Origin: Escherichia coli
Lineage (GTDB): Bacteria; Pseudomonadota; Gammaproteobacteria; Enterobacterales; Enterobacteriaceae
Reading direction: 5' to 3' (one strand)
Assembly: GCF_013315695.1 (NCBI RefSeq)
Contig: NZ_CP054353.1
Length of the DNA stretch: 64,000 nt
Shown: piece by piece, positions 1 through 64,000 of the stretch
How the letters are laid out: every line of letters begins with the position of its first letter
How positions within the stretch are numbered: position 1 is the first letter of the stretch
Notes under the pieces: model-generated
Told to the model about the DNA's origin: nothing
Database searches by the model: none
Seen by the model: only the letters and a program-made list of their open reading frames with translations
Translations under genes and position numbers: made by a program

Positions 1-26
1 CTTTCTATCAATTCTGACTTGGTCAT
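1..26 (-). CDS. ihfB: integration host factor beta subunit, first 8-9 codons only (gene runs off window start)
   Basis: Reverse complement of 1-26 reads ATGACCAAGTCAGAATTGATAGAAAG = MTKSELIE; GGAGG Shine-Dalgarno on minus strand at 31-35; lies downstream of rpsA as in E. coli. Confidence 0.6.
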
Positions 27-153
27 GATTCCTCCGGTTCCTTAAAGGCAAATTTAGCGGCTGCTGTTGCTGCATTGATTAAGGGCGGCCGTAGCCGCCC
101 TTAGTGCTTGATTACAGGACGAAACCTGCAATCTGTCAAGTAAACTCAACAAA

Positions 154-175
154 CTTCGGAATAAAAATCCCGAAG
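154..175 (-). terminator. stem-loop directly downstream of rpsA stop, candidate rpsA terminator (a second GC-rich hairpin GGGCGGC-CGTA-GCCGCCC lies at 83-100)
   Basis: CTTCGG (154-159) pairs with CCGAAG (170-175); on the minus strand it is followed by TTTGTTG. Confidence 0.4.
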
Positions 176-185
176 AGTCAGAGAA

Positions 186-1859
186 TTACTCGCCTTTAGC
201 TGCTTTGAAAGCTTCAGCCATTGCGTTGTTGGAGAAGTTTGCATCTTCCTGTTTGTTAACAGTTGCGATTGCATCTTTCTCGTCAGCTTCGTCTTTCGCA
301 CGAACAGACAGGCTGATTGCGCGGTTTTTACGATCAACGCCGGTGAATTTAGCTTCAACTTCGTCGCCAACGCTCAGAACCAGGGTAGCGTCTTCAACGC
401 GGTCACGGGATGCTTCAGAAGCACGCAGGTAACCTTCAACGCCGTCAGCCAGTTCTACGGTTGCGCCTTTAGCGTCAACTGCAGTTACTTTACCGGTTAC
501 GATAGCGCCTTTCTTGTTCAGAGCAACCCAGTTGTTGAACGGATCTTCTGCGAGCTGTTTAACGCCCAGGGAGATACGTTCACGTTCTGCGTCAACCTGC
601 AGAACAACTGCAGCGATTTCGTCGCCTTTTTTGTATTCACGAACTGCTTCTTCGCCTGCAACGTTCCAGGAGATGTCAGACAGGTGAACCAGGCCGTCGA
701 TGCCGCCGTCCAGGCCGATGAAGATACCGAAGTCAGTGATAGACTTGATTTTACCTTCAACACGGTCACCCTTGTTGTGGGTTTCCGCGAACTGCTGCCA
801 CGGGTTAGCTTTGCACTGTTTCAGACCCAGGGAGATACGACGACGTTCTTCGTCGATATCCAGAACCATAACTTCCACTACATCGCCAACGTTAACAACT
901 TTGGACGGGTGGATGTTTTTGTTGGTCCAATCCATTTCGGAAACGTGTACCAGGCCTTCAACACCTTCTTCGATTTCAACGAAGCAGCCGTAGTCGGTCA
1001 GGTTGGTCACGCGACCAGTCAGTTTGGTACCTTCCGGATAACGTTTAGCGATAGCTACCCACGGATCTTCACCCAGCTGTTTCAGGCCCAGGGATACACG
1101 GGTACGTTCGCGGTCGAACTTCAGCACTTTAACAGTGATTTCGTCGCCCACGTTGACGATTTCGCTCGGATGCTTAACGCGTTTCCAGGCCATATCAGTG
1201 ATGTGCAGCAGGCCGTCAACGCCGCCCAGATCAACGAATGCACCGTAGTCAGTGAGGTTCTTAACGATACCTTTAACTTCCATGCCTTCCTGCAGGTTTT
1301 CCAGCAGCTGATCGCGCTCTGCGCTGTTTTCGGATTCGATAACGGCACGACGAGAAACAACAACGTTGTTGCGCTTCTGATCCAGCTTGATTACTTTGAA
1401 TTCAAGCTCTTTGCCTTCCAGGTGCAGAGTGTCACGCACCGGACGAACGTCTACCAGAGAACCTGGCAGGAACGCACGAATACCGTTCAGCTCAACAGTG
1501 AAGCCGCCCTTAACTTTGCCGTTGATAACACCGGTAACAGTTTCAGCATCTTCGTAAGCTTTTTCCAGCGTGATCCAGGCTTCGTGACGTTTAGCTTTCT
1601 CACGGGACAGCAGAGTTTCACCGAAGCCGTCTTCTACTGCGTCCAGAGCAACGTCAACTTCGTCACCTACCTGGATTTCCAGCTCGCCCTGGGCGTTTTT
1701 GAACTGCTCAGCCGGGATGGCGGACTCAGATTTCAGACCAGCGTCAACCAGTACTACGTCTTTGTCGATAGCAACAACAACGCCACGAACGATAGAACCC
1801 GGGCGGGTTTCGATTTCTTTTAAGGACTCTTCAAAGAGTTGAGCAAAAGATTCAGTCAT
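186..1859 (-). CDS. rpsA: 30S ribosomal protein S1
   Basis: 557-aa ORF with six repeated S1 domains, starts [26 protein letters not shown]. Confidence 0.97.
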
Positions 1860-1969
1860 GTTTAATCTTCAGGTTTATATTTAACGTCCACCTGGCTCCA
1901 TGCCGGATGGGGTTGTTTAACATACCCGCTGTCATTCCATTGCAACGGGGGTACTGCAAATTCGGTCGC

Positions 1970-2653
1970 TTATGCGAGAGCCAATTTCTGGCGCGCGTAT
2001 TGTAGCGCTTTTTCAATCACTTGCTCAATGCTTAAGGTGGTGGAATCCAACACTAAAGCATCGGCTGCCGGAACCAGTGGCGCTACCGCTCGGTTACGAT
2101 CGCGGTCGTCGCGTTCTTTGATCTCGGCCAAAAGGCGCTCAAAGTTAACACTAAAGCCCTTCTCCTGCAACTGTAGCATGCGGCGATGCGCACGTTCTTC
2201 CGAGGAGGCGTCAAGGAAAATTTTCACTGGCGCATCAGGGAATACCACCGTTCCCATGTCGCGGCCATCGGCAATCAGGCCTGGTAATTCGCGAAACGCG
2301 CGTTGGCGACGCAATAATGCTTCACGAACGCGTGGGAATGCCGCGACTTGTGAAGCAGCATTCGCCACTTCCTGAGTACGAATTTCGCCGCTGACATCTT
2401 CCCCTTCGAGGATCACTTCCAGATTGCCATTGGTCGACACAAAACGTACATCCAGATGGGATGCCAGCGGCACCAGCGCATCTTCCGAAGCAACATCAAC
2501 ATGGTGATGTAATGCCGCCAGTGCCAGTACGCGATAAATTGCACCCGAATCCAGCAGATGCCATTGCAACGCTTCCGCCATAGCCTTACACAAGGTGCCT
2601 TTCCCTGCACCGCTTGGGCCATCAATGGTAATAACCGGGGCAATTGCCGTCAT
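1970..2653 (-). CDS. cmk: cytidylate kinase
   Basis: 227-aa ORF with P-loop GPSGAGKGT; position between rpsA and ycaL. Confidence 0.95.
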
Positions 2654-2825
2654 CTTTATCTCCTTAAAACAGGCGTACCGTTAACATAACCGCGCGCATT
2701 ATACGCGCCGACGCCACAAATCGTTAACGTTGTGTGCAAAAACCAGTTTTGTCTGTATTCAGATGGGGATTTATTGCGCAATTATAGCGGGCTGGCAGAA
2801 GACCAGCCCGAAAGATGACAATGAT

Positions 2826-3590
2826 TTACTTACCAGAGGCGATACGATCACGGATGTGTTGCGCACGCTCTGTTGATGGTGGGTGAGAGTCAAACATGGA
2901 CTGGGTACGACCGCCATCCAGGCTGGCCAATTTTTCAAAGCTGCCAACCAGCCCCTGGGTGCTGATGCCACGTTTCTTCAACAGATCAAAGGAGAAATCA
3001 TCTGCTTCGGACTCTTTATCGCGGGAGTATTTAGCATTGATCGCGCCTTCTGCGATATCACCTAATTGTGAGCGAGAAAGCTGGGAAGCCACACCGCTGG
3101 TAGCGGAAATCGCATCACGTGCGGCAACGATCGCATAAGAAGCTTTCATTTCAGCCAGCGAGTGACCCAACGCGACGTGGCCCAGTTCATGACCCAGAAC
3201 GCCTTCAATTTCGTTGTCGTTCATCATGTCCATCAGGCCACTGTAGACACGAACACAGCCGTTCGCCATCGCCCATGCGTTGACGTCGCTGGTCATATAA
3301 ACCTTATAGTTGACCGGCGTGCCATTAATATTGTTACCCAATGCTTTGGCGATTTTTGCCAGACGTTTACCGTACTTGCTGGATTTACTTGCGACTTGAT
3401 TGCCGCTGTCCATTTCGGCACAGCCCTGATTGGCAATCGCTTTTGCATCAGCATCGCTTAACGTTGCTGCTTTATAGGCATTTAAACCTGAGCTGATAGC
3501 CATATTGGTATCAATACCGTGGGTATTTTGACACCCTGTCAGTAATGCTGCAGAGGCCGCAATCGCCAGCAGTAATTTAGTATTCTTCAT
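2826..3590 (-). CDS. ycaL: M48-family metallopeptidase lipoprotein
   Basis: Lipoprotein signal MKNTKLLLAIAASAALLTGC and HELGH zinc motif; ORF track starts 8 codons upstream at 3614. Confidence 0.85.
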   Translation of the reverse strand: MKNTKLLLAIAASAALLTGCQNTHGIDTNMAISSGLNAYKAATLSDADAKAIANQGCAEMDSGNQVASKSSKYGKRLAKIAKALGNNINGTPVNYKVYMTSDVNAWAMANGCVRVYSGLMDMMNDNEIEGVLGHELGHVALGHSLAEMKASYAIVAARDAISATSGVASQLSRSQLGDIAEGAINAKYSRDKESEADDFSFDLLKKRGISTQGLVGSFEKLASLDGGRTQSMFDSHPPSTERAQHIRDRIASGK

Positions 3591-3699
3591 GTGAATCATC
3601 CGTTGATTAATCATATATAAATATTATGTATCAACAACTTACATTGACAAGCGACGCTACCATTAATCAAAATGACTCACAAGGTCCGAAAAAAAACGC

Positions 3700-3712
3700 C
3701 GACAATGTGCCG
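3700..3712. repeat. IS4 target-site duplication, left copy (CGACAATGTGCCG)
   Basis: Identical 13 bp at 5139-5151 immediately flank the element. Confidence 0.85.
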
Positions 3713-5138
3713 TAATGCCGATCAGTTAAGGATCAGTTGACCGATCCAGTGGCTGTGTAAGAATCCGGAAACGCTCACTTGTTTCCGGATTTTTTTATGC
3801 ACATTGGACAGGCTCTTGATCTGGTATCCCGTTACGATTCTCTGCGTAACCCACTGACTTCTCTGGGGGATTACCTCGACCCCGAACTCATCTCTCGTTG
3901 CCTTGCCGAATCAGGTACTGTAACGCTACGCAAGCGCCGTCTTCCCCTCGAAATGATGGTCTGGTGTATTGTTGGCATGGCGCTTGAGCGTAAAGAACCT
4001 CTTCACCAGATTGTGAATCGCCTGGACATCATGCTGCCGGGCAATCGCCCCTTCGTTGCCCCCAGTGCCGTTATTCAGGCCCGCCAGCGCCTGGGAAGTG
4101 AGGCTGTCCGCCGCGTGTTCACGAAAACAGCGCAGCTCTGGCATAACGCCACGCCGCATCCGCACTGGTGCGGCCTGACCCTGCTGGCCATCGATGGTGT
4201 GTTCTGGCGCACACCGGATACACCAGAGAACGATGCAGCCTTCCCCCGCCAGACACATGCCGGGAACCCGGCGCTCTACCCGCAGGTCAAAATGGTCTGC
4301 CAGATGGAACTGACCAGCCATCTGCTGACGGCTGCAGCCTTCGGCACGATGAAGAACAGCGAAAATGAGCTTGCTGAGCAACTTATAGAACAAACCGGCG
4401 ATAACACTCTGACGTTAATGGATAAAGGTTATTACTCACTGGGACTGTTAAATGCCTGGAGCCTGGCGGGAGAACACCGCCACTGGATGATACCTCTCAG
4501 AAAGGGAGCGCAATATGAAGAGATCAGAAAACTGGGTAAAGGCGATCATCTGGTGAAGCTGAAAACCAGCCCGCAGGCACGAAAAAAGTGGCCGGGACTG
4601 GGAAATGAAGTGACAGCCCGCCTGCTGACCGTGACGCGCAAAGGAAAAGTCTGCCATCTGCTGACGTCGATGACGGACGCCATGCGCTTCCCCGGAGGAG
4701 AAATGGCGGATCTGTACAGTCATCGCTGGGAAATCGAACTGGGATACAGGGAGATAAAACAGACGATGCAACTGAGCAGGCTGACGCTGAGAAGTAAAAA
4801 ACCGGAGCTTGTGGAGCAAGAGCTGTGGGGTGTCTTACTGGCTTATAATCTGGTGAGATATCAGATGATTAAAATGGCGGAACATCTGAAAGGTTACTGG
4901 CCGAATCAACTGAGTTTCTCAGAATCATGCGGAATGGTGATGAGAATGCTGATGACATTGCAGGGCGCTTCACCGGGACGTATACCGGAGCTGATGCGCG
5001 ATCTTGCAAGTATGGGACAACTTGTGAAATTACCGACAAGAAGGGAAAGGGCCTTCCCGAGAGTGGTAAAGGAGAGGCCCTGGAAATACCCCACAGCCCC
5101 GAAAAAGAGCCAGTCAGTTGCTTAACTGACTGGCATTA
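3713..5138 (+). mobile_element. IS4 insertion sequence, complete (1426 bp)
   Basis: Terminal inverted repeats TAATGCCGATCAGTTAAG (left) and CTTAACTGACTGGCATTA (right); single DDE transposase ORF; flanked by 13-bp direct repeat. Confidence 0.9.
3797..5125 (+). CDS. insG: IS4 transposase (InsG-like)
   Basis: 442-aa ORF from [16 protein letters not shown]; ORF track extends 6 codons upstream to 3779. Confidence 0.9.
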
Positions 5139-5151
5139 CGACAATGTGCCG
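5139..5151. repeat. IS4 target-site duplication, right copy (CGACAATGTGCCG)
   Basis: Matches 3700-3712. Confidence 0.85.
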
Positions 5152-5197
5152 ACGTTTTGATAAAGAAAGATTTGGCTATTTATTGCACGTTGTTCAT

Positions 5198-6481
5198 TCA
5201 GGCTGCCTGGCTAATCCGCGCCAGCTGCTCGAAATAATCCGGAAATGTTTTGGCCGTGCATTTGGGATCAAGAATCGTCACTGCCGTATCTGATAATGCG
5301 ACCAGCGAGAAACACATCGCCATCCGGTGATCATTATAAGTGGCGATCTCAGCAAATTTCAGTTTTTCCGGTGGCGTAATGCGAATAAAATCGTGCCCCT
5401 CTTCGACTTCCGCACCAACTTTACGCAGTTCTGTTGCCATCGCAAACAGGCGATCGGTCTCTTTAACACGCCAGTTATAGATATTGCGCAGCGTGGTGGT
5501 GCCTTTTGCAAATAACGCCGCCGTGGCAATGGTCATCGCCGCATCAGGAATATGGTTCATATCCATATCAATGGCGTTCAGTTCACCACGCGTGCAGGAA
5601 ATATAATCATCGCCCCAGCAAATGGTCGCACCCATTTTTTCCAGCACATCAGCAAAGCGAATATCACCCTGCATACTGTTGCGTCCAATGCCGGTCACTT
5701 TTACAGTGCCGCCTCTGATTGCTGCTGCTGCCAGGAAATAAGAAGCCGAGGATGCATCGCCTTCGACCAAATAAGTACCCGGAGACTGATAAGACTGCCC
5801 CCCTTTTACGACAAATTGTTGATAGTGCTGATTTTCAATTTCAACACCAAACGTCTTCATCAGATTGAGGGTGATGTCGATATAAGGTTTAGAAACCAGA
5901 TCGCCTTTAATACGAATCACCGTATCTTCCGACGCAAGAGGTGCAGTCATTAACAGTGCGGTGAGGAACTGGCTGGAAACGGAGCCATCAACGTCAACGT
6001 TGCCGCCAGTAAAGCCGCCCTGTAAACGCAATGGTGGATAATTTTCTTGTTCCAGGTAAGTGATCTTCGCCCCGCCCAGGCGCAGCGCATCCACCAGATG
6101 ACCAATGGGGCGTTCTTTCATACGCGGTTCACCGGTCAGCACAATATCATTGCTACCCAGACAAAGAGCTGCCGCCAGCGGACGCATTGCCGTTCCGGCG
6201 TTACCGAGGAACAACTCCAGGGCACTTTTTGCGTGTAATGGACCGCCGTTACCGATGATTTCGCAACGCGTACGATCGGCTGAAAGCGTATAGCTTACCC
6301 CTAACGCTGCTAATGCATTCAGCATATGGCGCACGTCATCGCTATCCAGCAGATTGGTTAATACTGTTTTGCCATGTGCTAATGCCGCCAGCAATAAAGC
6401 GCGGTTAGAAACGCTCTTGGAACCAGGCAGATTAATGGTGCCATCGACACGAGCGATGGGTTGTAACGTCAGGGATTCCAT
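5198..6481 (-). CDS. aroA: 3-phosphoshikimate 1-carboxyvinyltransferase (EPSP synthase)
   Basis: 427-aa ORF starting [23 protein letters not shown]. Confidence 0.97.
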
Positions 6482-6551
6482 GAACTCAACTCTCTACAAC
6501 AGAAATAAAAACCCCACAGGCTGGCTGTGGGGATTAAGCAAAATTTCGGCA

Positions 6552-7640
6552 TTAGCCGTGACGGCGTTCGAACTCAACCATGAAGTCTGTCAGCGCTTTA
6601 ACGCCTTCCAGCGGCATGGCGTTATAAATAGACGCGCGCATTCCGCCGACCACACGGTGACCTTTCAGCGCATGAAGGCCAGCAGCAAAAGACTCTTCAA
6701 GGAACAATTTGTCAAGCGCACTGTCCGCCAACTGGAACGGCACGTTCATCCGCGAACGGTTAGCTTTCGCCACGTCATTGCGGTAGAAATCGCTGTTATC
6801 AATCACCCCATACAGCAGTTCTGCTTTTTGCTGATTGATTTTATCCATTGCAGCTACACCGCCGTTCGCTTTCAGCCATTTAAAGACCAGACCAGACAGA
6901 TACCAGGCAAATGTCGGCGGCGTGTTGAACATGGAATCGTTATCGTTGAGGATGGAGTAATCCAGAATCGATGGGCAGGCGATATTCGCTTTGCCCAGCA
7001 AATCTTCACGAACGATGACGATTGTCAGGCCAGCCGGGCCGATATTTTTCTGCGCGCCAGCGTAAATTACCCCATAACGGCTGACATCAATCGGACGGGA
7101 AAGAATGGTTGAAGAGAAGTCGGCGGCGACCACCACATCTTTGCCGAAGTCTGGCGTTTCGTCGATGGCGATACCGTCGATGGTTTCATTCGGGCAGTAA
7201 TGCATATAAGCAGCATTATCAGAGAGCTGCCATTCTCGCATTGGCTTAACCGCGCGCAGACCATCAACAGTCACTTTGGCGTCAAAGACATTAGGCGTGC
7301 AGTATTTTTTCGCTTCTTTAATGGCACTTGCCGCCCAGTAACCGGCATCAACATAATCTGCAGTGGTTTTATCACCGAGAATATTCAGCGGAACAGCAGC
7401 AAACTGACCGCGACCGCCGCCATGGCAGAACAATACCTTGTAGTTGGAGGGGACATTAAGAAGATCGCGAAAATCCTTCTCGGCTTCCTCTGCAACCTGA
7501 ATGAACTCTTTGCCCCGGTGACTCACTTCCATCACCGACGTACCAAGACCGTTCCAGTCGCGCAGTTCCTGTTGAGCCTGTTTAAGCACCTCTGCCGGTA
7601 GCATTGCCGGACCAGAACTAAAATTGAAGATTTGAGCCAT
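6552..7640 (-). CDS. serC: phosphoserine aminotransferase
   Basis: 362-aa ORF starting [15 protein letters not shown]; upstream of aroA in the same orientation (serC-aroA operon). Confidence 0.97.
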
Positions 7641-7838
7641 TTCCCCTCACCACGTTGCGTTGCTATTAACCCGCGGTCAATCGATTGCGACCACAGGTAA
7701 TACATTATTCCTGTGGCTATCGGTTTTATCATTCAGTGACACACATCGCAATGAGTAAAACCGTTGAGGGCAAAAATGTGGCTTGCATCACACAAAAGAA
7801 TCTCTCGGATTATTAGCAAAAAGCCGATGTTTTTACTG

Positions 7839-8531
7839 TCACGTCACCCGTTTTGCCCGACTTGCCTTCGTCCATTCTGGATTTGCACAGCGCGGACATA
7901 ATTGTTTTTCCCCCGCGTTCATATGAATGATTTCACTGCAACGAATGCAGGCATAGTCCGCCGACTCGGGTACCACTTTGTAACGCTGAGTACAATCACT
8001 GGGTAAAATAAGTAAACCCGGTTTCACCTTGTCATCTTCAAAGAAATAGACACTGATTTGCCCGTTGGTTTCGAGAATCGCCAGACGTACCTGCCCCAAC
8101 TGCTCCACTCCACGCAGTCGCAGCTCCATAAAGAACTCAAATTCCGTCATGTTGGAGTTATTAAGTTTCGACCAGGCCAGCTCACCATCCTCAATAATGA
8201 CAACCGGCTTGCCTTCCAGAAGATCTTCCAGTTTTTCACTGTGCGCCATCAACCACATTACCAGGCGGTATAACAAAGCCAGAGTAATAAAGACGATAAG
8301 TACCGGGACCATCGGCACATCATCATAAAACGCCACATCTCCCGCCGCTGACCCCAGCGTCAGAATGATTAACACTTCAAAAAGCGACATCTGCCGCACA
8401 CCGCGTCTTCCGGTCATTTTGAGGAACAAAAAAACCAGTACAAAGGTATAAAGACTACGTAGTGCCACTTCGCCAAGGAAATCAAAAGGCACTTTATCAA
8501 ATGCCATACGGTGGAGATCGAACGCCTTCAT
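7839..8531 (-). CDS. ycaP: inner-membrane protein (DUF421-like)
   Basis: 230-aa ORF with N-terminal hydrophobic helices; synteny between serC and ycaO. Confidence 0.8.
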   Translation of the reverse strand: MKAFDLHRMAFDKVPFDFLGEVALRSLYTFVLVFLFLKMTGRRGVRQMSLFEVLIILTLGSAAGDVAFYDDVPMVPVLIVFITLALLYRLVMWLMAHSEKLEDLLEGKPVVIIEDGELAWSKLNNSNMTEFEFFMELRLRGVEQLGQVRLAILETNGQISVYFFEDDKVKPGLLILPSDCTQRYKVVPESADYACIRCSEIIHMNAGEKQLCPRCANPEWTKASRAKRVT

Positions 8532-8660
8532 TTTTATGCTCTTATCGTGGTTTATCCACTAAAAGCATAGTCAACAGTTCATCGGCATGGCGGCGGTGAT
8601 AGCGCCTTTGAGATAAAACCCGTATTATTGCGCGCTTTCCGTACGACTAAAGTGATTTTC

Positions 8661-10421
8661 ATGACGCAAACATTTATCCCCGGCAAAGATGCCGCACTGG
8701 AAGATTCCATCGCTCGCTTCCAGCAAAAACTTTCAGACCTCGGCTTTCAGATTGAAGAGGCCTCCTGGCTGAATCCCGTGCCTAACGTCTGGTCTGTACA
8801 TATTCGCGACAAAGAGTGCGCACTGTGTTTTACCAACGGTAAAGGCGCAACCAAAAAAGCGGCGCTGGCTTCTGCACTCGGTGAATATTTCGAGCGTCTC
8901 TCAACCAACTACTTTTTTGCTGACTTCTGGCTGGGCGAAACCATCGCCAACGGTCCGTTCGTGCATTATCCCAACGAAAAATGGTTCCCACTGAGCGAAA
9001 ATGACGATGTGCCAGAAGGGCTGCTCGATGACCGTCTGCGCGCATTTTACGATCCGGAGAATGAACTGACCGGCAGCATGCTGATTGACCTACAATCCGG
9101 TAACGAAGATCGTGGTATTTGCGGTCTACCGTTTACGCGCCAGTCCGACAATCAGACCATTTATATTCCGATGAATATCATTGGTAACTTGTACGTTTCT
9201 AACGGTATGTCTGCTGGCAATACCCGTAACGAAGCACGCGTTCAGGGGTTGTCCGAAGTTTTCGAACGTTACGTGAAAAACCGCATTATTGCTGAAAGCA
9301 TCAGCTTGCCGGAAATCCCGGCAGACGTGCTGGCGCGTTACCCAGCGGTGGTTGAAGCCATCGAAACACTGGAAGCAGAAGGTTTCCCAATCTTTGCTTA
9401 TGATGGTTCGCTTGGCGGCCAGTATCCGGTGATTTGCGTGGTACTGTTCAATCCTGCTAACGGTACCTGCTTTGCCTCTTTCGGTGCGCATCCTGATTTT
9501 GGCGTAGCACTGGAACGTACCGTGACCGAGCTGCTGCAAGGTCGTGGCCTGAAAGATTTGGATGTGTTTACTCCGCCAACCTTCGATGATGAAGAAGTTG
9601 CTGAACATACCAACCTCGAAACGCACTTTATCGATTCCAGCGGTTTAATCTCCTGGGACCTGTTCAAGCAGGATGCCGATTATCCGTTTGTGGACTGGAA
9701 TTTCTCCGGCACTACGGAAGAAGAGTTTGCTACGCTGATGGCTATCTTCAACAACGAAGATAAAGAAGTTTATATTGCCGATTACGAGCATCTGGGCGTT
9801 TATGCTTGCCGAATTATCGTGCCTGGCATGTCCGATATTTATCCGGCTGAAGATCTGTGGCTGGCGAATAACAGTATGGGCAGCCATTTACGTGAAACGA
9901 TTCTTTCGCTACCAGGTAGCGAGTGGGAAAAGGAAGATTACCTGAACCTCATCGAGCAACTGGATGAAGAAGGTTTTGATGACTTTACCCGCGTGCGTGA
10001 ACTGTTGGGTCTGGCGACCGGGTCGGATAACAGCTGGTACACTCTGCGTATCGGAGAATTAAAAGCCATGCTGGCGCTGGCTGGTGGCGATCTGGAACAG
10101 GCTCTGGTCTGGACCGAATGGACGATGGAGTTTAACTCATCAGTATTTAGTCCGGAACGCGCCAACTATTATCGCTGCCTGCAAACGTTGTTATTACTGG
10201 CGCAGGAAGAAGATCGCCAGCCGCTGCAATATTTGAATGCGTTTGTTCGCATGTACGGCGCAGATGCCGTGGAAGCCGCCAGTGCGGCAATGAGCGGTGA
10301 ATCGGCGTTTTATGGCCTGCAACCCGTAGATAGCGATCTGCACGCATTTGCTGCACATCAATCGTTGCTGAAGGCCTACGAAAAGCTGCAGCGCGCCAAA
10401 GCGGCATTCTGGGCAAAATAA
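8661..10421 (+). CDS. ycaO: YcaO-domain protein
   Basis: 586-aa product starting MTQTFIPGKDAALEDSIARF (ORF track begins 11 codons upstream at 8628). Confidence 0.9.
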   Translation: MTQTFIPGKDAALEDSIARFQQKLSDLGFQIEEASWLNPVPNVWSVHIRDKECALCFTNGKGATKKAALASALGEYFERLSTNYFFADFWLGETIANGPFVHYPNEKWFPLSENDDVPEGLLDDRLRAFYDPENELTGSMLIDLQSGNEDRGICGLPFTRQSDNQTIYIPMNIIGNLYVSNGMSAGNTRNEARVQGLSEVFERYVKNRIIAESISLPEIPADVLARYPAVVEAIETLEAEGFPIFAYDGSLGGQYPVICVVLFNPANGTCFASFGAHPDFGVALERTVTELLQGRGLKDLDVFTPPTFDDEEVAEHTNLETHFIDSSGLISWDLFKQDADYPFVDWNFSGTTEEEFATLMAIFNNEDKEVYIADYEHLGVYACRIIVPGMSDIYPAEDLWLANNSMGSHLRETILSLPGSEWEKEDYLNLIEQLDEEGFDDFTRVRELLGLATGSDNSWYTLRIGELKAMLALAGGDLEQALVWTEWTMEFNSSVFSPERANYYRCLQTLLLLAQEEDRQPLQYLNAFVRMYGADAVEAASAAMSGESAFYGLQPVDSDLHAFAAHQSLLKAYEKLQRAKAAFWAK

Positions 10422-10428
10422 AATCAAA

Positions 10429-10447
10429 TAGCCTACGCAATGTAGGC
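10429..10447 (+). terminator. stem-loop after ycaO stop (AGCCTAC-GCAAT-GTAGGCT)
   Basis: Perfect 7-bp inverted repeat; no strong U-tract. Confidence 0.35.
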
Positions 10448-10452
10448 TTAAT

Positions 10453-10826
10453 GATTCGTCTGAGTTATATTACGGGGCGTTTTTTTAATGCCCCGCTTTA
10501 CATATATTTGCATTAATAAAATAATTGTAATTATAAAGTTAAATATCGGTAATTTGTATTTAATAAATACGATCGATATTGTTACTTTATTCGCCTGGTG
10601 CTCCCTTTTAATTAACTGTTTTAGCGGAGGATGCGGAAAAAATTCAACTCATTTGTTAATTTTTAAAATTTATTTTTATTTGGATAATCAAATATTTACT
10701 CCGTATTTGCATAAAAACCATGCGAGTTACGGGCCTATAAGCCAGGCGAGATATGATCTATATCAATTTCTCATCTATAATGCTTTGTTAGTATCTCGTC
10801 GCCGACTTAATAAAGAGAGAGTTAGT
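10453..10826 (+). promoter_or_regulatory. AT-rich focA-pflB upstream regulatory region
   Basis: About 370-bp noncoding AT-rich segment ahead of focA; known in E. coli to carry multiple promoters with FNR/ArcA/IHF control, but individual sites were not mapped here. Confidence 0.5.
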
Positions 10827-11684
10827 GTGAAAGCTGACAACCCTTTTGATCTTTTACTTCCTGCAGCAATGGCCAAAGTGGCCGAAGAGGCAGGTGTCTA
10901 TAAAGCAACGAAACATCCGCTTAAGACTTTCTATCTGGCGATTACCGCCGGTGTTTTCATCTCAATCGCATTCGTCTTCTATATCACAGCAACCACTGGC
11001 ACAGGAACAATGCCCTTCGGCATGGCAAAACTGGTTGGCGGCATTTGCTTCTCTCTGGGGCTGATTCTTTGTGTTGTCTGCGGAGCCGATCTCTTTACTT
11101 CCACAGTGTTGATTGTTGTTGCTAAGGCGAGTGGGCGCATCACCTGGGGTCAGTTGGCGAAAAACTGGCTAAATGTTTATTTTGGCAACCTAGTCGGCGC
11201 ACTGCTGTTTGTACTTTTAATGTGGCTTTCCGGCGAGTATATGACCGCAAATGGTCAATGGGGACTAAACGTCCTACAAACCGCCGACCACAAAGTGCAC
11301 CATACTTTTATTGAGGCCGTCTGTCTTGGTATCCTGGCAAACCTGATGGTATGTCTGGCAGTATGGATGAGTTATTCTGGCCGCAGCCTGATGGACAAAG
11401 CGTTCATTATGGTGCTGCCGGTCGCGATGTTTGTTGCCAGCGGTTTTGAGCACAGTATCGCAAACATGTTTATGATCCCGATGGGTATTGTAATCCGCGA
11501 CTTCGCATCTCCGGAATTCTGGACCGCTGTCGGTTCTGCACCGGAAAATTTTTCTCACCTGACCGTGATGAATTTCATCACTGATAACCTGATTCCGGTT
11601 ACGATCGGTAATATTATCGGCGGTGGTTTGTTGGTTGGGTTGACATACTGGGTCATTTACCTGCGTGAAAACGATCACCATTAA
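10827..11684 (+). CDS. focA: formate channel
   Basis: GTG start giving VKADNPFDLLLPAAMAKVAEEAG, 285 aa, multi-pass membrane protein; ORF track is extended upstream to 10488. Confidence 0.9.
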   Translation: MKADNPFDLLLPAAMAKVAEEAGVYKATKHPLKTFYLAITAGVFISIAFVFYITATTGTGTMPFGMAKLVGGICFSLGLILCVVCGADLFTSTVLIVVAKASGRITWGQLAKNWLNVYFGNLVGALLFVLLMWLSGEYMTANGQWGLNVLQTADHKVHHTFIEAVCLGILANLMVCLAVWMSYSGRSLMDKAFIMVLPVAMFVASGFEHSIANMFMIPMGIVIRDFASPEFWTAVGSAPENFSHLTVMNFITDNLIPVTIGNIIGGGLLVGLTYWVIYLRENDHH

Positions 11685-11738
11685 TGGTTGTCGAAGTACG
11701 CAGTAAATAAAAAATCCACTTAAGAAGGTAGGTGTTAC

Positions 11739-14021
11739 ATGTCCGAGCTTAATGAAAAGTTAGCCACAGCCTGGGAAGGTTTTACCAAAGGTGACTGGCA
11801 GAATGAAGTAAACGTCCGTGACTTCATTCAGAAAAACTACACTCCGTACGAGGGTGACGAGTCCTTCCTGGCTGGCGCTACTGAAGCGACCACCACCCTG
11901 TGGGACAAAGTAATGGAAGGCGTTAAACTGGAAAACCGCACTCACGCGCCAGTTGACTTTGACACCGCTGTTGCTTCCACCATCACCTCTCACGACGCTG
12001 GTTACATCAACAAGCAGCTTGAGAAAATCGTTGGTCTGCAGACTGAAGCTCCGCTGAAACGTGCTCTTATCCCGTTCGGTGGTATCAAAATGATCGAAGG
12101 TTCCTGCAAAGCGTACAACCGCGAACTGGACCCGATGATCAAAAAAATCTTCACTGAATACCGTAAAACTCACAACCAGGGCGTGTTCGACGTTTACACT
12201 CCGGACATCCTGCGTTGCCGTAAATCCGGTGTTCTGACCGGTCTGCCAGATGCTTATGGCCGTGGTCGTATCATCGGTGACTACCGTCGCGTTGCGCTGT
12301 ACGGTATCGACTACCTGATGAAAGACAAACTTGCACAGTTCACCTCTCTGCAGGCTGATCTGGAAAACGGCGTAAACCTGGAACAGACTATCCGTCTGCG
12401 CGAAGAAATCGCTGAACAGCACCGCGCTCTGGGTCAGATGAAAGAAATGGCTGCGAAATACGGCTACGACATCTCTGGTCCGGCTACCAACGCTCAGGAA
12501 GCTATCCAGTGGACTTACTTCGGCTACCTGGCTGCTGTTAAGTCTCAGAACGGTGCTGCAATGTCCTTCGGTCGTACCTCCACCTTCCTGGATGTGTACA
12601 TCGAACGTGACCTGAAAGCTGGCAAGATCACCGAACAAGAAGCGCAGGAAATGGTTGACCACCTGGTCATGAAACTGCGTATGGTTCGCTTCCTGCGTAC
12701 TCCGGAATACGATGAACTGTTCTCTGGCGACCCGATCTGGGCAACCGAATCTATCGGTGGTATGGGCCTCGACGGTCGTACCCTGGTTACCAAAAACAGC
12801 TTCCGTTTCCTGAACACCCTGTACACCATGGGTCCGTCTCCGGAACCGAACATGACCATTCTGTGGTCTGAAAAACTGCCGCTGAACTTCAAGAAATTCG
12901 CCGCTAAAGTGTCCATCGACACCTCTTCTCTGCAGTATGAGAACGATGACCTGATGCGTCCGGACTTCAACAACGATGACTACGCTATCGCTTGCTGCGT
13001 AAGCCCGATGATCGTTGGTAAACAAATGCAGTTCTTCGGTGCGCGTGCAAACCTGGCGAAAACCATGCTGTACGCAATCAACGGCGGCGTTGACGAAAAA
13101 CTGAAAATGCAGGTTGGTCCGAAGTCTGAGCCGATCAAAGGCGATCTCCTGAACTACGATGAAGTGATGGAGCGCATGGATCACTTCATGGACTGGCTGG
13201 CTAAACAGTACATCACTGCACTGAACATCATCCACTACATGCACGACAAGTACAGCTACGAAGCCTCTCTGATGGCGCTGCACGACCGTGACGTTATCCG
13301 CACCATGGCGTGTGGTATCGCTGGTCTGTCCGTTGCTGCTGACTCCCTGTCTGCAATCAAATATGCGAAAGTTAAACCGATTCGTGACGAAGACGGTCTG
13401 GCTATCGACTTCGAAATCGAAGGCGAATACCCGCAGTTTGGTAACAACGATCCGCGTGTAGATGACCTGGCTGTTGACCTGGTAGAACGTTTCATGAAGA
13501 AAATTCAGAAACTGCACACCTACCGTGACGCTATCCCGACTCAGTCTGTTCTGACCATCACTTCTAACGTTGTGTATGGTAAGAAAACTGGTAACACCCC
13601 AGACGGTCGTCGTGCTGGCGCGCCGTTCGGACCAGGTGCTAACCCGATGCACGGTCGTGACCAGAAAGGTGCAGTAGCCTCTCTGACTTCCGTTGCTAAA
13701 CTGCCGTTTGCTTACGCTAAAGATGGTATCTCCTACACCTTCTCTATCGTTCCGAACGCACTGGGTAAAGACGACGAAGTTCGTAAGACCAACCTGGCTG
13801 GTCTGATGGATGGTTACTTCCACCACGAAGCATCCATCGAAGGTGGTCAGCACCTGAACGTTAACGTGATGAACCGTGAAATGCTGCTCGACGCGATGGA
13901 AAACCCGGAAAAATATCCGCAGCTGACCATCCGTGTATCTGGCTATGCAGTACGTTTCAACTCGCTGACTAAAGAACAGCAGCAGGACGTTATTACTCGT
14001 ACCTTCACTCAATCTATGTAA
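11739..14021 (+). CDS. pflB: pyruvate formate-lyase
   Basis: 760-aa ORF starting [15 protein letters not shown], ending with the glycyl-radical region RVSGYAVRF. Confidence 0.97.
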
Positions 14022-14063
14022 TTAGATTTGACTGAAATCGTACAGTAAAAAGCGTACAATAAA

Positions 14064-14089
14064 GGCTCCACGAAAGTGGGGCCTTTTTT
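14064..14089 (+). terminator. rho-independent terminator after pflB
   Basis: GGCTCCAC-GAAA-GTGGGGCC hairpin followed by TTTTTT. Confidence 0.6.
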
Positions 14090-14212
14090 AGCACGAGAGC
14101 CTTTTTTGTCAGCTATCTATACTTTAAGGTGACTGCCAAAACAGACTCGACGTAGCCTTCGAGCTGCGCACCAACACGGCCTCAGATGGGCCACATCTGG
14201 AGAAACACCGCA

Positions 14213-14953
14213 ATGTCAGTTATTGGTCGCATTCACTCCTTTGAATCCTGTGGAACCGTAGACGGCCCGGGTATTCGCTTTATCACCTTTTTCCAGGGCT
14301 GCCTGATGCGCTGCCTGTATTGTCATAACCGCGACACCTGGGATACGCATGGCGGTAAAGAAGTTACCGTTGAAGATTTGATGAAGGAAGTGGTGACCTA
14401 TCGCCACTTTATGAACGCTTCCGGCGGCGGCGTTACCGCATCCGGCGGTGAGGCAATCCTACAAGCTGAGTTTGTTCGTGACTGGTTCCGCGCCTGCAAA
14501 AAAGAAGGCATTCATACCTGTCTGGACACCAACGGTTTTGTTCGTCGTTACGATCCGGTGATTGATGAACTGCTGGAAGTAACCGACCTGGTAATGCTCG
14601 ATCTCAAACAGATGAACGACGAGATCCACCAAAATCTGGTTGGAGTTTCAAACCACCGCACGCTGGAGTTCGCCAAATATCTGGCGAACAAAAATGTGAA
14701 GGTGTGGATCCGCTACGTTGTTGTGCCAGGCTGGTCTGACGATGACGATTCAGCGCATCGCCTCGGTGAATTTACCCGTGATATGGGCAACGTTGAGAAA
14801 ATCGAGCTTCTCCCCTACCACGAACTGGGCAAACACAAATGGGTGGCGATGGGCGAAGAGTACAAGCTCGACGGTGTAAAACCACCGAAAAAAGAGACGA
14901 TGGAGCGAGTAAAAGGCATTCTTGAACAATATGGTCATAAAGTGATGTTTTAG
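14213..14953 (+). CDS. pflA: pyruvate formate-lyase activating enzyme (radical SAM)
   Basis: 246 aa from [20 protein letters not shown] with the CxxxCxxC cluster motif [10 protein letters not shown]. Confidence 0.95.
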
Positions 14954-15023
14954 AACATCATTGCAGGTTGAATGTCGACCTGTAATTTTGGCTCCTTCCC
15001 CCTTCTTTTAGTTAGAATAAATA

Positions 15024-15055
15024 AATCAGCGTTGAGTGTATGCTCGACGCTGATT
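15024..15055. terminator. inverted repeat between convergent pflA and BcsC-like gene
   Basis: AATCAGCGTTGAG / CTCGACGCTGATT arms with one mismatch; T-rich run follows on the minus strand. Confidence 0.5.
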
Positions 15056-15099
15056 TATTGAGCTTAATTTTCGTACTGTAACTTTCCGATGCTACGTTA

Positions 15100-18000
15100 C
15101 TACCCGTCGGCGTAAGGTATCAGCGGCTGTGGCGGTAAATCCATATCGCCCTGCCATCCGGCGGCGGAATACCGTACATAGAGCTGGAAGTGACTTGGCG
15201 CATAATCCTTCGCTTTCTGGATATCAATCGCCGTACCAACAAACCAGTTGGACGTGACGCGACGTTCAAGTAATGCCCGTGCCGTGTAACCAAAACCCTG
15301 ACTGCTGCTACCACTGTTGGATTGTTGTGCTGCTTCTTCCTGCCAGTCGCTCGGGATCAGGTTCATCAGCGGATAACGCGGCATGGTTTTGGTCCGTGAG
15401 TGCGACCATGAACCTGAAGCCCCCAGCTCCCACGACCAGTTTTCCGTCCGCTCGCGCCACATCACCGGCACCGCAAACGACAGGTATTCCTGCGGGCTGT
15501 AGTAACCGCCCTGACCCAGTGAGTACTCACTCAGGTCTTTGTCGTAATGCCAGATCATGTTGTTCAGGCCAATGGTAACGCGGCGGTTATTCTCGTTGAT
15601 AATTTTATAGTAATAGCCCGTCATCCAGCGCACGCGCCAGTTATCTTCGACATTTTTACCGGTTAACTGATCACCGCTAAGCGATGCCCAGACGCCGTTT
15701 GCTTCACCTTTATCGTAACTCAGACTTAGCCCCACGCCGTCGGCACGCACGCCGCCCCATTTTTTCCCGGTGTTGCCCGGAGAATCTTTCTGCCCGCCGA
15801 AGGCCAGCATTGAGCTGGAGACAGGCCGACGATGTGCGTCAACGGTATAGCCGAGTGGGCCGATACTGTCGCTGTAACTGACAGCGCCGACCACATCCAC
15901 CACGTTGAATCCCATCGGTGTGGTGCCAATATCCCAGCTCCAGGTGTCGTTGCGCCAGCCAACCGCCACGCTTGTGCCGGAGTCTGACTGACTGCGGTTG
16001 CCGCTACACTCCTGCAGCGTACAGGTTCCCCAGTTATCATCCCATTTGCCATCGGCATTAGTGGAGAAACTGCCGACGTTCATATTGACGAAATCACTGC
16101 GAAAGAACATCCGACCGTCAGAATACGGCGCATCCACCTGCAACATGGTGGTATGTGCTTTCAGGTCAGAATAGCCGCCAGTGCCGTTTGATCCCCAGTA
16201 GTCGTGCTCCAGGGTGACATTGAGATCCTGCTGACGATAAAGATCTGCCGCATCGCTGCGCACGCCACGTTTCAGCCAGTCATCCTGCTCATCATTACGG
16301 GTAAGGCGGGTAAAGGTGTCGTTATCCTGCGGACGTGTCGTCGTCACGCCGGAAGCGATCATCGCATCTTTGTAGGTTTCCAGCGCCTGTTGCGGTTCAC
16401 CCGCCTGCGCCTCAAATTTTGCGCCATCGCGCAGTACCATCGCGCTTTCCATCGACGGCGGCTGAGATTTTGCCTGCAGGATCAGCCTGTTAAATGTCTG
16501 CTGTGCCGCTGCGGTATCGCCAAGCTGTGCCTGCACCAACGCCACGCGCCGCTGAGTGTTCAGCGAGGCGTTATCGGTGGCGGGAAGTTTCGCCAGTTGA
16601 CTGCGCGCCGCGGCTTTGTCGCCTGCGGCAATATCCACTTCCGTCAGGCCAAGAATGGCATCGGCGTTATTCGACTCCCGCGCCAGCACATTCTGATACG
16701 CCGTGCGGGCGGCGGTGTAATCGCGTCGCTGTTGTGCCCAGTCAGCCAGCGTAAGATCAATGCGCGTGGAAGGCGGTTGCTGGCGTAGCATCGCCTCCGC
16801 ATCCTGTTCTTTGCCACTGTCACGCAGGCGATTAGCCGTTTCCAGAATCTGATCGCTTTGCAGGCGATTCACCAGTTCCTGAATGTTGCCGTTCCACCGG
16901 GCGCGCGGCAGATTGTTAATATGCGCCAGCGCCGCCCGCTCCTGATCGTGACCGGAGAGATACAGTCCGTAAGCGTAAACCTGGTCCGGGTCGTTCGGCT
17001 TCTGTTGCGCCAGGTTACGCATTAACGTATCAGCCTGGGTACGTTGTCCGGCCTGCCAGAGATCCTGCGAAAGCCGGTAAGTTACCCACACACTGCCGGG
17101 GTCCAGCGCCAGTCGTTGCCGCTGAAGTGCTGCCGCCTGCGCCCATTTACCCTGATTTTCCAGCGCCTCCGCCTGCTGCGATAAGCGATCGTTTTGCAGA
17201 CTGCGTTCGATATCATCAATACTGCGCCGCTGGCTGGCAGAAAGTGACGCAATAAACGCTTCAGCTTTTTCCGGCGATTGCTGCCGATAAATGTTCGCCA
17301 GTCCACGCACGGCGTTAGTGTTGCCGCTGTCCATACGCAGGGTCTGCTGATAATAACGTTCGGCGGCGGGGTAATCTTTTCGCGCCATTGCCACATCACC
17401 CAGCCCCAGCACCGCATAGCTGTCGGTGTTATCGACATTGCGTGCCTGCAGGAACAGGCGTTCCGCCTGATCAGGATTGTTCGCTTTCAGTGCGGCATCG
17501 CCCTGTTGGATCGCCAGCCAATAACGGTTCACTTTCAGCAAACTGTTCCATTTGTCGTTGTTGCTGCTGTGCGGGCCCAGCGCGAGGGCTTTTTCCAGAT
17601 TTGCCACCGCATTCGCGCGATCGCCTTTCTGTGAATAAGCCTGGCCCAGCGCCCCCAATATTGCACCAGAGTTTGGGTTATCAATATTAAGTTTTTTCAA
17701 CTGACTAATTGCCTCGTTGCGACGAGATGCAATTTGCGCCACTGCACTCCAGTATTCCAACGCCATGCCGACATCTGACGGTACTCCGTTAAATAGCTTG
17801 TCATAACTGACAATAGCCTCCTCGTATCGCCCGGAGATAGCTTGTAAACGCGCCATTTGCAATGCCTGGCGCCCCTCAAGCGAAGAAAGTCGCATGACCG
17901 TACGCGATGCTTTATATATTTTTGAATCTGGGGCGATCAGAGAAAGTCTGGCAAGTTGTTTGTGTGCTCCGTCAATATCCCCCTTGCGAAGCAGATAGCG

Positions 18001-18219
18001 AAACCGAGCCGCAACGACATCAGGATTATTGGGCTCCACCAATTCAAGGCGATAAAGCGACTGCTCCACCAGTTCTTCACGGTGAGAGTCTTCTCCCAAT
18101 CGAATCTGTGCCATCAGCAGTTGATAAGCAGTTGGCGTGGCTTTTGCCATCGACATTACCGCCAAACCAAGAGATATGGTGAGTAAATTTAGGGTGAATT
18201 TGTGCATACCTGGACTCAA
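15100..18219 (-). CDS. BcsC-like TPR-repeat / outer-membrane export subunit of a cellulose-synthase-like system
   Basis: 1039-aa ORF with signal peptide, long TPR region and C-terminal beta-barrel-like tail ending PLIPYADG; last gene of the minus-strand operon; GC-rich (about 55-60 percent). Confidence 0.8.
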   Translation of the reverse strand: MSPGMHKFTLNLLTISLGLAVMSMAKATPTAYQLLMAQIRLGEDSHREELVEQSLYRLELVEPNNPDVVAARFRYLLRKGDIDGAHKQLARLSLIAPDSKIYKASRTVMRLSSLEGRQALQMARLQAISGRYEEAIVSYDKLFNGVPSDVGMALEYWSAVAQIASRRNEAISQLKKLNIDNPNSGAILGALGQAYSQKGDRANAVANLEKALALGPHSSNNDKWNSLLKVNRYWLAIQQGDAALKANNPDQAERLFLQARNVDNTDSYAVLGLGDVAMARKDYPAAERYYQQTLRMDSGNTNAVRGLANIYRQQSPEKAEAFIASLSASQRRSIDDIERSLQNDRLSQQAEALENQGKWAQAAALQRQRLALDPGSVWVTYRLSQDLWQAGQRTQADTLMRNLAQQKPNDPDQVYAYGLYLSGHDQERAALAHINNLPRARWNGNIQELVNRLQSDQILETANRLRDSGKEQDAEAMLRQQPPSTRIDLTLADWAQQRRDYTAARTAYQNVLARESNNADAILGLTEVDIAAGDKAAARSQLAKLPATDNASLNTQRRVALVQAQLGDTAAAQQTFNRLILQAKSQPPSMESAMVLRDGAKFEAQAGEPQQALETYKDAMIASGVTTTRPQDNDTFTRLTRNDEQDDWLKRGVRSDAADLYRQQDLNVTLEHDYWGSNGTGGYSDLKAHTTMLQVDAPYSDGRMFFRSDFVNMNVGSFSTNADGKWDDNWGTCTLQECSGNRSQSDSGTSVAVGWRNDTWSWDIGTTPMGFNVVDVVGAVSYSDSIGPLGYTVDAHRRPVSSSMLAFGGQKDSPGNTGKKWGGVRADGVGLSLSYDKGEANGVWASLSGDQLTGKNVEDNWRVRWMTGYYYKIINENNRRVTIGLNNMIWHYDKDLSEYSLGQGGYYSPQEYLSFAVPVMWRERTENWSWELGASGSWSHSRTKTMPRYPLMNLIPSDWQEEAAQQSNSGSSSQGFGYTARALLERRVTSNWFVGTAIDIQKAKDYAPSHFQLYVRYSAAGWQGDMDLPPQPLIPYADG

Positions 18220-19968
18220 TCAGGTGTTAACTCACTTTTTATTAAAAAATGAATAAGCGCAGTTCCCTGCCCTGCCTGTTTAAGGCCAGAGCAGAGAGCT
18301 ACAAAGATGAATTACTGTTGATGAGGATTCAGACGACGATGGCTAATGATGCGTAGCAGACGCCAGACGACCCACGCCAGAAGCACCACACTCAGCATTG
18401 CCATTCCTGCCAGCAAAACAGGATGTTTCGCTAACATATATTGCGCGCGCTCAATCCAGGGAAGATGCCCCACATAATAGGTATCTCCAACCCGTAAACT
18501 ATCGACACCTGATTCACGAATAACCGCAACTGAGCCAAATATATTGCCACGTTTTGCACTATTAATTAGCGCATTATTAAGTAACTCGTCACCACGTGCC
18601 CCCTCGGTCATTAATGCAATTACGCTACGTTGGGGATGATATGGAGACTGGAAACCAACCACCGCGGCCATTGGCGATGGAGAGATCATGCTTGTTTGTG
18701 TTTCAGTTTTTTGGTTGTTTTCATCTGTCATAATTTGTGCGTTATCAGAGTGCCGCATTGGCGTTTTTACCCAACTAGCGGTTGCATCAATGAGCAGATT
18801 AATTTGCTGCTGACCTGCAAATTCTTGCGGAATTGCCCCTATCAGCAGGATGTCTGCATCCTTATTCTGGATGGAGCTTATATCATCAGTAACTGTCAGA
18901 TTAATTGCCGGAAATCCGGTTTGAGCACCAATCAATCCAAGGGTATTTAGCAATATTTCAACCTGCGTTGTACCAGGATGTTCAGGCATAACGATGACTG
19001 TTTCAGATAAATCGGCCATACGGCTAAAAGGAAAGCCTGAACTAGCAAAGGCGCGTAAATCTGGCATGGCGATAAAGTGATGATACTTTGAAAAATCGAT
19101 AGTAGAATCATCAGCAATAACTGCATGGTTATTCAGAGGCCGGGAAATAATACAACTCCCGTCATCAGTACTCGGTATCGTATTAACGTACTCAAAATTG
19201 AATCGTAATTGATTAAGTGCCCCCAATGTCAGCGCCGGAATGGTAATTTTATTATTGCTATCTGACAATTCTTGCAATAACGGTAAATGTAATAGCAGTC
19301 GATCAGTAGTCGAGCGCGGGCTTGGGCGAAAAGATTCAATGTACTGATTATTAAGATTAACATCAATACGAGAACCGCCTACCATTGGCGTGGTATAGCG
19401 ATAGTTAATCTTCATATCAACCCCACTATTACGTAACAGAAAGAGATCAGGCGGCAAATTGAATGAAACATTAATTGCTGCGATCTGCAGGGCACTTGCC
19501 TGTAACTGTCCTTCATAGTTTTTAAGCTCTGCGAAAGTTACAGGACGATCAGTGCGAACCCAGTTTGGCGCATCATAAGGTTTGCGTGGCAGCAGTGGTT
19601 TCACGTCATTTACAACCACACTATCGCCGCGAAACAGTATATTTCCCTGAGCGAGACCTTTTGCTGCCTGTAATAAATCTTTGTCATCGCGGCCCCAAAT
19701 TACCAACAATTTGACGAAAGGATTTTGTGGATGGTTAATCATCTTAATAACAGGTGCATTCACCAACGGATGATCACGCAAAAAGTCTGGCCGTCTATTG
19801 TTAGTGGCAAAGACTATAGCATTGCTTTCCGGTAACTGATTATAAAAAACTGGAAATTGATGACCACGCCACCCCGATTGCGAACCAAACCACGAAGCGA
19901 CAATTGCAGATGCTTGCTGCAAACCAGCCTCCGGTGGGCCAGCAAAAACCATCGGCAATGTATTAGTA

Positions 19969-19977
19969 CGGTTATCT
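19969..19977. repeat. IS1 target-site duplication, left copy (CGGTTATCT)
   Basis: Identical 9 bp at 20746-20754. Confidence 0.9.
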
Positions 19978-20032
19978 GGTGATGCTGCCAACTTACTGAT
20001 TTAGTGTATGATGGTGTTTTTGAGGTGCTCCA

Positions 20033-20308
20033 GTGGCTTCTGTTTCTATCAGCTGTCCCTCCTGTTCAGCTACTGACGGGGTGGTGCGTAACGGCAAAAG
20101 CACCGCCGGACATCAGCGCTATCTCTGCTCTCACTGCCGTAAAACATGGCAACTGCAGTTCACTTACACCGCTTCTCAACCCGGTACGCACCAGAAAATC
20201 ATTGATATGGCCATGAATGGCGTTGGATGCCGGGCAACAGCCCGCATTATGGGCGTTGGCCTCAACACGATTTTACGTCACTTAAAAAACTCAGGCCGCA
20301 GTCGGTAA
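20033..20308 (+). CDS. insA: IS1 InsA
   Basis: 91-aa [33 protein letters not shown]. Confidence 0.9.
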
Positions 20309-20730
20309 CCTCGCGCATACAGCCGGGCAGTGACGTCATCGTCTGCGCGGAAATGGACGAACAGTGGGGCTATGTCGGGGCTAAATCGCGCCAGCGCTGG
20401 CTGTTTTACGCGTATGACAGGCTCCGGAAGACGGTTGTTGCGCACGTATTCGGTGAACGCACTATGGCGACGCTGGGGCGTCTTATGAGCCTGCTGTCAC
20501 CCTTTGACGTGGTGATATGGATGACGGATGGCTGGCCGCTGTATGAATCCCGCCTGAAGGGAAAGCTGCACGTAATCAGCAAGCGATATACGCAGCGAAT
20601 TGAGCGGCATAACCTGAATCTGAGGCAGCACCTGGCACGGCTGGGACGGAAGTCGCTGTCGTTCTCAAAATCGGTGGAGCTGCATGACAAAGTCATCGGG
20701 CATTATCTGAACATAAAACACTATCAATAA
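20227..20730 (+). CDS. insB: IS1 InsB frame (expressed as InsAB' by programmed -1 frameshift)
   Basis: Overlapping -1 frame ORF downstream of insA, typical IS1 arrangement. Confidence 0.85.
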
Positions 20731-20745
20731 GTTGGAGTCATTACC

Positions 20746-20754
20746 CGGTTATCT
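20746..20754. repeat. IS1 target-site duplication, right copy (CGGTTATCT)
   Basis: Matches 19969-19977. Confidence 0.9.
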
Positions 20755-21455
20755 CGCGGATCAAAGAATGGCACAGGAAAATATGAAAGATCATTTTGCA
20801 GATTGAGTTTCTGGACGACCAGACCAAGTTCACTGTTACGTCCAATATCAAGCCACAAGTTATTGCTGGTTGAGATTTCACAGCTATTCTGATAATGGCC
20901 AATTAATTCAAAACGCAAACGATTAAAATCCGAGAAATACAATGGGTTAAGCGTTATTTCCGCCAACGTTTTTTTTCCCAGTTGTTCTTTGGTAATCGGT
21001 AATACTCCCATCAACTCATCATTAAGATAAACTTTAAGCTGCGACTGAACGGGGATCAATGACGGTGACGGAGTATATTCAAGCTTTAGTTTTGCATCTG
21101 AAACTATCTCATCACTGCGCATACCAAATTCAATATACCCCAGTGGGTTGACACCATTCAAAACGATGTTACCAGGCGCTGGTGATATTTGTGTAAATGG
21201 AAGTTTAAAATGATAAGAGGAATCTTTCGCATAAACAGAGACGTTAGACTTCTCTATAGCGGGTAATACTATCCCGGAGGGAGACTTATGGATTATGGTA
21301 TCTAAAGCTGATGCAGCATTTGCCTGGTATAACCATAAAAACCCTAAGCAAATTATTGCAGTAATAAATTTTAAATATTTTCTTTCCATTTTAAAAATTT
21401 CAAGAGACATAATCAACACAAATAATATATTTAGTTGGTTAAATATAATCTAAAA

Positions 21456-23570
21456 CTAATTCTCACGACTATTTTTTAGTGTCCGCAGAATATAAAAAAT
21501 CATATTGTAATACCCTTTAAGAGAGATGATACATACGTCAAAAAAGCTCTTTAGTATATTATCTTGCTTAATTTTATCATTCCACTCTTGCCATAATGAA
21601 TCACGTGAAAATGTTACTCTGACATAATTAATATTCTGTTCATAAGTCATTGGCAAAATCTTCAGACCAATTTTATTTTTGTAAGCATGAACAACTTTTA
21701 CAGGAATATCACATTCCCCTTTATTATCACTCAGATAAAGAGACAAATGCTGAGTTTTTTCGATTTCTTTTACATCGGAGATGTGATCAACAATAACCCC
21801 CAGGCCACCTTCGGAGAAATCAATAACAGAACAGGGATAGCACCGTCCATCTGCTAGTTTTATCACACCTTTAAAAGAAACATCTATCCGAGGAGAAAAG
21901 CGGACCTGCTTTTGTTCAATAGAGACTGCCAGGGTTGCGCCAATAATAATTGTATTATAAATCAACCAAATCAAACAAAATAAATTTAATATAACAAGAT
22001 GACCTTGCAATCTATAAATATTAATAACACCTATTATTAGTCCAATTAAATTTAAAATAGCAAAAATAAGATAAGGATATGAGATTCGCCAGTCAACAAA
22101 TTTATTTTTTATTAACCCGCCCTTGGCAGTAACGTTAAATCGCCCTTTAGCTGGCGCAAGTAAGGCAACAAGCGTTGGTAGTGTAATATACCAGGCCAGA
22201 ACCATTTCATAAATTTCATTCCAAAATGAATGTCTGTATTCACCCTGAACTCTTGAGTTAGTAAAAATAATCACAAATAGATAAGGTAGAACATAAGACA
22301 TAATATCTGCAACCGACGCATCTATCAAATTAACTGAAAAGAAAATAGGACATAGTGGCGCGAATAAAAAAATCAGCCGTGGAACCCCTGATAAAAAATG
22401 CATCATGCTACTGAGATAGCAAAGACGCTGTGATAACGTCAGCCCTTTGCCCAATAATGGATTATCAATACGTAAGATTTGGATCATGCCCCTGGCCCAC
22501 CGTATTCGTTGTCCGATATGAGCAGACAATGTTTCGGTAGCAAGTCCAGCGGCCAGAGGATAGCGAAGATATGCGGAGCTGTACCCTGCACGATGCAAGC
22601 GTAGCGATGTATGCGCATCTTCCGTTACCGTTTCAACTGCAATGCCTCCAACCTCATCTAATGCAGACCTACGGATAACCGCGCATGAACCACAAAAAAA
22701 TGAAGCATTCCATGTATCGGTGCCATTCTGGATTAAACCATAAAAAAGATGTCCTTCATTTGGTTTCTGCCGAAATTGCCCCAAGTTTCGCTCAAAAGGA
22801 TCGGGAGAGAAAAAATGATGTGGTGTTTGCAGCATCGATAGTTTTTTATCGGCAATAAACCAGCCCATCGTTTTTTTTAAAAAAGAAACGGAAGGAATAT
22901 GATCACAATCGAAAATAGCAACAAATTCGCCGTTAGCTATTTTAAGCGCATTGTTTATATTTCCAGCTTTCGCATGTTCATGCGTTTCTCTTGCAACATA
23001 GCAAATACCTGACTCATCAGCAAATTTCCTGAATTCGTCTCTGGCACCATCATCAAGAAGCCAGACATGTAATTTATCTTTTGGCCAGTCTAAAGCCAGC
23101 GCTCCATAAACTGTATTCTTCACGACAGTAAAGGGTTCATTATATGTAGGTATGAATATATCGACATCAGGCCATTCTTCTTTATTATCTGGTAAAGGTA
23201 TGCTTTCCCTGTTCAATGGGAAACAGACCTGAAAATAACCAAGTAATAAAACAAACCATGCATACGTTTCAGCAGCTAACAGCGTCAATGAAAAGAAGCT
23301 GTCAGGAAACTCATCAAGAATAACTGAAGAAGAGTAACGCCACCATAGATACCTTGTGGATATAAGTATACCAATACCCATTAAGATCAGGGTAATCATC
23401 CTTCCCCTGAGCAAATTGAGGAGAAAAACAGAGATACAAATGATAATCGAGAATAGTGTTTGTTGATAAAAACCGAGCGGCTGTTCAACAATTGACAAAA
23501 AAACAAAACATAGCAATATAGCAACAAAAAGAAAAATTTTGTTGTATATTTCTTTATTTTTTAAATTCAT
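21456..23570 (-). CDS. BcsA-like processive family-2 glycosyltransferase with C-terminal PilZ domain
   Basis: 704-aa multi-pass membrane ORF with FDCDH and QRIRWARG (QxxRW) motifs and PilZ signatures RFSPR / DFSEGGLG; AT-rich (about 25-35 percent GC). Confidence 0.85.
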   Translation of the reverse strand: MNLKNKEIYNKIFLFVAILLCFVFLSIVEQPLGFYQQTLFSIIICISVFLLNLLRGRMITLILMGIGILISTRYLWWRYSSSVILDEFPDSFFSLTLLAAETYAWFVLLLGYFQVCFPLNRESIPLPDNKEEWPDVDIFIPTYNEPFTVVKNTVYGALALDWPKDKLHVWLLDDGARDEFRKFADESGICYVARETHEHAKAGNINNALKIANGEFVAIFDCDHIPSVSFLKKTMGWFIADKKLSMLQTPHHFFSPDPFERNLGQFRQKPNEGHLFYGLIQNGTDTWNASFFCGSCAVIRRSALDEVGGIAVETVTEDAHTSLRLHRAGYSSAYLRYPLAAGLATETLSAHIGQRIRWARGMIQILRIDNPLLGKGLTLSQRLCYLSSMMHFLSGVPRLIFLFAPLCPIFFSVNLIDASVADIMSYVLPYLFVIIFTNSRVQGEYRHSFWNEIYEMVLAWYITLPTLVALLAPAKGRFNVTAKGGLIKNKFVDWRISYPYLIFAILNLIGLIIGVINIYRLQGHLVILNLFCLIWLIYNTIIIGATLAVSIEQKQVRFSPRIDVSFKGVIKLADGRCYPCSVIDFSEGGLGVIVDHISDVKEIEKTQHLSLYLSDNKGECDIPVKVVHAYKNKIGLKILPMTYEQNINYVRVTFSRDSLWQEWNDKIKQDNILKSFFDVCIISLKGYYNMIFYILRTLKNSREN

Positions 23571-23643
23571 GGTACGTAACTATTCATTAATACTATGATT
23601 TGACTTTAAAAAAACGAATGAATGATGTCATAAAAATAAAATT

Positions 23644-24984
23644 TTAACACCAGGTTACCTGTGCTCTTCCATTTTGCTTACTTTTGTATAATCGTTCATC
23701 TGCCAGTAATTTCAACCGTTCAATGTTATTCATGCACTCGTCAGTATTGGCAACACCAATACTGCAACTACAATTCAATCCACCTATTGAGAAATGGACT
23801 ATTCTGTGCAAAATTCTTGATAATTGATTTATATCTTTATCATGATAAATAATAGCGAACTCATCGCCACCAAATCGATAAACTTCACCTTTGCTGAGGG
23901 GTAATTCATCCTTAATAAGATTAACAAGTCTTATTAGTACTTCATCACCAAATAAATGACCAAACTTGTCATTAATGGTTTTAAACTTATCTACATCAAA
24001 CAGGCATAAATATCCAAAATCCTTACTCAGCATCCTGATATTTTTATCAAAAACACGACACCCAGAAGCTCGCGTCAATGCATCGTAAGTCCCGGAATCA
24101 TATATTTCTCTAATTGCATCAATCTCTTCAACGTTAAAGAATAGATTTTTTCCATGCAAATTATAATGATTATTCGATAATATAGATTCTTTTTCTGACT
24201 TACCCTTATTTATGATTTTTTGCATTAATTTAATGTAATGAAAATATATTAACCCCGCAGAAATCGCCGATGTGAAAACAAAAAACAAGCACATATAAAT
24301 ATACTTATCTTTTTTATAGGCAACAATAAACATTACTTCCGGGATATAAGAATAAGCAAGAGTGATCGCTGATTTCTCAAATACAGCATCATTAATCAAA
24401 AAATCATCACCCGCGATTTTCTTTTCATTATCATTGATATCATAAAATGAGACATATATATTTTCCCGTTCACCTGACTGATTTCTTATCAAAGCCAAAT
24501 AACGTTCAGGATCTACCACTGATATCAAACTTGTTCGTTTCGAAATAGGATGAGCATAATAAATATAATATTTATTATTTAAACTAATAATCCCTCTTTC
24601 AAAGATGTTACTTATACGGATAGAAGAAACTATGCCGTCACAAAAGTTATCCCCTTCCGTTGTAACTTTGGCGCATTTACCATCGCTAATGATATAGGGA
24701 CCTAGATCATAAATATATTCTGGTTTTTGAAAGTCAGCAAAACTATTGCGTATCCTTTTTAACAACTCTTCCGGAGAAATATCTAACCCATAAAATACAT
24801 TATTAAATACTAAGCGCCGATACTCAGACACATTAGCTATAGCAAGCCCACTATCTATGATCGATACCTTTACCGAATTGACTCGATCTTTAACGTAAAT
24901 AGTATACAGATAACATGTCATTACAGAGACACATAAAAAATACAAAAAACAGATCCCTGCTGCCTTTTTTTTATACTTAAACAT
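23644..24984 (-). CDS. membrane-anchored diguanylate cyclase (GGDEF)
   Basis: 446-aa ORF with two TM segments flanking a periplasmic domain and an intact RFGGDEF active site. Confidence 0.85.
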   Translation of the reverse strand: MFKYKKKAAGICFLYFLCVSVMTCYLYTIYVKDRVNSVKVSIIDSGLAIANVSEYRRLVFNNVFYGLDISPEELLKRIRNSFADFQKPEYIYDLGPYIISDGKCAKVTTEGDNFCDGIVSSIRISNIFERGIISLNNKYYIYYAHPISKRTSLISVVDPERYLALIRNQSGERENIYVSFYDINDNEKKIAGDDFLINDAVFEKSAITLAYSYIPEVMFIVAYKKDKYIYMCLFFVFTSAISAGLIYFHYIKLMQKIINKGKSEKESILSNNHYNLHGKNLFFNVEEIDAIREIYDSGTYDALTRASGCRVFDKNIRMLSKDFGYLCLFDVDKFKTINDKFGHLFGDEVLIRLVNLIKDELPLSKGEVYRFGGDEFAIIYHDKDINQLSRILHRIVHFSIGGLNCSCSIGVANTDECMNNIERLKLLADERLYKSKQNGRAQVTWC

Positions 24985-24988
24985 TGTG

Positions 24989-27337
24989 TTATTTTCTTTT
25001 TTTCGGTTTACTGTCTATATGCCACTCTGAAAACGGTAATGGTTTCTGGTATAAATATCCCTGAACATGGGAGAAGCCTAATTTTTGTAATTCTCTGGCC
25101 TGTCTTTCTGTTTCAACACCTTCAGCGATCACTGGCATATTTTCTTCTCGTGCAAGACTAGATATAAAACACACAACCCTGTTAGTTTCATCGAAAATAC
25201 CAGAAGTAAATTCTGAATCAATTTTGATGCTATCAGGTCTAACTTTGTATAATTTTTTCAAGTCAGCTAACCCACTGCCAAAATCATCAAGGGAAATTTT
25301 AATGCCATTTCTTCTTAAAAATTTTATATTATTATAAAAACTATCATTTATATCTTTCATTGCTGACTCGGTGATCTCCAGACAGATTTGTTCCGTATTT
25401 ACGCCAAATTTATTAATTAAATTCAAAACGCGGGTATGGAAATCAAATTCATTTAACTGCCAAGGTGAAACATTGATATGCAGAAGAAATTCTTTCGTAA
25501 TTTCATACTCACGACTAAATGAACCAAATTCACCAATAGCCGTTTCAAGAACAAAATCACCCAGTTCTTTAATTAAGCCAATTTCTTCAGCAACAGGCAC
25601 GAAAACTGATGGTGGTATTGCACCATTTTCAACGGACAACCAGCGGCATAACGCTTCGGCGCCAACAACATTATTACTATCCATATCAACAATCGGTTGA
25701 TATACTAAATAAAACTCACTACTCACAATTGCTTTTTTTATATTTCCAGCAACCCAAACCTTTTGATCAAGTTCATGAGCCTTAATATCATCATAAAATA
25801 TAAATTCAGATTCTTTATTTTCTCGCATAGCTGTTAATGCCAGTTTCAGTTTACCTTCATAAATCGACAAACTTTCCCCTGAAAAAGTTTCACAAATAGC
25901 AACCTTATGAACATAAATATTTCTTATGCAAAAAATATGCTCAGGAAAGTTTAAAACAGATAATCGTTCTATGAACTCTTCACAATGAGTGTGACACAGC
26001 AACAAATATGTTTCAGTAGAAATTTTTATAATATCACAATATTTAGAATACTTTGCTGATATCTTTGATTTTATATCATTAATGATCTCATAAAATTTCT
26101 GACTGCCATGTATAGCCTCTACAAACTCTAATCCATAGATACAAAGCATACCAACTGCTGAATAGGTTTTATTATTAGTTTCAATGACAGATTTGTTGAT
26201 ATAGAAACAACTTCCTTGTTCATAGGAAACAAGATTAAGTAACCGTTCCATCCGCTCTTTGTATTTGTCACTAATGTTATTAATGATTTTTTTGAGCTCA
26301 ATAATCTCACTACTGTCATTTTGCACGATTTCGATTTTATCATTTCGGTATACTGAGCTCGCTAATTTTTTCAGATGCTCAATTAGTTTACCAGAGTCGT
26401 TTCTAACCTTTTTTGTTATCTTTTCAAAAAGGTACCATAATAAACAGAAACAAACCAAACCACATACAAACATCAGTGTAAAATATTTATTTATGTTTGT
26501 GTCTTCTGCTTTTTGATAATGAAAATAATGAAATTTGACATCAGGAAGCCTGGGGAGTGAAATAATATCGTCCGTATAATTACCGTTATTATTACTTATG
26601 TTATAACGTCCAGATGCATCTCTAACAATAAGATGTAACATTGATTGTTCATTACCTACCATAATCCTTTTATTCTGTTCCATAAATAAAATATCTGCAT
26701 TTCCTCCTAATTTGTCCAGGAAATTGCTAAAATATCTTTCATCAAGATCTAAATGAATTAACTTCAGAGCAAATGAATCTTTTTCTGCTTCGGCTGGTCG
26801 TAATGAAAACGAAAAACATTTTTTCCCGGCAATGCCATAGCAGTTATACCATGGTGACCATTTTGAATAAGTCCCTGTTGGTAATTTATTCCAGGGACGG
26901 GATTCAGGATCAAAGTAGTTATCGTTAATTTCACCATCAGGGCTAGTAAAAGCATGACCTGGCTCTGATTGCCCCAAAAATTTAACATCACCATTATCAG
27001 TTCGAATAAAGCTAAGATACTTTCCATTATTTAGCATTATTCCGACTAAATTAACAGAATCTATCTTTTTCATCCGATGAAGAACTGCGCGTTTTATTTC
27101 ATTTTCATCGTGTAACAGATAAATGGCATCTTTTAAAGCATCCGCCTCTTTTTCAACTTTAGAAAAAAAGTTATTCAAATTATTATTGATAAGTATAAGA
27201 TTAATGCGTGAAGAGTTTTCTGCTATTTTTTTATAAAAATCAATGGCTGTAATAAATGATAAAATAATATAGACAGTGACAGCGAATATAAGCGCAGTGT
27301 TAAATCTTGAGTTTAATTTTTCTGTGATGCTATACAT
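24989..27337 (-). CDS. membrane-anchored c-di-GMP phosphodiesterase (EAL)
   Basis: 782-aa ORF with two TM segments and periplasmic domain; EAL signatures GAEALCRW, LDDFGSG, AEGVE; first gene of the operon, stop 4 bp before the GGDEF start. Confidence 0.85.
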   Translation of the reverse strand: MYSITEKLNSRFNTALIFAVTVYIILSFITAIDFYKKIAENSSRINLILINNNLNNFFSKVEKEADALKDAIYLLHDENEIKRAVLHRMKKIDSVNLVGIMLNNGKYLSFIRTDNGDVKFLGQSEPGHAFTSPDGEINDNYFDPESRPWNKLPTGTYSKWSPWYNCYGIAGKKCFSFSLRPAEAEKDSFALKLIHLDLDERYFSNFLDKLGGNADILFMEQNKRIMVGNEQSMLHLIVRDASGRYNISNNNGNYTDDIISLPRLPDVKFHYFHYQKAEDTNINKYFTLMFVCGLVCFCLLWYLFEKITKKVRNDSGKLIEHLKKLASSVYRNDKIEIVQNDSSEIIELKKIINNISDKYKERMERLLNLVSYEQGSCFYINKSVIETNNKTYSAVGMLCIYGLEFVEAIHGSQKFYEIINDIKSKISAKYSKYCDIIKISTETYLLLCHTHCEEFIERLSVLNFPEHIFCIRNIYVHKVAICETFSGESLSIYEGKLKLALTAMRENKESEFIFYDDIKAHELDQKVWVAGNIKKAIVSSEFYLVYQPIVDMDSNNVVGAEALCRWLSVENGAIPPSVFVPVAEEIGLIKELGDFVLETAIGEFGSFSREYEITKEFLLHINVSPWQLNEFDFHTRVLNLINKFGVNTEQICLEITESAMKDINDSFYNNIKFLRRNGIKISLDDFGSGLADLKKLYKVRPDSIKIDSEFTSGIFDETNRVVCFISSLAREENMPVIAEGVETERQARELQKLGFSHVQGYLYQKPLPFSEWHIDSKPKKRK

Positions 27338-28436
27338 ACTGGTGTTCTGACTAAAATGTTATCAATAATTTCGATATTACATTATATAAAGTTCGGTATA
27401 TGAAATGGTATTAATACTCCTCTTTATGATTTTCTGAATTAAATGATCTCCATTCTGTAAATATATCATAATGAGAAGATTGATTTTCTCTTAATTTACC
27501 AAAGTTATTATCATGCTTATTACTTTAACCAGAATGACATTATCATATATAGCGTTTATACTTTTGCATCTTCCACCCACGCTACCGCCTTTCGTTAATT
27601 TATCAACGAAATAATTTAGATATGAAAAAATCAATATATGACGCCTAAGCTATCACATTATGCATAGTTGCGACATTCACCTCTTTAATTATCCCAAAGA
27701 GGTATTAATGTGAATTCTCTATCATCCATTTTGCTGATTTATCTTTTTTCAGTCATGAGCAATCCGACTCTCTTAGCCAAAATAAATTAATAACCTTAAA
27801 ATGAGGTTTAATCAGAAAGTAGTAGCCACAGCTTGACTATTAAGACTATAAATTAGCCATAACGATGGACAGATAAATATGTTAATGAATACATGTTCAA
27901 TAAAACAATAAGGCACAACGCCAGGCCACCATTTTATTTTAAAAATAAAAGGCTGTGAACTATGCCAGGTATAATCTGATTCTATCGAGAGAGAATTTTT
28001 GTAAGTTACAAATACTGCAAAAGACACATTACACAAAATTTTTAACCACACAAACACCTTGTGTTCTGTATAACAGAACAATAGCTGTGGTCATTTTCAG
28101 CAAGTTTAACTAAAATTATCAAGAATTTTTTTTGATGTATATCAAAAACAATAGTCTTCGCGCATCCGTTACTGCTTAACATTTACCCACAAAGTTCATA
28201 TTTTCACCACACATAATCGTTCACTTCAGAACTTAAAATAATAACTTGCAAAATAACCAATAATTAAAACTATCACTGCATCTAAAAATAAAGATTAAGA
28301 TAACTAAAATTCGTATTATCACGGCATCGTTTATCGCCACCCGTCTCTTAAGAAAAATTTAACTTTGCTATTATCAGTCCTCTCCGAATTTCTCTTCTAT
28401 TTACTGCGATAACCCCGGCGAACCGGGGCATGATGA
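27338..28436 (-). promoter_or_regulatory. 1.1-kb AT-rich noncoding leader/promoter region upstream of the EAL-GGDEF-bcsA-like operon
   Basis: No convincing ORF; strongly AT-rich; sits at the 5' end of a minus-strand operon. Confidence 0.4.
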
Positions 28437-29856
28437 CTATTTCTTATTCGCTTTACGCGCAAGTAACGGGAATATCAGCCCCAGTCCAACCAGGACAAAT
28501 GGCGTCGCAATATTCAGCGCCAACTGAAAAGTCCACTCTGCGGTGAAGGCTTCCATTTTCGGGAAAATCCCTGTCAGGCAGGCAAAAGCGGTAAAGGTAA
28601 AACACCAGATCCCGACAGTCATCGCCAGCGGCCTGTTACGAATAAAGACATACTCTGGTTTATATTTCTGCGCCAGGCGAACGACTGCAATAAATGCAAC
28701 AAATACCCATAAATAACGCAGCGGCATCACTACCGAATTAAGGTTCAACAGCCATTTATAGAGATTGTTCATATCACCAATGCCGAGAGTCGGCAGCATA
28801 ATCAGAATCGCCACCAGTACCAGGGTCAGAAAATAGCCATTAACGGGCGTACCAGAAGCGTTGGTACGACATAAACTGGCTGGAATATATTTGCTATCAG
28901 CATCGCCTAATAGTACTTTAAGCGGCGCATCAATCGAGAATACCAGCGCAGCTACTTGTCCCAGGGTATTCGCAATGGCGTAAATCACCATTAAAGTATT
29001 ACCCATGTTGTAATACTCGCCCAGCTTCTGAAAGGCGTAATACTGACCGTTGGTCATTAAGTCATCCGGGATATTACGCGAATCAAACATCATCCCCATC
29101 GCCAGCGAGCCCAGAATGGCACAAACCGCAACCATCACCGCCAGGCATAACATCCCTTTTGGAAATTCTTTTCCTGGGTTGCGCGTTTGATTAACGTAAG
29201 GAGAAATCTTCTCTGCTCCGCCAACCGCGAAAACCAGCATTGAAATAGTGGTAATGTAGGTAAAGTCGATATGAGGAATGAACGTTTCCCAGGTAATGTT
29301 TGTGGTCGCAATATGCACTTCAGTAATTGCAGGCGCGGTTACCGCCATCGCCACATACAGGAGCGACATAACAAACATCGCAATCCCTGCCACAGAACCG
29401 ACGATTTTCAGCGATTTCATACCGCGTGAAGCAACCCACATAAAGAAGATAAACAGCACCAGCGTTAACCCCTGTAACGCTACGACTGAATATTCTTTGA
29501 TTAACGAACCGTCGCCTTTCATCGCCCAACCGAGCGCAATCAGTATTGCCTGGGGTTTTTGTGCCAGATAGGGAATATGCACTACCCAGTAGGTCCACGC
29601 GGCGAGGTAAGCCAGTCCGGGTCCCATCGTGTGTTTAATCCAGGTACTGACCCCGCCCTTCCCATCTTTGAAGGTCGAGCCTAACTGACCAACAATTAGC
29701 GCATAAGGTGTGAAATAGAGCGCAAAGATAAACACCCATGAAAAACCCCTGGTTGGCGTAGTTATTAACAACGTTGCCAAAACCCCAGACAGTGATAAAA
29801 GACATCAGCGCAATGTTGTACCATCGCAGCTGTTTTTCCTGAACATTCCCAGCCAT
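28437..29856 (-). pseudogene. ycaM: APC-family amino-acid transporter with a frameshift in a homopolymer tract
   Basis: N-terminal frame MAGNVQEKQLRWYNIALMSFITVWGFGNVVNNYANQGF (from 29856) and C-terminal 447-aa frame (28437-29780) overlap in different frames at the A5/C4 run at 29752-29760. Confidence 0.65.
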
Positions 29857-30065
29857 AGACAAATCCTTCGCCAAAATTAAAGGGGCATCTGTAAAACGAG
29901 GGATTATGCGCGGCAAATAAGAAGTGCGGAAATAGCGAAATGCAAAATTATAACCTGCTGCACATTTTATTTTGAAACGAATAAAATTTGGAATAAAGCA
30001 AGTCAGATAGAAGAAACAAAAAAGCAGAGTGTGAAACAGTAAGTTCACACTCTGCGTTAATTCAT

Positions 30066-31214
30066 TTACACGTGAGCAACGGGTTTCGGCGTATGACCGG
30101 CGTTGCGAAGCAGCATCAGCAAATAGATAAACGATACGCTGGCGATCATGATAAACAATAAATTATCGGAGAAATTCTGCATTAGCATGGCAGTAAATGA
30201 CGGGCCAAGCAGACTTCCCACGGTATAGCTCAACAGTAAGGCCTGGTTCATCGCCACCAGTTGATGATGTTCAACTTTCTCGCAAGCCCATGCCATCGCC
30301 ACCGGATATAGCGTAAAGCCAGCGGCACCGAGGATGAATAACGCTGGGGCCATCGCCGCCTGGCTAAGCATCGCGATACTGCCGAGAATGACGACAAAGA
30401 CCTGAACACGCAACACCAGCAGTCGACCAAACTTATCCGCCAGACGTCCAATCGGCCATTGTCCAAGGATACCCGCACTGACCAGTACCGCCATCCAGAA
30501 ACCAATGCTGGCATTGCTCACCCCTTTGTGATTGAGGTACAGCGGCATCAGGCCATATAGAGATCCCAGAACGATTCCTGAGATAATGCAGCCATTCACG
30601 CCAAGCCGCGCCTGACGGAGTTTTAGCATTGACGTAATTGACGTCGCATCATGGTTTTCAGCCTGCTGATTCAGCACACGCGTAAACAACAGCGGTAAGA
30701 TCCCTGCCAACGTCAAACCTGTAACCCACGGCAATACGGACATCAGCTCGGTTGAAACTTTGCTGACCAGTAACTGGCCTAAAAACGTTCCCACGTAATA
30801 AACCATCATATACGCAGCAAGCAAACGCCCACGGTTACGTGACGTCCCACTGCACATCAGCGCGCTCTCAACAACCACCCAAATCATGGCACAGCCGACA
30901 CCGGCGACAAAACGCCAAGCCAACCAGCTCCAGAATCCAATCATCAGGCCAAGGCCGGCACAGCCAGCGGCAAAAATGAAGGAGGCCAGATAATAGCTGC
31001 GGTTAAAGCCAATGCGCTTAATGACATACCCTGTCAGCAATGTACCGACCAGGTTGCCGGTAAAATAGGATGAGCTGACAACGCCTACCTGCCATGTGGA
31101 CATGTGTTCCTGGGCGAGCCAAAGCGGCACGAGTGTATTTAACACTGCGATCGCCAGAGTCAACAAAAGCAGGCCAGACAGCAAAAGCATGACAGGCCGG
31201 GTATACGTGGACAT
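30066..31214 (-). CDS. ycaD: MFS transporter
   Basis: 382-aa 12-TM ORF; synteny. Confidence 0.85.
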
Positions 31215-31528
31215 GAATTAAAACCGTGAGGAAGTTCAAATTTCATGCGCATCATGCCACCGCCAAAAACATTGTCAATGGGTGAAAATACGCGCATATC
31301 GCAGCGGAGGTATTATCGATTTATATTACTCATTCATAACGCTAATGCTGGAGAGACGATTAATCTCATCTGATTGTTTTTATTGATCTAACACAAATTT
31401 CATACGCTTCGTTCAGTCGAAAAATTTCATGGTCACAGCAAACTCATATTTCCCGTCTATGCTTTCAGAGCAATGCATCGCGTCTGACCGATTTCAGACG
31501 TACCACTGACTCTCGAAAGGAGAAGAGG

Positions 31529-32155
31529 ATGACCAAACCGTATGTTCGTCTTGATAAAAATGATGCTGCCGTTTTGCTTGTTGATCACCAGGCTGGTTTA
31601 CTTTCCCTTGTACGGGATATCGAACCCGATAAGTTTAAAAATAACGTGCTGGCGCTGGGTGATCTGGCTAAGTATTTCAACTTACCTACTATTCTTACCA
31701 CCAGTTTTGAAACCGGTCCTAACGGCCCATTAGTTCCAGAACTGAAAGCACAGTTTCCCGATGCACCTTACATTGCTCGCCCGGGAAATATTAACGCCTG
31801 GGATAACGAAGATTTTGTAAAAGCTGTCAAAGCGACAGGTAAAAAACAGTTAATTATTGCCGGTGTGGTAACCGAAGTTTGCGTGGCATTCCCGGCGCTT
31901 TCAGCCATTGAAGAAGGGTTTGACGTCTTTGTCGTGACTGACGCGTCAGGGACCTTTAATGAAATTACCCGGCATTCGGCGTGGGATCGCATGTCGCAAG
32001 CAGGTGCGCAATTGATGACATGGTTCGGCGTGGCTTGCGAGCTGCACCGTGACTGGCGTAATGATATTGAAGGACTGGCGACGTTGTTCTCTAACCACAT
32101 TCCTGATTATCGTAATTTGATGACCAGTTATGACACGTTAACGAAGCAGAAATAA
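31529..32155 (+). CDS. ycaC: isochorismatase-family hydrolase
   Basis: 208-aa ORF starting MTKPYVRLDKNDAAVLLVDHQ with catalytic Cys context VVTEVCV. Confidence 0.85.
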   Translation: MTKPYVRLDKNDAAVLLVDHQAGLLSLVRDIEPDKFKNNVLALGDLAKYFNLPTILTTSFETGPNGPLVPELKAQFPDAPYIARPGNINAWDNEDFVKAVKATGKKQLIIAGVVTEVCVAFPALSAIEEGFDVFVVTDASGTFNEITRHSAWDRMSQAGAQLMTWFGVACELHRDWRNDIEGLATLFSNHIPDYRNLMTSYDTLTKQK

Positions 32156-32160
32156 AAGAG

Positions 32161-32182
32161 AACCGGGGCCGAAACCCCGGTT
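32161..32182. terminator. hairpin between convergent ycaC and dmsC
   Basis: AACCGGGG-CCGAAA-CCCCGGTT; T-rich run follows on the minus strand. Confidence 0.5.
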
Positions 32183-32190
32183 GTTACTGA

Positions 32191-33054
32191 TTAGCTTGCG
32201 ACGGCCATCCCCACGGTCATATGCAAACCATAGAATACGCCGCGACCGATTAATTCCCCTGCCAGAAGCAGAATGAATGATACGGAAAGTAGCGGAACCG
32301 CAGGCTGATAACCTTTTAGCTGTGGTGCAATCCACAAGCACAGGGCAACGGCCAAAAGCACAATCCGCCAGGACATCAGCGCACCATAGTCCGGCACCAG
32401 CGCTGCGGCCTGCTGCACAGAGCTATGAATAGTCGCCAGCTCTGCGCCCTGCATCACTGACATCACGCCACTCACTACCAGTGCCAGAACAGAAATGGCT
32501 GGCAGCAGACGCATCGCCCAGCCATCGACGCCAGCCAGACTCAGCAACAGGTAACCCAGTAACGGGCCGCCCATAAACATCGTCAGGAAGAAGCCCGTCG
32601 GTGTCCAGATGCTGTACCAGGTGGGTACTGTATCGATGCTGTTATACACACGCACCATCATCCAGACAAAGACTGCGCCAAGAACCATCGTCACCACCAG
32701 CCAAAGCGTACGCAATGCCGGTGAAAGCTTTTTCAGCATTGCCAGCAACCAGCCGATGCCACCAACAGCAAAAAAGATCGAACCGCTGGCGATTTCGTTA
32801 CTGAGTGCTGAAGCCCCTACCCGATTGAGCGAGTTAAAAGCGCGCATCGGTGAACCAAGATGAAGCATAGAGGCGATAAAGCCAATGCCCATCAGCACCC
32901 ATAAACCCAACATGCAGGCAATAACACGCTGCTGGGCTTCTGCTCGCAGGTCGCCTTTGAGCAGCGCCAAAGCCAGAACGATAAAACCCCCCGCTACACA
33001 TTGCCCGAAGACCGTGAAGATCATCAGCGGCCATTCATGCCATCCACTTCCCAT
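32191..33054 (-). CDS. dmsC: DMSO reductase membrane anchor subunit
   Basis: 287 aa from MGSGWHEWPLMIFTVFGQ (ORF track extended to 33117); multi-pass membrane protein. Confidence 0.9.
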   Translation of the reverse strand: MGSGWHEWPLMIFTVFGQCVAGGFIVLALALLKGDLRAEAQQRVIACMLGLWVLMGIGFIASMLHLGSPMRAFNSLNRVGASALSNEIASGSIFFAVGGIGWLLAMLKKLSPALRTLWLVVTMVLGAVFVWMMVRVYNSIDTVPTWYSIWTPTGFFLTMFMGGPLLGYLLLSLAGVDGWAMRLLPAISVLALVVSGVMSVMQGAELATIHSSVQQAAALVPDYGALMSWRIVLLAVALCLWIAPQLKGYQPAVPLLSVSFILLLAGELIGRGVFYGLHMTVGMAVAS

Positions 33055-33055
33055 C

Positions 33056-33673
33056 TCACACCTCCTTCGGGTTTGCCAGATAGCCAGTGGTATCCCCGGT
33101 CGGGCGGCTGTTGGCATTGGGTTTGATCACAATATTCGGTTTGGTAAAGTGAGCTCGCGGCAACGGCGCAACGGCCGCCAGATCGCCATGTTTTTTACGC
33201 AGCTCGTCGATAGGGCCGAAATCCAGCGCCCGCAGCGGGCAAGATTCAACACAGATCGGCTTTTTCCCCTCCGCAACACGGTCATAACAACCATCGCATT
33301 TGGTCATATGGCCTTTCGTTTCGTTATATTGCGGTGCGCCATACGGGCAAGCCATATGGCAGTAGCGGCAGCCAATGCACACATCTTCATCGACCACAAC
33401 AAAACCATCTTCACGTTTATGCATCGCACCGCTCGGGCAGACTTTAGTACAAGCCGGATCTTCGCAGTGGTTACATGAAATCGACAGATAGTAGGCAAAC
33501 ACGTTCTGGTGCCAGACACCGTTATCTTCCTGCCAGTCGCCGCCAGCATATTCATAAATGCGGCGGAAACTGACTTCTGGCGTCAAATCTTTGTAGTCTT
33601 TACAGGCCAGCTCGCAGGTTTTGCAACCGGTGCAACGGCTGGAATCAATAAAAAATCCATACTGGGTTGTCAT
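33056..33673 (-). CDS. dmsB: DMSO reductase iron-sulfur subunit
   Basis: 205-aa ORF with four Cys clusters (CTGCKTCELAC etc.). Confidence 0.95.
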   Translation of the reverse strand: MTTQYGFFIDSSRCTGCKTCELACKDYKDLTPEVSFRRIYEYAGGDWQEDNGVWHQNVFAYYLSISCNHCEDPACTKVCPSGAMHKREDGFVVVDEDVCIGCRYCHMACPYGAPQYNETKGHMTKCDGCYDRVAEGKKPICVESCPLRALDFGPIDELRKKHGDLAAVAPLPRAHFTKPNIVIKPNANSRPTGDTTGYLANPKEV

Positions 33674-33683
33674 CGGTTACTCC

Positions 33684-36128
33684 TTACACCTTTTCAACCT
33701 GAACAAGGTTTGTATGTGACGGATTCCCCTTAGCGAGAGGAGACGGACGTTGAGTGGTCAGTACGTTGATACAACCGCCCTTATCGACACGTTTTGTATC
33801 CGGGTCATACCAGGCACCTTCACCCAGTGCGACCACACCCGGCATCATTCGTGGCGTCACTTTCGCCTCAATATGAACCTCACCACGATCGTTAAAAATC
33901 CTGACTTTATCGCCGTTGTTGATACCGCGTTTTTGCGCATCAAGCGGGTTGATCCACATTTCCTGACGGCAAGCTGCTTTCAGCACATCAACGTTGCCGT
34001 AAGTTGAGTGAACGCGAGATTTATAGTGGAAACCCGTAAGCTGCAGCGGATACTGTTTGTTCAGCGGATCCTGATAACTTTCAAAGCCCGGCGTGTAGAT
34101 CGGCAGTGGATCGATCACATCACCTTCTGGCAATTCCCAGGTCGCGGCAATGTCAGCCAGCGCCTGCGAATAAATCTCAATTTTCCCCGATGGCGTGGTC
34201 AGTGGATTTGCCTGCGGATCTTCACGGAAAGCTTTATAAGCAACGTGATGCCCTTGTGGGTCGCGCTTTTTAAAGATCCCCTGCTTACGGAACTCTTCAA
34301 ACGTTGGCAGTTCAGGAATCGCTTCCCGCGACTGGGCATACAGATGCCGCATCCACTCTTCCTGGGTACGGCCCTCAGTAAACTGTTGCTCAACGCCAAG
34401 ACGTTTTGCCAGTTCGCTGGTCATTTCATAGATGGTCTTACATTCAAAGCGTGGTTTAATCACCTGATCGTTGAAAATCACGTAAGACATATTCCCGCAG
34501 GATGCATCCAGCGCAAAGTCCATCTGTTCGGAAGCGGTGCAGTCAGGCAGCAGGATGTCAGCGTATTTCGCCGATGAGGTCATGTGGCAGTCGATAACCA
34601 CAATCAGCTCGCACTTCTTATCATCCTGAAGGATTTCATGGGTACGGTTGATTTCAGAATGCTGATTAATCAGGCAGTTACCGGCATAGTTCCAGATCAT
34701 TTTGATCGGCACATCCAGCTTATCTTTCCCGCGCACACCATCACGCAGCGCTGTCATTTCCGGGCCACGTTCAATGGCATCGGTCCACATAAACATCGAA
34801 ATGCTGGTCTGGATCGGGTTTTCGAGGGTCGGCATACGGACAAACGGTAAGCTGTATGAACCTTCACGCGCGCCGCTGTTGCCTCCGTTAATACCAACGT
34901 TACCGGTCAGAATCGCCAGCATCGAGATAGCACGGGTTGCGATTTCACCGTTAGCGTGACGCTGCGGGCCCCATCCCTGGCTGATAAACGCCGGTTTGGT
35001 ACTACCGATTTCACGAGCCAATTTGATGATTTTGTCTGCCGGAACACCAGTGATTTGCGAGGCCCATTCCGGCGTTTTAGCCACGCCATCTGGCCCTTCA
35101 CCCAGAATATAAGCTTTATAGTGACCATTTTTCGGCGCACTGGCTGGCAGTGTTTTCTCGTCGTAGCCAACGCAATATTTATCGAGGAATGCCTGATCCA
35201 CCAGGTTTTCGGTGATCATGACATACGCCAGACCGTTAACCAGTGCGGCATCTGTTCCCGGACGAATAGGGATCCACTCATCTTCGCGCCCGGCACCGGT
35301 GTCGGTATAGCGCGGATCGATGATGATCATGCGAGCATTAGATTTCTGGCGCGCCTGTTCAAGATAGTAAGTCACCCCACCGCCACTCATTCGCGTTTCG
35401 CCAGGGTTATTACCAAACAGCACTACCAGTTTACTGTTTTCGATATCCGACGGGCTGTTACCATCTGCCCAGCCGCCGTAGGTATAGTTCAAACCTTCCG
35501 CAATTTGCGCGGAAGAGTAGTCACCGTAATGGTTCAGATAACCGCCGCAGCAGTTCATCAGGCGAGCGACCAGGGTATTTCCCGGCGGCCAGGAGCGGGT
35601 CATGGTGCCGCCCAGCGTACCGGTACCATAGTTCAGATAGATAGACTCGTTGCCGTACTCTTTGATCAGGCGCTGCATATTGGTCGCGATGATGTCGTAG
35701 GCTTCTTCCCAGCTAATGCGCTCGAATTTGCCTTCACCGCGCGCCCCGACTCGTTTCATCGGATATTTCAGGCGGTCCGGATTGTAGACACGGCGACGCA
35801 TGGAACGCCCACGCAGACAGGCGCGCACCTGGTGCAGGCCGTCATAGTTGTCATCGCCGGTATTATCCGTTTCAACATATTTAATTTCACCGTCCACAAC
35901 GTGCATACGTAGCGGGCAGCGGCTACCACAGTTAACTGTACAGGCGCTCCAGATTACCTTTTCGTCTGACTTTGCCGGAAGGGCACTATCAACAGCGTGC
36001 GCAATCCGACTAAAAGGTAATGTTAATGCGCTGCTGGCCATTGCCAGGCCGCCGATCGCTGTCGTTTTTACCAAACCACGGCGACTCACCTCAGCAGCCA
36101 ATACCGCATCAGGGATTTTCGTTTTCAT
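33684..36128 (-). CDS. dmsA: DMSO reductase catalytic molybdopterin subunit
   Basis: 814-aa ORF with twin-arginine signal MKTKIPDAVLAAEVSRRGLVKTT. Confidence 0.95.
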   Translation of the reverse strand: MKTKIPDAVLAAEVSRRGLVKTTAIGGLAMASSALTLPFSRIAHAVDSALPAKSDEKVIWSACTVNCGSRCPLRMHVVDGEIKYVETDNTGDDNYDGLHQVRACLRGRSMRRRVYNPDRLKYPMKRVGARGEGKFERISWEEAYDIIATNMQRLIKEYGNESIYLNYGTGTLGGTMTRSWPPGNTLVARLMNCCGGYLNHYGDYSSAQIAEGLNYTYGGWADGNSPSDIENSKLVVLFGNNPGETRMSGGGVTYYLEQARQKSNARMIIIDPRYTDTGAGREDEWIPIRPGTDAALVNGLAYVMITENLVDQAFLDKYCVGYDEKTLPASAPKNGHYKAYILGEGPDGVAKTPEWASQITGVPADKIIKLAREIGSTKPAFISQGWGPQRHANGEIATRAISMLAILTGNVGINGGNSGAREGSYSLPFVRMPTLENPIQTSISMFMWTDAIERGPEMTALRDGVRGKDKLDVPIKMIWNYAGNCLINQHSEINRTHEILQDDKKCELIVVIDCHMTSSAKYADILLPDCTASEQMDFALDASCGNMSYVIFNDQVIKPRFECKTIYEMTSELAKRLGVEQQFTEGRTQEEWMRHLYAQSREAIPELPTFEEFRKQGIFKKRDPQGHHVAYKAFREDPQANPLTTPSGKIEIYSQALADIAATWELPEGDVIDPLPIYTPGFESYQDPLNKQYPLQLTGFHYKSRVHSTYGNVDVLKAACRQEMWINPLDAQKRGINNGDKVRIFNDRGEVHIEAKVTPRMMPGVVALGEGAWYDPDTKRVDKGGCINVLTTQRPSPLAKGNPSHTNLVQVEKV

Positions 36129-36427
36129 AATGGCTCACTCAAGCTTGCTCACGATTGATTCCAGTAACAAACCGTATTGTGTAATTATTTCTATAGCAGG
36201 TCGCTATATAGGATTGTATATATCGAATAATTTGAAAATCAAAGAGATAGGTAGATTTTCACTCGAAAGTAGTATTACGTGTAAGTGAGGAGTAATTATT
36301 GTTCGGTATCAAAGGGAGACAAAAAAAGCGCCCGCAGGAGATTTAACACACCTTACTCCCCTTGATGATTTACTTATTTTTCAATGACTAAATCAAAACA
36401 AGGGGAGCAAATTAACGCAAATTACAA
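36129..36427. promoter_or_regulatory. dmsA upstream region containing the presumed prophage attachment junction
   Basis: AT-rich 300-bp spacer between dmsA start and the 3' end of the phage integrase; segment AAAAAAAGCGCCCGCAGGAGATTT at about 36321-36344 partly resembles a P2-type att core as I recall it. Confidence 0.3.
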
Positions 36428-37420
36428 CTAGTCAATGGACAGTTTATGGACACTATCAGCCAGCGGATTAAAGCTAATCGCATCCTGTAAAAAGTCCGGT
36501 GAAAAATGCGCATACGTCATCGTTTGTTGAATCGTGGCGTGCCCAAGGATTCGCTGTAACGTAACGATATTTCCGCCGTTCATCATGAAATGCGTGGCGA
36601 ACGTGTGACGCATAACGTGAGTCGCCTGACCTTTGGGTAAATCCGGTTTCACCTCCTGAAGGATATCCCGAAAACGGATGTAATCAGCCTGGTACAATAG
36701 CCCGGTTTTTCGGGTTTTTATCAACGAAAGCACCGTATCAGAAACAGGAACCGCGCGGGATTTTCCATTCTTTGTGTTAAAGAACATTACGCGGTTACCA
36801 ACGATATGCTCACCACGTAAGCCAGCTGCTTCCCCCCACCTTGCGCCAGTGGAAAGACACAGAACAGCAACACGACGCGCATCCCCCTCGAGTCGTTCAA
36901 GCAGCCGATCAATCTCATCATCTGAAAGAAAGGCCATTTCTGTATTCCTGACCTTGAGCTTACGTATTCCACGCACCGGGTTTTCGTTATGGAAAACCTC
37001 CGCATCAATCAACGCAGTAAACATTGCAGACAAGGCGCACAAATCACGATTAACACTGGAGGGCATTAATCCGGCCTGTAATTTGTCTGAACGATACCCG
37101 AGCATAAACTTTCGCGTCATCTCACTGGCGCGGGGGTCCCTCATCTCACGGTTTATTTTTTCCAGCCTGACCCTGTAAGTATCCCCGTAAGGCTGATTCC
37201 GGCCATCAAGCACCCACCAGGCATCTATCAGTTCGGATAACCGACGCTGATCAGCTGGCTTGGCCTGCCACGGTTTATCGTGGAAATTCTGCAAAACATA
37301 CCTTTCAAACTCCTGTGCCTTTGACTTCAGGGTAAAAATCTTACGGATCCGCTTTCCTTCCGTCCCTTGCGGTCTTACATCAACCTTATAACGCCCGTCT
37401 TTGAGTTGCTTAATCGACAT
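36428..37420 (-). CDS. int: P2-type tyrosine integrase
   Basis: Start MSIKQLKDGRYKVDVRPQG; C-terminal tyrosine-recombinase catalytic motifs HVMRHTFATHF and LGHATIQQTMTYAH. Confidence 0.9.
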   Translation of the reverse strand: MSIKQLKDGRYKVDVRPQGTEGKRIRKIFTLKSKAQEFERYVLQNFHDKPWQAKPADQRRLSELIDAWWVLDGRNQPYGDTYRVRLEKINREMRDPRASEMTRKFMLGYRSDKLQAGLMPSSVNRDLCALSAMFTALIDAEVFHNENPVRGIRKLKVRNTEMAFLSDDEIDRLLERLEGDARRVAVLCLSTGARWGEAAGLRGEHIVGNRVMFFNTKNGKSRAVPVSDTVLSLIKTRKTGLLYQADYIRFRDILQEVKPDLPKGQATHVMRHTFATHFMMNGGNIVTLQRILGHATIQQTMTYAHFSPDFLQDAISFNPLADSVHKLSID

Positions 37421-37489
37421 GATTAGCCCCTCCAACGGATGAATCAGCCGTACACTCTCTACGGGATGAAACCCGCTCGATGTACAGCG

Positions 37490-37831
37490 TTAGCCAGCAT
37501 TGCGACGAGATCGGGGTGATTTTTGGGTAATGCCGATTGAAACCTGATCGCCCTCCGACTGAATGGAGCCATCAAGAGAGAGAGCCGGAGCTATCTGACC
37601 GGCAGCAGGCATTGTCTTATCTTTTATTAGCCACATCATGTATTTTTCAAACCGATCAACTTGGAGAACCATCTCAACAATTTTGGCTCTGGCGCTTTTT
37701 TGCCCTGATTCATAGTTCCTTATGGCAGCTAAAGACAACCCCGTAATATCCGCAAATTCCTTTTGCGTTAGCCCTTCAGCCTTGCGTATTTGACGTAGCT
37801 TTTTTGCATAGTCTATTGACAAGATAACCAT
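37490..37831 (-). CDS. P2 C-like immunity repressor (HTH)
   Basis: 113-aa ORF with HTH LTQKEFADITGLSLAAIRNYESG and GQIAPAL motif; adjacent to int in the same orientation. Confidence 0.75.
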   Translation of the reverse strand: MVILSIDYAKKLRQIRKAEGLTQKEFADITGLSLAAIRNYESGQKSARAKIVEMVLQVDRFEKYMMWLIKDKTMPAAGQIAPALSLDGSIQSEGDQVSIGITQKSPRSRRNAG

Positions 37832-37935
37832 TTGAGTATTAACCTCTCGCGAAAGATACTCGTGCGAGTATCTTTTATAAACCTAAACAAACCTTCATGA
37901 GGCGCGACAAGCGCACCAACGCAAGAGGATAGCAA
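37832..37935. promoter_or_regulatory. divergent lysogenic/early promoter switch region
   Basis: About 100-bp spacer between the divergent repressor and cox-like genes. Confidence 0.5.
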
Positions 37936-38460
37936 ATGCGGAAGTCAATTGCCGATAAAGAGTTATCTGACACACAAGCCCTTCAGGAAAACGACAGCAT
38001 CACCGAATCCGTTGGCGCGGCAAACGACGATGAACACCAAGAGGAAAAGAAAAAACGCACCTACAAAAAAGGGGCAACCTTGCGACTAGATGGCCCGGTA
38101 GCCGGACTTTGCTCACTTGAAAAAGGGGCAGCCTATATCGGGTTGACAAAAGCTGCATTGCGCGTGGCGCTTCAGCGAAATCAGATGCCTGGACACAAGA
38201 CCCGTTCAAACCCTGAAGATGAAAATTCGGATGGCGTGTGGTGGTTTAACGCCAGAGAGTGGGACAAGCTGGCTGACGAACTACCAGAATGCGAGCCGCC
38301 AGAATGGCACAACTGGAAAAGCTACTGGACATACGACCGACAGAAAAGAAAGTTTTCCCCGGCAAACAAAGAAGACTGCCAGACCATCAATGGAAAGCGG
38401 GTTTACACAGGAAGAAAGTCAAAACTGGAGCAACACCAATACAGTGGAGGCAACCAGTGA
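37936..38460 (+). CDS. Cox-like excisionase/regulator with N-terminal extension
   Basis: Region AAYIGLTKAALRVALQRNQMPG...DGVWWFNAREWDKL resembles the Cox HTH plus GEYWVY-type segment; true start may be internal. Confidence 0.5.
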   Translation: MRKSIADKELSDTQALQENDSITESVGAANDDEHQEEKKKRTYKKGATLRLDGPVAGLCSLEKGAAYIGLTKAALRVALQRNQMPGHKTRSNPEDENSDGVWWFNAREWDKLADELPECEPPEWHNWKSYWTYDRQKRKFSPANKEDCQTINGKRVYTGRKSKLEQHQYSGGNQ

Positions 38461-38544
38461 CATCAAAACAAACCGGCAACAGCGAAATCCCAGGAATGAG
38501 ATTTCGCCGCAGATGCTGTGGAAAATGGTTGTTATGCAAGCAGC

Positions 38545-38955
38545 CTACCAGGCTGATGGATGATCATCATCAATATCAAACACATTTCTGTAAAAACGAG
38601 AATGTTGCAAGGGATGAATAAGCGACCCCCAACAATCATAAATATCAGCCAGTTCGAACACATCGTATGAGAGATGTTGAGCAAACGATTCGGCACCTTC
38701 AAAAGACTCAAACACCTCATCATACAAGTGAATGTTTTCAGGATACGAAAGTGACAAGCAAAAACCAGACGTAGATTCCGTAACCAAGAAGACAAGGTGA
38801 TATTTATCATTCACCAGTGACTGAGCACATTTTTTTACAGAGCGAAGAATCACAGGGGAACGCGCGCCAATACGAAAGAGTTCTGCATGAGCACGGGCAT
38901 CAACAAAACTGTGAAACCCCTCACTTCTTGCAAGCTCACGTTCGGCAGCACGCAA
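38545..38955 (-). CDS. hypothetical protein, reverse-oriented inside the early operon
   Basis: 136-aa ORF on the opposite strand to the flanking early genes. Confidence 0.4.
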   Translation of the reverse strand: MRAAERELARSEGFHSFVDARAHAELFRIGARSPVILRSVKKCAQSLVNDKYHLVFLVTESTSGFCLSLSYPENIHLYDEVFESFEGAESFAQHLSYDVFELADIYDCWGSLIHPLQHSRFYRNVFDIDDDHPSAW

Positions 38956-39000
38956 AACCCAAAATCACCGCCCAGATTCGGATGTAAGGATAATTTTCAT

Positions 39001-39264
39001 ATGAATAAAGAGAAATCTCCGGATTATTTTGTGAAACGATTACAGGATGCAACAGAGTCAATGTTGATTGCCCTGAATAATTACTCTTACGAAGAGGCCG
39101 TAACGGTACTTGAGTGGATAAAGGAAAAAATAACGGAAGACAGCATCGTCAAGATGCAGAGTATCAACATCTCCCGTGACAAAACATTTCCACTGCGAAT
39201 ACCGCCAAAACGACGACTGGTTTACTCGATACCAGTCTCAATGCAGTGCAAATTGCCGAAATAG
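39001..39264 (+). CDS. hypothetical early protein
   Basis: 87 aa from MNKEKSPDYFVKRLQD with AAGGA Shine-Dalgarno upstream; divergent from 38545-38955. Confidence 0.4.
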   Translation: MNKEKSPDYFVKRLQDATESMLIALNNYSYEEAVTVLEWIKEKITEDSIVKMQSINISRDKTFPLRIPPKRRLVYSIPVSMQCKLPK

Positions 39265-39359
39265 TTTATGAGAAAACATAAATACTCCTTTGTGTGGTTG
39301 GTTATCGTTACAACAGTTCGGGCAAGAATTGCAAGGCGTAACGAAATTACCACAAAACC

Positions 39360-39761
39360 ATGCGCCGGGCATGGCTAAAAACCCGGCACAAATTCACAGC
39401 AGCAGTAGGGATTTTTATGAAGAAACCGGGAAATTTTTCACAGCAGAATTTTCGAACAAGTGCCGAACGCCACGTTGCACGCCAGCACTTCCGCAAAAAT
39501 AGTGCGACCACAACCACTGAAATCCATGCCACACCAGACGGTCACCCGGTAAAACAAACCGGCAAGCACACCTGGACGATTGGCGACACTGGCATCGTTA
39601 TTCACAAAAGTTTTCGCAGCCCTGTTACTGGCAGATTTAATTTCACCCTGACTCGCGGGGATGATTACTTCGGACAGGACTTCACATTTTTTGAAGCCTT
39701 AAGAACGGCAGACAGATTAATCAGCGGCCTGCGTTTTCAATATCCGGGAAGCAAGCACTGA
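39360..39761 (+). CDS. hypothetical early protein
   Basis: 133-aa ORF, start uncertain. Confidence 0.3.
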   Translation: MRRAWLKTRHKFTAAVGIFMKKPGNFSQQNFRTSAERHVARQHFRKNSATTTTEIHATPDGHPVKQTGKHTWTIGDTGIVIHKSFRSPVTGRFNFTLTRGDDYFGQDFTFFEALRTADRLISGLRFQYPGSKH

Positions 39762-39779
39762 TAAATAAAGGATTCAGCC

Positions 39780-40022
39780 ATGATCGAAGCCTACAAAATA
39801 CTTATCAATAACGCGTTGCAACGTTATCACTTTGAACTCGCAAACCGGGGCGTAACTAAGGATGAAAGCCTTCGTAACTCACTGCGCGGCGCAATTATGG
39901 GGCTATACAACTGCGCACTGGGCAGCGATGACCGTGAAGCGCTGGAAGAATTAAAGTCGATTATGACAGAACTGTTTGAAGGTGAAATTGTTGAGCCTTA
40001 CTTCACAGGGGTAGCCGCATGA
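39780..40022 (+). CDS. hypothetical early protein
   Basis: 80-aa ORF, stop overlaps the next start (ATGA). Confidence 0.45.
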   Translation: MIEAYKILINNALQRYHFELANRGVTKDESLRNSLRGAIMGLYNCALGSDDREALEELKSIMTELFEGEIVEPYFTGVAA

Positions 40023-40141
40023 GCATATTTCTTTCATGGGTAATTCTGATTATCTCCGTGCTTATGGCAATCGGCATTATGCGAATTATCTACACACTGA
40101 AGGATATCGAATTATTCTTTACCGGCGATAAACGCCGTAAA
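40016..40141 (+). CDS. small hydrophobic membrane peptide (41 aa)
   Basis: MSIFLSWVILIISVLMAIGIMRIIYTLKDIELFFTGDKRRK; translationally coupled start; below the ORF-track size cutoff. Confidence 0.35.
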
Positions 40142-40156
40142 TAAAGCGAAAACCTT

Positions 40157-40252
40157 ATGAAGAATGTAAAAGCAATACTCACCATCGCCACTGTATGGGT
40201 GATATTTCAGGTGAGTGCGCTTATCTGGTTAGCCCTGAAGATCTGGGAATAA
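40157..40252 (+). CDS. small hydrophobic membrane peptide (31 aa)
   Basis: MKNVKAILTIATVWVIFQVSALIWLALKIWE. Confidence 0.3.
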   Translation: MKNVKAILTIATVWVIFQVSALIWLALKIWE

Positions 40253-40333
40253 CCTGAAGCCGAAAGCAGGCGCGGAATAACACCAGAAAACACACGAGCA
40301 ATTAATTAAGGCATTCATGCCTTCGGGTTCCCT

Positions 40334-40588
40334 TTGTCTTTTTTCAGGAGTCAACAAATGAGAACAGCCGAATCACCCGGCAGAAAAATAACCGCCAGAC
40401 CAGCTAACCATCATGCACATATCAGCATTGCCGCAAGAAAAGCCGAGCGTGCGCATATCTGCGAATTGCTGCATGACCTGGTTAACACAGCGAGAGAGAA
40501 GCACACCTCCCCGGAGGAAACCTGTTCATCCATTGAACGACTGATTGCAATACTCGCCAACCCAGACGAACTGAAGGGGTGCGCATAA
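40334..40588 (+). CDS. hypothetical early protein
   Basis: 84-aa ORF, stop overlaps the exonuclease start. Confidence 0.35.
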   Translation: MSFFRSQQMRTAESPGRKITARPANHHAHISIAARKAERAHICELLHDLVNTAREKHTSPEETCSSIERLIAILANPDELKGCA

Positions 40589-41169
40589 TGAACCATCTCA
40601 TGATTGACACCGAAACACTGGGTAACGGACCGGACGCAGCCATATTCACGATTGGGGCGGTGTTTTTCGACCCGTTCACCGGAAAGCTGGGCAAGCAGTT
40701 TGAGAAATTCATCGACCCGGTGGATTCAGAACGCAACGGCGGAACCGTCAATGCAGCCACCGCTGTATGGTGGGCCGGACAATCCGTGGAAGCCAGAGCC
40801 TGCCTGCGCAACGCAGATGGAACAGAGCTGGCAGCAGTGACCGAATTTCTGGCGTTCATTTCACGCAATATGCATGACGAAAGCCCGGGCAATTCACTGA
40901 ACATATGGTGTAAGGGCGCATCCTTCGATTTCCCGATCCTGAAATCCGCCATAACACGCACAGCCGGAGAAAAAAGCATCCCCTGGTGCTACTGGAACGA
41001 GCGCTGTATGCGCCCGCTTATCGCCATGGCTGAATCAACTGGATGGAAAATGCCAGGCAGATCAGGCAAAGAGACCATTGCTCACACCGCGCTGGGCGAC
41101 GCCGTTTACCAGGCAAAGGTCGTGTCAGAAATCTGGCAGCGCTTCACAACACCATTCCTGAACATATGA
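40579..41169 (+). CDS. DnaQ-like 3'-5' exonuclease
   Basis: 196 aa, Exo I motif MIDTETLG near N-terminus and later HTALGDAV. Confidence 0.7.
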   Translation: MRIMNHLMIDTETLGNGPDAAIFTIGAVFFDPFTGKLGKQFEKFIDPVDSERNGGTVNAATAVWWAGQSVEARACLRNADGTELAAVTEFLAFISRNMHDESPGNSLNIWCKGASFDFPILKSAITRTAGEKSIPWCYWNERCMRPLIAMAESTGWKMPGRSGKETIAHTALGDAVYQAKVVSEIWQRFTTPFLNI

Positions 41170-41402
41170 GGTGAAGCCATGGTCGCCATCCTGAATGTGT
41201 GTTGCTGCCCCCCCCTGAACGTGGAAAGAAAAGCCCGCGCATCGCTGCGTTTATTCCGCGACGGCGTGCGGAATTTTTCACGCATAAAACCCCACGACTA
41301 CCTGGTAATAAGAATCGGTTTTCGCTGGCGATTGCTGAGCAAAAACAACGGGGCGTCATGGGATTTATTAACGCACGAAACCTATAACAAAGAGGCCGCG
41401 TT

Positions 41403-42347
41403 ATGAGCAAAGAACTGTTATCCGGCACGCCGCTTAAATGGGTGGGCGGAAAAAGTCGCATCATGAACACACTGAAGGCGCATCTGCCAGAAGCAGACTG
41501 CCTGGTTGAGCCGTTTGTGGGTGGCGCATCGGTATTCATGAACACCAGTTACAAGCGTTACATCCTGGGTGATTCCAATGGTGCGCTGATTAATTTCTAC
41601 CGGCAAGCCAGGGACAACACCGACAGCCTGATCGACGAGGCGAAAACCCTGTTCCTGAACCACAACAACAGGGGTGACTATCTCATCATTCGCGAAACCT
41701 TTAACGCAGAGAATCATGCCTTCCTGAACAGCAGAACGGGAATAAGCGACCGCCGTGAACTGCGACTGGCCGCCATGTTTTTGTACCTGAACCGACACAG
41801 CTTTAACGGTTTGTTCCGCGTGAACGGAAAAGGCGATTTTAACGTGCCTTTCGGCTGCTACCGCAAGCCCTACTTCCCTGAGCGTGAAATCCGCGCATTT
41901 GCAGACAAGGCAAACAGCACCCGAACGCTGCTTATCCACGCAGATTTTAAGGATACGCTGAACTCTGCCAGTCACCTGTTCGGCATGGGCAACACGCTTT
42001 GCGTGTACTGCGATCCCCCTTACCTGCAATTCAGTGGCCGGGACAATTTTACCGCCTACGGAAAACCATTCGATGAAGACGAGCACGTTCGTCTGAGGGC
42101 AGCGCTCGACCGCCTTTCACAGGAAACGGGCGGCATGACCAGCATCACCATCTCCAATTCCGACACACCGGAAACACGACGCATTTATCGGGGTTACCGG
42201 ATGAACTGCATACAGGCACCACGAAGCGTTGGCGCAAGAACCCGGGAATCAGCACCGGAGGTTATCGCCACCCTGAGATGCATCACATCCGCCTTATCAA
42301 CGGTTCGCACTTCTGCGCCACGAACATGGAAGAAGTACGCGTGCTGA
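41403..42347 (+). CDS. dam: DNA N6-adenine methyltransferase (Dam-like)
   Basis: 314 aa with CDPPY catalytic motif and FVGGASVF SAM-binding region. Confidence 0.85.
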   Translation: MSKELLSGTPLKWVGGKSRIMNTLKAHLPEADCLVEPFVGGASVFMNTSYKRYILGDSNGALINFYRQARDNTDSLIDEAKTLFLNHNNRGDYLIIRETFNAENHAFLNSRTGISDRRELRLAAMFLYLNRHSFNGLFRVNGKGDFNVPFGCYRKPYFPEREIRAFADKANSTRTLLIHADFKDTLNSASHLFGMGNTLCVYCDPPYLQFSGRDNFTAYGKPFDEDEHVRLRAALDRLSQETGGMTSITISNSDTPETRRIYRGYRMNCIQAPRSVGARTRESAPEVIATLRCITSALSTVRTSAPRTWKKYAC

Positions 42348-42375
42348 CAGCAACACGCAATACGGGAGGTAAAGC

Positions 42376-42726
42376 ATGGCAGTGATTTATATCGCCGGTC
42401 CCATGACCGGATGCAAAGACCACAACAGGACGGCATTTTGCGTGGAGGACCTGAAACTTCGGTGCGCCGGAAACATCGTTCTTAATCCTGCCGTACTGCC
42501 TGACGGATTAAGCCAGCAGCAGTACATGAGTATTTGTATTCCGATGCTCATGTGCGCCGATGCCATTTACTTACTGGATGGATGGGAAGAGTCCGCTGGC
42601 GCACGGGCTGAGTACGCAATGGCGCTCAAACTGAACATGCATGTGTCATTCCCGGAAAACCGGGCAGCCGGCGAAACCGTCGCGCAGCTGCTTCACAAAT
42701 CAAAAGCCGCACAGGCGACTGAGTAA
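42376..42726 (+). CDS. nucleoside 2-deoxyribosyltransferase-like / DUF4406-like small protein
   Basis: 116 aa starting MAVIYIAGPMTG (Rossmann-like YxAGP motif). Confidence 0.45.
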   Translation: MAVIYIAGPMTGCKDHNRTAFCVEDLKLRCAGNIVLNPAVLPDGLSQQQYMSICIPMLMCADAIYLLDGWEESAGARAEYAMALKLNMHVSFPENRAAGETVAQLLHKSKAAQATE

Positions 42727-43164
42727 CCGACCGGAGATCGAAACATGATTGCGCGCAGAGCTACCAACCGTCTCACAGGCTTTATTCCAGGCAAGGTTGA
42801 TCATGCACTCCATCACGGGGCTGTCACTTTCCTCAACAAAGGAGAGGCGCGCAATCATGCATTCCGGGGTGAGCATGTGGCGCTGGCTAATCAGTCTTTG
42901 ATAGCTAAGCGCCTGCCATTCAGCCTTTTCAGCTCTGATAGAAAGAGAGGAAGCCATGACCTGCCACACCAGAAAGAGCACCACACTGGCGAAAACAAAC
43001 GTTGCGCTGTCGCAAAAAATGAATGCGGCAACAATCGCAAGGAAAGCGCTAATCCTCAGAACCAAGGAAGCGCGACGGTGGAGAAGGCTTGTCATGTGTT
43101 CAAGCCAGTAGCTGTACCACAGGTCAAAAAGAATTTCGTAATCAGAAGGGAGCTTATCACTCAT
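42700..43164 (-). CDS. hypothetical membrane protein, convergent with the dam module
   Basis: About 154 aa from MSDKLPSDYEILFDLWYSYW with two hydrophobic helices; start lies 16 bp from the left edge of the tandem repeat. Confidence 0.4.
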   Translation of the reverse strand: MSDKLPSDYEILFDLWYSYWLEHMTSLLHRRASLVLRISAFLAIVAAFIFCDSATFVFASVVLFLVWQVMASSLSIRAEKAEWQALSYQRLISQRHMLTPECMIARLSFVEESDSPVMECMINLAWNKACETVGSSARNHVSISGRLLSRLCGF

Positions 43165-43547
43165 CAGAAACACCCCGCGTATGCAGACAATCACCAGTTG
43201 CCAGGTGATATTAATTCGCAACATTCTAACCACATCAGCACGCAACACAAAAACCGCTTGCCAGCGCTCGTCGTGTCAGGTTACATTTCCGCTGCACCTC
43301 ATAAAACGGGTGCCGGGTTTCGCAGCCTGCTGACAACCAAAGCGCACAACCGCGCCAGCGGTTTTTTTGTGCGTACTGTATTGCCACGTCTTTTTCGCGT
43401 CAGAATTATGGCGGGGCGTACGGGGCCGACTTCGGTCGGGCCGGGTTCTTTGCTAGCCGGTACTGCGAACCTCGTACGTCTCGCCACCCACAGTTTCGCA
43501 GCTCTGGATGGTGAGTTTTCACAACTTACTAGCAAAGAGGCCACACC

Positions 43548-43769
43548 ATGGCAAACCGCAAGCAACAGCGCGCCCGCGCTGAGCGTCTTCACATCCGCAG
43601 CGAAATCAACCGCAGACTTTTCCGCGCAACACGCGTCGCGCAAATCATGCATATCAACATGCTGCATGAGCGCACGCACGCACTATCAAACCGTTACTGC
43701 GCTGCTGTCTTCAGCTATCTCGCCGAAGATCTGGCAGAACTGCAAAGCCTCATCAACCAGCACCGATAA
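43548..43769 (+). CDS. small basic protein (73 aa), copy 1
   Basis: MANRKQQRARAERLHIRSEINRRLFRATRVAQ..., AAAGAGG Shine-Dalgarno; identical copy at 44377-44598. Confidence 0.45.
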   Translation: MANRKQQRARAERLHIRSEINRRLFRATRVAQIMHINMLHERTHALSNRYCAAVFSYLAEDLAELQSLINQHR

Positions 43770-43837
43770 ACCACATCCGGAAGCTATCCCACACCTGCAC
43801 GCGGGAGGCTTCCGCACGTCTGTTACCGGAGGTTCTC

Positions 43838-44008
43838 ATGAAGAGCGTTAAGGGACTTTCAGATATTCAGGACTTCTTTAACTGGATGTGGGCGGTGGAT
43901 CCCCTGCTGGCTTCCCGCCTGAACAACTGGCACGACTATTACCGCCGCGCCTGTAAACAGGCTGCCCGCAGCGTCACCACATACGGGGCTTTCTCCTTCA
44001 CCGTTGAC
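43838..44008 (+). pseudogene. 5'-truncated duplicate of the 138-aa pre-A gene
   Basis: First 57 codons match 44667-44837, then the frame runs into repeat unit 2. Confidence 0.5.
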
Positions 44009-44837
44009 TATGCAGACAATCACCAGTTGCCAGGTGATATTAATTCGCAACATTCTAACCACATCAGCACGCAACACAAAAACCGCTTGCCAGCGCTCGT
44101 CGTGTCGGGTTACATTTCCGCTGCACCTCATAAAACGGGTGCCGGGTTTCGCAGCCTGCCGACTAGCAAAGCGCACAACCGCGCCAGCGGTTTTTTTGTG
44201 CGTACTGTATTGCCACGTCTTTTTCGCGTCAGAATTATGGCGGGGCGTACGGGGCCGACTTCGGTCGGGCCGGGTTCTTTGCTAGCCGGTACTGCGAACC
44301 TCGTACGTCTCGCCACCCACAGTTTCGCAGCTCTGGATGGTGAGTTTTCACAACTTACTAGCAAAGAGGCCACACCATGGCAAACCGCAAGCAACAGCGC
44401 GCCCGCGCTGAGCGTCTTCACATCCGCAGCGAAATCAACCGCAGACTTTTCCGCGCAACACGCGTCGCGCAAATCATGCATATCAACATGCTGCATGAGC
44501 GCACGCACGCACTATCAAACCGTTACTGCGCTGCTGTCTTCAGCTATCTCGCCGAAGATCTGGCAGAACTGCAAAGCCTCATCAACCAGCACCGATAAAC
44601 CACATCCGGAAGCTATCCCACACCTGCACGCGGGAGGCTTCCGCACGTCTGTTACCGGAGGTTCTCATGAAGAGCGTTAAGGGACTTTCAGATATTCAGG
44701 ACTTCTTTAACTGGATGTGGGCGGTGGATCCCCTGCTGGCTTCCCGCCTGAACAACTGGCACGACTATTACCGCCGCGCCTGTAAACAGGCTGCCCGCAG
44801 CGTCACCACATACGGGGATTTCTCCTTCACCGTGGAC
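44009..44837 (+). repeat. tandem duplication, unit 2 (829 bp)
   Basis: See unit 1. Confidence 0.85.
44377..44598 (+). CDS. small basic protein (73 aa), copy 2
   Basis: Identical translation to 43548-43769. Confidence 0.45.
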   Translation: MANRKQQRARAERLHIRSEINRRLFRATRVAQIMHINMLHERTHALSNRYCAAVFSYLAEDLAELQSLINQHR

Positions 44838-45083
44838 GGTCGTTACCGCGTGGACGTGAAAGGTGATGGTGATGGACTGGGTTTATTTCACATCAACGGC
44901 ACCGACAGTACCGCCATCAGCTGGTCGTCATCAGAGATGGCGCTGGTTCTGGAAATGACAACCCACAGCGTGGCCGTGAAAGGTATATACACCGCAGAAG
45001 GTTTTATCGGCGAATACCAGCGCCTTCTCGTGCTGTACCGCGCGGCGTTTCAGGTGGCAACTGCCGGGGAGTGCGACGCATGA
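44667..45083 (+). CDS. hypothetical protein immediately upstream of gene A
   Basis: 138 aa, GGAGG Shine-Dalgarno, stop overlaps the A start. Confidence 0.5.
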   Translation: MKSVKGLSDIQDFFNWMWAVDPLLASRLNNWHDYYRRACKQAARSVTTYGDFSFTVDGRYRVDVKGDGDGLGLFHINGTDSTAISWSSSEMALVLEMTTHSVAVKGIYTAEGFIGEYQRLLVLYRAAFQVATAGECDA

Positions 45084-47593
45084 GCGACCATAACGCACAA
45101 CTGGCGTACCCGTGGAACGCCCCGCTACCGGTTATCGATCCTGAAACGTTCGGCAGAGCACAGCCAACCGCATTACGCCAGGCCATTCAGAGCTACATCA
45201 ACGAGGACATTCGCATTGATGCCAGACTGGATGAAGAAACCGTCGCCTTTCTGACAACCACAGACGAAGGGAAGCGAATTAATTCGCACCTTCACCACAA
45301 CGAAGAGCGTCGGATCAGACTGGAAAAACTGGCGCGGCACAAACGCGAGAATCCGCCCACGGTGGTATCGGAAGCCATGGCAGAACTTCGCGCCCTGCCC
45401 TCGTTTCTTGGCAACGCGCTCATTCGTGATCTGGCGCGTTTAAACCGCAAACAGCAAAGCGCCCGCCATGAAGGCGTGAAAAACAACAATACACACGTGG
45501 CTGATAACTTTGTTCGCCGTGGACTGCGCACACGCCTGAAACGCATCGAACAGGTGAATGAATGCTTCGCCACGACGGCATTCAAAGCCACCGCAGCACG
45601 CCATCGCCTTGATGAATTACTCATGCTGCCACAACTCAACCGTGATCAAATTCAGCGCCTTGCCACACTAACGGCGGCGGCATTTTCCACCGAACTGGAA
45701 CGCATATGTGATGAAGTTACTGAGCGGACAGGAAAAGGCGACGATAACCTGTTTACCTGGTTGCTGACTTACCAGCAGCTGGCGCGCATGGCAATAAAAC
45801 TGGGCGTGAACCCACCATACTGGCCGTCACTCGAGATCAGACGTGACCGCCGCACGGCACCAGACCCTGAACTGGTACCGGGCGCGGTAATGCGTATCAC
45901 CTGCGCCACCTGGTGGAACAACCAGCTGCGCCACCTCGCTGATCTCTGGCGGGAGGAATTACTGCGTGCCGCCGGAAGAGTATCGCGCAAGGCATCCCCC
46001 TACATCAGCCATGAGTCACTCCAGGAATTCCGGGAGAAACGCCAGCGCACCCGTGATTTTCTCAAAAGCTGGGACATTGAAAACGAAGACGGTGAACGCC
46101 TGAGCCTGGAGGACGTGTACTGGTCAGGGCTGGGGAATCCGCGCAACCGCCGCAACGAGATGATGGCCTGCGTCAGAGGGATGGAACAGGTCGCCGAATC
46201 GCGTGGTGACTCCGCGTTCTTCGTGACAGTGACCTGCCCTTCCCGCTTTCACAGCGTAAACGAGGACGGCAGCCTGAACCCGAAATACAACGGTGCCACC
46301 GTGCGCGATGCCAGTGATTATCTGGTTTACGACGTCTTTGCAGCTGCAAGAAAAAAACTCAACAAAGAAGGCCTGAGCTGGTACGGGGTGCGCACCGTTG
46401 AGCCACACCATGACGGCACACCGCACTGGCACATGCTGGTATTCACCGCCCCGGACAATGAAGAACGCATCATTGAAATCATGCGTGACGCAGCAATCAA
46501 ATCAGATCGCGCAGAACTGGGGAATGATATTTCTCCGCGCTTCAAGTGCGAAAAAATCGACCCGGCAAAAGGCACACCGGCAAGCTACATCGCAACCTAT
46601 ATTGGCAAGAACCTGGACGCCAGCACCTTTCACGACAATGACCCGAAAACCGGCAAACCTTACGCCGATAAAGAATCGGGAAAAACCATGGCGGAAACCG
46701 TGGAAAACGCCATTGCCTGGGCGAGTCTCCACCGCATCCGGCAGTTCCAGTTCTTCGGTATCCCGCCCCGCCAGGTATGGCGTGAACTCCGCCGCCTTGC
46801 CGGACAAATGGAGCGTAACCCCGCATCACCGAAGCGCCTGGACCATGACGACATTGACGCCATTCTGGCCGCCGCTGACGTGGGGTGTTTTGCCACCTAC
46901 ATCAACCGTCAGGGCGGCGTGCTCATTCCACGCAACCTGTACCTGATCCGCACCGCATACGAAACCGCAGATGAGGCCAACGACTACGGCGAATTCCCGC
47001 AGCGCATCTACGGAATTTGTGCCCCGTCGCTCGGCGAGCGCTACACCATCTGCACCCATCCGGACGAGTGGAAACTGGTCAGAAAAGAAGCGAAAGCCGA
47101 CAACAGCACGGACGAGGATTTTGACGTTGGGGGCGGCTTCGCCGCACCTTGGACTCGTGGCAATAACTGTCGCCATGATGAAAAAACAGACACCGAAGAG
47201 GGTAAAAACCCACCACCGGAAACCAGGAAAGAACAAAAACTGGTCGTCCCGGAAGGTGATTTGGGCGAGTGGTTAAGGTCACTGACCCCCACAGAGCGAA
47301 AACAACTCACCAGGCAGCTGAAAGATGCGCCATCTGACACAAAAACCGTGAAAACCGGCGGCCCCACCACGCCCGATGACGTCATACATGTGCGTACCGC
47401 ATTGCCGCTGGCTGACGTCACCACCACCGTGATCAAGTCGGCACTGAGCACGACGGGCGAGGAGCTGCACAGTGGCGCGGCACTTTCCGTACACAGAGGT
47501 GCACGCGTTCGCCTGCCTGACGGGCGGATTGTGCACTGGGATGAGAAATCACGAAGCCTGGTGGCAGCAGATCAACCGGAGGTGAACCCATGA
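45071..47593 (+). CDS. P2 gpA-like rolling-circle replication initiator
   Basis: 840 aa with HUH-type motif HHDGTPHWHMLVF. Confidence 0.9.
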   Translation: MRRMSDHNAQLAYPWNAPLPVIDPETFGRAQPTALRQAIQSYINEDIRIDARLDEETVAFLTTTDEGKRINSHLHHNEERRIRLEKLARHKRENPPTVVSEAMAELRALPSFLGNALIRDLARLNRKQQSARHEGVKNNNTHVADNFVRRGLRTRLKRIEQVNECFATTAFKATAARHRLDELLMLPQLNRDQIQRLATLTAAAFSTELERICDEVTERTGKGDDNLFTWLLTYQQLARMAIKLGVNPPYWPSLEIRRDRRTAPDPELVPGAVMRITCATWWNNQLRHLADLWREELLRAAGRVSRKASPYISHESLQEFREKRQRTRDFLKSWDIENEDGERLSLEDVYWSGLGNPRNRRNEMMACVRGMEQVAESRGDSAFFVTVTCPSRFHSVNEDGSLNPKYNGATVRDASDYLVYDVFAAARKKLNKEGLSWYGVRTVEPHHDGTPHWHMLVFTAPDNEERIIEIMRDAAIKSDRAELGNDISPRFKCEKIDPAKGTPASYIATYIGKNLDASTFHDNDPKTGKPYADKESGKTMAETVENAIAWASLHRIRQFQFFGIPPRQVWRELRRLAGQMERNPASPKRLDHDDIDAILAAADVGCFATYINRQGGVLIPRNLYLIRTAYETADEANDYGEFPQRIYGICAPSLGERYTICTHPDEWKLVRKEAKADNSTDEDFDVGGGFAAPWTRGNNCRHDEKTDTEEGKNPPPETRKEQKLVVPEGDLGEWLRSLTPTERKQLTRQLKDAPSDTKTVKTGGPTTPDDVIHVRTALPLADVTTTVIKSALSTTGEELHSGAALSVHRGARVRLPDGRIVHWDEKSRSLVAADQPEVNP

Positions 47594-47994
47594 CACGATT
47601 CCATTGCGTACTCCAGCGCCATGATTTCAGCACCATCATGAGTGGACGCATTCCGGCACTGACGCTGAGCGGCGTCAGTGTTCGGCCACAGCCAGGCGAC
47701 GAACTGGAGATCACGATCGCAAACCCCGATCGCAGCACAGATACCGTCATGACCGACATCCTGACTGCAAGAATCAACGCCGACAGAAGCGCATTCATCG
47801 TTGCCGTGCGTCCTCGTCGCGCCATATCAGAGCCTGAACCACTGACCCCCGTCGGAAAAATCATGCAGGCATACCACGAAAAACAGACCAGAAAACTCAA
47901 TGAAGAGCTGGCAAGAACGTTGGCCGTCGTTAACCGAAAAGCGGCAATTGCCCGCTATGTGCATTCAGCCGCCAACAGGCAATCACGCAGGTAA
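47590..47994 (+). CDS. hypothetical protein
   Basis: 134-aa ORF, translationally coupled to A. Confidence 0.4.
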   Translation: MTRFHCVLQRHDFSTIMSGRIPALTLSGVSVRPQPGDELEITIANPDRSTDTVMTDILTARINADRSAFIVAVRPRRAISEPEPLTPVGKIMQAYHEKQTRKLNEELARTLAVVNRKAAIARYVHSAANRQSRR

Positions 47995-48003
47995 CAAAAG
48001 ACC

Positions 48004-48213
48004 ATGAACATGACCAAAAACACCAAACTGAAGGAGCACACCATGAACGACATCAGGAAGATCAGCGACAAAGACCTGAAGAAAATGATTGAGTCGGCGC
48101 AGCAGCTGCTCTCACGACGAAATCCGGTTGTGGAAGAAACATGGTGGGAAAATTTACTGGCAGCGCTGACCGAACTCCGCGAACGCCGGAACAACGAAGG
48201 AGCTGCCAAATGA
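48004..48213 (+). CDS. hypothetical small protein
   Basis: 69-aa ORF; stop overlaps the next start. Confidence 0.35.
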   Translation: MNMTKNTKLKEHTMNDIRKISDKDLKKMIESAQQLLSRRNPVVEETWWENLLAALTELRERRNNEGAAK

Positions 48214-48548
48214 AGACACCCAGAATGACCGGAAAGGAAATCATTTTACGCTACCTGAAAACGCACGCACGCTTCAGCGCACCAGAGCTGGTTGAAAAAC
48301 TGGGCGTGAAAAGGACCGTCATTAATCAGGCTGCCGGAAAGATGGTGCGCGAAGGGCTGCTGGTTGTGGATGGGTACACGGACAAGATAACGCATTACCG
48401 GAAGCCAACGAAAAAGGAGCTGCGGGAGCTGAAACGACGGGCAGAATGGCAACAGGAGCCGTCAGTAATTGAAGCCTGCAAGCGCAGCGAAATCATGAAG
48501 AGAATTCTGTTTATCTACGGCGCTGGCGAAGAGCTGCCCGTCATCTGA
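48210..48548 (+). CDS. putative winged-helix DNA-binding protein
   Basis: 112 aa from MKTPRMTGKEIILRYLKTHARFSAPELVEKLGV. Confidence 0.45.
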   Translation: MKTPRMTGKEIILRYLKTHARFSAPELVEKLGVKRTVINQAAGKMVREGLLVVDGYTDKITHYRKPTKKELRELKRRAEWQQEPSVIEACKRSEIMKRILFIYGAGEELPVI

Positions 48549-48580
48549 ACCCAACAATAAAACCAACACGGGAGACAAAT

Positions 48581-48898
48581 ATGCCAACACAGGTTGCAAC
48601 AGAGGGACGACTGGCAGCAGACCCGAACACAAGGAGAACAGCCAAAGGTACCAGCGTCACAACAGCACAACTGGCGGTATCACTACCCTGCCATGGCGCA
48701 GAACAGCCAACCACAATGTGGCTTTACCTTATCGCGTTCGGGAAGCAACACGAAGAACTGGCAAAACACAGAAAAGGCGATCTGATCCTGGTGCACGGGA
48801 ACTTGCAGGTAAACAGGTATCAGGACAAGTACGAGCAACAGAAAGAGGGCTGGCAGCTGCTGACGCAAAGCATTATCAGCTCAAGAACCGGGCGATGA
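48581..48898 (+). CDS. short SSB-like OB-fold protein
   Basis: 105 aa; pattern GRLAADPNTRRTAKGTSVTTAQLAV...WLYLIAFGKQHEELAKHRKGDLILVHGNLQ resembles the SSB N-terminal OB-fold without a C-terminal tail. Confidence 0.45.
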   Translation: MPTQVATEGRLAADPNTRRTAKGTSVTTAQLAVSLPCHGAEQPTTMWLYLIAFGKQHEELAKHRKGDLILVHGNLQVNRYQDKYEQQKEGWQLLTQSIISSRTGR

Positions 48899-48947
48899 CT
48901 TCACGCATGTTACCCTCAGCAGCGAGGGTAACACAGGATTTCTTTTT

Positions 48948-49592
48948 TCAGTCAAACCGAAATCGGCCGCTTGTCGCGTATGCATAGGTGACCACCGCAC
49001 CCAGCGCATTCACACGCTTCTTCACATAAATCACATTACCATCCTGATAGTCACCGTATGGGTAGCAAATAAAGATTGTTTTTTGCAAATCAGGATCATC
49101 AACAAATGCCCCTGAACAACTTTTTGAGCTACCGCGACTGTACTCATAGGGAGCGGAATAGAATGAATCTTCACCCGGAAGAAAATATATCAGCGTAACC
49201 AGGAGGGTAAACAGAATCATCCAGGTAAGAAGGCACATACCCGAAAAAAACTTAAGATACGATGTAACCCCGGTAAATTTAGACCGATCAACCAGGTTCT
49301 TTTTCAACAGGCACAGTGAGACAAAAACCGAAAGCACCACAGACACTGAAACAAGGCAGTTTGTCGTGAACGAATAAAGGTAGGTAATTCTGTAAACATC
49401 GTTTCGCCACCAAATAAAAAGAAAAATCCCCCCCAAAACAGAAAGCGTGACAAAAGTTAAATAAGGATATGAGTAATTTTTCACAGTTCTCACCCGGCAA
49501 TACACCACTGATTCAGACAGATGATTATCATCACCACCCACCCCCAAAAATCGCAAGATAAAAAATGCACAAAAGCGCACGAAATTGCACAA
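48948..49592 (-). CDS. hypothetical multi-pass membrane protein at the tin/old-equivalent position
   Basis: 214-aa ORF on the opposite strand, AT-rich, several hydrophobic helices. Confidence 0.45.
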   Translation of the reverse strand: MCNFVRFCAFFILRFLGVGGDDNHLSESVVYCRVRTVKNYSYPYLTFVTLSVLGGIFLFIWWRNDVYRITYLYSFTTNCLVSVSVVLSVFVSLCLLKKNLVDRSKFTGVTSYLKFFSGMCLLTWMILFTLLVTLIYFLPGEDSFYSAPYEYSRGSSKSCSGAFVDDPDLQKTIFICYPYGDYQDGNVIYVKKRVNALGAVVTYAYATSGRFRFD

Positions 49593-49987
49593 TTTTTCTT
49601 ATGTGTTTCATCCCCATTCAGCCCAGTAACGGCGCTGGCTGAGGCCGGTTTGCACGGTGCACGAAAAACGAGGCAATTGCAGCGCGCAGGCGACGAGGGA
49701 AGGGCGCCCGAATTGAGGGGTGGAAGGCAGGTTGCTTTATTTGGGGTCGTATTGCGCGTGATACGCACGCAGTGAAGCCGGTTCTGAAAAAACCACACCG
49801 AAACAGAGTCAGAAAAACAGGCCGCCAGAATGCGTCTGGTTGAGTTTTACGGGGTCGGGATTAAATGCGGAAACATCACACCGCAGGCATGACGCGAAAA
49901 AGAGAAAAACCACAGCAAAACATAATGTTAAATGTTATTGATGAGTTGAGAAGCGAGAGGTGTATTGCGTTGACAGAGCTGGAGAGT
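49593..49987. other. noncoding segment expected to contain the phage cos / packaging site
   Basis: In P2 cos lies between the old end and Q; GC-rich motif GGCGACGAGGGAAGGGCGC at about 49688 resembles the P2 cohesive-end sequence as recalled. Confidence 0.3.
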
Positions 49988-50012
49988 CGGGGCATAAATT
50001 TTTTATGCCCCG
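49988..50012 (-). terminator. palindromic hairpin downstream of Q
   Basis: CGGGGCATAAA-TTT-TTTATGCCCCG. Confidence 0.45.
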
Positions 50013-50038
50013 GCGAAGCAGCCGACAAGCGAAGCGCG

Positions 50039-51082
50039 TCAGCTGGCGTTATCCTGAAGCAACGCATAGGGGTTAAAGCGCATTACCTCGCTTCCCAGCC
50101 ATTCATTGACATGCTTCATGGCCTCCATGACAGGTTGCAGCTCGTTGATGAAAAACACCCTCGCCGCTTTCTCAACGTCACCGAGCGCCGCGTTCCCGTC
50201 AGGCATTGCCCCCATCAGCTGAGGCGGTACACGGTGAGCCGCAAGGATATCGTCACGGGCGGTACCCTTGATGTTAAGGAATTCGTCCTTCGCGGTGATT
50301 TGCTGGAACGGCAGTATTTGCACACCATCCTTGCCGCCACCTGGCGCGTGCAGAAGGATATTGCGGAACGCCCCCTTGCCACGGGATTCCGTGAGGGTTT
50401 TCTTTACCGCCTCCACGCTTTCAGCGTTTGCCTGGGCGGCCCCGACATAGACAATGCACCCGGCATGTGAGCCGTTGTCATAGTAGAGCTTGCGGAACGT
50501 GTCCGCCGAGTTCGACAGGCTCACCGACAGCAGCCCACCGATATACTCCGGCATCCCGTAGATTTCCTGGTTGATATCAGGGTTCAGAACATGGCACACA
50601 GCCCCCTTCCGGAACGCGAATTCAGAACCATCATCATTGAGGTACCAGTACGTATCGAGATCACTGCCCCGCCGCGTGTATTTCGCCAGCGCCGGGCGGA
50701 GCGCAATGGGCTCACCGAACCTGTTACGGCGCACCTCAAGATAGGCATTACCGAACACAAACCAGTCGAGTGCAAACGCTGAAAACGCCTGGCGGGACAG
50801 GAGCGGATGAGGAACAAAGCACCCGTTCAGGGCGTTGCGCTTAAAATACAGGGCCGACTGGTGCCATGACGCACGACGGGAGGCGCGAGCAATGGCGTTC
50901 CAGTCCATGGGGGTGTCATAGTAGCGGCCATTATCGGCGCACGACATATTATCAAGAAGATCAAGACGGCTTGCTTCATAAGGACCGTCAAACGTGAAAG
51001 CACTGAGTGACGGCGCTGATTTCAGTGCATCGGCCAGTGAGCCCGTGCCGCGCTTTCCGGTGTATTTTTTACGTTTACTCAT
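50039..51082 (-). CDS. P2 gpQ-like portal protein
   Basis: 347 aa, leftward, paired with the terminase gene. Confidence 0.85.
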   Translation of the reverse strand: MSKRKKYTGKRGTGSLADALKSAPSLSAFTFDGPYEASRLDLLDNMSCADNGRYYDTPMDWNAIARASRRASWHQSALYFKRNALNGCFVPHPLLSRQAFSAFALDWFVFGNAYLEVRRNRFGEPIALRPALAKYTRRGSDLDTYWYLNDDGSEFAFRKGAVCHVLNPDINQEIYGMPEYIGGLLSVSLSNSADTFRKLYYDNGSHAGCIVYVGAAQANAESVEAVKKTLTESRGKGAFRNILLHAPGGGKDGVQILPFQQITAKDEFLNIKGTARDDILAAHRVPPQLMGAMPDGNAALGDVEKAARVFFINELQPVMEAMKHVNEWLGSEVMRFNPYALLQDNAS

Positions 51083-51087
51083 TGTGT

Positions 51088-52821
51088 TCAGAACTCCATT
51101 GCAAAGCCACGATTATCCTCACGCTCTGCGCCGATTGGCTCATTGATAACAGCAAGCATGGTTGCCCAGGCGAGATCACCATGACTGACACCCCGGGAGC
51201 GGTCAGTGTCATAGGTGATATAGCCGCCGGGCGTCTGTATTTTTCGCACCGATGAAAATGCCTGTATCAGGTCGCGTTCGCTGCGGTCATACTCCCACCG
51301 TCCGGCGCGGACCACCTGAAGCATCTTCATGACCAGCGCCCGTTTGGACGCGATATTGAAGTTGTACGGAACAGCCAGGGGGAAGAGCTTTTTCACAATC
51401 TGATAAACCCCTTCGCCGTTACCACCGGTCACATCAATACCAATATGTTTCACGTTATATTTCTTCGTGTACTCCTCGATCAGGGCAGCTTGTTGTTCAA
51501 ACTCCATACCCTGAACCCTGACTGTCTCCACCGTGCGAAAACGCCCACCGGCAACAAGGGGTGGCACGCACACCGACAGCGCCCCGCAGTCCCCTTTCCC
51601 GCTGCTGCCGTTGGCATCATAGCCAAGCCAGACCTCCCGAACGCCCATCGGACGGGACGCAAAAGGTTTCCAGTCAGGCCATTCATCGTAACCATCCACG
51701 CCGCAGCCGATGAGCGCATTCAGGCTGAAGGCCGCCTCACCATCACGGACAAATTCGCACATGTACAGATTGCGAAATTCACTTTCTGTATTCTCATCGC
51801 GAATATCATCAATACTGGTGAACTGCCATCCGTTAGCGACAGCATCCTCGATAGTGACAATCTGCCGCCACGTTTTATCGGGAAAGAGCACGCCCCCCTT
51901 CAGGTGGGCATGTGAAACATCAAATTCATTGCGTTTTGAGCGCGGCCGCTCGCTGTTCCAGCGGTCCCCTGTCCAGAACTGATACGCCTCATGCGTCTCA
52001 CCTGACGGCGTAGAGAAGTAAGTGCGCGTAAGCCCTTTCAGCGTCGCCATTGCCCCGGCAACCTTCCTGAGGTTCACAAAGTTACTGACCCAGAAAAATT
52101 CGTCGAATTTCAGATGACCGGTATAGGACTGCGCGGTGGCAGCTGACGTACCGAGGAAGTGCAGCTCGGCACCGTTGGACAGCACAATTTTGTCGCCGCC
52201 TTTGAGCTCAACATCCACCTCCTGAGCAGCCTGCTGAATGAAATGCTTGAACTGATACGCCTGACGACGGGAGGCGGACAAAAATATCTGGTTGCGCTGA
52301 TACCCGGCGGAGACATCATCACGCAGTGCATCAAGGAGCGCCTCGCGCGCAAAATACCAGGTCGCACCAATCTGACGCGACTTCAGGATCATGCGGTTGC
52401 GGTGGTGGCGGTTTTCGTACCATTCGCGTTGATGCCAGGCCAGTGACGGCAGGATTTTTTCCCTGAGCGCAGCAATCTGTTCTTCGGTGAAGTGATTTTT
52501 CAGTCTGCGTTTACGGGGCTTTTTACCGGAAACGGCATGCTCTCCCTGACTGTCATTCAGTTTTTTCAGCTGGCGCGTGAGAAGGTCAATTTCCTTAAAA
52601 TCGCTGCCGCTTTTCTCTGTTTTTGTGGTGAGCTGGATGAGGCGCGCATCAATGGACTGGGTGACCCGCTGGATCGGGGGGGTGGCATCCCACTCATCGC
52701 GTTTTTTCCATGAGTAAATCGTGTTCTGGCTGATCCCCATCAGTTGCGAGATTTCCGCAGGCGTGTACCCTTGCCAGTAAAGTTGTCTCGCTCCTATGCG
52801 GACAAATGCATCCTGAATCAT
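51088..52821 (-). CDS. P2 gpP-like terminase ATPase subunit
   Basis: 577 aa, N-terminal HTH MIQDAFVRIGARQLYWQGYTPAEISQLMGISQNTIYSW. Confidence 0.9.
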   Translation of the reverse strand: MIQDAFVRIGARQLYWQGYTPAEISQLMGISQNTIYSWKKRDEWDATPPIQRVTQSIDARLIQLTTKTEKSGSDFKEIDLLTRQLKKLNDSQGEHAVSGKKPRKRRLKNHFTEEQIAALREKILPSLAWHQREWYENRHHRNRMILKSRQIGATWYFAREALLDALRDDVSAGYQRNQIFLSASRRQAYQFKHFIQQAAQEVDVELKGGDKIVLSNGAELHFLGTSAATAQSYTGHLKFDEFFWVSNFVNLRKVAGAMATLKGLTRTYFSTPSGETHEAYQFWTGDRWNSERPRSKRNEFDVSHAHLKGGVLFPDKTWRQIVTIEDAVANGWQFTSIDDIRDENTESEFRNLYMCEFVRDGEAAFSLNALIGCGVDGYDEWPDWKPFASRPMGVREVWLGYDANGSSGKGDCGALSVCVPPLVAGGRFRTVETVRVQGMEFEQQAALIEEYTKKYNVKHIGIDVTGGNGEGVYQIVKKLFPLAVPYNFNIASKRALVMKMLQVVRAGRWEYDRSERDLIQAFSSVRKIQTPGGYITYDTDRSRGVSHGDLAWATMLAVINEPIGAEREDNRGFAMEF

Positions 52822-52977
52822 GCGCCCCCCTTCATTAGCTGAAACAAAGAGTAAACGCCCCGCCCTTTACCGGATATTCGGCGCCGTTGTAGCGGTGTTC
52901 TTACAACAACCCCGCCTTGAGATGCCATCCCCTCCCCCCGCATGATGGAATACACCATTCCGGAAAGGAGATTTTTC

Positions 52978-53814
52978 ATGGCATCCAAAAACGCGCCAGT
53001 ACGAAAAAAATTCCGCGTCGCCGTCTCGGGCACAACCATCGACGGACGTGAAATTTCAGGCCAGATGTTGCGTCAGGCCGCAGAGAACTACGACCCGGAC
53101 GTGTGGGGATCACGGGTGAACGTGGAGCATATGCTTTCACGAATGCCGTCCAGTGAATTCAGTGCTGTGGGGGATGTGATTTCACTCTCCACCAAAGAAA
53201 TCACGGAAGGCAAGCTGGCCGGTCGCACCGCACTGTATGCCGAAATAGAGCCAACCCACCGTATGACGGAGATGTTGCGAGACGGCAAGAAAATCTACTC
53301 AAGCATCGAGCTTGAACCCAACATTGATGCCGTTGGCGGACCTTACGTAACCGGCCTGGCAATGACCGACACCCCGGCAAGTCTCGGCACTGAACGACTG
53401 AAATTTGCCGCTCAACAGCGCGCCAGCATCATGCAGTTCAGCAACCGCGCCGGTGAAGTTGCCATGTTCACCGAATGCATGGAAGCGGAACTGGTGGCAT
53501 CCGTCCAGGACAGCAGCGAAGAAAGCCGGAAGTGGTTTTCGCGCGTCATGGCACTCATCAGCAAAACCCGTGACACGGACAGCGAGCAGTTCGCTCACGT
53601 GCGCGAAGCCGTCGAGAGCATTGCCACGGAACAGGCCGGCCTTCTGGATCGCTTCCATGCGATGGAAGAGCAACAGCGCAGTGATAAGGCATCAATGGAA
53701 GCCCTGACCCGCGAACTGACTGAACTGAAGGCGCAGCTGAAAACCGAAGACGCAGACAAGGAACAGCGCTTTGCTTCAACCGGTGGCAACAGCCACGCCC
53801 TGGCTGATTTTTAA
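52978..53814 (+). CDS. P2 gpO-like capsid scaffolding protein
   Basis: Start MASKNAPVRKK after AAAGGAG; divergent from P. Confidence 0.85.
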   Translation: MASKNAPVRKKFRVAVSGTTIDGREISGQMLRQAAENYDPDVWGSRVNVEHMLSRMPSSEFSAVGDVISLSTKEITEGKLAGRTALYAEIEPTHRMTEMLRDGKKIYSSIELEPNIDAVGGPYVTGLAMTDTPASLGTERLKFAAQQRASIMQFSNRAGEVAMFTECMEAELVASVQDSSEESRKWFSRVMALISKTRDTDSEQFAHVREAVESIATEQAGLLDRFHAMEEQQRSDKASMEALTRELTELKAQLKTEDADKEQRFASTGGNSHALADF

Positions 53815-53829
53815 CAGAGGAACAAAATC

Positions 53830-54924
53830 ATGGGAAACCGCTTAACGCTTTCTCGCGAAGGCCGCAGCAATCTTGAGGCCTATCTTGCACGCCAGGCAGA
53901 ACTGGCCGAAACCACCGTAGAACGACTGGGGAAAACCTTCAGCGTTGATCCGGCTGTTCATCAGAAGATGGAAAACGCCATCAAAGAGAGCGACGAGCTG
54001 CTGAAAAGAATCAACAGCATCGGAGTTGACGATCAGGAGGGTGAAAAAGTCCTGGTGAATACCAGCGGCCCCATCGCCAGCACCAACTCAACCAGTGACG
54101 GCGTGAAGCGACGCAATCCAGCTGACGTCTCTGATCTGGCATCACGTCGTTATCGCTGCGAACAGGTGAACTACGACACTTTCATCAGCTACGCACAGAT
54201 TGACGCGTGGAGCAGCCAGAAAAACTTCCAGCAACTGCTGAGTGCACAAATCACCCGACAGATTGCACTGGACCGTATCATGATTGGCTTTAACGGTGAG
54301 TCGCACGCCCTCATCTCCGATCGTTCTGCCAACCAGAAACTTCAGGACGTTAACACCGGGTGGCTGAAACACATCCGTGAACACGCCGCGACGCGTGTCG
54401 TGAAGGCAATGACGCTGACCCGTCGCGATCATGAAAACAAACTGGTTGCAAAAGGCGACTACGGCAACGCTGACGCGATGGTTAACGACATTCGCTCTTC
54501 CGTACTGGATGAGTGGCACAAGGACGCCCCGGATCTGGTTGTTGTCATGGGCCGCAACCTGTTCAACACGCTGCGTCTGCCTATGATTAACGCCATCAGC
54601 ACCACCAACCCGAACACGGAGCTGGTCGCTGGACAGCTGATTACAGCCTCCCGCACCATTGGCGCGCTGCCAACCTTCTTTGCGCCGTACTTCCCGGACG
54701 ATGCCATGCTGATCACGTCGTTCAGCAACCTTTCGGTGTACTTCCAGAAAGGGTCACTGCGTCGCTTCATCCGTGAAGAGCCGGAGTACAACCGCATCGC
54801 CACCTACCAGTCCATGAACGACTGCTACGTGGTGGAAGACTACGGCAAATGTGCGCTGATTGAGGGTATTTCTTTCGCCGGTGAAGATCCGGAAGACAAG
54901 GAAGAGCCAGAAGAACGGGCGTAA
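53830..54924 (+). CDS. P2 gpN-like major capsid protein
   Basis: 364 aa, position after the scaffold gene. Confidence 0.9.
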   Translation: MGNRLTLSREGRSNLEAYLARQAELAETTVERLGKTFSVDPAVHQKMENAIKESDELLKRINSIGVDDQEGEKVLVNTSGPIASTNSTSDGVKRRNPADVSDLASRRYRCEQVNYDTFISYAQIDAWSSQKNFQQLLSAQITRQIALDRIMIGFNGESHALISDRSANQKLQDVNTGWLKHIREHAATRVVKAMTLTRRDHENKLVAKGDYGNADAMVNDIRSSVLDEWHKDAPDLVVVMGRNLFNTLRLPMINAISTTNPNTELVAGQLITASRTIGALPTFFAPYFPDDAMLITSFSNLSVYFQKGSLRRFIREEPEYNRIATYQSMNDCYVVEDYGKCALIEGISFAGEDPEDKEEPEERA

Positions 54925-54973
54925 CGCATCATGGCGGGCACATGCGCCCGCCGGTTAATCAGGAGTCGAACAC

Positions 54974-55783
54974 ATGCTGACACCGGCACAACGATACCTT
55001 CAGCGCACGATGGCGCATCATAGGGCTGATCCATTCAATCGCGAAGAGCAGAGAACACGAACGGCACATGAACAGGTTCTTCACCAGTTACGCCTCGCAC
55101 AGTTGCAGCTGAAGGGCGTGCAGTCAAACATCGCGAAAGCGGAGCTGAAGAAGCACCTGATACCGAATTTTGAAGGCTGGATCGACGGCACACTGGCAGG
55201 CGACAGCGGACGCCAGGACGAAGTCATTACCACCATGATGGTGTGGGCCATTGACTGCCGGGATTATCCGCTGGCGCTGCGTATCGGTGAGTACGTTATT
55301 CGTCACCGGCTGGCACTGCCGGACAACTTCGGGCGCGATGCGGCGACCGTACTCACCGAAGAAATTGCCGAAGTTGTGCTGACAGAAGCCGCCACCAACA
55401 GCGAAACCGACTTATCCGGCTATATCCGTATGCTGGACGAGCTGGATGCACTGGTTCACGACCAGGACATGCCGGATCAGGTCCGTGCAAAACTGCATAA
55501 GGCGCGGGCATTTTCACGACGCGCATCAGGCAGCACGGAAGACCTGACTGTGTCGCTTGGTCTGCTGCGTGAAGCCATGCGCATCAATCCGGCTGCGGGC
55601 GTGAAACGTGAAATCGCCACGCTGGCCAGAAAAGTGTCAAAGGTTCAGCCGGAACAGGAAAAACCGGCAGAAGAGAAAAGTAAATCGAAAGCAACATCAG
55701 GGCGCAAAAAGCCGGCTACAAAAGCGACGGCCAGAAAAGCCACGAAAAAAACCGCCGCAAAAGCGGCGCGTAAGGCGACCTGA
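54974..55783 (+). CDS. P2 gpM-like terminase small/endonuclease subunit
   Basis: 269 aa with lysine/alanine-rich basic C-terminal tail. Confidence 0.8.
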   Translation: MLTPAQRYLQRTMAHHRADPFNREEQRTRTAHEQVLHQLRLAQLQLKGVQSNIAKAELKKHLIPNFEGWIDGTLAGDSGRQDEVITTMMVWAIDCRDYPLALRIGEYVIRHRLALPDNFGRDAATVLTEEIAEVVLTEAATNSETDLSGYIRMLDELDALVHDQDMPDQVRAKLHKARAFSRRASGSTEDLTVSLGLLREAMRINPAAGVKREIATLARKVSKVQPEQEKPAEEKSKSKATSGRKKPATKATARKATKKTAAKAARKAT

Positions 55784-55891
55784 TAACACCGGACCCGACC
55801 TCGTCGGCAGGCGGCGCGACCGGTGATCTGATCGCTGACTCCCGGTCATTTTCACCAGTCGCCCACCGCCTGATCTACAGGAGAAGACACC

Positions 55892-56386
55892 ATGAGCATG
55901 GTAGCCAGACCCCGTGTGAACGACGCCACGGATGACACGACAGACACCGAAGACGGCGAAGCGCGCATCAGTACAGACGCGTTCTGGCCGGATATCGTGC
56001 TGAAGGAGCTGCGGCTTGCCATGCGTATCCCGGGGCGAACCACAACGTCACGTCTGCTGCATGCCGCCACCGAAGCTGTTGCTCATGTGACGGCAGAGCT
56101 TGACGCCTGGAAGCAGGAACAGGAGGCGGCGGGACGGTCGACACTGGCGGACGTTCCGGCAGCACACATCAACGGTGAGAGCGTGAACGTGCACCGGTAC
56201 CGCCGGGCGGTGTATGCACTGACCCGTGCGGGTGTTCTTGAGCGTTCCCGGGATGTGGACACCACCGACAAAGGTGATCGCCGTGCCGATGCCCTGGACA
56301 TGCAGATTGAAGATATGTGGCGCGATGCGCGATGGGCCATATCGGACATCCGGGGCGTGAAACGGATTTATGCGGAGCTGATTTAA
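55892..56386 (+). CDS. P2 gpL-like head completion protein
   Basis: 164 aa; synteny. Confidence 0.8.
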   Translation: MSMVARPRVNDATDDTTDTEDGEARISTDAFWPDIVLKELRLAMRIPGRTTTSRLLHAATEAVAHVTAELDAWKQEQEAAGRSTLADVPAAHINGESVNVHRYRRAVYALTRAGVLERSRDVDTTDKGDRRADALDMQIEDMWRDARWAISDIRGVKRIYAELI

Positions 56387-56586
56387 TGAAAGTGATAGCG
56401 CAGGATGGCGACACCGTTGATTTACTCTGCCAGCGTCATTACGGCATGACAAAAGGCGTGACGGAGCGCGTCCTGGCAGCCAATCCGGGGCTGAGCAGCA
56501 CCGTATTTCTGGCGACAGGTCAGGAAGTGGAGCTGCCGGAAATCACACAGGAAAAACAGCGCGAAACCGTTCAGTTGTGGGATTGA
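56386..56586 (+). CDS. P2 gpX-like tail protein (LysM-like)
   Basis: 66 aa from MKVIAQDGDTVDLLCQRHYG; start overlaps the L stop (TAATG). Confidence 0.7.
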   Translation: MKVIAQDGDTVDLLCQRHYGMTKGVTERVLAANPGLSSTVFLATGQEVELPEITQEKQRETVQLWD

Positions 56587-56588
56587 TT

Positions 56589-56879
56589 ATGTTTCAGAGA
56601 ATTTACGACCACATTACGTTTTTCACATCCGTCATGGTCACCGGTATAGGGGTTATGACGCTGAGCGAGAAGATGGCGCTGGCCGGGCTGATTCTGGGGG
56701 CTCTTTCTCTGCTGCGTGGATGGATGCACAGAACACGTATGGAGCAGGCACAGGAGCGCCGCAACGAGCTTATTGCACGCATAGCCGACCAGATGCAGCA
56801 ACGACCACTAAAAGGCAGCGAGAAACGCGCTCTGGAGGCGCTGAAAGCAGACGGAGATACTCATGGGAAACCAGGTTAA
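56589..56879 (+). CDS. holin (gpY-like)
   Basis: 96 aa from MFQRIYDHITFFTSVMVTGIGVMTL with TM segments. Confidence 0.7.
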   Translation: MFQRIYDHITFFTSVMVTGIGVMTLSEKMALAGLILGALSLLRGWMHRTRMEQAQERRNELIARIADQMQQRPLKGSEKRALEALKADGDTHGKPG

Positions 56880-57402
56880 ACGTTATACCGTTGCCGCCAT
56901 CGTGGCGCTGGGTTTTTCGCTGGCCCCCGGGGAACTGAGAACCTCACAGGAGGCACAGGAAAAAATAGCCACGTGGGAAGACTGCCGGGCCGTTCCGTAC
57001 AGGGATATCGCCGGGGTGAAAACCGTGGGCTGCGGCTCAACGGGAAACGTGCCCGACCGCCACCACACCCAACAGGAGGTTGCCGGTCGCTGGGTGAATG
57101 ATTTGCGACGGGCAGAGAACTGCATCAATCAGAACTTCAATGGCCGCGACATGCCACAGCGCCACTTCGAGGCAATGACGGATGCCGCCTTTAATCTGGG
57201 GTGCAAAGGTCTGATGTGGTTTAAGGGGCGTGACGGGAGAATGCACAGAACAACCATCTGGAAGTTCGCTCAGGGAAAGAACTGGAACGCAATGTGCGGC
57301 AGGCTGACGGATTTTGTGAACAGCGGCGGACGCTATTCACAGGGGCTGTTTAACCGACGGGACGACTTCCGGAAATGGTGTTCACAGGAGAACAAAACAT
57401 GA
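56863..57402 (+). CDS. endolysin (gpK-like lysozyme)
   Basis: 179 aa; lysozyme family context and position after the holin. Confidence 0.8.
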   Translation: MGNQVKRYTVAAIVALGFSLAPGELRTSQEAQEKIATWEDCRAVPYRDIAGVKTVGCGSTGNVPDRHHTQQEVAGRWVNDLRRAENCINQNFNGRDMPQRHFEAMTDAAFNLGCKGLMWFKGRDGRMHRTTIWKFAQGKNWNAMCGRLTDFVNSGGRYSQGLFNRRDDFRKWCSQENKT

Positions 57403-57842
57403 GAGTCACCGTCATCATTGTCTGGCTGGTTGTGACGCTTCTGTTATGTGGGCTGGTCGGCTGGGAAGCATACCGCAAGGGGCAGGAAAGTCTGGGGAGA
57501 CAACAAATGATGGATGTCATCGAGGACAACCGGGCCGCCATGCATGAAGTCCGCGAGGCATACAGCGATTTTTCGCGGGTGATTAACATCATCCGGATCC
57601 TGGACCAGCAACGCATCACCGAAGGAGAGCAACGACGTGAAGCTATGCAGAAGGCCGCACAGAATGATGCGTGTGCTGGCGCTCATCCTCCTGGCGCTGT
57701 CACTGAGCGGCTGCAACAGCACATCGCACACGTTGAAAACCAGACTCGTTTACGAGCCGGTGCCGGAAGTACTGACAAGGCAGACGCCGATCCCCTTTCT
57801 GGAGCGACCGGTGACCTGGTACCGGATAACCGAATGGAGTGA
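57396..57842 (+). CDS. i-spanin (Rz/LysB-like)
   Basis: N-terminal TM MRVTVIIVWLVVTLLLCGLVGW followed by a charged helical domain. Confidence 0.6.
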   Translation, partial: NMRVTVIIVWLVVTLLLCGLVGWEAYRKGQESLGRQQMMDVIEDNRAAMHEVREAYSDFSRVINIIRILDQQRITEGEQRREAMQKAAQNDACAGAHPPGAVTERLQQHIAHVENQTRLRAGAGSTDKADADPLSGATGDLVPDNRME

Positions 57843-57948
57843 CCAGTTACTGGCTGCGCTGGATACATGCAACACAGACAAAGCCGCAATAGCCTGGCTG
57901 GACAAGCAGAGGGCAGAACGGGCGCAAGATGCACCCAATCAGGAGTAG
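57637..57948 (+). CDS. o-spanin lipoprotein (Rz1/LysC-like), embedded/overlapping frame
   Basis: Lipobox LALSLSGC; likely real start at the internal Met near 57664. Confidence 0.6.
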   Translation: MKLCRRPHRMMRVLALILLALSLSGCNSTSHTLKTRLVYEPVPEVLTRQTPIPFLERPVTWYRITEWSDQLLAALDTCNTDKAAIAWLDKQRAERAQDAPNQE

Positions 57949-57951
57949 ACG

Positions 57952-59889
57952 ATGAGCAAAAAACATTTTGAGTTGATTACCGCCATGAGCCGTACGGAGC
58001 TGGCTGAGAAAGTTAACGAACGTCTGGCGCTGGGCTGGCAGCTTCAGGGCGACGCACAGGTTGCGTCAGAGCCGGGCGTGCCGTGGTATTTGATGCAGGC
58101 CATGACCGGTGATCAGCCCGTCACCGACGAGCCGCAAATTGCTGTGGATGACGAAGGGAACACAATCAACGAACCGGAATACTACTTCGTCATTGCTCTG
58201 GCCGGGCAATCCAACGGCATGGCGTATGGCGAAGGTCTGCCGCTGCCTGAGACATACGATCGCCCCGATCAGCGCATTAAGCAACTGGCACGCCGCAGTA
58301 CTGTCACGCCGGGTGGTGCGTCCTGTAATTACAACGACATTATTCCTGCGGACCACTGCCTGCATGATGTTCAGGATTTGAGTAAGTTTTCACACCCGAA
58401 AGCCAGCGCAGCTCAGTATGGATGCGTGGGGCAGGGATTACATATCGCGAAGAAATTGTTGCCGTTTATTCCGGCGAATGCGGGCATTCTTCTGGTTCCG
58501 TGCTGTCGTGGTGGATCTGCGTTTACTACAGGGGGTGATGGCGCTTTCAGTGAAACAACCGGTGCAACAGAAGCATCGTCTCGTTGGGGGGTCGATAAAC
58601 CGTTATACAAGGATCTACTCACCCGAACAAAAGCCGCACTGAAAACCAACCCTAAAAACATTCTGCTTGCAGTGGTCTGGATGCAGGGCGAGTTTGACTT
58701 AAAACAAACAACGGCATATTCCAACCAGCCAGCGGCGTTTGATGCCATGGTGGCAAAATACCGCTCCGATCTGGCGGGCGTATCAGGTCAGTGCGTTGGT
58801 GGCTCTTCATCATCAGTACCCTGGATTTGTGGTGATACAACTTATTACTGGAAAGAGACATATCCAACCGAGTACGGTGTTGTCTATGGCGCATACAAAA
58901 ACAAGCAGGCTAAAAACATCTTCTTTGTGCCGTTTATGACGGATGAAAACGGTCAGAATGTTGGCACCAACGAGCCAGATGAAGATCCTGATATCACTGA
59001 AATCGACTATTACGGTTCTGGATGGCGCAAAGATAAAACCACATGGACAACGGCAGATCGTAAAACTCACTTTGGCTCATGGGCACGTCGGGGAATTATT
59101 TCAGATCGTCTTGCTACAGCAATAATTGAGCATGCAGGTAAAACGGAAGCACTTGTTTATGGCAGGGTAACGCTCAGTAAAGAGGAAGAGCGCCCGGAAG
59201 AGGAAGATGAACCCATTGTAAAACCCACAGCTGAACAGTCAGTTATACTTTACGACGCTAAAAATGCCTCAGATACCAATTTACAGGCGCTGAACTGGGA
59301 GTTGAAGGATGTCACCCCCTCTCTGATTCAGGAGGGAAGTAATAAGGCGTTGCGTCTTGAGAAAAGCAACAGTGCGAAACCATGGTCATTACTTCATAGT
59401 ATTGCAGCCGAAAAATCAGGACAACTTCTGGAAAAAGGCGGAGAAATTTCCGTTCGCTTCAAAATACCTGAAAACACCTCTCTTGATACAGGAAAAAATA
59501 AGTATGTGTTAGGGCTGTACTGGAAAATAGCGGGATGGCCAGGTGATGGCGGAGAAGGCTATCTGAGTTCTTTTCTTGTTCAGACAGATAAAGCAAACCT
59601 GGATGTTGTTTACCATTACAACAGTAATCAACTGAAAGATATTGGTACATTTGATGAGTTTGATCATGACTGGCATACGCTCGCATTCAGGTTTGAAGGC
59701 GGTAACAGCCTCAGCGTTACACCGGTGCTCGATGGTAAAGATGGTCAGGCGTTTGATCTTGTTAAGTGGACTAATTCAGCTAATGAGGCCAATAAGTTTA
59801 TTTTGACCGATATTACTGGCACAGCTGAAACGTATCCTGTCCTTATTGAGACAATCGAAGTTAAAGCAAACCAGGCAGCAGCGAAATAA
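57952..59889 (+). CDS. NanS-p-like SGNH/sialate O-acetylesterase-family protein (DUF1737-type N-terminus + esterase + C-terminal domain)
   Basis: 645 aa; N-terminus MSKKHFELITAMSRTELAEKVNERLALGWQLQGDAQV; esterase motif VIALAGQSNGMAYGE (GQSN). Confidence 0.75.
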   Translation: MSKKHFELITAMSRTELAEKVNERLALGWQLQGDAQVASEPGVPWYLMQAMTGDQPVTDEPQIAVDDEGNTINEPEYYFVIALAGQSNGMAYGEGLPLPETYDRPDQRIKQLARRSTVTPGGASCNYNDIIPADHCLHDVQDLSKFSHPKASAAQYGCVGQGLHIAKKLLPFIPANAGILLVPCCRGGSAFTTGGDGAFSETTGATEASSRWGVDKPLYKDLLTRTKAALKTNPKNILLAVVWMQGEFDLKQTTAYSNQPAAFDAMVAKYRSDLAGVSGQCVGGSSSSVPWICGDTTYYWKETYPTEYGVVYGAYKNKQAKNIFFVPFMTDENGQNVGTNEPDEDPDITEIDYYGSGWRKDKTTWTTADRKTHFGSWARRGIISDRLATAIIEHAGKTEALVYGRVTLSKEEERPEEEDEPIVKPTAEQSVILYDAKNASDTNLQALNWELKDVTPSLIQEGSNKALRLEKSNSAKPWSLLHSIAAEKSGQLLEKGGEISVRFKIPENTSLDTGKNKYVLGLYWKIAGWPGDGGEGYLSSFLVQTDKANLDVVYHYNSNQLKDIGTFDEFDHDWHTLAFRFEGGNSLSVTPVLDGKDGQAFDLVKWTNSANEANKFILTDITGTAETYPVLIETIEVKANQAAAK

Positions 59890-59896
59890 TAAAAAA

Positions 59897-59919
59897 CCCC
59901 CTCCGGCATTCGGAGGGGG
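59897..59919 (+). terminator. hairpin terminator immediately after the esterase gene
   Basis: CCCCCTCCG-GCATT-CGGAGGGGG directly after the stop codon. Confidence 0.55.
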
Positions 59920-60189
59920 AGAGAAACTAACCATTAAAAACGAATATCTATAAGCATCTCAATTCTGGCGTTTTACACCATCACACGCAATGCAAAGGAG
60001 CAATGTATGAATTTATTTCAACAGTCCATGTTGTATTTCAGTGCTGCAGTATGCGTCATATGGGTGTGATAAGGCAGACAGAACTTCCGGAACAAAAAAC
60101 AAATAAGGCAGCAGTAAGAAAAGCAGCTGGCGGTACAACTAACCGATCCTGAAATAGCCTGCCATACACAACAAACAGACGGTGTTTTT

Positions 60190-60660
60190 ATGCTGAAAAT
60201 GAACTCATTACGCGAAGCACTGACCAGCAACTGCCGGTGGTGCAAAGCCAATCCGGAAAAATTCACGGTATTCACTGAGTCCGGAGGCATTGAGACCACC
60301 GCAGAAAGACCGTCATTTCTGTATCGCTACAACCTGGTCGTTTTCATCATGGATTTCACGGAAAGCATCGACAACATCATGCTGCCGGTAATGGCGTGGC
60401 TGTACCGCAACCAGCCTGACCTGCTGCTTAATCCGGAGAAGAACAAAAGCATTAAATTTTCGACGGCCATTAACGACGATGACAGCGCCGATATCCTGCT
60501 GGAAATCCCGGTATGGGAACGCGTGATTGTACGCCGCAACGATGACGGCACGGTAACGGCAGAGCATATCGGTGAGCCACCGATAAGCCGGGCACTGGAA
60601 GCATGGCGAGTGGTCTTTGAAGACATGACATGGAAAACCGCAGAAGAGGCCGGGGCATGA
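60190..60660 (+). CDS. P2 gpR-like tail completion protein
   Basis: 156 aa; synteny R-S-V-W-J-I. Confidence 0.8.
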   Translation: MLKMNSLREALTSNCRWCKANPEKFTVFTESGGIETTAERPSFLYRYNLVVFIMDFTESIDNIMLPVMAWLYRNQPDLLLNPEKNKSIKFSTAINDDDSADILLEIPVWERVIVRRNDDGTVTAEHIGEPPISRALEAWRVVFEDMTWKTAEEAGA

Positions 60661-61292
60661 GAGACGCTCACGAACTGGATGCCATCTTTCAGGATATTCT
60701 TTCCGGCCTGTCGGCTGCTGGCATTCAGCGCACAGCAATGAACGTGGGTAAGATTATCCGGCAGCAACAGGCCAGGCGCATCAGAAACCAGGTATCCCCG
60801 GAAGGCCAGCCCTGGGAGAAACGAAAACGCCGCATAATGCGTATACAAAAAGGCGTGAAGTTTATCTGGAAAGACGGACAGGTGAGAAACCTGAAAAACT
60901 GGAGCACATCCCGGGGACGGTTCGGGCAGAAAATTACCGGCTACGATACAGACACCGGGGGTATCCGGACGTTTTACAAAGCGGATATCGAAGATTACCT
61001 GGAAATTAACACTCTGCGTGTTGGCGCGAAAACAACTCGCCCTTCCCCCATGTTTGAAAAGCTGAGAACGCCGCGCTTCATGAAAATAACCCCGGCTCCT
61101 GACGGCGTAAGCGTTGGGTTTCAGGGGCGGGCCGCGCGTATTGCCAGGGTACATCAGTTCGGAGAAGTGAGCCTGGTATCACCCGGGAACGCCACGAAAT
61201 ACCCCGTGCGCGAGCTGCTGGGCCTGAACGGGAAAGACAAACAGCAAATCACAGAAACCGTGATAGCCGGACTGGGGAAAGCGACGAAATGA
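60657..61292 (+). CDS. P2 gpS-like tail completion protein
   Basis: Start MRDAHELD overlaps the R stop (ATGA). Confidence 0.8.
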   Translation: MRDAHELDAIFQDILSGLSAAGIQRTAMNVGKIIRQQQARRIRNQVSPEGQPWEKRKRRIMRIQKGVKFIWKDGQVRNLKNWSTSRGRFGQKITGYDTDTGGIRTFYKADIEDYLEINTLRVGAKTTRPSPMFEKLRTPRFMKITPAPDGVSVGFQGRAARIARVHQFGEVSLVSPGNATKYPVRELLGLNGKDKQQITETVIAGLGKATK

Positions 61293-61870
61293 ACATCGAG
61301 CTTATGCGACTGCTGCACAACATTGTCCGCATTGGCGTGGTCACAGAAATCAACACCGACAACTGGGAGGTTCGCGTGCAGAGCGGCGGACTGACCACCA
61401 ACTGGATCAGATGGAACTGCGGGCGGGCCGGAAAATTCAGAATCTGGATCCCGCCATCACCGGGCGAACAGGTGCTTATCCTGTGCCCCGGCGGCAACCC
61501 GGAAACCGCCGTCAGCGCGGGTAGCCTGTACAGTAATGACAACCCACCGCCGGACTCGCTGGAAAACGAAATGGTCATCACCGCACCGGACGGTGCAGTG
61601 TTTCGCTATAACGCACAGGAAAGCGCGCTGACTGCAACAGGCATTAAAACCGCAACCATCACAGCGGAAACCCGCATCACGCTGGACACGCCAAGGGTGG
61701 AATGCACGCAGCACCTGAAGGCAAAAACATTCGAGCTGACCGAAGGCGGGAAGATGACCGGTAACATCACGCACACCGGAGGAAGCCTGACCTCCAACGG
61801 CATCACGGTACACAGCCACGTACACGGCGGAGTCAGAAGCGGCGGAGACACAAGCGGAGGTCCACAGTGA
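61289..61870 (+). CDS. P2 gpV-like baseplate spike
   Basis: 193 aa from MNIELMRLLHNIVRIGVVTEI. Confidence 0.85.
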   Translation: MNIELMRLLHNIVRIGVVTEINTDNWEVRVQSGGLTTNWIRWNCGRAGKFRIWIPPSPGEQVLILCPGGNPETAVSAGSLYSNDNPPPDSLENEMVITAPDGAVFRYNAQESALTATGIKTATITAETRITLDTPRVECTQHLKAKTFELTEGGKMTGNITHTGGSLTSNGITVHSHVHGGVRSGGDTSGGPQ

Positions 61871-62235
61871 GCATTGACTACACCGGCATGAATCCGCACG
61901 GCACGGGAACAATTTCAGGGCACGAACACCTGAAGAACGCCATCATGGACATCATCATGACACCTGTCGGAACACGCGTCATGAGACGGGACTATGGCAG
62001 CCTGGTTCCCGGACTCATCGACAGCCCGATGAATGATGTAACCCGCCTTCAGTGCATGAGTGCAGCTGTAATAGCAATCAGCCGCTGGGAGCCGCGCGTG
62101 GCCGTGAGCGCCGTTGATGTGGCATGGGATAAACAGGGGCGGGCCATGCTGTCCCTGAACTGCCTGATTGTAAACACCATGGAAAAACTGGAGTTTTCTG
62201 TAGAGATGGGAGGAAAGGCGGATGCCGGCCATTGA
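61867..62235 (+). CDS. P2 gpW-like baseplate wedge protein
   Basis: 122 aa, overlapping start/stop with neighbours. Confidence 0.85.
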   Translation: MSIDYTGMNPHGTGTISGHEHLKNAIMDIIMTPVGTRVMRRDYGSLVPGLIDSPMNDVTRLQCMSAAVIAISRWEPRVAVSAVDVAWDKQGRAMLSLNCLIVNTMEKLEFSVEMGGKADAGH

Positions 62236-63118
62236 TTTATCTGAACTGCCAAAACCGAACGTTATCGAAACGCTGGATTACGAGGTGATACTGGCAGAAA
62301 CGAAAGCATTCATCACCGGTCTTTACCCGGCAGAAATGCAGGCAGCCGTCACTGCCGCAATGACGCTGGAATCAGAACCCCTGAACATTATTGCCCAGGG
62401 CATGGCTTTTCGTGAGCTCATTATTCGCCAGAGAATCAATGACGCCGCAGGTGCCGTTTTGCTGAGCCATGCGGTATCCACAGACCTGGATCATGTTGCC
62501 GCGAACCTGAACACCATTCGCCTTGTCACCACACCTGCAACAGATACCCGTGACGCCATCATGGAAAGTGATACCGCTCTGCGTCTTCGGGCACAGTCTG
62601 CCTTTGACGGACTGAGTGTTGCCGGACCGGCAGGTGCATATGAGTATTTTGCCCGAAGTGTGAGCGGAAGCATTGCCGATGTAAGGGCGACGAGCCCATC
62701 CCCCGCCCAGGTCACCGTGGCAGTATTGTCCACTGACGGCGACGGCAGAGCTTCCGAAGACTTGATCGAAAAAGTCAGAACCGCACTGAGCGCGGAGGAC
62801 GTCCGCCCGGTGGGAGACCGTCTTACCGTAAAGAGCGCTGAAATCATTAACTACCAAATCAACGCCAGACTCTATTTTTATCCGGGACCGGAATCAGAGC
62901 CGATACTGAATGCGGCAAAAAACAACCTGGAAGCCTGGATCAGGGAGCAAAGAAAGATAGGCCGTGACGTTGCGCTTTCGGCCATCATGGCGGTACTGCA
63001 TGTTCAGGGGGTTCAGCGGGTGGAGCTGATTGAGCCAAAGCAAAACATTACCGTCAGTGATGTGCAGTCAGCCTATTGCACGTCATTCAATGTAAGCACC
63101 GGGGGAACCAATGAATAA
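62222..63118 (+). CDS. P2 gpJ-like baseplate assembly protein
   Basis: 298 aa; synteny. Confidence 0.85.
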   Translation: MPAIDLSELPKPNVIETLDYEVILAETKAFITGLYPAEMQAAVTAAMTLESEPLNIIAQGMAFRELIIRQRINDAAGAVLLSHAVSTDLDHVAANLNTIRLVTTPATDTRDAIMESDTALRLRAQSAFDGLSVAGPAGAYEYFARSVSGSIADVRATSPSPAQVTVAVLSTDGDGRASEDLIEKVRTALSAEDVRPVGDRLTVKSAEIINYQINARLYFYPGPESEPILNAAKNNLEAWIREQRKIGRDVALSAIMAVLHVQGVQRVELIEPKQNITVSDVQSAYCTSFNVSTGGTNE

Positions 63119-63644
63119 GACATCATTGCTGCCCCCTTCCGCCACAGAATTCATACGCAAAGCAGAGCGTGGCGGTGAACGGTTAATGGCGCTGCCCGTC
63201 GGTATTCGCCATCTCTGGGATCCTGACTCATGCCCCGTGCAGCTGCTGCCTTATCTGGCATGGGCGTTGTCGGTTGACAGATGGGATCAGAACTGGCCGG
63301 AGGAAACCAAGCGGCAGGTCATTCGCGATTCATGGGATATTCACCGGCATAAAGGCACCATCAAAGCCATTCGCCGGGTTGTTGAGCCGTTTGGTTATGT
63401 GATCAGGGTAACCGAATGGTGGGAAACCAACGAAACACCAGGAACATTCCGGCTGGATATCGGCGTACTGGATATCGGGATCACCGAAGAGATGTACAGG
63501 GAAGTCGAACGCCTGGTGGCCGACGCGCGCCCGGTCAGTCGCCACCTGATCGGCCTGAACATCATTCAGGACGTACCGGGTTACATGTACACCGGCGGCA
63601 TCGCCTACGACGGCGACATCATTACAATTTATCCGGCAGAGTAG
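63111..63644 (+). CDS. P2 gpI-like baseplate/tail-fibre attachment protein
   Basis: 177 aa; synteny. Confidence 0.85.
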   Translation: MNKTSLLPPSATEFIRKAERGGERLMALPVGIRHLWDPDSCPVQLLPYLAWALSVDRWDQNWPEETKRQVIRDSWDIHRHKGTIKAIRRVVEPFGYVIRVTEWWETNETPGTFRLDIGVLDIGITEEMYREVERLVADARPVSRHLIGLNIIQDVPGYMYTGGIAYDGDIITIYPAE

Positions 63645-63650
63645 AGCACT

Positions 63651-64000
63651 ATGAGCGTGAAATTTAAAACTGTGATCACTAAAAGCGGCGCAGCAAAAAT
63701 CGCCGCAGCGACCAGCGCATCAGGAAAAAAAGTCAACATCACGCACATGGCCGTTGGTGATGGTGACGGTAATTTACCTACCCCCTCCTCATCCCAGAAA
63801 AAACTTATTCGTGAGGTCTGGCGCGGCACACCAAATAAGGTCGTTCAGGACAGCAAAAAACCAAACCAGATTATTGCTGAGCTGGTCATCCCTCCTGATG
63901 CCGGTGGATTCTGGATGCGTGAAATTGGGTTGTTTGATGACTCGGGAACGCTGATCGCTGTTGCCAATATGGCCGAAAGCTACAAACCGCTGCTGTCTGA
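63651..64000 (+). CDS. P2 gpH-like tail fibre protein, N-terminal part (continues beyond window)
   Basis: Start MSVKFKTVITKSGAAKIAAATSASGKKVNITHMAVGDGDG, the conserved N-terminus of P2-type tail fibres; open to the window end. Confidence 0.8.
   Translation, partial: MSVKFKTVITKSGAAKIAAATSASGKKVNITHMAVGDGDGNLPTPSSSQKKLIREVWRGTPNKVVQDSKKPNQIIAELVIPPDAGGFWMREIGLFDDSGTLIAVANMAESYKPLLS

Follow-up and report, generated by a model that had tools for sequence, protein, structure and literature searches.

Insertion of IS4 into the predicted serC-aroA terminator of Escherichia coli, a recurrent target of the element

In a stretch of Escherichia coli DNA of 64,000 nt (hereafter the window), a copy of the insertion sequence IS4 lies between the end of the serC-aroA operon and the start of ycaL. 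This arrangement raises the question of why the element is found at exactly this position, and of what its presence means for the transcription units on either side. An earlier sequence-only reading of the window had described a full-length IS4 of exactly 1426 bp with 18-bp terminal inverted repeats and a 13-bp target duplication, located about 60 bp downstream of serC-aroA and about 120 bp upstream of ycaL. Here, we compared the locus with other IS4 insertions and with complete E. coli genomes.

The IS4 copy and its insertion site

The features of the locus are listed below in the order of their coordinates in the window.

2826..3590, minus strand: ycaL (M48 metallopeptidase lipoprotein), intact, the downstream neighbour; Pfam Peptidase_M48, and a 254-aa RefSeq CDS at the identical locus
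3606..3650, minus strand: candidate core promoters of ycaL, retained between IS4 and ycaL (promoter scan, and hexamers in PMC3946193)
3689..3712, minus strand: distal half of the split putative serC-aroA terminator (descending stem and T8 tract)
3700..3712, no strand: target-site duplication, ycaL-side copy, CGACAATGTGCCG
3713..3730, plus strand: left terminal inverted repeat of IS4 (IRL), TAATGCCGATCAGTTAAG, 18 bp
3737..3764, plus strand: promoter-like site for the transposase, TTGACC-16-AAGAAT with TG, predicted by a consensus scan only
3759..3796, plus strand: hairpin and T7 inside the IS4 left end, directly before the transposase ATG (inverted repeat and fold)
3797..5125, plus strand: IS4 transposase gene, 442 aa from the ATG; the RefSeq form has 448 aa from a TTG at 3779
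5099..5134, minus strand (the aroA strand): terminator-like hairpin inside the IS4 right end, with an 11-bp stem GCCAGTCAGTT/AACTGACTGGC followed by TCTTTTTCGG; putative function
5121..5138, plus strand: right terminal inverted repeat of IS4 (IRR), CTTAACTGACTGGCATTA, 18 bp
5139..5151, no strand: target-site duplication, aroA-side copy, CGACAATGTGCCG
5139..5158, minus strand: proximal half of the split putative serC-aroA terminator (A-tract and ascending stem; U-tract lost)
5198..6481, minus strand: aroA (EPSP synthase), intact, the upstream neighbour (Pfam EPSP_synthase 1.9e-148, and annotation)
6552-7640, minus strand: serC, a neighbour; cmk and rpsA also lie on the minus strand

By direct reading and with a repeat finder, the region 3713-5138 on the plus strand is a complete IS4 of 1426 bp. 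Many RefSeq E. coli genomes have a feature named 'IS4-like element IS4 family transposase' that is 100% identical to it across 1426/1426 bp. The ends TAATGCCGATCAGTTAAG and TAATGCCAGTCAGTTAAG (the right end as its reverse complement) agree at 16/18 positions, and thus the 18-bp inverted repeats are present in an imperfect form. No further IS4 end was found within the 64,000-nt window. The transposase reading frame is uninterrupted, matches the Pfam families Nterm_IS4 (3e-33) and DDE_Tnp_1 (9e-32), and has a Y(2)R(3)E(6)K motif at residue 307; an identical protein was found in thousands of sequence-collection blocks. The copy is presumably active, and transposition is plausible given the intact reading frame and ends and the 12-18 IS4-matching places in the closest genomes. 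Across complete E. coli genomes, IS4 is present in 2686/5426; the number of IS4 places has a median of 1 and reaches 32 at most.

In its length, inverted repeats, single DDE/YREK reading frame and a duplication within 11-14 bp, the copy is no different from the IS4 of E. coli, which is the prototype of the IS4 family (InsG in K-12), and its chromosomal location alone sets it apart. The related elements IS10 and IS50 (of Tn10 and Tn5) also have a DDE/YREK transposase, a symmetric synaptic complex and a staggered cut of about one helical turn, and structures at their ends limit activation by outside transcription. They differ from IS4 in producing 9-bp duplications and in having a weak target consensus, whereas IS4 duplicates 11-14 bp and has a far stronger arm specificity. 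The IS4-family features common to IS10/IS50 and IS4 have been described (PMC2266710).

The element ends 59 nt past the aroA stop codon and 122 nt before the ycaL ATG (start at 3590), as the sequence-only reading had estimated. It is bordered by CGACAATGTGCCG at 3700-3712 and at 5139-5151; these two copies are 1439 bp apart and abut both IS4 ends, forming an exact 13-bp duplication for which the chance of a matching 13-mer at precisely that position is about 4^-13 = 1.5e-8. When IS4 and one copy of the duplication are removed, the rebuilt empty site is AAAACGTCGGCACATTGTCGGCGTTTTTTTT, and the aroA strand reads ...CAAAACGTCGGCACATTGTCGGCGTTTTTTTTCGG... The comparison with a genome that is IS-free at this junction, which had been proposed as a check, gave the same result, since the aroA-ycaL site of K-12 MG1655 is empty and has the same sequence, uninterrupted. 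On the aroA strand, the empty site folds into a 12-bp stem (including an A:U base) with a 3-nt loop and U8, beginning 42 nt past the aroA stop codon. Taken over its full 84 nt, the empty-site region has an unremarkable z-score (-0.75), and it is terminator-like only at the local hairpin.

By sequence and folding, the IS4 target is the predicted Rho-independent (intrinsic) terminator of serC-aroA, and with an A-tract on its other side it is potentially bidirectional. A terminator-like sequence after aroA was reportedly described by Duncan and Coggins in 1986. When 2500-6600 was searched against Rfam at E<=1, neither the spacer nor IS4 matched any known RNA family. Since the duplicated 13 bp correspond to the loop and upper stem of the hairpin, the insertion splits this putative terminator in two. 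The sequence-only reading had suggested that the serC-aroA terminator may be displaced; this was right, and understated what happened to the hairpin.

Target specificity of IS4

To place the site among other targets, IS4 copies at 22 distinct loci were retrieved with the exact transposase protein and two variants. The duplications at these 22 loci are 11-14 bp long, and the targets are symmetric, of the form A5-N3-[11-14 bp duplicated]-N3-T5, which is usually a bidirectional terminator. Read outward from the edge of the duplication, positions 1-3 of each arm are G/C-rich and are followed by a T run (A on the other arm); T is found at outward position 5 in 41/44 arms and at outward position 6 in 43/44 arms. 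The arms of the window target, GCGTTTTTTTT and ACGTTTTG, fit this consensus, with T/A at outward positions 4-8 and G/C-rich positions 1-3. According to gene tables, most of the IS4 targets have a stop codon within about 40-130 nt, as at adhE|tdk, mdoH|yceK, bamD|raiA, eno, rpoD|mug, degS|mdh, clpB, ssb|yjcB and bipA. When the targets were rebuilt, 14/22 folded at -16 kcal/mol or below, compared to 4% of background windows (binomial P of about 1e-14). Seven or eight targets, several of them intragenic, have little or no hairpin (-2.9 to -11.6 kcal/mol) and have T at outward positions 5-6 on both arms. The retention of the A/T arms in these hairpin-poor targets speaks for a reading of the arms and against a reading of the structure.

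We next scored the window with a position matrix that describes the arms only and was trained on the 21 other loci, with aroA-ycaL excluded and the window made IS4-free. In this leave-one-out analysis, position 3700 with a 13-bp duplication ranked 1/250,114 among all position-by-length candidates, with a score of 19.0 bits. As a forward test, the second-ranked site, the pflB terminator at 14067, was searched for by means of hypothetical insertions in either orientation, and IS4 was found there in 0/5426 genomes. These results show that a match to the arms-only matrix looks necessary and is insufficient to predict occupancy alone. Because the pflB terminator is never occupied, other determinants or selection must act as well.

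Part of this preference has been described before. The direct duplications made by IS4 correspond to about one helical turn, with 11-13 bp reported. Klaer and Starlinger, and Mayaux et al. in 1984, are reported to have found IS4 repeatedly in one preferred galT site, an IS4 in the pheST attenuator, and a consensus of the AAA-N20-TTT type. In a limited search, we found no publication that identifies the aroA-ycaL terminator as a hotspot for IS4 or that puts the IS4 target rule in terms of bidirectional terminators; this is weak evidence of novelty and no proof of it. Target-arm specificity in the IS4 subgroup has been noted as a general remark (De Palmenaer et al. 2008, PMC2266710), and the symmetric, strongly conserved arms of the published specificity (an A-run and a T-run about 3 bp outside the duplication) are seen here too. 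Taken together, the target preference of IS4 is well supported here and partly published.

Recurrence at aroA-ycaL and alternative explanations

We found that the same spacer is occupied in many E. coli genomes. Searching for the flank-IS4-flank arrangement, IS4 was present at aroA-ycaL in the window orientation in 39/5426 complete genomes and in the opposite orientation in 57/5426. Orientation at the loci was called with 40-nt ends, because no more than 2 nt distinguish one inverted repeat from the other. Eight occupied genomes were fetched, seven of them sampled from the aroA-ycaL matches together with MS 21-1, and all eight (8/8) have the identical 13-bp position and a 13-bp duplication. 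The copy in B-2207 (1422 bp, annotated as frameshifted) was left out of the full-length IS4 comparisons. IS4 at aroA-ycaL is already annotated in the public genomes of CE10, IAI39, NCTC86 and SMS-3-5. The recurrence of the site in many lineages, and the dictation of its position by target specificity, had been missed by the sequence-only reading.

Both copies of the duplication in CE10 (forward) and in SMS-3-5 (reverse) carry the lineage allele CGGCAATGTGCCG (the G allele), and the A allele is the one found in the window, in NCTC86 and in 14EC029. Only 3+1 nt over 6 kb of flanking sequence separate the occupied NCTC86EC from the empty K-12; compared to the window NCTC86EC shows more, since it has 27+84 nt of flank differences, yet its IS4 is identical. 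Between the window and NCTC86 the nearest flank differences are 49 and 156 nt from IS4, and overall flank differences start 3-49 nt from the element. IS4 is identical in backgrounds whose flanks are about 2-3% different. Since both orientations occur, lineage alleles are found in both duplication copies and the flank haplotypes differ, the comparison implies no fewer than three independent insertions, with four or five being probable. The 96 occupied genomes do not represent 96 separate events, since clonal relatives are frequent among the carriers. Other terminators are also used recurrently by IS4, such as adhE|tdk with duplications of 11 and 12 bp and mdoH|yceK in both orientations.

From these results, IS4 very probably transposed into the serC-aroA terminator owing to its match with the symmetric target of the element, at a site that is used recurrently and independently; the insertion is found here because this putative terminator is a near-perfect match to that target. 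This target runs from an A-tract through some 3 G/C-rich bp, the duplicated 11-14 bp and another 3 bp or so to a T-tract, and it has the architecture of a bidirectional intrinsic terminator. A dimeric, Tn5-like transposase may read both A/T arms, and its staggered cuts, placed symmetrically about the hairpin loop, would duplicate the 13 bp and split the terminator.

Four other explanations were weighed against this one, and two of them concern how the site is chosen. A single ancient insertion could have been inherited vertically and spread by homologous recombination, with no hotspot at all, and it would place all copies at exactly the same 13 bp, as observed; E. coli recombines, and some carriers are close kin (the NCTC86 assemblies, and strain 20 compared to SMS-3-5). 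However, one event does not account for two orientations, for the G allele in both duplication copies of CE10 and SMS-3-5, for an identical IS4 between flanks that diverge by about 2-3% and begin to differ within 3-49 nt, or for NCTC86 flanks that are almost the same as those of the empty K-12, and adhE/tdk and yceK/mdoH have been reused with different orientations or duplication lengths. Orientation, the allele-specific duplications and the flank haplotypes led us to reject a single ancestral insertion, which is already largely refuted and scarcely credible. The recognition of an extruded hairpin or cruciform of the terminator, instead of the A/T arm sequence, would explain why the duplication lies at the centre of a strong, near-perfect palindrome in 14/22 targets. 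Yet the seven or eight targets with little or no hairpin keep T at outward positions 5-6, the A-allele site of the window forms only a weak DNA hairpin (-5.5 kcal/mol) and is used like the G allele (-12.7 kcal/mol), and the arms-only matrix is enough to rank the real site first, which makes recognition of the hairpin itself unlikely.

The remaining two explanations concern the host. If IS4 usefully altered the expression of aroA or ycaL, positive selection could add to target preference, and the location between an operon and the promoter of the next gene, together with the empty second-best target at pflB, would fit occupancy that is shaped by more than arm sequence. In contrast, regulatory effects would differ between the two orientations that are both found, the candidate core promoters of ycaL are unchanged with no outward promoter seen, loss of YcaL in Salmonella has no detectable phenotype (PMC11481492), only 96/2686 IS4-bearing genomes carry the insertion, and purifying selection at pflB-pflA accounts equally well for the empty pflB site; we therefore give a benefit to the host very little probability. 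The sequence-only reading had taken IS4, together with IS1 and a frameshift in ycaM, to suggest an IS-rich, decaying (Shigella-like) genome, in which IS4 would be a symptom of decay in Shigella or a source like it. The context of the window beyond the IS4 locus is as follows.

19978-20745: IS1 with a 9-bp duplication, inside an accessory bcsB
29746: 11-bp frameshifting deletion in ycaM
about 36345 to the window end: P2-like prophage, between dmsA and serS

Both lesions are real, with the accessory bcsB broken by IS1 and ycaM frameshifted. The description as IS-rich is fair, because the closest genomes have 12-18 IS4-matching places compared to the median of 1, and at least 40 pieces matching the query that included IS1. 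The likeness to Shigella is unsupported. In a comparison that covered E. coli genomes, the nearest relatives are human E. coli isolates: identity of the window to E. coli MS 21-1, from human colon, is 99.95% across 1-19977 and 99.83% across 20746-26515, and identity to E. coli AF3 (blood culture, UK) is reported as 100.0% over 19000-36338. In addition, the surrounding core genes (rpsA, cmk, ycaL, aroA, serC, ycaP, ycaO, focA, pflB and dmsABC) are intact, and the same IS4 site is occupied in commensal, ExPEC and environmental strains (NCTC86, CE10, IAI39 and SMS-3-5). An origin of the insertion in Shigella-like decay is improbable from this comparison among E. coli genomes and from the intact core genes, and insertion by target preference into the putative serC-aroA terminator is the reading that we retain.

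Consequences for the neighbouring genes and for IS4

The sequence-only reading had also suggested that IS4 may displace or replace the ycaL promoter. Two candidate core promoters of ycaL were identified, TTGTCA-16-CATAAT at 3650-3623 by promoter scan and TTGATA-17-ATTAAT at 3634-3606, and the hexamers of the latter match an entry in a SELEX table in which TTGATA/ATTAAT is a constitutive sigma-70 promoter in the aroA>ycaL spacer (Shimada 2014, PMC3946193). Since both candidates are unchanged between IS4 and ycaL, displacement of the promoter is unsupported. A consensus scan of the IS4 left end found no outward promoter-like site directed toward ycaL that could replace it. We infer that ycaL keeps its own promoter.

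On the aroA side, the proximal half of the putative terminator has lost its U-tract, and 4 nt beyond it lies the 11-bp hairpin of the IS4 right end, followed by UCUUUUUCGG. This hairpin is listed by the terminator scan and is part of the minimum-energy fold of the aroA 3' region, and aroA transcripts may stop there, as sequence and folding suggest. On the ycaL side, the duplication together with the adjacent GCG and T8 (minus strand) keeps a 5-bp stem plus U8, and this remnant is also listed by the terminator scan. At the other end of the element, the hairpin at 3759-3796 has a 14-bp stem followed by U7 and lies between the promoter-like site and the transposase ATG; its fold has an energy of -23.5 kcal/mol (z = -5.4), and 0/200 shuffled sequences were equally stable. 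It is absent from the list of the simple terminator scan. In the opposite orientation of IS4, this left-end hairpin would face aroA. If these inferences hold, the insertion would be close to neutral, which would explain its persistence in many lineages, and its effect is probably near neutral. For this locus little is at stake, with aroA, ycaL and the ycaL promoter candidates intact.

The two hairpins lead to a tentative proposal, possible rather than probable, that IS4 is a 'terminator-homing' element. At either end it has a terminator-like hairpin that faces inward (plus strand, 3759-3796; minus strand, 5134-5099), and these hairpins would make up for the terminator that it interrupts. If true, an interrupted operon would regain a terminator within about 30-85 nt whichever way IS4 is oriented, and the transposase would be shielded from read-through. 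Terminators would then be self-repairing safe havens for IS4, and this would explain the repeated, apparently harmless insertions at aroA-ycaL, adhE-tdk, yceK-mdoH, rpoD-mug, degS-mdh, eno and others. Older IS4 literature may already contain this idea of a self-supplied terminator.

Related strategies are known from other mobile elements. In bacteria, group II introns of class C use retrohoming with a ribozyme and a reverse transcriptase to enter the DNA directly behind intrinsic terminators. They resemble IS4 in using terminators as 'safe-haven' sites with little damage to host genes, whereas IS4 moves by cut-and-paste DDE transposition, into the hairpin and not after it. IS1397 and ISKpn1 (in REP/BIME sequences) and ISRm22 (an IS4-family element in REPs) likewise home to extragenic palindromes at generally harmless intergenic sites (PMC1525189). 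Unlike the repeated REP family, the palindromes used by IS4 are unique, gene-specific terminators, and recognition is seemingly by the A/T arms and not by a repeated core sequence.

The IS4 at aroA-ycaL is an ordinary insertion of a known element, and its biology is known; what is mildly new is the homoplasy documented at this site and the hypothesis that both ends of IS4 supply replacement terminators. Since the presence of IS4 at aroA-ycaL is homoplasic, arising from independent insertions in both orientations, it is no clonal marker unless the orientation and the flanking alleles are checked. IS4 sites are partly predictable from sequence, within the limit set by the pflB terminator, which is predicted and never occupied, and this predictability can therefore aid annotation and the reading of IS4 expansions. 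More broadly, a symmetric target preference of the transposase directs the insertion sequence to terminators, at which it does little harm to the host.

Accessory regions and differences from close relatives

The IS4 copy between aroA and ycaL is followed in the window by several accessory or altered features:

15100-27337, accessory cellulose-synthase-like cluster between pflA and ycaM, with bcsC/bcsB/bcsA and GGDEF and EAL proteins
19978-20745, IS1, 768 bp, with the InsB ORF at 20227-20730 (Pfam DDE_Tnp_IS1)
28436-29855, minus strand, ycaM, frameshifted
36345-64000, P2-like prophage, integrated between dmsA and serS
36428-37435, minus strand, prophage integrase

We searched the complete E. 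coli genomes with the segment 19000-38000, which runs from part of the cellulose-synthase-like cluster through to the prophage edge. The results show that at least 80% of this query is covered in only 9 of 5426 genomes, some of which are merely about 90% identical. The accessory bcsB-like gene is interrupted by the IS1 (19978-20745), which is bordered by a 9-bp target duplication. Comparison with two closely matching genomes showed that AF3 (blood culture, UK) carries this IS1 copy, and that MS 21-1 (human colon) is without it.

The ycaM frameshift is caused by an 11-bp deletion at position 29746 relative to MS 21-1, and ycaM is likewise annotated as frameshifted in AF3. A 1-nt insertion relative to MS 21-1 was also found at 28133. 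In MS 21-1 itself, the closest relative, ycaI (ComEC family; 14160-16423 of the fetched MS 21-1 locus L001) is annotated as frameshifted; this gene lies outside the window, just left of its start.

The gene content of the P2-like prophage includes a Dam-type methyltransferase, the replication protein GPA, a terminase, the P2 major capsid protein and baseplate J. The dmsA-serS site is without this prophage in both MS 21-1 and AF3, and MSB1_4I reaches about 1.3 kb further.

Occupied and empty terminators

Two other terminators are also repeatedly targeted by IS4, in different genomes, namely adhE-tdk (fetched loci L010, L026 and L028) and mdoH-yceK (L011, L023 and L029). At adhE-tdk, the IS4 duplications are 11 and 12 bp on different alleles, and at mdoH-yceK, IS4 was found in both orientations. 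In E. coli B-2207 (L005), the aroA-ycaL hotspot holds an IS4 copy in decay: it is 1422 bp long, its transposase is frameshifted, and the adjoining A-tract is 9 nt versus 8 nt.

Within the window, the pflB terminator (14067-14080) ranks second by the IS4 target matrix. None of the 5426 complete E. coli genomes carries IS4 there in either orientation. Such insertions may be selected against, or the site may lack a determinant, the imperfect A-arm AATAAAGGC being one example.

The left end of IS4

3737-3796, plus strand, promoter-like site TTGACC-16-AAGAAT with a hairpin and U7, inside IS4

This promoter-like site and the 5′ arm of a strong hairpin overlap, and the hairpin with its U7 stops at the transposase ATG. 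RNA begun at the promoter-like site would not contain the 5′ arm, whereas transcripts reading in from outside would fold into the complete hairpin. This arrangement may be a guard against outside activation.

Follow-up and report, generated by a model that had tools for sequence, protein, structure and literature searches.

A probable bcs3-type accessory cellulose cluster of Escherichia between pflA and ycaM, with bcsB interrupted by IS1

The five-gene block that separates pflA from ycaM in an Escherichia coli chromosome is very probably a copy of 'bcs3', an Escherichia-restricted accessory cellulose cluster of the BcsA3 type which, when intact, would operate by the mechanism we propose here. 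In the stretch analysed (64,000 nucleotides of contig NZ_CP054353.1, referred to as the window) bcsB is interrupted, and the locus therefore consists of four genes and a pseudogene. Loci of this type are already known from PGAP annotation and from the preprint of Hosseinpourlamardi et al. (Römling lab; bioRxiv 10.1101/2025.05.09.653004), which describes BcsA3 as having ~41% overall identity to BcsA1 and neither the N- nor the C-terminal extension, and bcs3 as chromosomal, restricted to Escherichia and consisting of bcsABC only with adjacent YliE/YliF homologues. The window matches this description, with bcsABC only, a short BcsA at ~41% to BcsA1 that retains all motifs, a chromosomal and Escherichia-only distribution, and YliE (PdeI) and YliF (DgcI) homologues immediately adjoining; it should be noted that our BcsA3 assignment was made against the preprint's description of the class, for which the reference is HDP8224287.1. 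The preprint's experiments cover bcs4 only, a cluster unrelated to bcs3, and its text is silent on the pflA/ycaM site, on orthologous loci in E. marmotae and E. ruysiae and on the existence of two alleles that differ by 15%, and likewise on copies broken by IS1 or decayed in other ways, on the chimeric bcsC and on the strong purifying selection acting on the five genes.

Table 1. Features of the bcs3-type locus and its boundaries (window positions).
Feature	Position	Strand	Basis or remark
pflA, left boundary of the replaced segment	14213..14953	+	PGAP annotation in identical strains
bcsC	15100-18207	-	1035 aa from ATG; a 1039-aa ORF begins with TTG at 18219
bcsC 3' core-type segment, codons 177-1035 (remaining TPRs, beta-barrel)	15100..17679	-	K-12 bcsC comparison
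bcsC 5' paralogous segment, codons 1-176 (signal peptide, first TPRs)	17680..18207	-	K-12 bcsC comparison
bcsB 3' fragment, ~codons 213-766, with C-terminal membrane anchor	18312..19977	-	NF008325 positions 211-765
IS1, 768 bp, inside bcsB	19978..20745	+	Terminal repeats and duplication read from the sequence
bcsB 5' fragment, codons 1 to ~215	20746..21389	-	NF008325 positions 3-216
bcsA (BcsA3 type), GT2 and C-terminal PilZ, 704 aa, intact	21456..23570	-	NF008558, TIGR03030, motifs
DgcI(YliF)-like membrane diguanylate cyclase, 446 aa	23644..24984	-	Pfam and K-12 DgcI homology
PdeI(YliE)-like membrane c-di-GMP phosphodiesterase, 782 aa	24989..27337	-	Pfam and K-12 PdeI homology
Non-coding leader, AT-rich (31% GC), 1.1 kb; presumed promoter region	27338..28436		ycaM stop codon to EAL start codon
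ycaM pseudogene, right boundary	28437..29856	-	Alignment to the intact ycaM of MS 21-1

The sequence-only reading had proposed a single minus-strand operon, and all five genes were found on that strand between 15100 and 27337, where the ORFs read from the sequence run in the order EAL, GGDEF, bcsA, bcsB and bcsC with gaps of 4, 73, 66 and 104 nt; the domains of the five products were confirmed, but the interruption of bcsB had been understated. We infer that the genes may be co-transcribed solely from this spacing, because a search of the locus found neither a convincing promoter nor a convincing terminator. The leader is presumed to be the promoter region; it contains no annotated gene in any carrier and no match to an Rfam family, it has no excess of promoter-like sites over shuffled sequence, and it is the least conserved stretch of the island between alleles (67–76%). 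In K-12, ycaN and ycaK sit between ycaM and pflA, and the earlier suggestion that they had been replaced holds, as the window block retains no trace of either and homology to K-12 stops at the stop codons of pflA and ycaM. A deletion of 11 bp near 29745 makes the window ycaM a pseudogene, and PGAP likewise gives it as 'frameshifted' in AF3, MSB1_4I and AF14.

The core class II locus of E. coli and Salmonella, bcsRQABZC–bcsEFG, produces phosphoethanolamine cellulose. The window cluster is homologous to it (BcsA 53%, BcsB 64%, and BcsC 93% over the C-terminal 859 residues), but lies elsewhere, brings a cyclase/phosphodiesterase pair of its own in cis, encodes a BcsA shortened by ~145 N-terminal and ~35 C-terminal residues and a BcsC lacking 122 TPR residues, and has no ORFs for bcsR, bcsQ, bcsZ, bcsE, bcsF or bcsG within the block, three of which (bcsZ, bcsQ and bcsE) had already been recognised as absent. 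Two bcsC places are present in each of the six complete E. coli genomes with the window allele, which bears out the separation from the canonical bcs locus that had been claimed.

The identification of the synthase is carried by the NCBIfam curated BcsA models with equivalog cut-offs, NF008558 (score 1012.8, cut-off 992) and TIGR03030 (845.7, cut-off 699.1), and because BcsA passes both, the original label of 'cellulose-synthase-like' was too cautious on sequence grounds, although the accompanying caution about the polymer stands. Protein-family searches matched all three structural products to curated BcsA, BcsB and BcsC models, in agreement with the PGAP gene names. As had been read from the sequence, the catalytic motifs are all present (DDG173, DCD221, FFCGS291, TED316 and QRIRW354), together with the gating loop (FNVTAK478) and the PilZ motifs (RFSPR557 and DFSEGG584). 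The protein was also rightly described as short: it shares 52.9% identity with K-12 BcsA over residues 158–836 (688/872 residues, or 41.7% overall), and the residues missing at both ends are those noted above. The closest solved structures are those of E. coli BcsA (7LBY and 9FMV, both Bcs complex entries) and the R. sphaeroides protein (4HG6).

Among 5.8 billion proteins the short BcsA forms three clusters at 90% identity, all from Escherichia, and the next match is core enterobacterial BcsA at 56%. The window protein is 90% identical to that of the N3 allele and 73% identical to its closest paralogue, BcsA2 of the plasmid cluster 'bcs2', and no plasmid BcsA at least 80% identical to it was found. 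Like the window locus, bcs2 is a minimal, Escherichia-restricted bcsABC cluster, but it is located on large plasmids and its BcsB is just 60% identical; in the one plasmid examined, L004, bcsC is full-length and core-type (99.65% amino acid identity to K-12) and a group II intron lies between bcsB and bcsC.

We regard it as very unlikely that the polymer made is something other than cellulose, such as a mixed-linkage, β-1,3 or differently modified glucan. The two equivalog cut-offs are exceeded while scores against PgaC, NodC and other GT2 models are far under their cut-offs, conservation extends to the glucan-channel and acceptor motifs (FFCGS, TED and QxxRW), the partner proteins are a true BcsB and a BcsC that is 93% core-type, and although BcsA3 is just 53% identical to core BcsA, has lost both extensions, and is encoded in a cluster without bcsZ, bcsQ, bcsE and bcsG, R. 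sphaeroides BcsA makes cellulose without such extensions (10.1101/2025.05.09.653004).

The predicted phosphodiesterase and cyclase were expected to carry periplasmic sensor domains, and Pfam finds these as CHASE9 (residues 36–150, 7.9e-38) in a TM–CHASE9–TM–linker–EAL protein (EAL at 533–766, 2.1e-64) and GAPES2 (26–232, 1.2e-39) in a TM–GAPES2–TM–GGDEF protein (GGDEF at 300–441, 2e-21). The first has all of the motifs EAL561, N622, EITE654, DDFGSG684, K705, EGVE739 and QGY759 and matches K-12 PdeI, a protein of equal length, with 38.6% identity over 775 aa; as this homology spans the full length, the linker is probably a degenerate GGDEF domain, though Pfam detects none. The second has 40.7% identity to K-12 DgcI across 445 aa (446 versus 442 aa in length); its GGDEF motif at residue 372 is intact and is not preceded by an RxxD I-site. 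Enzymatic activity of both proteins is predicted. The GGDEF gene starts 4 nt past the EAL stop codon, and architectures, gene order and the few bases between genes are shared with K-12 pdeI–dgcI (yliE–yliF), but identity is a mere 39–41%, and where the window genes are linked to a synthase operon, those of K-12 have gsiABCD and rimO as neighbours. To our knowledge, a role for K-12 pdeI–dgcI in cellulose has never been demonstrated.

The IS1 element in bcsB is flanked by a perfect 9-bp target duplication, CGGTTATCT, at 19969–19977 and 20746–20754, and its transposase ORF matches NF033558 (an IS1A family transposase according to PGAP). In silico excision of IS1 and one copy of the duplication restores an uninterrupted BcsB of 766 aa with 64% identity to K-12 BcsB and 84% to N3 BcsB, and in the near-identical strain MSB1_4I PGAP annotates the 5' fragment as 'incomplete; missing C-terminus'. 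This clean insertion after about codon 215 parts the carbohydrate-binding N-terminus of BcsB from its essential C-terminal anchor, and the synthase is therefore almost certainly inactive in the window strain; IS1 is probably also polar on bcsC. The EAL/GGDEF pair and bcsA stay intact despite the insertion.

Judged by its sequence, bcsC (BcsC model score 1860, cut-off 858) is a chimera of a paralogous 5' part and a core-type 3' part that makes up 83% of the gene, and the two meet at a 122-codon deletion corresponding to K-12 residues 177–298. The 5' segment shares 64–74% nucleotide and ~60–76% amino acid identity with K-12 bcsC and has a saturated dS of 2.9 against it, in contrast to the 3' segment, for which the values are 82–92% and 93%, respectively. 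The latter is 88–90% identical at the nucleotide level to core bcsC across ~5,400 E. coli genomes, and its nearest database relatives are Escherichia core BcsC at 93%, ahead of Citrobacter (83%) and Salmonella (80%). In the N3-type allele the bcsC 3' part is overwritten by E. coli core bcsC. The core-type 3' part of the window gene differs from the preprint, in which BcsC clustering is concordant with BcsA (10.1101/2025.05.09.653004). The description of the locus as a self-contained module has to be qualified for the broken bcsB and the core-type origin of most of bcsC.

The locus was found in nine of 5,426 complete E. coli genomes, in the chromosome in all nine, and E. marmotae and E. ruysiae carry the same five genes, likewise between pflA and ycaM. 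This makes it improbable that it is a recent foreign island from outside Escherichia that replaced ycaN–ycaK, as do the want of any match closer than 56% outside the genus among 5.8 billion proteins and the synonymous divergence between the window and E. marmotae alleles (0.6–0.85), which comes close to the 0.66 of ycaD, a housekeeping gene in the flank. Low GC (30–40% in the EAL, GGDEF and bcsA genes versus ~50% in the flanks), the rarity in E. coli, the clean absence of ycaN–ycaK and the preprint's view that such clusters are horizontally transferred (10.1101/2025.05.09.653004) would favour such an island, but the block is marked by neither an integrase nor a tRNA site nor flanking repeats. 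E. coli has two alleles ~15% apart within nearly identical flanks. Exchange looks like homologous recombination via the flanks: the window and N3 alleles start to diverge within pflA and ycaM.

Recombination of this kind could also have brought in the window allele from an unsampled Escherichia lineage, in which case it would not be E. coli's own orthologue, a possibility we take seriously but consider doubtful. The N3-type allele offers a parallel, introgressed from an E. ruysiae-like lineage, as its island shares 93–97% identity with the one in E69, an Escherichia outside E. coli whose flanks are 83–93% identical to E. coli, yet the N3 flanks are 99–100% E. coli. The bcsC 3' part of the window is 10–12% different from every E. 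coli core bcsC (best match 90.2%), as could result from conversion by a core bcsC from a different species. Searches turned up no donor lineage, however, the pflA boundary is K-12-like almost up to the stop codon, and the window allele is about equidistant (79–89%) from the E. ruysiae, E. marmotae and N3 alleles, as vertical inheritance predicts.

For the intact allele of this Escherichia bcs3 cluster, we propose that the PdeI-like phosphodiesterase and DgcI-like cyclase would set c-di-GMP levels upon a periplasmic cue through CHASE9 and GAPES2, and that c-di-GMP would bind the PilZ domain of BcsA3 and release the gating loop, much as PilZ-mediated activation is expected from the core class II system. 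BcsA3, kept active by the membrane-anchored C-terminus of BcsB3, would then polymerise UDP-glucose into β-1,4-glucan and push it across the inner membrane, and BcsC with its shortened TPR region would carry the chain across the outer membrane. Both the polymer and the activation by c-di-GMP are predicted. The product is presumably unmodified cellulose without phosphoethanolamine, because bcsG, bcsE and bcsF are absent and BcsA3 does not have the core N-terminal extension, though core BcsG could conceivably act on it in trans.

All five genes are under strong purifying selection, with dN/dS of 0.07–0.16 between alleles, and this indicates long-term function. The survey of carriers shows that intact alleles exist, as in MS 21-1, which has the same allele as the window with all five genes intact. 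Other copies are decayed, including those of AF3 (a stop codon in bcsA) and AF14 (a split EAL gene), and a truncated BcsA of 392 aa is found on 119 contigs. These different inactivating lesions in several E. coli carriers suggest that the locus may be dispensable or counter-selected there.

The interval between pflA and ycaM in the window contains five co-oriented genes on the minus strand (15100–27337) with intergenic gaps of 4, 73, 66 and 104 nt, which PGAP labels as bcsA, bcsB, bcsC and genes for EAL- and GGDEF-domain proteins. The sequence-only reading had proposed a five-gene operon with these domains, and this was borne out by the coordinates, Pfam-type domains and motifs, so that its overall reading is supported. 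Co-transcription is taken from the spacing alone: neither a promoter nor a terminator rose above chance when the 1.1-kb leader and the pflA/bcsC junction were scanned, and an Rfam search of 14000–30000 matched no family. No other part of the island is conserved as poorly between alleles as the leader (67–76%), which is a plausible candidate for silencing by H-NS.

Features of the accessory bcs locus (window coordinates)
Feature	Position	Strand	Characteristics
Intergenic leader 5' of the EAL gene	27338–28436		1.1 kb, 31% GC, gene-free
CHASE9-EAL protein, PdeI/YliE homologue	24989–27337	-	782 aa; periplasmic CHASE9 domain and EAL domain
GAPES2-GGDEF protein, DgcI/YliF homologue	23644–24984	-	446 aa; periplasmic GAPES2, GGDEF intact
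bcsA	21456–23570	-	704 aa; NCBIfam cut-offs exceeded
bcsB		-	Fourth gene, between bcsA and bcsC; two pieces split by IS1
bcsC	15100–18207	-	Fifth gene; about twice the curated cut-off

The protein-family search suggested by the sequence-only reading placed both BcsA and BcsC above curated cut-offs, with BcsA passing two NCBIfam equivalog models of the UDP-forming cellulose synthase catalytic subunit (NF008558, 1012.8 against 992; TIGR03030, 845.7 against 699.1). Loss of the GT2 catalytic motifs would have counted against that reading and was not seen: BcsA keeps DDG173, DCD221, FFCGS291, TED316 and QRIRW354 as well as the gating loop FNVTAK478 (FxVTxK), and has the C-terminal PilZ motifs RFSPR557 (RxxxR) and DFSEGG584 (DxSxxG), with Pfam PF07238 recorded for an identical protein. 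The nearest solved structures are those of E. coli BcsA (7LBY, 9FMV) and R. sphaeroides BcsA. Alignment with the 872-aa core protein of K-12, BcsA1, gave 52.9% identity over 688 aligned residues, or 41.7% overall, and the gaps fall at K-12 residues 4–148 and the C-terminal tail; the shortness of the protein remarked on earlier is thus matched by the absence of the N- and C-terminal extensions of BcsA1.

A Römling-lab preprint of May 2025 sets out three classes of accessory cellulose synthase for E. coli (10.1101/2025.05.09.653004). One of these, BcsA3, has about 41% identity to BcsA1, is without the N-terminal (about 150 aa) and C-terminal (about 30 aa) extensions, retains intact motifs, and is encoded by a chromosomal, Escherichia-restricted bcsABC cluster flanked by YliE and YliF homologues (10.1101/2025.05.09.653004). 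Among 5.8 billion proteins we found three 90%-identity clusters of short BcsA proteins, all from Escherichia (E. coli, E. ruysiae and E. marmotae), with the next best match beyond these being core enterobacterial BcsA at 56%. The best plasmid BcsA (BcsA2 type) is 73% identical to the window protein and none reaches 80%. We consider the assignment of the window locus to the BcsA3 class (bcs3) secure; it was made by elimination from the preprint description rather than by alignment to the preprint's reference protein HDP8224287.1, because there are just these three short-BcsA clusters and the 73% protein is the plasmid type. The experiments in the preprint concern the Klebsiella-like bcs4 cluster only and none the BcsA3 class (10.1101/2025.05.09.653004), and our literature search found no further paper on the locus and no published test of the cluster. 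The practical point for the window is that this is a kind of system already described and routinely annotated, here in an inactivated copy.

The two signalling proteins also conform to this class. The EAL protein keeps all of the EAL catalytic signatures and is homologous along its full length to K-12 PdeI/YliE, a protein of equal length (38.6% identical over 775 aa), while the GGDEF protein shares 40.7% identity with K-12 DgcI/YliF across its whole length. The K-12 pdeI–dgcI pair has the same gene order as the pair in the island, and both identities fall inside the ranges given in the preprint for the YliE and YliF homologues adjacent to BcsA3.

Two observations support the earlier view that the locus is distinct from the canonical bcs locus. 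Every complete genome carrying the window allele has two bcsC places, with the core bcs locus lying elsewhere. The class II (pEtN-cellulose) locus of K-12 and others carries bcsE, bcsF and bcsG, plus bcsQ, bcsR and bcsZ, with bcsABC, whereas no ORF for any of these six genes was found between pflA and ycaM, in agreement with the absence of BcsZ, BcsQ and BcsE genes reported from sequence. The description of the island as a replacement of ycaN and ycaK also agrees with the K-12 order (ycaM–ycaN–ycaK–pflA): homology to K-12 ends at the pflA and ycaM stop codons, and no remnants of ycaN or ycaK were found in the window at the nucleotide or protein level. An island-wide repeat search returned short AT-rich chance matches only, with no repeats flanking the island.

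The copy in the window is interrupted by a 768-bp IS1 in bcsB (19978–20745) with terminal repeats, InsAB and a perfect 9-bp target duplication, CGGTTATCT. When IS1 is taken out in silico together with one of the two 9-bp copies, bcsB again encodes a protein of 766 aa, as it is annotated to do in intact alleles; the insertion is thus a simple one of recent date. IS1 cuts the N-terminal 215 residues of BcsB from the rest of the protein, which includes the C-terminal membrane anchor. In the BcsA–BcsB complex this anchor is needed for BcsA activity, and the cellulose synthase of the window strain should therefore be inactive; bcsC is probably also subject to IS1 polarity. Of the self-contained module that had been proposed, the gene set stands and the BcsB partner does not, as an uninterrupted bcsB beside bcsA is missing from the window and is present in MS 21-1, N3, E. 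marmotae and E. ruysiae.

Comparison of carriers indicates that the locus in E. coli is decaying in several independent ways. All five genes are intact in MS 21-1, and nine amino-acid substitutions in all separate it from the window. The bcsB IS1 is also found in AF3 and MSB1_4I, with AF3 having an internal bcsA stop codon in addition; AF14 has the EAL gene in two parts and a shortened bcsB; and a 392-aa truncated BcsA occurs on 119 contigs from KTE strains.

We also note some features of the surrounding genes. ycaM is a pseudogene in the window (28437–29856), where an 11-bp deletion at about 29745 (gene nt 112–122 compared with the intact MS 21-1 gene) causes a frameshift which PGAP also flags in AF3, MSB1_4I and AF14. 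In the three E. marmotae loci compared (L011–L013), no gene was called at the expected ycaM position (approximately 4881–6223), and no bcsC was called in L012 (14601–17708); pseudogenes or deletions in that species may account for both. The window has a tyrosine recombinase (phage integrase) gene (36428–37435) immediately following dmsA, at the place taken by serS in K-12, AF3 and N3; PGAP labels it 'phage integrase' in the near-identical MSB1_4I, and the right part of the window from 36428 to approximately 64000 is probably a prophage. In AF3, P2-like integrase and Cox genes adjoin pflA.

The survey of carriers proposed earlier found the locus in nine of 5,426 complete E. coli genomes, in all nine places on the chromosome, and recovered intact versions in MS 21-1 and N3 and among the E. 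marmotae and E. ruysiae alleles. Six of the nine carry the window-type allele (at least 98.9% identity) and three an allele about 85% identical. The window and N3 are 99–100% identical in the flanks, and 67–91% identical throughout the stretch bounded by the 3' ends of pflA and ycaM. The N3 island is instead 93–97% identical to that of 'E. coli' E69, which we regard as a non-coli Escherichia because its housekeeping flanks share merely 83–93% identity with E. coli. The same five genes occupy the same dmsABC–ycaC–ycaD ... pflA–pflB site in E. ruysiae and in E. marmotae, the allele being widespread in the latter, and the window allele is about equidistant (79–89% nucleotide identity) from the N3, E69, E. 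marmotae and E. ruysiae alleles. It should be noted that a scan of species-representative genome contigs recovered a single locus, that of E69, and that the species distribution was drawn from protein clusters and the contigs encoding them.

Between alleles the five genes have dN/dS values of 0.07–0.16 with dS at 0.6–0.85, and the flanking ycaD, compared between E. coli and E. marmotae, has a dS of 0.66 (for bcsC, E69 was used as the comparison and the E. marmotae L012 value discarded as meaningless, since L012 has no called bcsC, probably owing to a frameshift). Such a pattern agrees with a locus that is old in Escherichia, has long been under purifying selection and would have been exchanged among lineages by homologous recombination via the flanks; it agrees less well with a fresh import from outside the genus. 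The low GC of the EAL, GGDEF and bcsA genes (30–40%) points to an ultimately foreign origin for this old locus.

The history of bcsC differs along its length. The window BcsC matched NF008520 in two stretches that leave out model positions 181–298 or so, and scored 1859.9 against 858; in BcsC the TPR region precedes a C-terminal barrel, and PF05420 (BCSC_C barrel) is on record for the orthologues. Codons 1–176 have 64–74% nucleotide identity to core bcsC with dS saturated and, judged by this divergence, are truly paralogous. The next 122 codons, corresponding to K-12 residues 177–298 or about three TPRs, are missing, and the remaining 859 codons are core-type (93% amino acid and 82–92% nucleotide identity to K-12), being closest to Escherichia core BcsC over Citrobacter (83%) and Salmonella (80%). 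All Escherichia core BcsC representatives were 93–94% identical in a C-terminal protein search, a range in which donor species are not separable. The GC gradient along the operon reflects this mosaic bcsC, and the fusion is old because the architecture is common to all alleles.

The N3 accessory bcsC (3462–6569 of locus L002) is itself a three-block mosaic when informative sites are scored for K-12 versus E69: sites favour E69 in the 5' 530 nt (163 vs 1), K-12 at K-12 positions 900–2850 (about 125 vs 26), and E69 again in the last 320 nt (28 vs 1). The middle tract, about 2 kb within an E. ruysiae-like backbone, shares 95–99% identity with the core bcsC of 5,519 E. coli records (best 98.7%), and this indicates gene conversion of the N3-type gene by an E. 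coli core bcsC. No core-derived tracts were found in bcsB, where nucleotide identity is 45–79% throughout.

The preprint reports that BcsC clusters concordantly with BcsA (10.1101/2025.05.09.653004), but this fails for the 3' 83% of the island bcsC. The bcs2 cluster of plasmid pLR-29-1_1 (10001–20922 of locus L004) has bcsA2, bcsB2, a group II intron reverse transcriptase and then a full-length bcsC whose product is 99.65% identical to K-12 core BcsC, and 127 plasmid places with core-like bcsC were counted in E. coli. It seems that accessory clusters take over the exporter gene of the core locus. We also note, among the proteins P0201–P0236, many 1027-aa E. coli and Enterobacteriaceae BcsC entries with just 79% identity over 69% of the query, one of which (P0214) is found on at least 1000 contigs; this is a further common length or sequence variant. 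To a class already known, the present analysis adds modestly: an orthologous pflA/ycaM site shared by three species, two alleles that diverged deeply, and a bcsC that is chimeric and has undergone conversion.

From established knowledge of Bcs systems and the motifs found in the island, we can suggest how an intact locus would work. The CHASE9-EAL and GAPES2-GGDEF proteins would act as an antagonistic pair turning a periplasmic cue into a c-di-GMP level, c-di-GMP would bind the PilZ domain of BcsA3 and open the gating loop, BcsA3–BcsB3 would polymerise and translocate β-1,4-glucan, and the shortened BcsC would export it. The predicted product should be unmodified cellulose, because bcsG, bcsE and bcsF and the N-terminal extension of core BcsA are all absent, and the preprint authors likewise suggest an unmodified product (10.1101/2025.05.09.653004).

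We put forward a joint account tentatively, holding it to be somewhat less probable than its alternatives taken together. In this, bcs3 would be an old locus of the genus with no recent transfer, its copies at pflA/ycaM in E. coli, E. ruysiae and E. marmotae being orthologues whose dS is like that of flanking housekeeping genes; E. coli would be in the course of losing it, as more than 99% of strains have ycaN–ycaK instead and several carriers have IS1, nonsense or frameshift lesions; its exporter gene would have been converted repeatedly by core bcsC; and the CHASE9 and GAPES2 proteins would together read a periplasmic signal of their own, to which the locus would respond by making unmodified cellulose.

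With its chimeric structure and repeated conversion, bcsC offers a modest but clear case of concerted evolution between a core and an accessory gene and, if the account is true, repeated conversion would imply that the two cellulose systems are functionally coupled, having either the outer-membrane exporter or some other partner in common. The locus seems to be retained in E. marmotae and E. ruysiae and is for the most part lost or inactivated in E. coli, which makes it a candidate marker of niche differences within the genus. Should an intact allele prove active, some strains of Escherichia would be able to make a second cellulose, probably an unmodified one, under the control of a separate periplasmic signal; this would be relevant to biofilms, to persistence in the environment and to the way cellulose is traded off against virulence.

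Follow-up and report, generated by a model that had tools for sequence, protein, structure and literature searches.

Sequence conservation points to a control region in the 1.1-kb leader of a rare accessory cellulose-synthase operon of Escherichia coli

The 1,099 bp that precede an accessory EAL–GGDEF–bcsABC operon of E. coli are genuine non-coding DNA and, judging from the elements that they share with distant copies, most likely constitute the control region of the operon, one of a familiar kind. The reading that we favor, with moderate confidence, is that this leader is the own non-coding control region of the genomic island in which it lies, bringing together a putative promoter, a long 5′ UTR, an FNR input and H-NS coverage. 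An earlier note on this DNA had proposed either a silenced promoter region or a long structured 5′ UTR: its view of the interval as non-coding control DNA is upheld here, whereas the structured UTR is not. Throughout, positions are those of the window, i.e. the whole stretch of 64,000 nucleotides that was analysed, and the features discussed below are collected in Table 1.

Table 1. Positions of the leader, of its candidate elements and of the first gene of the operon
Feature	Position	Strand	Remarks
Whole non-coding leader	27338..28436	-	From the ycaM stop to the CHASE9-EAL ATG; part of a 13.5-kb island
GC-rich stem-loop GCCCCGG-UUCG-CCGGGGC	28413..28429	-	7 nt past the ycaM stop, without U-tract; invariant between A and B; absent from K-12
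Distal block E2, CCGTGATAATACGAATTTTAGTTATC	28299..28324	-	26-nt run invariant between A and B; 73% to the aligned E. fergusonii sequence
Distal block E3, GTGATAGTTTTAATTATTGGTTATTTTGCAAGTTATTATTTT	28235..28276	-	42-nt run invariant between A and B; 69% to the aligned E. fergusonii sequence
FNR box, perfect palindrome TTGAT-N4-ATCAA	28132..28145	.	Sole perfect match in the 64-kb window
Sigma-70 promoter-like site	27931..27959	-	-35 TTCACA (27959-27954), 17-nt spacer, -10 TAAAAT (27936-27931); 10/12, hexamers conserved
Element E4	27574..27619	-	Hairpin TTTCGTT (27611-27605)-N8-AACGAAA (27596-27590), then GC box GGCGGTAGCGTGGG (27589-27576); 20-mer invariant
Block E5, TCATAAAGAGGAG	27417..27429	-	Resembles an SD; 80-92 nt before the ATG; unchanged between A and B, missing from E. 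fergusonii
Block E6, ATAACATTTTAGTCAGAA	27345..27362	-	Immediately before the EAL start; unchanged between A and B
CHASE9-EAL phosphodiesterase, operon gene 1	24989..27337	-	PdeI/YliE paralogue; Pfam CHASE9 2e-38, EAL 1e-64

Results

The leader is a retained stretch of non-coding island DNA

The leader coincides exactly with the gap between the stop codon of ycaM (28437–28439) and the start of the CHASE9-EAL gene, the ORF of which opens at the first possible start past an upstream stop. This gene heads an operon that reads EAL, GGDEF, bcsA, bcsB and bcsC on the minus strand; in this window, bcsB is interrupted by IS1, so that the operon is already broken here, and strains N3, 06-00048 and E7-1N7 have an intact one. 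The surrounding island (about 14950–28437) replaces ycaN–ycaK, and homology to K-12 stops at 28438 and 14949. It is carried by 9 of 5,426 complete E. coli genomes; in E. coli, the cellulose-synthase/c-di-GMP operon is rare and horizontally acquired. Altogether, the operon and a leader of ~1.1 kb are found in three lineages, E. coli A, E. coli B and E. fergusonii (C), the E. fergusonii copy occupying a different chromosomal site, and the leader is present once per carrier genome. A scan of genome contigs, a protein search and a metagenome 19-mer scan for further lineages returned only A, B and C, plus chance GC-rich matches.

The leader is AT-rich, as the earlier note had stressed (31.1% GC, 0.25–0.35 in a sliding profile), but no more so than the genes that it precedes: GC is 32.1% in EAL, 32.2% in GGDEF and 36.9% in bcsA, versus 47–52% in the core genes ycaM, ycaD and pflB (flanking core about 51%). 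Because the adjoining genes are as AT-rich as the leader, the low GC belongs to the 5′ half of the island. The length of the leader is indeed unusual, the gap being by far the largest intergenic one in the 33-kb annotated neighborhood. The PGAP annotation has no feature in the interval in any of the nine complete E. coli carrier genomes (9/9). The longest ORF, which encodes 89 aa from a TTG (27812..28081, minus strand), shows 46% conservation only and shifts frame in lineage B; the others do not exceed 52 aa. A lack of ORFs is what chance predicts for DNA of 31% GC; more telling are the length of the leader and the fact that this length has been retained.

A conserved protein-coding gene was looked for by tblastn, Pfam searches and a survey of start codons, and none was found. 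More specifically, six-frame tblastn between lineages disclosed no protein-level conservation above DNA identity, Pfam searches of the ORFs and full frames of lineages A, B and C gave nothing reproducible, and the start-codon survey retained a single codon, GTG 27580, which is conserved whereas its peptide is not. The leaders of lineages A and B are separated by about 12 indels, mostly non-multiples of 3. A mobile-element remnant or repeat (IS, MITE, REP) was discarded as an origin of the interval, which is single copy in each genome and contains only short chance repeats, and a tRNA explanation was rejected likewise. Plasmid and phage collections held no sequence similar to the leader.

Short elements survive in a diverged leader

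The leader has nearly the same length in all three lineages and in both chromosomal contexts: 1,097–1,100 bp in E. coli A and B and 1,085 bp at the other locus of E. fergusonii. Between A and B, the leader p-distance (0.26) is lower than that of the 4-fold degenerate sites of EAL and GGDEF (0.38; pS 0.44–0.48), four invariant runs of at least 20 nt are present where 0.175 are expected, and the longest of them, 42 nt, exceeds the 99.9th percentile of a uniform-rate model (35 nt). Compared to E. fergusonii, 4-fold degenerate sites are saturated (p = 0.65) and the leader is mostly unalignable (47–49% identity), yet three elements remain conserved. The apparent survivors of this saturating divergence are the promoter-like site, the FNR box, the hairpin with its 20-mer, and the distal AT-rich blocks. 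Judged by this pattern, and within the limited power of a footprinting based on three independent lineages only, the leader behaves like a constrained control region, in line with the role first proposed for it. The perfect FNR box, the conserved promoter-like hexamers and the GC-rich 20-mer are absent from the earlier note.

If the leader were instead a neutral spacer or an eroded lost gene (e.g. that of a regulator or a PilZ-type protein), its motifs would be residual or chance similarities. The low invariance of its middle part between A and B (44–58% at 28230–27990 and around 27840), like the failure of most of it to align with E. fergusonii, could be accounted for in this way, and a plus-strand ORF of 51 aa gives a weak PilZN3 match (E = 0.0056). 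This match was rejected, as it scores 17 bits versus a Pfam cut-off of 27 bits and is not reproduced in the frames of B or C, and tblastn in all frames finds no protein conservation beyond DNA identity. Furthermore, deletion bias in bacteria should erode 1.1 kb of junk, whereas the length is kept in three lineages, and both the divergence below that of 4-fold sites and the runs statistics, which reject a uniform rate, speak against neutrality. We consider this explanation very unlikely.

Several blocks lie outside the promoter and FNR elements. The stem-loop next to ycaM probably keeps ycaM transcription from entering the leader or stabilizes the ycaM 3′ end; in E. fergusonii, the leader begins, past rutR, with a canonical terminator hairpin in its place. 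No start codon follows the SD-like sequence of block E5, which carries one substitution in strain E7-1N7, and block E6 is a translation-initiation region without canonical SD. Blocks E2, E3 and E4 were compared by eye with the consensus sequences of Fur, CRP, ArcA, CsgD, RcsAB and NsrR, and of sigma-54, sigma-32 and sigma-28; none of the matches was convincing or kept in every lineage.

A conserved promoter-like site lies downstream of a perfect FNR box

Promoter prediction, which the earlier note had called for, returned TTCACA–N17–TAAAAT (10/12) as the top operon-strand match in each of lineages A, B and C. Its two near-consensus hexamers are kept amid divergence (12/12 positions identical across nine sequences from the three lineages) while the spacer sequence has diverged; the spacer, within the 16–18 nt range of sigma-70 promoters, is 17 nt long, or 16 nt in two B-lineage sequences. 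Of 1000 shuffled versions of the E. fergusonii leader, only 4 contain a comparable match (p about 0.004). Note that the total number of promoter-like sites is not above that of shuffles (7 versus 7.7): generic promoter counts do not discriminate, and this site is singled out because it is conserved. Transcription would most likely start near 27924, the predicted length of the 5′ UTR being about 587 nt here and about 532 nt in the E. fergusonii copy, and our scan detected no terminator-like site between the promoter-like site and the ATG.

A perfect TTGATN4ATCAA match is expected 0.15 times in 64 kb, and one is present; the known, validated FNR sites of the same window, those of focA-pflB (10753) and dmsA (36299), have one mismatch each. 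All ten half-site bases (10/10) are invariant in nine sequences from the three lineages, while three of the four spacer bases vary. In all copies, the center of the box precedes the -10 hexamer by 207.5–210.5 bp, a distance kept within 3 nt even though the intervening sequence is unalignable between A and C. FNR activates transcription from positions near -41.5 (±4) or -61.5 and represses it when its site overlaps the promoter. The box lies at about -215 from the predicted start, about 800 bp upstream of the ATG, which is neither a class I nor a class II position for that start and counts against our preferred explanation. An FNR input could nonetheless be exerted in two ways: (i) from an own class II promoter just downstream of the box, where TAnnnT hexamers are so spaced that FNR would sit at -39.5 to -45.5, these candidate -10s (TAGTTA/TAAACT, TATGGT and TAAGAT) being weak and chance-expected, with a spacing that differs by 3 nt between A and B; (ii) by counteracting silencing by nucleoid proteins.

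H-NS coverage is compatible with the composition of the leader

Together with EAL, GGDEF and bcsA (32–37% GC), to which it is contiguous, the leader forms an extended AT-rich tract (>1 kb) of the kind that characterizes xenogeneic DNA silenced by H-NS. Matches to the H-NS nucleation motif (TCGATAAATT-like, at most two mismatches) number 7 versus 3.4 ± 2.0 in shuffles, a weak enrichment of 1.8 sd, and A-tracts number 29 versus 20.6 ± 3.7. The bend predicted by our own unvalidated implementation of a curvature model is 22.1 degrees per 31 bp, versus about 22 in EAL, GGDEF and bcsA and 20.6 ± 1.8 in shuffles. H-NS silencing is compatible with the GC content of the leader, but this content equals that of the adjacent 5 kb of genes.

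The motif and A-tract counts, and the 31% GC of the leader versus about 51% for the flanking core genes, would also suit a leader that, along the lines of the earlier note, serves above all as a platform for H-NS nucleation and silencing, in which the FNR box and the promoter-like site are occluded or irrelevant and expression depends on anti-silencing. In E. coli, extended H-NS regions do silence transcription and mask FNR sites, and strong predicted FNR sites within them are mostly silent in vivo; hlyE is among the genes that turn FNR-responsive after H-NS removal, and focA-pflB is listed as directly FNR-activated (PMC3688515). Such a platform leaves the retention of 1.1 kb of non-coding DNA unexplained, the composition of the leader being that of EAL, GGDEF and bcsA, and silencing alone requires neither perfect FNR half-sites nor promoter hexamers nor a GC-rich 20-mer that persist through saturated divergence. 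As a full account of the leader we find it unlikely. It is compatible with the control region that we favor rather than exclusive of it.

Element E4 contains the best-conserved sequence of the leader

The 20-mer of E4, ACGAAAGGCGGTAGCGTGGG, is the same in A, B and C (in 300 shuffles, exact matches were at most 15 nt long) and is restricted to the island among the 5,426 E. coli genomes. Its 11-mer core, GGCGGTAGCGT, is found again at -282 of the plasmid bcs2 leader, at a collinear position. In a survey of the plasmid bcs2 cluster in complete E. coli genomes, 58 of which hold at least 80% of the query, IS1 appears to cut the leader of all the copies searched about 450 nt before the EAL gene; because of this cut, the FNR/promoter part cannot be compared with the plasmid leaders and only the 11-mer is shared.

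The E4 hairpin has an invariant stem, hence no covariation, and a loop whose length varies by 3 nt; with folding z-scores of -0.95 and -0.53, it is no more stable than shuffles. E4 also contains an SD-like AAGGCGG followed by GTG 27580. Among the start codons of both strands of the leader, this GTG is the only one that A, B and C share together with an SD-like sequence (at least 5/6) and an ORF of 10 or more codons. The ORF has 29 codons in A, 20 in B (11 in strain N3) and 24 in C, roughly 10 being expected at 31% GC according to our estimate. Candidate roles for E4 are the target of a protein or sRNA, the start of a short upstream ORF and the core of a second, proximal promoter.

E4 could itself be the promoter, with -35 TTGATA (27606–27601), a 16-nt spacer, -10 TAGCGT (27584–27579) and a GGG discriminator, which would shorten the 5′ UTR to about 235 nt and turn TTCACA/TAAAAT, the FNR box and E2/E3 into upstream regulatory or silencing DNA, or into a second promoter. 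In favor of this, no other element of the leader is as well conserved as the 20-mer, the distance from TTGA to GGCGGTAGCGT is the same in A, B and the unrelated-looking plasmid bcs2 leader (TTGAAC-N16-TAGCGT), and in this most distant comparison conservation ends exactly at the last T of TAGCGT. TAGCGT, however, fits the -10 consensus at 3/6 positions only and was not reported by the promoter scan; E. fergusonii lacks a properly spaced TTGA owing to the 3-nt loop deletion; and 20 invariant nucleotides are unusual for promoter spacers. This assignment strikes us as rather unlikely.

The conserved GTG and SD-like sequence, together with ORFs longer than expected and an invariant stem whose loop varies by 3 nt, raise another idea, namely that the leader hides a small product, such as an upstream ORF read from GTG 27580 with AAGGCGG half-buried in the hairpin, or a riboswitch-like E4 RNA. 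We hold this to be very improbable, as the peptides show no conservation past Met-Gly, the GTG is GTT in the plasmid bcs2 leader, the hairpin is no more stable than shuffles and does not covary, and the RNA searches were negative. A permissive Rfam scan that included c-di-GMP-I/II riboswitches gave best E-values of 0.13–9.5, far below gathering scores, the top matches being biologically irrelevant (CRISPR-DR62, snoRNAs), and two windows of low folding z-score in lineage A (-3.8 and -4.6) have no equivalent in B and C. GGA motifs, typical of CsrA-type leaders, number 6–7 versus 5.6–7.2 in shuffles, and none lies at the EAL translation-initiation region. Thus, of the long structured 5′ UTR formerly proposed, the length is likely, the promoter-like site lying ~590 nt upstream, while neither a stable structure common to the lineages nor an Rfam match was found.

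Discussion

In our preferred reading, the leader would be divided into an upstream regulatory part of about 510 bp and, downstream of it, a long 5′ UTR (about 530–590 nt). Sequence and conservation designate TTCACA–N17–TAAAAT, with a start near 27924, as the most likely origin of EAL–GGDEF–bcsABC transcription, the perfect FNR box would supply an oxygen input, and E4, within the transcribed leader, would act as a cis element. Composition and published FNR/H-NS genomics suggest that the leader and the first 5 kb of the operon are basally silenced by H-NS, as this 31%-GC region is the type of DNA that H-NS coats.

A more speculative and rather improbable idea is that E4, with its hairpin, invariant GGCGGUAGCGUGGG, SD-like sequence and GUG, is an undescribed cis-regulatory RNA element, the core of which (GGCGGTAGCGT) would be common to the chromosomal and plasmid bcs2 types, and which would make expression of the synthase and of the PdeI/DgcI-like pair respond to a cellular signal by way of a host RNA-binding factor, an sRNA or the translation of an upstream ORF. 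Were this true, E4 and an FNR site fixed ~209 bp from the promoter would make for an oxygen-gated, post-transcriptionally tuned accessory cellulose.

Accessory cellulose-synthase clusters with their own c-di-GMP enzymes have been catalogued in Escherichia only recently, and three elements now stand out in an anonymous 1.1-kb gap: a conserved promoter candidate, an FNR box that fits the consensus and a 20-mer kept in the leader. Should the FNR input prove real, a second cellulose-like matrix would be produced by these rare strains specifically at low oxygen, as in the gut, which would be relevant to colonization and biofilm phenotypes; aerobic laboratory assays might therefore miss its activity. 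The elements described here offer a compact case of host-factor sites retained by horizontally acquired, H-NS-prone operons, on the limited scale of a rare island (9/5,426) whose architecture resembles known regulatory regions.

Comparison with known systems

The operon itself has already been described: a chromosomal, Escherichia-restricted accessory bcsABC with a YliE-like EAL and a YliF-like GGDEF gene was reported by Hosseinpourlamardi et al. (bioRxiv 10.1101/2025.05.09.653004), and their 'bcs3' or chromosomal 'bcs2' type matches the operon of the window in gene set and distribution. That preprint mentions neither the upstream region nor a promoter or FNR site of the operon, 'intergenic' occurring 0 times and 'promoter' referring, in a strain genotype and in reference titles, to pBAD and agfD/csgD only. 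The core pdeI-dgcI (yliE-yliF) pair of K-12 consists of paralogous CHASE9-EAL and GAPES2-GGDEF genes in the same order, the operon EAL protein being 38.6% identical to PdeI; in contrast to our leader, the gap upstream of this pair, after gsiD, measures 177 bp, has 37% GC and lacks an FNR box and an E4 box.

As for control by long leaders, pgaABCD has a 234-nt 5′ UTR bound by CsrA, and the leader/intergenic region of csgD is an sRNA hub. Like these matrix operons, the one studied here stands behind an unusually long untranslated leader, which in pgaABCD and csgD is a post-transcriptional control point; unlike them, its leader is two to three times longer and has neither GGA/CsrA enrichment nor an identified sRNA target. 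The focA-pflB operon likewise has a kilobase-scale control region with FNR sites, the FNR input being predicted in our case, but its multiple promoters lie partly inside focA, in core DNA of normal GC, whereas the leader is gene-free island DNA with a perfect box. Finally, the hlyE (clyA) promoter is silenced by H-NS and activated by FNR/CRP from a class I position. The FNR/CRP site of hlyE is near the start, while the box of the leader is about 215 bp upstream of the best candidate; both combine AT-rich DNA with an FNR-family site, and by analogy expression of the accessory operon would be expected only under conditions in which FNR is active and H-NS no longer silences the region.

Genomic setting of the leader

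The window is E. coli chromosome, with focA-pflB-pflA on one flank and ycaM-ycaD-ycaC-dmsCBA on the other. In K-12, ycaK and ycaN are located between the pflA and ycaM stop codons; homology of the window to K-12 ends at 14949 and restarts at 28438, so that a 13.5-kb island stands in place of these two genes. The exchange is precise, from stop codon to stop codon (island ends 14950 and 28437), and we noticed neither an integrase nor a tRNA or direct repeats at the junctions. The island carries a single minus-strand gene array encoding an accessory cellulose operon. Accessory bcs clusters of this type, which have YliE/YliF-like genes next to them, are already described in a 2025 preprint (bioRxiv 10.1101/2025.05.09.653004), which makes no mention of the upstream region. 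The window's operon is already inactivated by the IS1 in bcsB. This gene is also IS1-interrupted in strain MSB1_4I, and in the lineage-B strain GF43 (locus L028, 30-1258) it is separately interrupted by an IS3-family element; strains N3, 06-00048 and E7-1N7 have it whole. Inactivation of the accessory synthase is thus recurrent.

Features of the leader and of the operon behind it (window coordinates)
Feature	Coordinates	Strand	Remarks
Blocks E2 and E3	28324-28235		invariant in lineages A and B; ~70% identical in C
FNR box	28132-28145		TTGATGTATATCAA; perfect FNR consensus
Promoter-like site	-35 27959-27954; -10 27936-27931	- (operon strand)	TTCACA-N17-TAAAAT; scan and conservation
E4	27619-27574		7-bp hairpin TTTCGTT/AACGAAA, then GGCGGTAGCGTGGG
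CHASE9-EAL gene	24989-27337	-	island array
GAPES2-GGDEF gene	23644-24984	-	island array
bcsA	21456-23570	-	island array; with PilZ domain
bcsB	18312-21419	-	split by IS1 (19992-20730)
bcsC		-	island array

The leader, 27338-28436, fills exactly the space from the ycaM stop codon to the earliest start available to the EAL gene: 1,099 bp, unannotated in all nine complete carrier genomes and holding only short ORFs (the longest, of 89 aa, has a TTG start), so the long noncoding gap reported in the earlier note is real. Its description as AT-rich holds in that GC content is 31.1%, but this does not set the leader apart from the EAL, GGDEF and bcsA genes that follow (32–37% GC), and its composition is therefore a property of the 5' half of the island.

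Among 5,426 complete E. coli genomes, nine carry the leader, in one copy each. Six belong to lineage A, the window's own type (five at least 99.7% identical to the window, E7-1N7 98.9%), and three to the diverged lineage B (73–74%). A protein search found full-length relatives of the EAL gene in Escherichia only, namely in E. coli, E. marmotae and E. fergusonii (68% identity); a scan of species-representative genomes added one E. coli, and a search of metagenomes for the most conserved 19-mer yielded the known lineages and chance GC-rich matches only. The E. fergusonii cluster (lineage C) has another location, between rutR and yedF, again behind a gene-free gap (1,085 bp, 31.5% GC), and stops after bcsB, without bcsC. 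Within the window's operon (15100-28436), GC content climbs steeply from 31% in the leader through 32% (EAL), 32% (GGDEF), 37% (bcsA) and 38–44% (bcsB) to 55.5% (bcsC). This gradient and the lack of bcsC in E. fergusonii suggest a mosaic origin, with bcsC added separately.

Directly upstream of the leader, ycaM (28437-29856) is frameshifted in this strain and a RefSeq pseudogene in MSB1_4I; the other carrier genomes that were examined have an intact copy. Between island lineages, dS is ~0.15 in the 3' part of ycaM (28437-29636) versus 0.004–0.05 in ycaD (30066-31214), which would fit co-transfer or hitch-hiking of neighbouring core DNA with the island. Next to dmsA in this strain, from 36428 on, lies a P2-like prophage region with integrase, DNA adenine methylase and other genes; serS lies directly at this place in other carrier genomes.

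The leader is non-coding and conserved in patches

Between lineages A and B, 26% of leader sites differ, with some dozen short indels, most of them of a length not divisible by three; in the EAL and GGDEF genes, 38% of 4-fold degenerate sites differ (pS 0.44–0.48), with no indels. The earlier note held that a conserved protein-coding gene in the interval would overturn its proposal. None was found: no leader reading frame is kept as protein between lineages, and Pfam gave nothing reproducible. A plus-strand 51-aa ORF (27958-28113) has a weak Pfam PilZN3 match (E = 0.0056, 17 bits, cut-off 27), which we judged to be due to chance, as it did not recur in lineage B or lineage C.

Conservation is strongly patchy. 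Lineages A and B share four invariant runs of at least 20 nt (0.175 expected), the longest of which, 42 nt, exceeds the 99.9th percentile of a uniform-rate model. Compared with C, lineages A and B have reached saturation at 4-fold sites (p = 0.65), and with 47–49% identity the leaders can essentially no longer be aligned; any shared stretch is therefore a footprint. These comparisons establish, at the sequence level, that the leader is non-coding and retained, with discrete elements under purifying selection, among them an FNR site of consensus sequence and, in sense orientation, a promoter-like site close to consensus. The interpretation given in the earlier note is right in part; that the interval is a control region is upheld.

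A conserved promoter-like site and an FNR box

The promoter-like site is the top match in each lineage, the lineages being scanned independently, and has the sequence characteristics of a sigma-70 promoter. Nine sequences agree in all 12 hexamer letters; the spacer between them, of 17 nt (16 nt in two sequences of lineage B), has diverged in sequence. A shuffled E. fergusonii leader gave such a collinear match in only 4 of 1000 cases. The predicted start is ~27924, giving a predicted 5' UTR of ~587 nt (585 in B, 532 in C), and no terminator-like sites were found downstream in the leader. Operon transcription would begin ~590 nt upstream of the EAL ATG, so that about half of the interval would be promoter and upstream DNA and about half a long 5' UTR.

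The FNR box is the sole perfect consensus match within the 64-kb window, in which the experimentally established focA-pflB and dmsA sites (PMC3688515) have one mismatch each. Across the three lineages, its 10 half-site bases are constant and three of the four spacer bases vary. Its centre lies 207.5–210.5 bp upstream of the -10 hexamer in 9/9 sequences; other inter-element distances differ by 18–37 bp between A and C. In sequence, the box is what is expected of an FNR site, and it may supply an oxygen input. At about -215 relative to the predicted start, it is too distant for classical class I or II action on the conserved promoter, which leaves two routes: it may drive a class II promoter of its own, through a TAnnnT hexamer present at compatible spacing in each lineage (these hexamers are weak and expected by chance), or it may act on nucleoid-protein silencing. 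A second, imperfect TTGAT element lies 23–29 nt downstream of the box in every lineage (window 28109-28122; 9276-9289 in locus L006), reading TTGATTAAGATTAA in E. fergusonii, TTGATAATTTTAGT in lineage A and TTGCTAATTATGGT in lineage B.

Element E4

E4 would lie ~305–350 nt into the predicted UTR. Its hairpin loop is 3 nt shorter in lineage C, and lineages A, B and C share its 20-mer ACGAAAGGCGGTAGCGTGGG without a change (shuffles gave exact matches of at most 15 nt); the 20-mer has no occurrence elsewhere in the 5,426 E. coli genomes. The 11-nt core of the 20-mer is also the best local match, on the same strand, to the leader of plasmid bcs2 (the plasmid-borne EAL-GGDEF-bcsAB clusters used as outgroup), which is dissimilar in the rest of its sequence; the core's distance from the EAL start is similar, -282 there and -215 to -252 in the leader. 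As a measure of the chance rate, the 11-mer had one unrelated exact match in ~300 kb of other sequence. GTG 27580, within E4, is the only leader start codon conserved together with an SD-like sequence; the peptides it would begin are unrelated between lineages, and it is absent in the plasmid version. As DNA, E4 also admits the reading TTGATA-N16-TAGCGT-GGG, whose TTGA the plasmid leader has in register as well. E4 may be an RNA element, a site of protein binding or a second promoter; we consider it improbable that accessory bcs clusters have in E4 a new cis-regulatory RNA element.

Among the complete E. coli genomes searched, of which 58 contain at least 80% of the plasmid bcs2 query, the plasmid leaders (L025 5251-5841; L008 8250-8841) are apparently truncated by IS1 ~450 nt upstream of the EAL gene. 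In these plasmids, an unannotated gap of ~820 bp separates the GGDEF gene from bcsA.

RNA structure and possible silencing

Of the long structured 5' UTR envisaged earlier, the length is likely; high structure is unsupported, since no extensive structure conserved across leader lineages and no Rfam match was found. Nor was the leader enriched in CsrA-type motifs. Two minus-strand 120-nt windows (27637-27756 and 28037-28156) fold much better than shuffles (z = -4.6 and -3.8) in lineage A only, the signal being absent in B and C; one of them holds the hairpin CCTCTTT...AAAGAGG, near 27690-27715. At the distal end, a GC-rich UUCG hairpin adjoins ycaM and the E. fergusonii leader opens with a canonical terminator after rutR, suggesting that the leader is insulated from upstream transcription in both contexts.

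The interval is probably H-NS-prone. Coverage of the leader is plausible given its composition and the genome-wide masking of FNR sites by extended H-NS regions (PMC3688515); H-NS motif and curvature calculations did not single it out.

Comparison with known systems

What is new here is the promoter-like site, the FNR box and the 20-mer of an accessory operon itself described only recently; in architecture, the region belongs to a known kind. The likeness to FNR and sigma-70 classes is one of sequence criteria, and we claim no membership of the FNR regulon, the H-NS regulon or an RNA family. The core pdeI-dgcI paralogues differ, with an upstream gap of only 177 bp versus 1,099 bp. The closest functional analogues are hlyE, with an AT-rich, H-NS-prone promoter and an FNR-family site, the multi-promoter, FNR-controlled focA-pflB region, and the matrix operons pgaA and csgD, with their long leaders.

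Follow-up and report, generated by a model that had tools for sequence, protein, structure and literature searches.

An 11-base deletion breaks the putative permease gene ycaM in a small group of Escherichia coli genomes

The GadC antiporter and YjeM belong to the APC superfamily, and intact YcaM matches the NCBIfam models of both as well as the Pfam family AA_permease_2. In transporters with the APC/LeuT fold the unwound glycine motif of helix 1 forms the substrate site, and we take G25-F26-G27 of YcaM to be this motif, judging by the structures of AdiC and GadC. The intact protein aligns with GadC (PDB 4DJI) over residues 32-437 (E = 7e-14) and scores 101.1 bits against PF13520 (AA_permease_2, cut-off 27 bits), whereas its scores against the equivalog models NF053662, TIGR03813 and NF011775 (102 versus 640 for GadC, 80.8 versus 650, and 161.6 versus 400 for YjeM) lie far below the cut-offs. 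YcaM is a distinct paralogue that is related to the glutamate/GABA antiporter group without being a member of it, and ycaM encodes a putative, uncharacterised inner-membrane permease of the APC superfamily.

The window analysed here is a 64,000-nt stretch of an E. coli chromosome (contig NZ_CP054353.1, assembly GCF_013315695.1) with the gene order pflA, a bcs/GGDEF/EAL island, ycaM, ycaD, ycaC, dmsCBA and a P2-like prophage. The broken gene is the orthologue of K-12 ycaM (b0899; the allele used here is WP_000918512.1 from strain MS 21-1), with which it shares the locus, the dmsABC-ycaC-ycaD-ycaM synteny and 100% identity outside the lesion; identity to the common A/B1-type alleles is about 97%. 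The downstream neighbour differs: the window has the bcs/GGDEF/EAL island where K-12 presumably carries ycaN-ycaK. The coordinates of the features of the locus, and of the lesions found in other lineages, are collected in Table 1. The terminator-like hairpin downstream of ycaD suggests that ycaM may be transcribed on its own, and the locus is probably still transcribed, as both the promoter-like site and the Shine-Dalgarno region look intact; promoter-like sites are weak evidence here, however, with two found versus 3.9 expected in shuffled sequence.

Table 1. Features of the ycaM locus in the window, and lesions of ycaM in other lineages
Feature	Position	Strand	Remarks
ycaM pseudogene	28437..29856	-	1420 nt; intact allele 1431 nt, 476 aa
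Truncated product ORF	29635..29856	-	73 aa, 37 native and 36 out-of-frame residues; TAA at 29635-29637
Permease remainder ORF	28437..29780	-	mechanical 447-aa ORF from TTG, +1 frame
Deletion junction	29745..29746	-	11 nt, CTGGTGGTTGT, codons 38-41 region, absent between gene-strand G (29746) and T (29745)
G4T5 run	29741..29749	.	AAAAACCCC on + strand, GGGGTTTTT on gene strand; product of the deletion
Promoter-like site TTCAAA-18-TATAAT	29947..29976	-	about 90 nt upstream of the ycaM ATG; apparently intact; consensus match only
Terminator-like hairpin with T-run	30024..30055	-	just after ycaD; 12-bp stem, 6 GC pairs, TTTTTTGTTT tail; consensus match only
IS2 ends abutting ycaM nt 104	L025, L026:2989/2990		opposite orientations
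CAG to TAG, codon 36 (Q36*)	L027:2992
G4 to G3	L024:2990-3000		one G lost

From the native ATG (29856) the ycaM frame reads MAGNVQEKQLRWYNIALMSFITVWGFGNVVNNYANQG and then continues through unrelated sequence to a premature TAA. A sequence-only reading of the window had described a broken ycaM frame within 29740-29790, with the N-terminus (MAGNVQ...NYANQG) and a 447-residue remainder in frames offset by one base, and had pointed to a single-base indel at a homopolymer run. The broken frame is as described; the cause is not. In a megablast search of 5426 complete E. coli genomes with the gene (a 1501-base query), four matched at 100%, and the next best match, MS 21-1, spans the query with 1512 bases. 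In the alignment, 11 bases on the gene strand (CTGGTGGTTGT) that lie between ...AACCAGGGG and TTTTTCATGG... in the intact gene are missing from the window and from the four identical genomes. Compared base by base, the window gene consists of a 111-nt prefix and a 1309-nt suffix of the MS 21-1 gene, 1420 bases in all and 100% identical. MS 21-1 ycaM encodes a 476-aa permease, whereas the window gene, with 11 bases fewer at codons 38-41, encodes a 73-aa fragment. Comparison with intact alleles, which the sequence-only reading had proposed as a check, in this way both bore out the broken frame and revealed what had broken it. With its +1 shift and a TAA after 73 codons, the gene is disrupted relative to its intact orthologues. 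The deletion is the only disabling change in the window copy; the pseudogene is accordingly young, and this genome by itself shows no decay.

The run at the break is a by-product of the junction. In the intact allele (GGGG-CTGGTGGTTG-TTTTTT) the G4 and T6 tracts stand 10 bases apart; the deletion joins G4 to the last five bases of T6, and this G4T5 juxtaposition is new and absent from the intact gene. It had been placed at 29752-29760, 11 bases away from where it lies, though still within 29740-29790, and the two frames had been said to overlap only there, whereas they overlap over 146 nt (29635-29780). Removing a single base of the run does fuse the frames, as had been proposed; however, the product is a 472-aa protein without LVVV (residues 38-41) and not the wild type. 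This hypothetical protein is absent from a collection of 15 billion protein sequences, and a compensatory in-frame revertant with one base lost from the run was rejected on that ground. Homopolymer slippage does not describe the difference either, which amounts to 11 nt as against the 1-2 nt change in a pre-existing run that slippage requires. A microhomology-mediated deletion was also ruled out, the placement ambiguity being 0 and the junction lacking a flanking repeat. As in homopolymer frameshifts of the contingency-locus type, the break sits at short runs of G and T and a one-base change alters the frame; in contrast to them, the runs here are only 4 and 5 bases long and the allele is 11 bases away from the functional one. 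The length of the run did not vary among the 23 sequences that bear the junction (the window, four complete genomes and 18 contigs).

We then asked how widely the junction occurs. A 100-base junction probe matched at 100% in exactly 4 of the 4366 complete E. coli genomes that carry ycaM, namely AF3, AF14 and OZ546911 (UK blood cultures) and MSB1_4I (an Australian rectal swab), which come from at least two projects and countries. In the genomes ranked next (25 matches listed), 111 bases align to the probe at 90.1% identity, as the intact gene would. The window is identical to none of the carriers: it has a private SNP at 27235, one mismatch to AF3 in 7.5 kb and 29 mismatches to MSB1_4I in 32.7 kb. 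All four copies are annotated as 'frameshifted' pseudogenes, with the PGAP label 'APC family permease, frameshifted' in AF3, AF14 and MSB1_4I. Two protein records, EOV64714.1 and EOV74076.1, contain exactly the 73-aa product, the one source name given being 'inner membrane transporter ycaM [E. coli KTE69]'. Among NCBI drafts, Logan assemblies of SRA data and gut metagenome assemblies from ENA, 29 contigs were read that encode this product or a 137-aa GTG-extended form. The 11-base gap was the same in all 18 loci that were fetched, one from a KTE-series NCBI draft and 17 from Logan or ENA contigs of separate runs and metagenomes.

These data bear directly on the suggestion that a homopolymer miscount in AAAAACCCC, or another sequencing or assembly artefact, falsely breaks an intact gene. 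It is true that the break coincides with the G4T5 run and that a one-base deletion would fuse the frames, but the difference measures 11 bases rather than one or two, the intact gene has no such run, and the one-base-corrected 472-aa protein is missing from the 15-billion-sequence collection. The same junction recurs in the four complete genomes and in every one of the 18 short-read or metagenome contigs inspected, from various projects and assemblers; the lesion is thus reproduced in independent sequence data. A homopolymer miscall could not produce one and the same 11-base change with different technologies, assemblers and countries of origin, and sequencing error is thereby excluded. We regard the artefact as effectively refuted already, its chances being practically nil, and of the two alternatives left by the sequence-only reading, a sequencing error or a true pseudogene, the latter is upheld.

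In order to assess the consequence for the protein, we examined both reading frames. The 73-aa product has no Pfam or NCBIfam match. The 447-aa remainder still scores 95.3 bits against PF13520; it matches profile positions 32-412 only, with the first ~31 positions missing. A crude Kyte-Doolittle hydropathy profile, which is no topology prediction and was not relied on, has its first strongly hydrophobic stretch at residues 33-63, with the deletion at the edge of it. From the native start, the shifted frame would yield 37 native residues, roughly transmembrane helix 1, followed by 36 unrelated ones. A frameshift at codon 38 thus leaves at most about helix 1, and the transporter is most likely non-functional.

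Two routes could in principle still deliver a working permease. In one, the downstream part would be expressed from an internal start (TTG 29780, GTG 29735 or ATG 29627) as a truncated active transporter. The reading frames that remain are long (447, 432 or 396 aa), the AA_permease_2 match persists at 95 bits, and ATG 29627, the first ATG in the remainder frame past the premature stop (Met81 of the intact protein), follows that stop by 8 nt, which makes re-initiation conceivable; the 396-aa form is also the one that gene callers report, on 67 contigs. However, the 20-mers upstream of the three starts contain no recognisable ribosome-binding sequence, the truncated profile match begins at position 32, and helix 1, or helices 1 and 2 together, would be missing from the products; after a restart at Met81, the 5+5 inverted-repeat fold would be without its two initial helices. 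We therefore consider an active internal-start product very improbable. The other route is recoding, by +1 ribosomal frameshifting (P-site UUU to UUU on GGG-UUU-UUC) or by transcriptional slippage on T5, to give a functional 472-aa permease without LVVV. The sequence of the junction, G GGU UUU UC, allows perfect re-pairing of tRNA-Phe in the +1 frame, so that such a slip is sterically possible, and the promoter-like signal is intact. Nevertheless, nothing at the site would stimulate the slip: the A site holds neither a stop nor a rare codon, an upstream Shine-Dalgarno-like stimulator is missing, and the 0 frame runs on for 36 codons. A T5 tract is too short for efficient transcriptional slippage. 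An RNA element at the break site was rejected, as no Rfam match was found in 27000-31600 at E <= 0.1. Programmed frameshift sites are conserved among orthologues, whereas this site stems from a derived deletion that is rare (4 of 4366 genomes) and the gene lies in a single frame in Salmonella and the other E. coli sequences; the LVVV residues that the recoded protein would lack are conserved from E. coli to Salmonella, and one carrier has acquired a second, 13-nt deletion. The likelihood that recoding rescues the permease appears extremely low.

The polarity of the change follows from its distribution. The sequence encoding LVVV is kept in the listed complete E. coli genomes that lack the junction and in Salmonella orthologues of 93% identity, which makes the deletion the derived state. 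A single flanking haplotype, with only private variants on it, is common to all carriers, and an intact allele otherwise identical to the window ycaM was found on 137 contigs; a shared haplotype around a gene that is otherwise identical to the intact allele argues for one recent event and indicates a single origin of the deletion. The 11 bases at codons 38-41 were lost once, in a forebear of what is now a small E. coli clade associated with humans, and the deletion has since been passed on vertically within it. The KTE-series draft (GCA_000408425.1) carries a second deletion, of 13 nt (CGTGGACCTACTG), 146 nt downstream of the first (L004:3258 region, corresponding to window 29588-29600), and three other carriers have private SNPs inside the dead gene. 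Both are consistent with continued decay of ycaM. The 13-nt deletion was also considered as a frame-restoring suppressor, since 11 and 13 nt add up to 24, and rejected: translation meets the premature TAA before it reaches the second deletion, and gene calls still include the 73-aa ORF, which leaves further decay. Taken together, ycaM of the window is very probably a genuine, recent, single-origin and lineage-specific pseudogene.

To place this loss in the context of the species, we surveyed the state of ycaM in other genomes. About 1060 of 5424 complete E. coli genomes (~20%) contain ycaD and lack ycaM; in an APEC O1:K1:H7 strain (L022:5087-7072), for example, ycaM is absent and ycaD directly adjoins pflA. 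The interval from ycaD to pflA varies within the species. Further lesions of ycaM, in lineages that include Shigella boydii and two more complete NCBI genomes, fall within nt 104-111 of the gene, 20 nt or less from the deletion of the window. These natural inactivations in E. coli and Shigella resemble the one in the window in affecting the same N-terminal region and in giving a similar truncated product in gene calls (438 aa), whereas they differ in kind (IS2, Q36*, G4 to G3 or absence of the whole gene) and belong to separate lineages. Absence from ~20% of the complete genomes and other lesions in Shigella lineages show that the gene is dispensable, and its loss in the clade studied here may have been tolerated on this account. 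The K-12 delta-ycaM strain of the Keio collection is viable, and a preprint that used it (bioRxiv 10.1101/2025.07.07.662571) reports a 6-20 times higher tolerance to colistin.

The break in ycaM is an ordinary lineage-specific pseudogene that public records (RefSeq/PGAP) already annotate as 'frameshifted', and its biological weight is small: a single E. coli clade has lost another transporter gene that the species can do without. In practical terms, the frameshift should not be 'polished' away or handled as a homopolymer error. The 11-base deletion provides a clean, single-origin clade marker. Its carriers are probably natural ycaM nulls, and with MS 21-1 as a near-isogenic intact comparator they would allow the recently reported association of ycaM loss with colistin tolerance to be tested.

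The position of the deletion led us to a further, more speculative consideration. The 11 deleted bases (L002:3156-3166), together with the G that precedes them, form a Chi octamer (GCTGGTGG) on the coding strand of ycaM, which the deletion removes. Local enrichment of Chi was rejected, with only two other octamers in the window (10080 and 32694) versus 1.95 expected in shuffled sequence, and no account connecting Chi with small deletions turned up in a literature search. The four lesions of other lineages at nt 104-111 lie immediately upstream of Chi. It is tempting to speculate that the 20-nt stretch CCAGGGGCTGGTGGTTGTTTTTT (codons 35-42, with Chi between G4 and T6) is a mutational hotspot that has suffered independent inactivations, loss of YcaM possibly being selected in host-associated lineages, although we hold this to be unlikely. 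The lesions at nt 104-111 were drawn from 438-aa GTG-start calls, which arise only for lesions in codons ~19-38, and the clustering is probably inflated because these calls restrict the lesions to that range. Clustering near Chi is a lead, not a result.

The neighbourhood of ycaM yielded several minor observations. Between pflA and ycaM (~15100-27337) lies a second cellulose-synthase-like cluster with bcsC, bcsB, bcsA, a GGDEF protein and a 782-aa CHASE9-EAL protein; with a GC content of 30-46% over 18-28 kb and at a variable spot, this island looks horizontally acquired. An IS1 element (20033-20730) splits the bcsB gene of the island in the window, AF3 and MSB1_4I. To judge by match lengths, MS 21-1 and E7-1N7 lack the element, and AF14 has the ycaM deletion together with a bcsB annotated as intact; IS1 would therefore have inserted after ycaM lost its 11 bases. 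AF14, for its part, has a CHASE9-EAL gene (L023:8213-10560) annotated as two overlapping coding sequences of 738 and 1614 nt, which implies a 1-nt frameshift, a further independent lesion beside the dead ycaM. The low-GC island, too, displays decay within the clade. The 1.1 kb between the ycaM stop and the CHASE9-EAL gene (27338-28436) has ~30% GC and no annotated gene; none of its ORFs exceeds 89 aa, Rfam gave no match, and the stretch is presumably the AT-rich regulatory edge of the island. On the other side, next to dmsA, the P2-like prophage (36428-64000) encodes an integrase, a Cox-like protein, a replication endonuclease, and portal, terminase and capsid proteins. Its segment 42273-44008 is 95.9% identical to MSB1_4I between flanks of more than 99.5%, suggesting a swapped module.

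Follow-up and report, generated by a model that had tools for sequence, protein, structure and literature searches.

A P2-family prophage junction at the serS–dmsA terminator hairpin of Escherichia coli

Integration in the P2 type resembles that of lambda in its use of a heterobivalent tyrosine integrase with core-type and arm-type sites, IHF bending and a directionality factor for excision. It departs from the lambda arrangement in its single IHF site, in the direct repeats paired on either arm, in the use of Cox in place of Xis, in an attP located beyond the 3′ end of int, and in the joint transcription of int and the repressor. In P2 itself (NC_001895), attP is found between ogr and the 3′ end of int, and integration uses a 27-bp core at locI as well as secondary loc sites. 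Target sites other than tRNA genes are also described. For instance, PhiW104 occupies the ryeB terminator in Salmonella, a small-RNA locus transcribed on both strands, and its lysogeny alters the transcript of one partner (Balbontin et al., 2008, as summarised in PMC7380047).

The host locus considered here lies upstream of dmsABC, an operon with an FNR site at −41.5 (PMC3688515). The same region is covered by the Rfam family STnc130, which has been given only as ‘putative sRNA, dmsA’ (PMC3632133). A search of the literature for an attachment site between serS and dmsA found nothing relevant. In the window (the whole stretch of 64,000 nucleotides analysed), the sequence from 36339 onward is, with a probability of about 90%, the int-proximal end of a P2-family (Peduoviridae) prophage of some 38–39 kb, integrated by its Int into the intrinsic terminator hairpin between serS and dmsA.

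The prophage and its junction with host DNA

The original prediction of a P2-family element is borne out by its gene content. Pfam matches above curated cut-offs include Phage_GPA, Phage_portal, Terminase_6N/6C/5, Phage_GPO, Phage_cap_P2, Phage_term_smal and Baseplate_J, and the window holds a P2-type morphogenesis and replication set (gpA, Q portal, P terminase, O scaffold, N capsid, M small terminase and J baseplate). The integrase is full-length, intact and P2-like (Int_N, 97.7 bits; Phage_integrase, 71.9 bits). It is about 56% identical to P2 Int and 55.6–55.9% identical to P2-group integrases, its GARWGE, HxxRH, LGH and TYAHF motifs align with those of P2 Int, and the R..K..HxxR..H..Y catalytic set is conserved. 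The gene order, from att through int and the C repressor to a divergent cox and the early genes, is also that of P2 (Table 1). As a member of the P2 family, the prophage is of an ordinary, already known kind.

The C-like repressor gene lies upstream of int in the same orientation, and its homologue in ON470599 is annotated ‘immunity repressor protein GpC’. The perfect palindrome beside it is unlike its counterpart in the related lysogen MSB1_4I, from which the N-terminal domain of the repressor differs too. The divergent gene encodes a protein matching Phage_Cox at E=1.4e-5 with 25.3 bits, under the cut-off of 27.5, and its positional counterparts carry the annotations ‘Cox family DNA-binding protein’ and ‘regulatory phage protein cox’. 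The remaining prophage DNA carries early and replication, portal, terminase, scaffold, capsid and lysis genes, followed by the first tail and baseplate genes, and the prophage continues beyond the end of the window. On the other side of the junction, dmsA is the first host gene downstream.

Table 1. Coordinates of the features at the junction and in the adjoining prophage
Feature	Position	Strand	Basis or remark
dmsA, 814 aa	33684..36128	-	ORF list; RefSeq annotation of matching DNA in MG1655 and MSB1_4I
ModE-like palindrome CGCTATATA-N6-TATATATCG in the dmsA leader	36201..36226		read from sequence; host DNA, retained
STnc130 (Rfam RF02084), putative sRNA antisense to the dmsA promoter	36219..36353	+	126.1 bits
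dmsA P1 transcription start, inferred	36264	-	FNR box centre 36305.5 with −41.5 spacing
FNR box TTGATaccgAACAA, class II dmsA promoter	36299..36312	-	one mismatch to TTGATNNNNATCAA; intact
att core AAAAAGCGCCCGCAGG, 16 bp	36323..36338		sequence comparison, folds, end of empty-site homology
First phage-specific bases, AGATTT (attB: CGCTTT)	36339..36344		junction comparison
int-proximal attP arm, core to P′ sites	36345..36434		repeat search; position of the P2 Cox-box region
P′ arm-type Int sites, ATGGACA twice (36435, 36446)	36435..36452		coordinates; P2 annotated equivalent
Tyrosine integrase, P2 Int family, 331 codons including stop	36428..37423	-	Pfam and alignment
HTH immunity repressor (C-like)	37490..37831	-	Pfam HTH_3
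Perfect palindrome AAAGATACTCG-TG-CGAGTATCTTT	37852..37875		sequence; candidate operator between repressor and cox-like gene
Cox-like gene, 174 aa, divergent from repressor	37936..38460	+	Pfam and positional counterparts
Remaining prophage in the window	38461..64000		Pfam; collinear with MSB1_4I to 64000

The interval 36129–36450 is the gap between dmsA and the integrase gene. As predicted, the 3′ end of int abuts the region upstream of dmsA with no tRNA gene nearby: ARAGORN detected neither tRNA nor tmRNA genes across the window, and a tRNA-gene target was therefore rejected. Roughly 5,000 prophage-free E. coli genomes match the window only as far as 36338 (36344 if two mismatches are allowed), so that the comparison with empty sites (a gap of 238 bp in MG1655) places the junction at the core that had been proposed. 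The host–phage junction lies 210 bp upstream of the dmsA ATG. The original figure of about 300 bp corresponds instead to the distance from the int stop codon to that ATG.

The candidate core had been placed at 36321–36344, which reads AAAAAAAGCGCCCGCAGGAGATTT and contains the true core. All 16 bp of the latter are identical in attB, in the window junction and in the distal junction of MSB1_4I. The core occurs once in the window, with no second copy within it, and only 0.04 chance matches would be expected even with up to two mismatches. The terminal GG of the core together with the phage-specific AGATTT forms GGAGATTT, an 8-mer that also ends the annotated attP core of P2.

The distal junction was inferred from related lysogens among 5,426 complete E. 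coli genomes, the closest matching the first 9.7 kb of the prophage at 98.6% identity. MSB1_4I carries a 38.5-kb P2-like prophage between serS and dmsA with the core at both ends, 38,484 bp apart. Its second copy is at the far, ogr/hok end, as the original prediction of a direct repeat at the distal end had anticipated. This prophage has a complete P2 gene set, including the ogr/delta activator and gene D end, and is collinear with the window; of four aligned segments, three are 99.0–99.8% identical and one 95.9%. At the distal junction, homology begins exactly at the A-run of the core. The far end of the prophage should consequently lie about 11 kb past 64000, near window-equivalent position 75,150, and would read ...GCAAAAAGCGCCCGCAGG/CGCTTTTTAG toward the serS stop codon.

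The reconstructed attachment site

Integration presumably proceeded by Int-mediated site-specific recombination between phage attP and host attB, the latter being AAAAAAAGCGCC-CGCA-GGCGCTTTTT, the serS terminator hairpin. Strand exchange would take place within the 16-bp core or at its edge, and excision would restore AAAAAAAGCGCCCGCAGGCGCTTTTT. The rebuilt attP, which would contain …ATAATGCAAAAAGCGCCCGCAGGAGATTTAAC…, appears to correspond part by part to the annotated P2 attP when the two are aligned. NC_001895, with its feature annotation, served as the reference; NC_070906 (‘Peduovirus P2’) was dropped, as its core differs. From the ogr side, the proposed order is a terminator, a pair of arm-type Int sites, an IHF site, the core, an arm of about 96 bp and a second arm-type pair over the int stop codon.

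As in P2, each arm holds two direct repeats 11 bp apart, and the P′ arm overlaps the int stop codon. The starts of the P′ ATGGACA pair are spaced accordingly, 9 bp from the stop codon and overlapping the 3′ end of the int coding sequence; P2 has an equivalent annotated arrangement, CTGTGGACACTGTGTGGACAC. A matching pair, ATGGACGTTATATGGACA, is present in the distal arm of MSB1_4I, and the pattern ATGGAC(G/A)...ATGGACA recurs in the distal arm of three genomes. The two pairs are separated by 174 bp, equal to the spacing in a P2-group phage record. On the ogr-side arm, as read in the related genomes, the IHF-like TTTCAATTAATTA has one mismatch to WATCAANNNNTTR and falls inside a stretch nearly identical to the annotated IHF site of P2.

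The int-proximal arm contains an inverted repeat, CTCCCCTTG (36356–36364) and CAAGGGGAG (36399–36407), and a direct repeat, GCAAATTA (36407–36414 and 36417–36424). Neither the repeat search nor the alignment to P2 revealed similarity to P2 Cox boxes in this arm. A comparison of the att arm with the C/cox operator for common Cox boxes yielded only two shared 7-mers, which are unconvincing. The roles of IHF and Cox at this attP are accordingly suggested by position and resemblance to P2. A free circular attP was absent from the phage collection, IMG/VR and metagenome contigs, and the attP sequence is thus a reconstruction. In the phage collection only the int-side arm of the P88 type was matched, and in IMG/VR nothing had the attP-specific pattern, while a looser pattern gave one further lysogen junction only.

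The terminator hairpin and the dmsA promoter

The most fitting description of the target is a hairpin after serS that serves as a bidirectional terminator: on one strand it ends serS, and on the other Rfam models it as the terminator, and so the 3′ end, of the putative sRNA STnc130. Within this terminator the core runs from the A-run through one arm of the stem and the loop to the opening GG of the opposite arm. Hairpins were judged by ViennaRNA folds; a consensus terminator scan was set aside, since its rule counts the U-run into the stem and it missed the serS terminator even at the empty site. Folding energies are −16.3 kcal/mol for attB and −17.2 for the junction on the serS side, and both give a hairpin of 10–11 bp with a U-run after it. 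With phage DNA providing the half that had been lost, the hairpin on the serS side is whole again. At the dmsA-side junction the corresponding hairpin is absent, because two A-for-C differences (AGATTT for CGCTTT) break the stem. This loss is confined to the phage lineage of the window, as opposed to P88/ST131-type prophages at the same site.

The STnc130 model is matched over positions 1–135 in the window, well above the gathering score of 55. Its terminator stem is the att hairpin itself, intact in MG1655 and in a P88-type lysogen. In the window the U-tail of that stem is replaced by UUUAAC.

The regulatory sites of dmsA lie on the host side of the junction, namely the FNR box, the predicted −10 and start, and the palindrome in the leader, a putative ModE site by its resemblance to the consensus. 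The FNR box is the sole such site in 36129–36460, is 26 bp inside the host side, and is probably the dmsA FNR site reported by Bearson et al. (2002). The junction would then stand about 75 bp upstream (~ −75) of the FNR-dependent start. With the FNR, RNA polymerase and ModE-type sites untouched, anaerobic activation should be preserved. The proposal that the insertion could alter FNR control finds no support in a displaced cis element; what changes is the loss of the insulating dmsA-side hairpin. Any effect on dmsABC would come from this loss, which could permit a transcript of repressor and integrase to read through into the dmsA promoter region, and any STnc130 transcript to read through into int. 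Such read-through is the only regulatory consequence that seems plausible.

Alternative readings

The extent of the core bears on where the strands are exchanged. An integrase with 99.7% identity lies at two further terminator hairpins, those of the lysine-tRNA operon/nadA and of rraA, where the AGG/AGATTT join recurs, and, as for P2, several chromosomal sites with partial core identity are thus used. At these secondary sites every difference between attP and attB left of AGG stays with the left flank (one site has a 1-nt discrepancy in a G run), which is hard to fit with an overlap of 6–8 bp inside the core. The functional core may instead be the longer, imperfect 36321–36344 (~22–24 bp with two mismatches), with exchange among the mismatches on the right of AGG. 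Such a length would be comparable to that of the P2 core, whose edge has the same 8-mer, the left-flank segregation holds at three independent targets, and in the P88-type relative the identity reaches rightwards through CGCTTT. Mismatches in the overlap region normally hinder tyrosine recombinases, however, and in the junctions examined phage AGATTT and host CGCTTT are never swapped, although segregation of a heteroduplex predicts some swaps; the longer core is possible but rather doubtful. The same distribution of integrases bears on whether the element could be a defective remnant, its junction a fixed piece of host sequence with no working att site. The lack of a free attP in any collection and an 829-bp tandem duplication in the early region would agree with this. 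The reading is nonetheless improbable, as the integrase keeps its catalytic residues, the near-identical MSB1_4I prophage is complete with both att junctions, and near-identical integrases at three different loci imply recent mobility. Integration of a P2-family prophage through the 16-bp core remains the preferred reading.

A different emphasis would make the 3′ end of an STnc130 sRNA gene the relevant target, as for phages in tRNA, tmRNA and ryeB, so that lysogeny would disable or extend the sRNA. The Rfam match is full-length with the core as terminator stem, its score falls from 140.1 bits at the empty MG1655 site to 126.1 in the window, where two of the eight stem pairs are non-canonical, and PhiW104 offers a precedent, using the last 23 bp of ryeB and altering ryeA/ryeB expression (PMC7380047). 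Against this, the sRNA is itself putative (PMC3632133), and the model spans the dmsA promoter and the serS terminator, two elements with independent grounds for conservation, and the family might therefore not represent a genuine RNA. The hairpin is the serS terminator in any case, and the targets of the related integrase include terminators unconnected with any sRNA, for example that of rraA. An sRNA gene as the meaningful target is hence about as improbable as a defective remnant, and the serS terminator hairpin is the better description. It is somewhat less improbable, though still unlikely, that the insertion materially changes dmsABC regulation, with a constitutive Pc-C-int transcript reading in where the hairpin is lost and causing FNR-independent (aerobic) expression or occlusion of P1. 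As the repressor lies upstream of int and is co-oriented with it and with dmsA, a Pc-type transcript would run through C, int, the junction and dmsA. No terminator-like site was found in 36000–38100, and only the lineage of the window has lost the hairpin, the P88/ST131 type retaining it in full with a seven-U run on the dmsA side. All mapped cis elements of dmsA are intact, however, and a strong 13-bp stem (36356–36407) in the path might stall or process transcripts. Rho-dependent termination is possible in the untranslated 89 nt after int, and P2 int is expressed at a low level in lysogens. That the two-base change relative to the P88 type (AGA for CGC, 36339–36341) is functional, opening the dmsA-side terminator and wiring phage and host transcription together, is very unlikely. 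If it were so, repressor–integrase transcripts would enter the FNR/NarL/ModE-controlled dmsABC promoter and give dmsABC an oxygen-independent basal level. Antisense (STnc130-strand) transcription from this anaerobically regulated region would in turn enter int, and the supply of integrase, hence excision, would respond to oxygen. For host physiology, the sparing of the FNR, ModE and RNA polymerase sites narrows a regulatory effect to loss of the dmsA-side insulating hairpin, in the lineage of the window only.

Comparison with related integration systems

An integrase adjoins dmsA in 344 of 5,426 complete E. coli genomes (~6%). The exact 74-bp junction of the window is present in 12 of these genomes and related versions in 16, which makes the P88/ST131 type, with ~326 genomes, about 20 times commoner. 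Prophages of that type (ON470599, ON470623, PV468777 and the TUM13881 chromosome) share the serS–dmsA attB and the int-C-cox order with the window, and their integrase is 87% identical. Their core is 20 bp, AAAGCGCCCGCAGGCGCTTT, and spans the whole hairpin, so that the dmsA side keeps the full terminator; on the serS side the hairpin is kept with only three U. The two integrases, using one attB with shifted cores, constitute a natural pair and offer material for studying drift in core specificity.

The likeness to P2 extends from the catalytic motifs of Int to the placement of attP between ogr and the 3′ end of int, the paired arm repeats, the near-identical IHF region on the ogr-side arm and the shared core edge. 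The prophage differs from P2 in its 16-bp core in the serS terminator, in a Cox-like protein twice the size of P2 Cox together with an arm lacking similarity to P2 Cox boxes, and in a hok/gef gene between ogr and attP in the MSB1_4I prophage. For phage biology, the locus contributes a P2-type integrase that takes intrinsic-terminator hairpins as its primary and secondary targets alike. For annotation, the exact boundary of a prophage site that recurs in E. coli is now established, with attB at the serS/STnc130 bidirectional terminator and in neither a tRNA gene nor dmsA regulatory DNA. PhiW104, at the terminator of a small-RNA locus, offers a parallel to this use of a terminator as target; whereas STnc130 is putative, ryeA and ryeB are established sRNAs whose changes in expression have been measured (PMC7380047).

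Position of the junction and identity of the prophage

The junction on the integrase side of the prophage was located by comparing window positions 35600-37500 with 5,426 complete E. coli genomes. In almost all of them the match covers only the first 739-745 bases, which correspond to window positions up to 36338-36344, and in 344 further genomes of the set it extends across the integrase. In MG1655, which lacks the prophage, the serS-dmsA gap is 238 bp and reads ...GGTATCAAAGGGAGACAAAAAAAGCGCCCGCAGGCGCTTTTTAGATTCAG... ahead of the serS stop codon. The window follows MG1655 up to ...GCGCCCGCAGG and thereafter reads AGATTTAACACACC. A complete P2-like prophage occupies serS-dmsA in the near-identical lysogen MSB1_4I, which is collinear with the window up to 64000 (three of four aligned segments 99.0-99.8% identical, the fourth 95.9%). 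Its far junction, on the ogr/hok side, reads ...AACATAATGCAAAAAGCGCCCGCAGGCGCTTTTTAG.... Common to the empty host site (attB) and both junctions is a 16-bp core, AAAAAGCGCCCGCAGG, present once in the window (chance expectation 0.04, even with two mismatches allowed) and twice in MSB1_4I, 38,484 bp apart. With the distal junction as query, the A-run of the core is precisely where empty-site homology begins. The far prophage end of the present genome should lie outside the window, near window-equivalent 75,150.

The original prediction proposed a core within 36321-36344, repeated at the other prophage end. Both the 16-bp core and six phage bases fall in that interval, homology to MG1655 and other prophage-free genomes stops inside it, and the core recurs at the ogr/hok-side junction of MSB1_4I. 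The predicted distance of about 300 bp upstream of dmsA requires correction: 210 bp lie between the junction and the dmsA ATG, and 300 bp separates the ATG from the integrase stop codon. A literature search found no papers describing a serS-dmsA attachment site.

The integrase (Pfam Int_N, 97.7 bits; Phage_integrase, 71.9 bits) shares 55.6-55.9% identity with P2-group integrases, and GARWGE, HxxRH, LGH and the catalytic TYAHF tyrosine all match when aligned with P2 Int. Rightward lie the P2 hallmark genes for gpA replication protein, portal, gpP-type terminase, gpO scaffold, P2-family capsid, gpM and baseplate J. Integrase and hallmark genes together bear out a P2-family prophage upstream of dmsA. 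ARAGORN detected neither tRNA nor tmRNA genes across the whole 64 kb, as had been supposed for the vicinity of the junction.

Features of the window around the junction and in the prophage
Feature	Position	Strand	Remark
dmsA	33684..36128	minus	814-codon ORF
ModE-like palindrome	36201-36226		dmsA leader
STnc130 match	36219-36353	plus	Rfam RF02084, full-length, antisense to dmsA promoter
FNR box (predicted)	36299-36312		TTGATaccgAACAA
att core	36323-36338		16 bp
Tyrosine integrase	36428..37423	minus	next ORF upstream of dmsA on minus strand
P' arm	36435 and 36446		ATGGACA, at integrase stop codon
Immunity region	37490-37935		mosaic
Operator palindrome (candidate)	37852-37875
Tandem duplication	43180-44008 and 44009-44837		829-bp unit, prophage early region
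Cargo ORF	57952-59889	plus	645 aa

Several other features of the prophage were observed. The two 829-bp units are 99% identical over their first 300 nt and double several small ORFs; the unit is single in MSB1_4I, and the region varies in length in other relatives. The cargo ORF, between the lysis and tail genes and also found in a P88-type prophage, combines DUF1737, a SASA carbohydrate (sialate O-acetyl) esterase domain and DUF6645, an architecture similar to that of NanS-p esterases in Stx prophages. Compared with MSB1_4I, the repressor differs at 31 positions in its first 80 residues and the candidate operator palindrome is different; identity is ~99-100% in int, att and the C-terminal part of the repressor. 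These sequences suggest that the prophage is a heteroimmune form of the phage in MSB1_4I. At the distal end, outside the window, ogr is separated from the att site by a gene for a Hok/Gef family toxin, beside serS (783-923 of L002, the distal prophage end of MSB1_4I); strong hairpins belonging to this gene come after it.

The target hairpin and the apparent point of exchange

The sequence AAAAAAAGCGCC-CGCA-GGCGCTTTTT makes attB a classic intrinsic terminator. Read in the serS sense, it folds at -16.3 kcal/mol, and the hairpin is predicted to be symmetrical enough for termination in both directions. Its stem is the terminator stem of the STnc130 model, which scores 140 bits at the empty MG1655 site versus 126 bits in the window, where pairing is lost at two of eight stem positions. 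PMC3632133 lists STnc130 as no more than a putative Salmonella sRNA adjoining dmsA. Since the model also covers the dmsA promoter, it is treated here as a label and not as proof of an RNA.

An integrase one residue off that of MSB1_4I (99.7% identical) is found at two other loci, the terminator after the lysine-tRNA operon, adjoining nadA, and the rraA terminator, adjoining zapB, in genomes S19-651 (extracts L009/L011) and JNEC-KY179 (L010/L012). Both targets are hairpins of the same form (A-run, GC-stem, 4-nt loop, T-run), and the join at both reads ...AGG/AGATTT. The empty rraA site is reconstructed exactly; the nadA junctions lack one G that would be expected from the empty site. At all three sites, differences left of AGG remain with the left flank, placing the apparent exchange point at or beyond 36336-36338, a position that would be awkward for a 6-8 bp overlap region. 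In the phages of S19-651 and JNEC-KY179, the ogr end has two hok/gef genes.

Consequences for termination and dmsABC

Insertion leaves serS with a restored hairpin (-17.2 kcal/mol, five U), made up of the host half and the phage-borne core. Towards dmsA, CGCTTT becomes AGATTT and the predicted hairpin is gone; no terminator-like site was found in 36000-38100. From the published FNR position of -41.5 for dmsABC (PMC3688515), the putative start site lies at ~36264; relative to it, the core spans -59 to -74 and the junction falls at -74/-75. Beyond -75, the empty site holds only the other hairpin arm and serS. No known dmsABC control element is displaced, so the suggestion that insertion could alter anaerobic, FNR-dependent control survives in one form only, read-through. 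Transcription might enter from the co-oriented repressor-integrase unit, or any plus-strand RNA might run into int. A real effect on expression is unlikely. What is left is a modest, testable twist, the loss of an insulating hairpin upstream of dmsABC in this lineage specifically.

Three host SNPs relative to MG1655 (window 36199-36228 versus extract L001), possibly variation of the host lineage, fall within the ModE-like palindrome and render it more symmetrical, TATATA...TATATA. The empty-site strain KOr019 matches the window at 99.5%.

Comparison with P2 and P88/ST131-type prophages

The phage site (attP) was rebuilt by joining the phage sides of both junctions and aligned to NC_001895, the P2 record with annotated features. 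All elements fall opposite their P2 counterparts, including the ogr-side terminator, the P arm (ATGGACGTTATATGGACA here, GTGGTCAATGTGTGGAC in P2) and the predicted IHF region (AAATAAATTCCTTTTATTTTCAATTAATT here, AATAAATCCTTTTATTTCAATTTATT in P2), whose site has one mismatch to the IHF consensus. Both cores terminate in the same GGAGATTT, and the arm-pair spacing of 174 bp is equal in a P2-group phage record. The integrase-proximal arm (~96 bp) bears its own inverted and direct repeats, and no similarity to P2 Cox boxes was found in it; a cox-like gene scores slightly under the Pfam cut-off. Searches of a phage collection, IMG/VR and metagenome contigs returned no free attP. Apart from the inferred roles of Cox and IHF, all defining P2-type features testable here were found. 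By mechanism and membership, the junction is a P2-type Int/att module inside a P2-family prophage.

The same attB also serves the commoner P88/ST131-type prophage, which has an integrase of 87% identity. A 20-bp core, AAAGCGCCCGCAGGCGCTTT, takes in the entire hairpin in this prophage (copies at 2483-2502 and 41137-41156 of extract L008, and near 2596 in L003 and L004). Unlike the window, this type keeps the full terminator upstream of dmsA, on the dmsA side, while its serS side has a hairpin with the U-run weakened to three U. Identity values in the range typical of the P88 type were found for about 326 genomes; the exact 74-bp junction of the window occurs in 12 genomes, or 16 counting related versions. 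Small-RNA locus terminators are already known as phage targets, an example being PhiW104 at ryeB (PMC7380047). Overall, the finding is correct and, save for the hairpin twist, describes an ordinary P2-type insertion.
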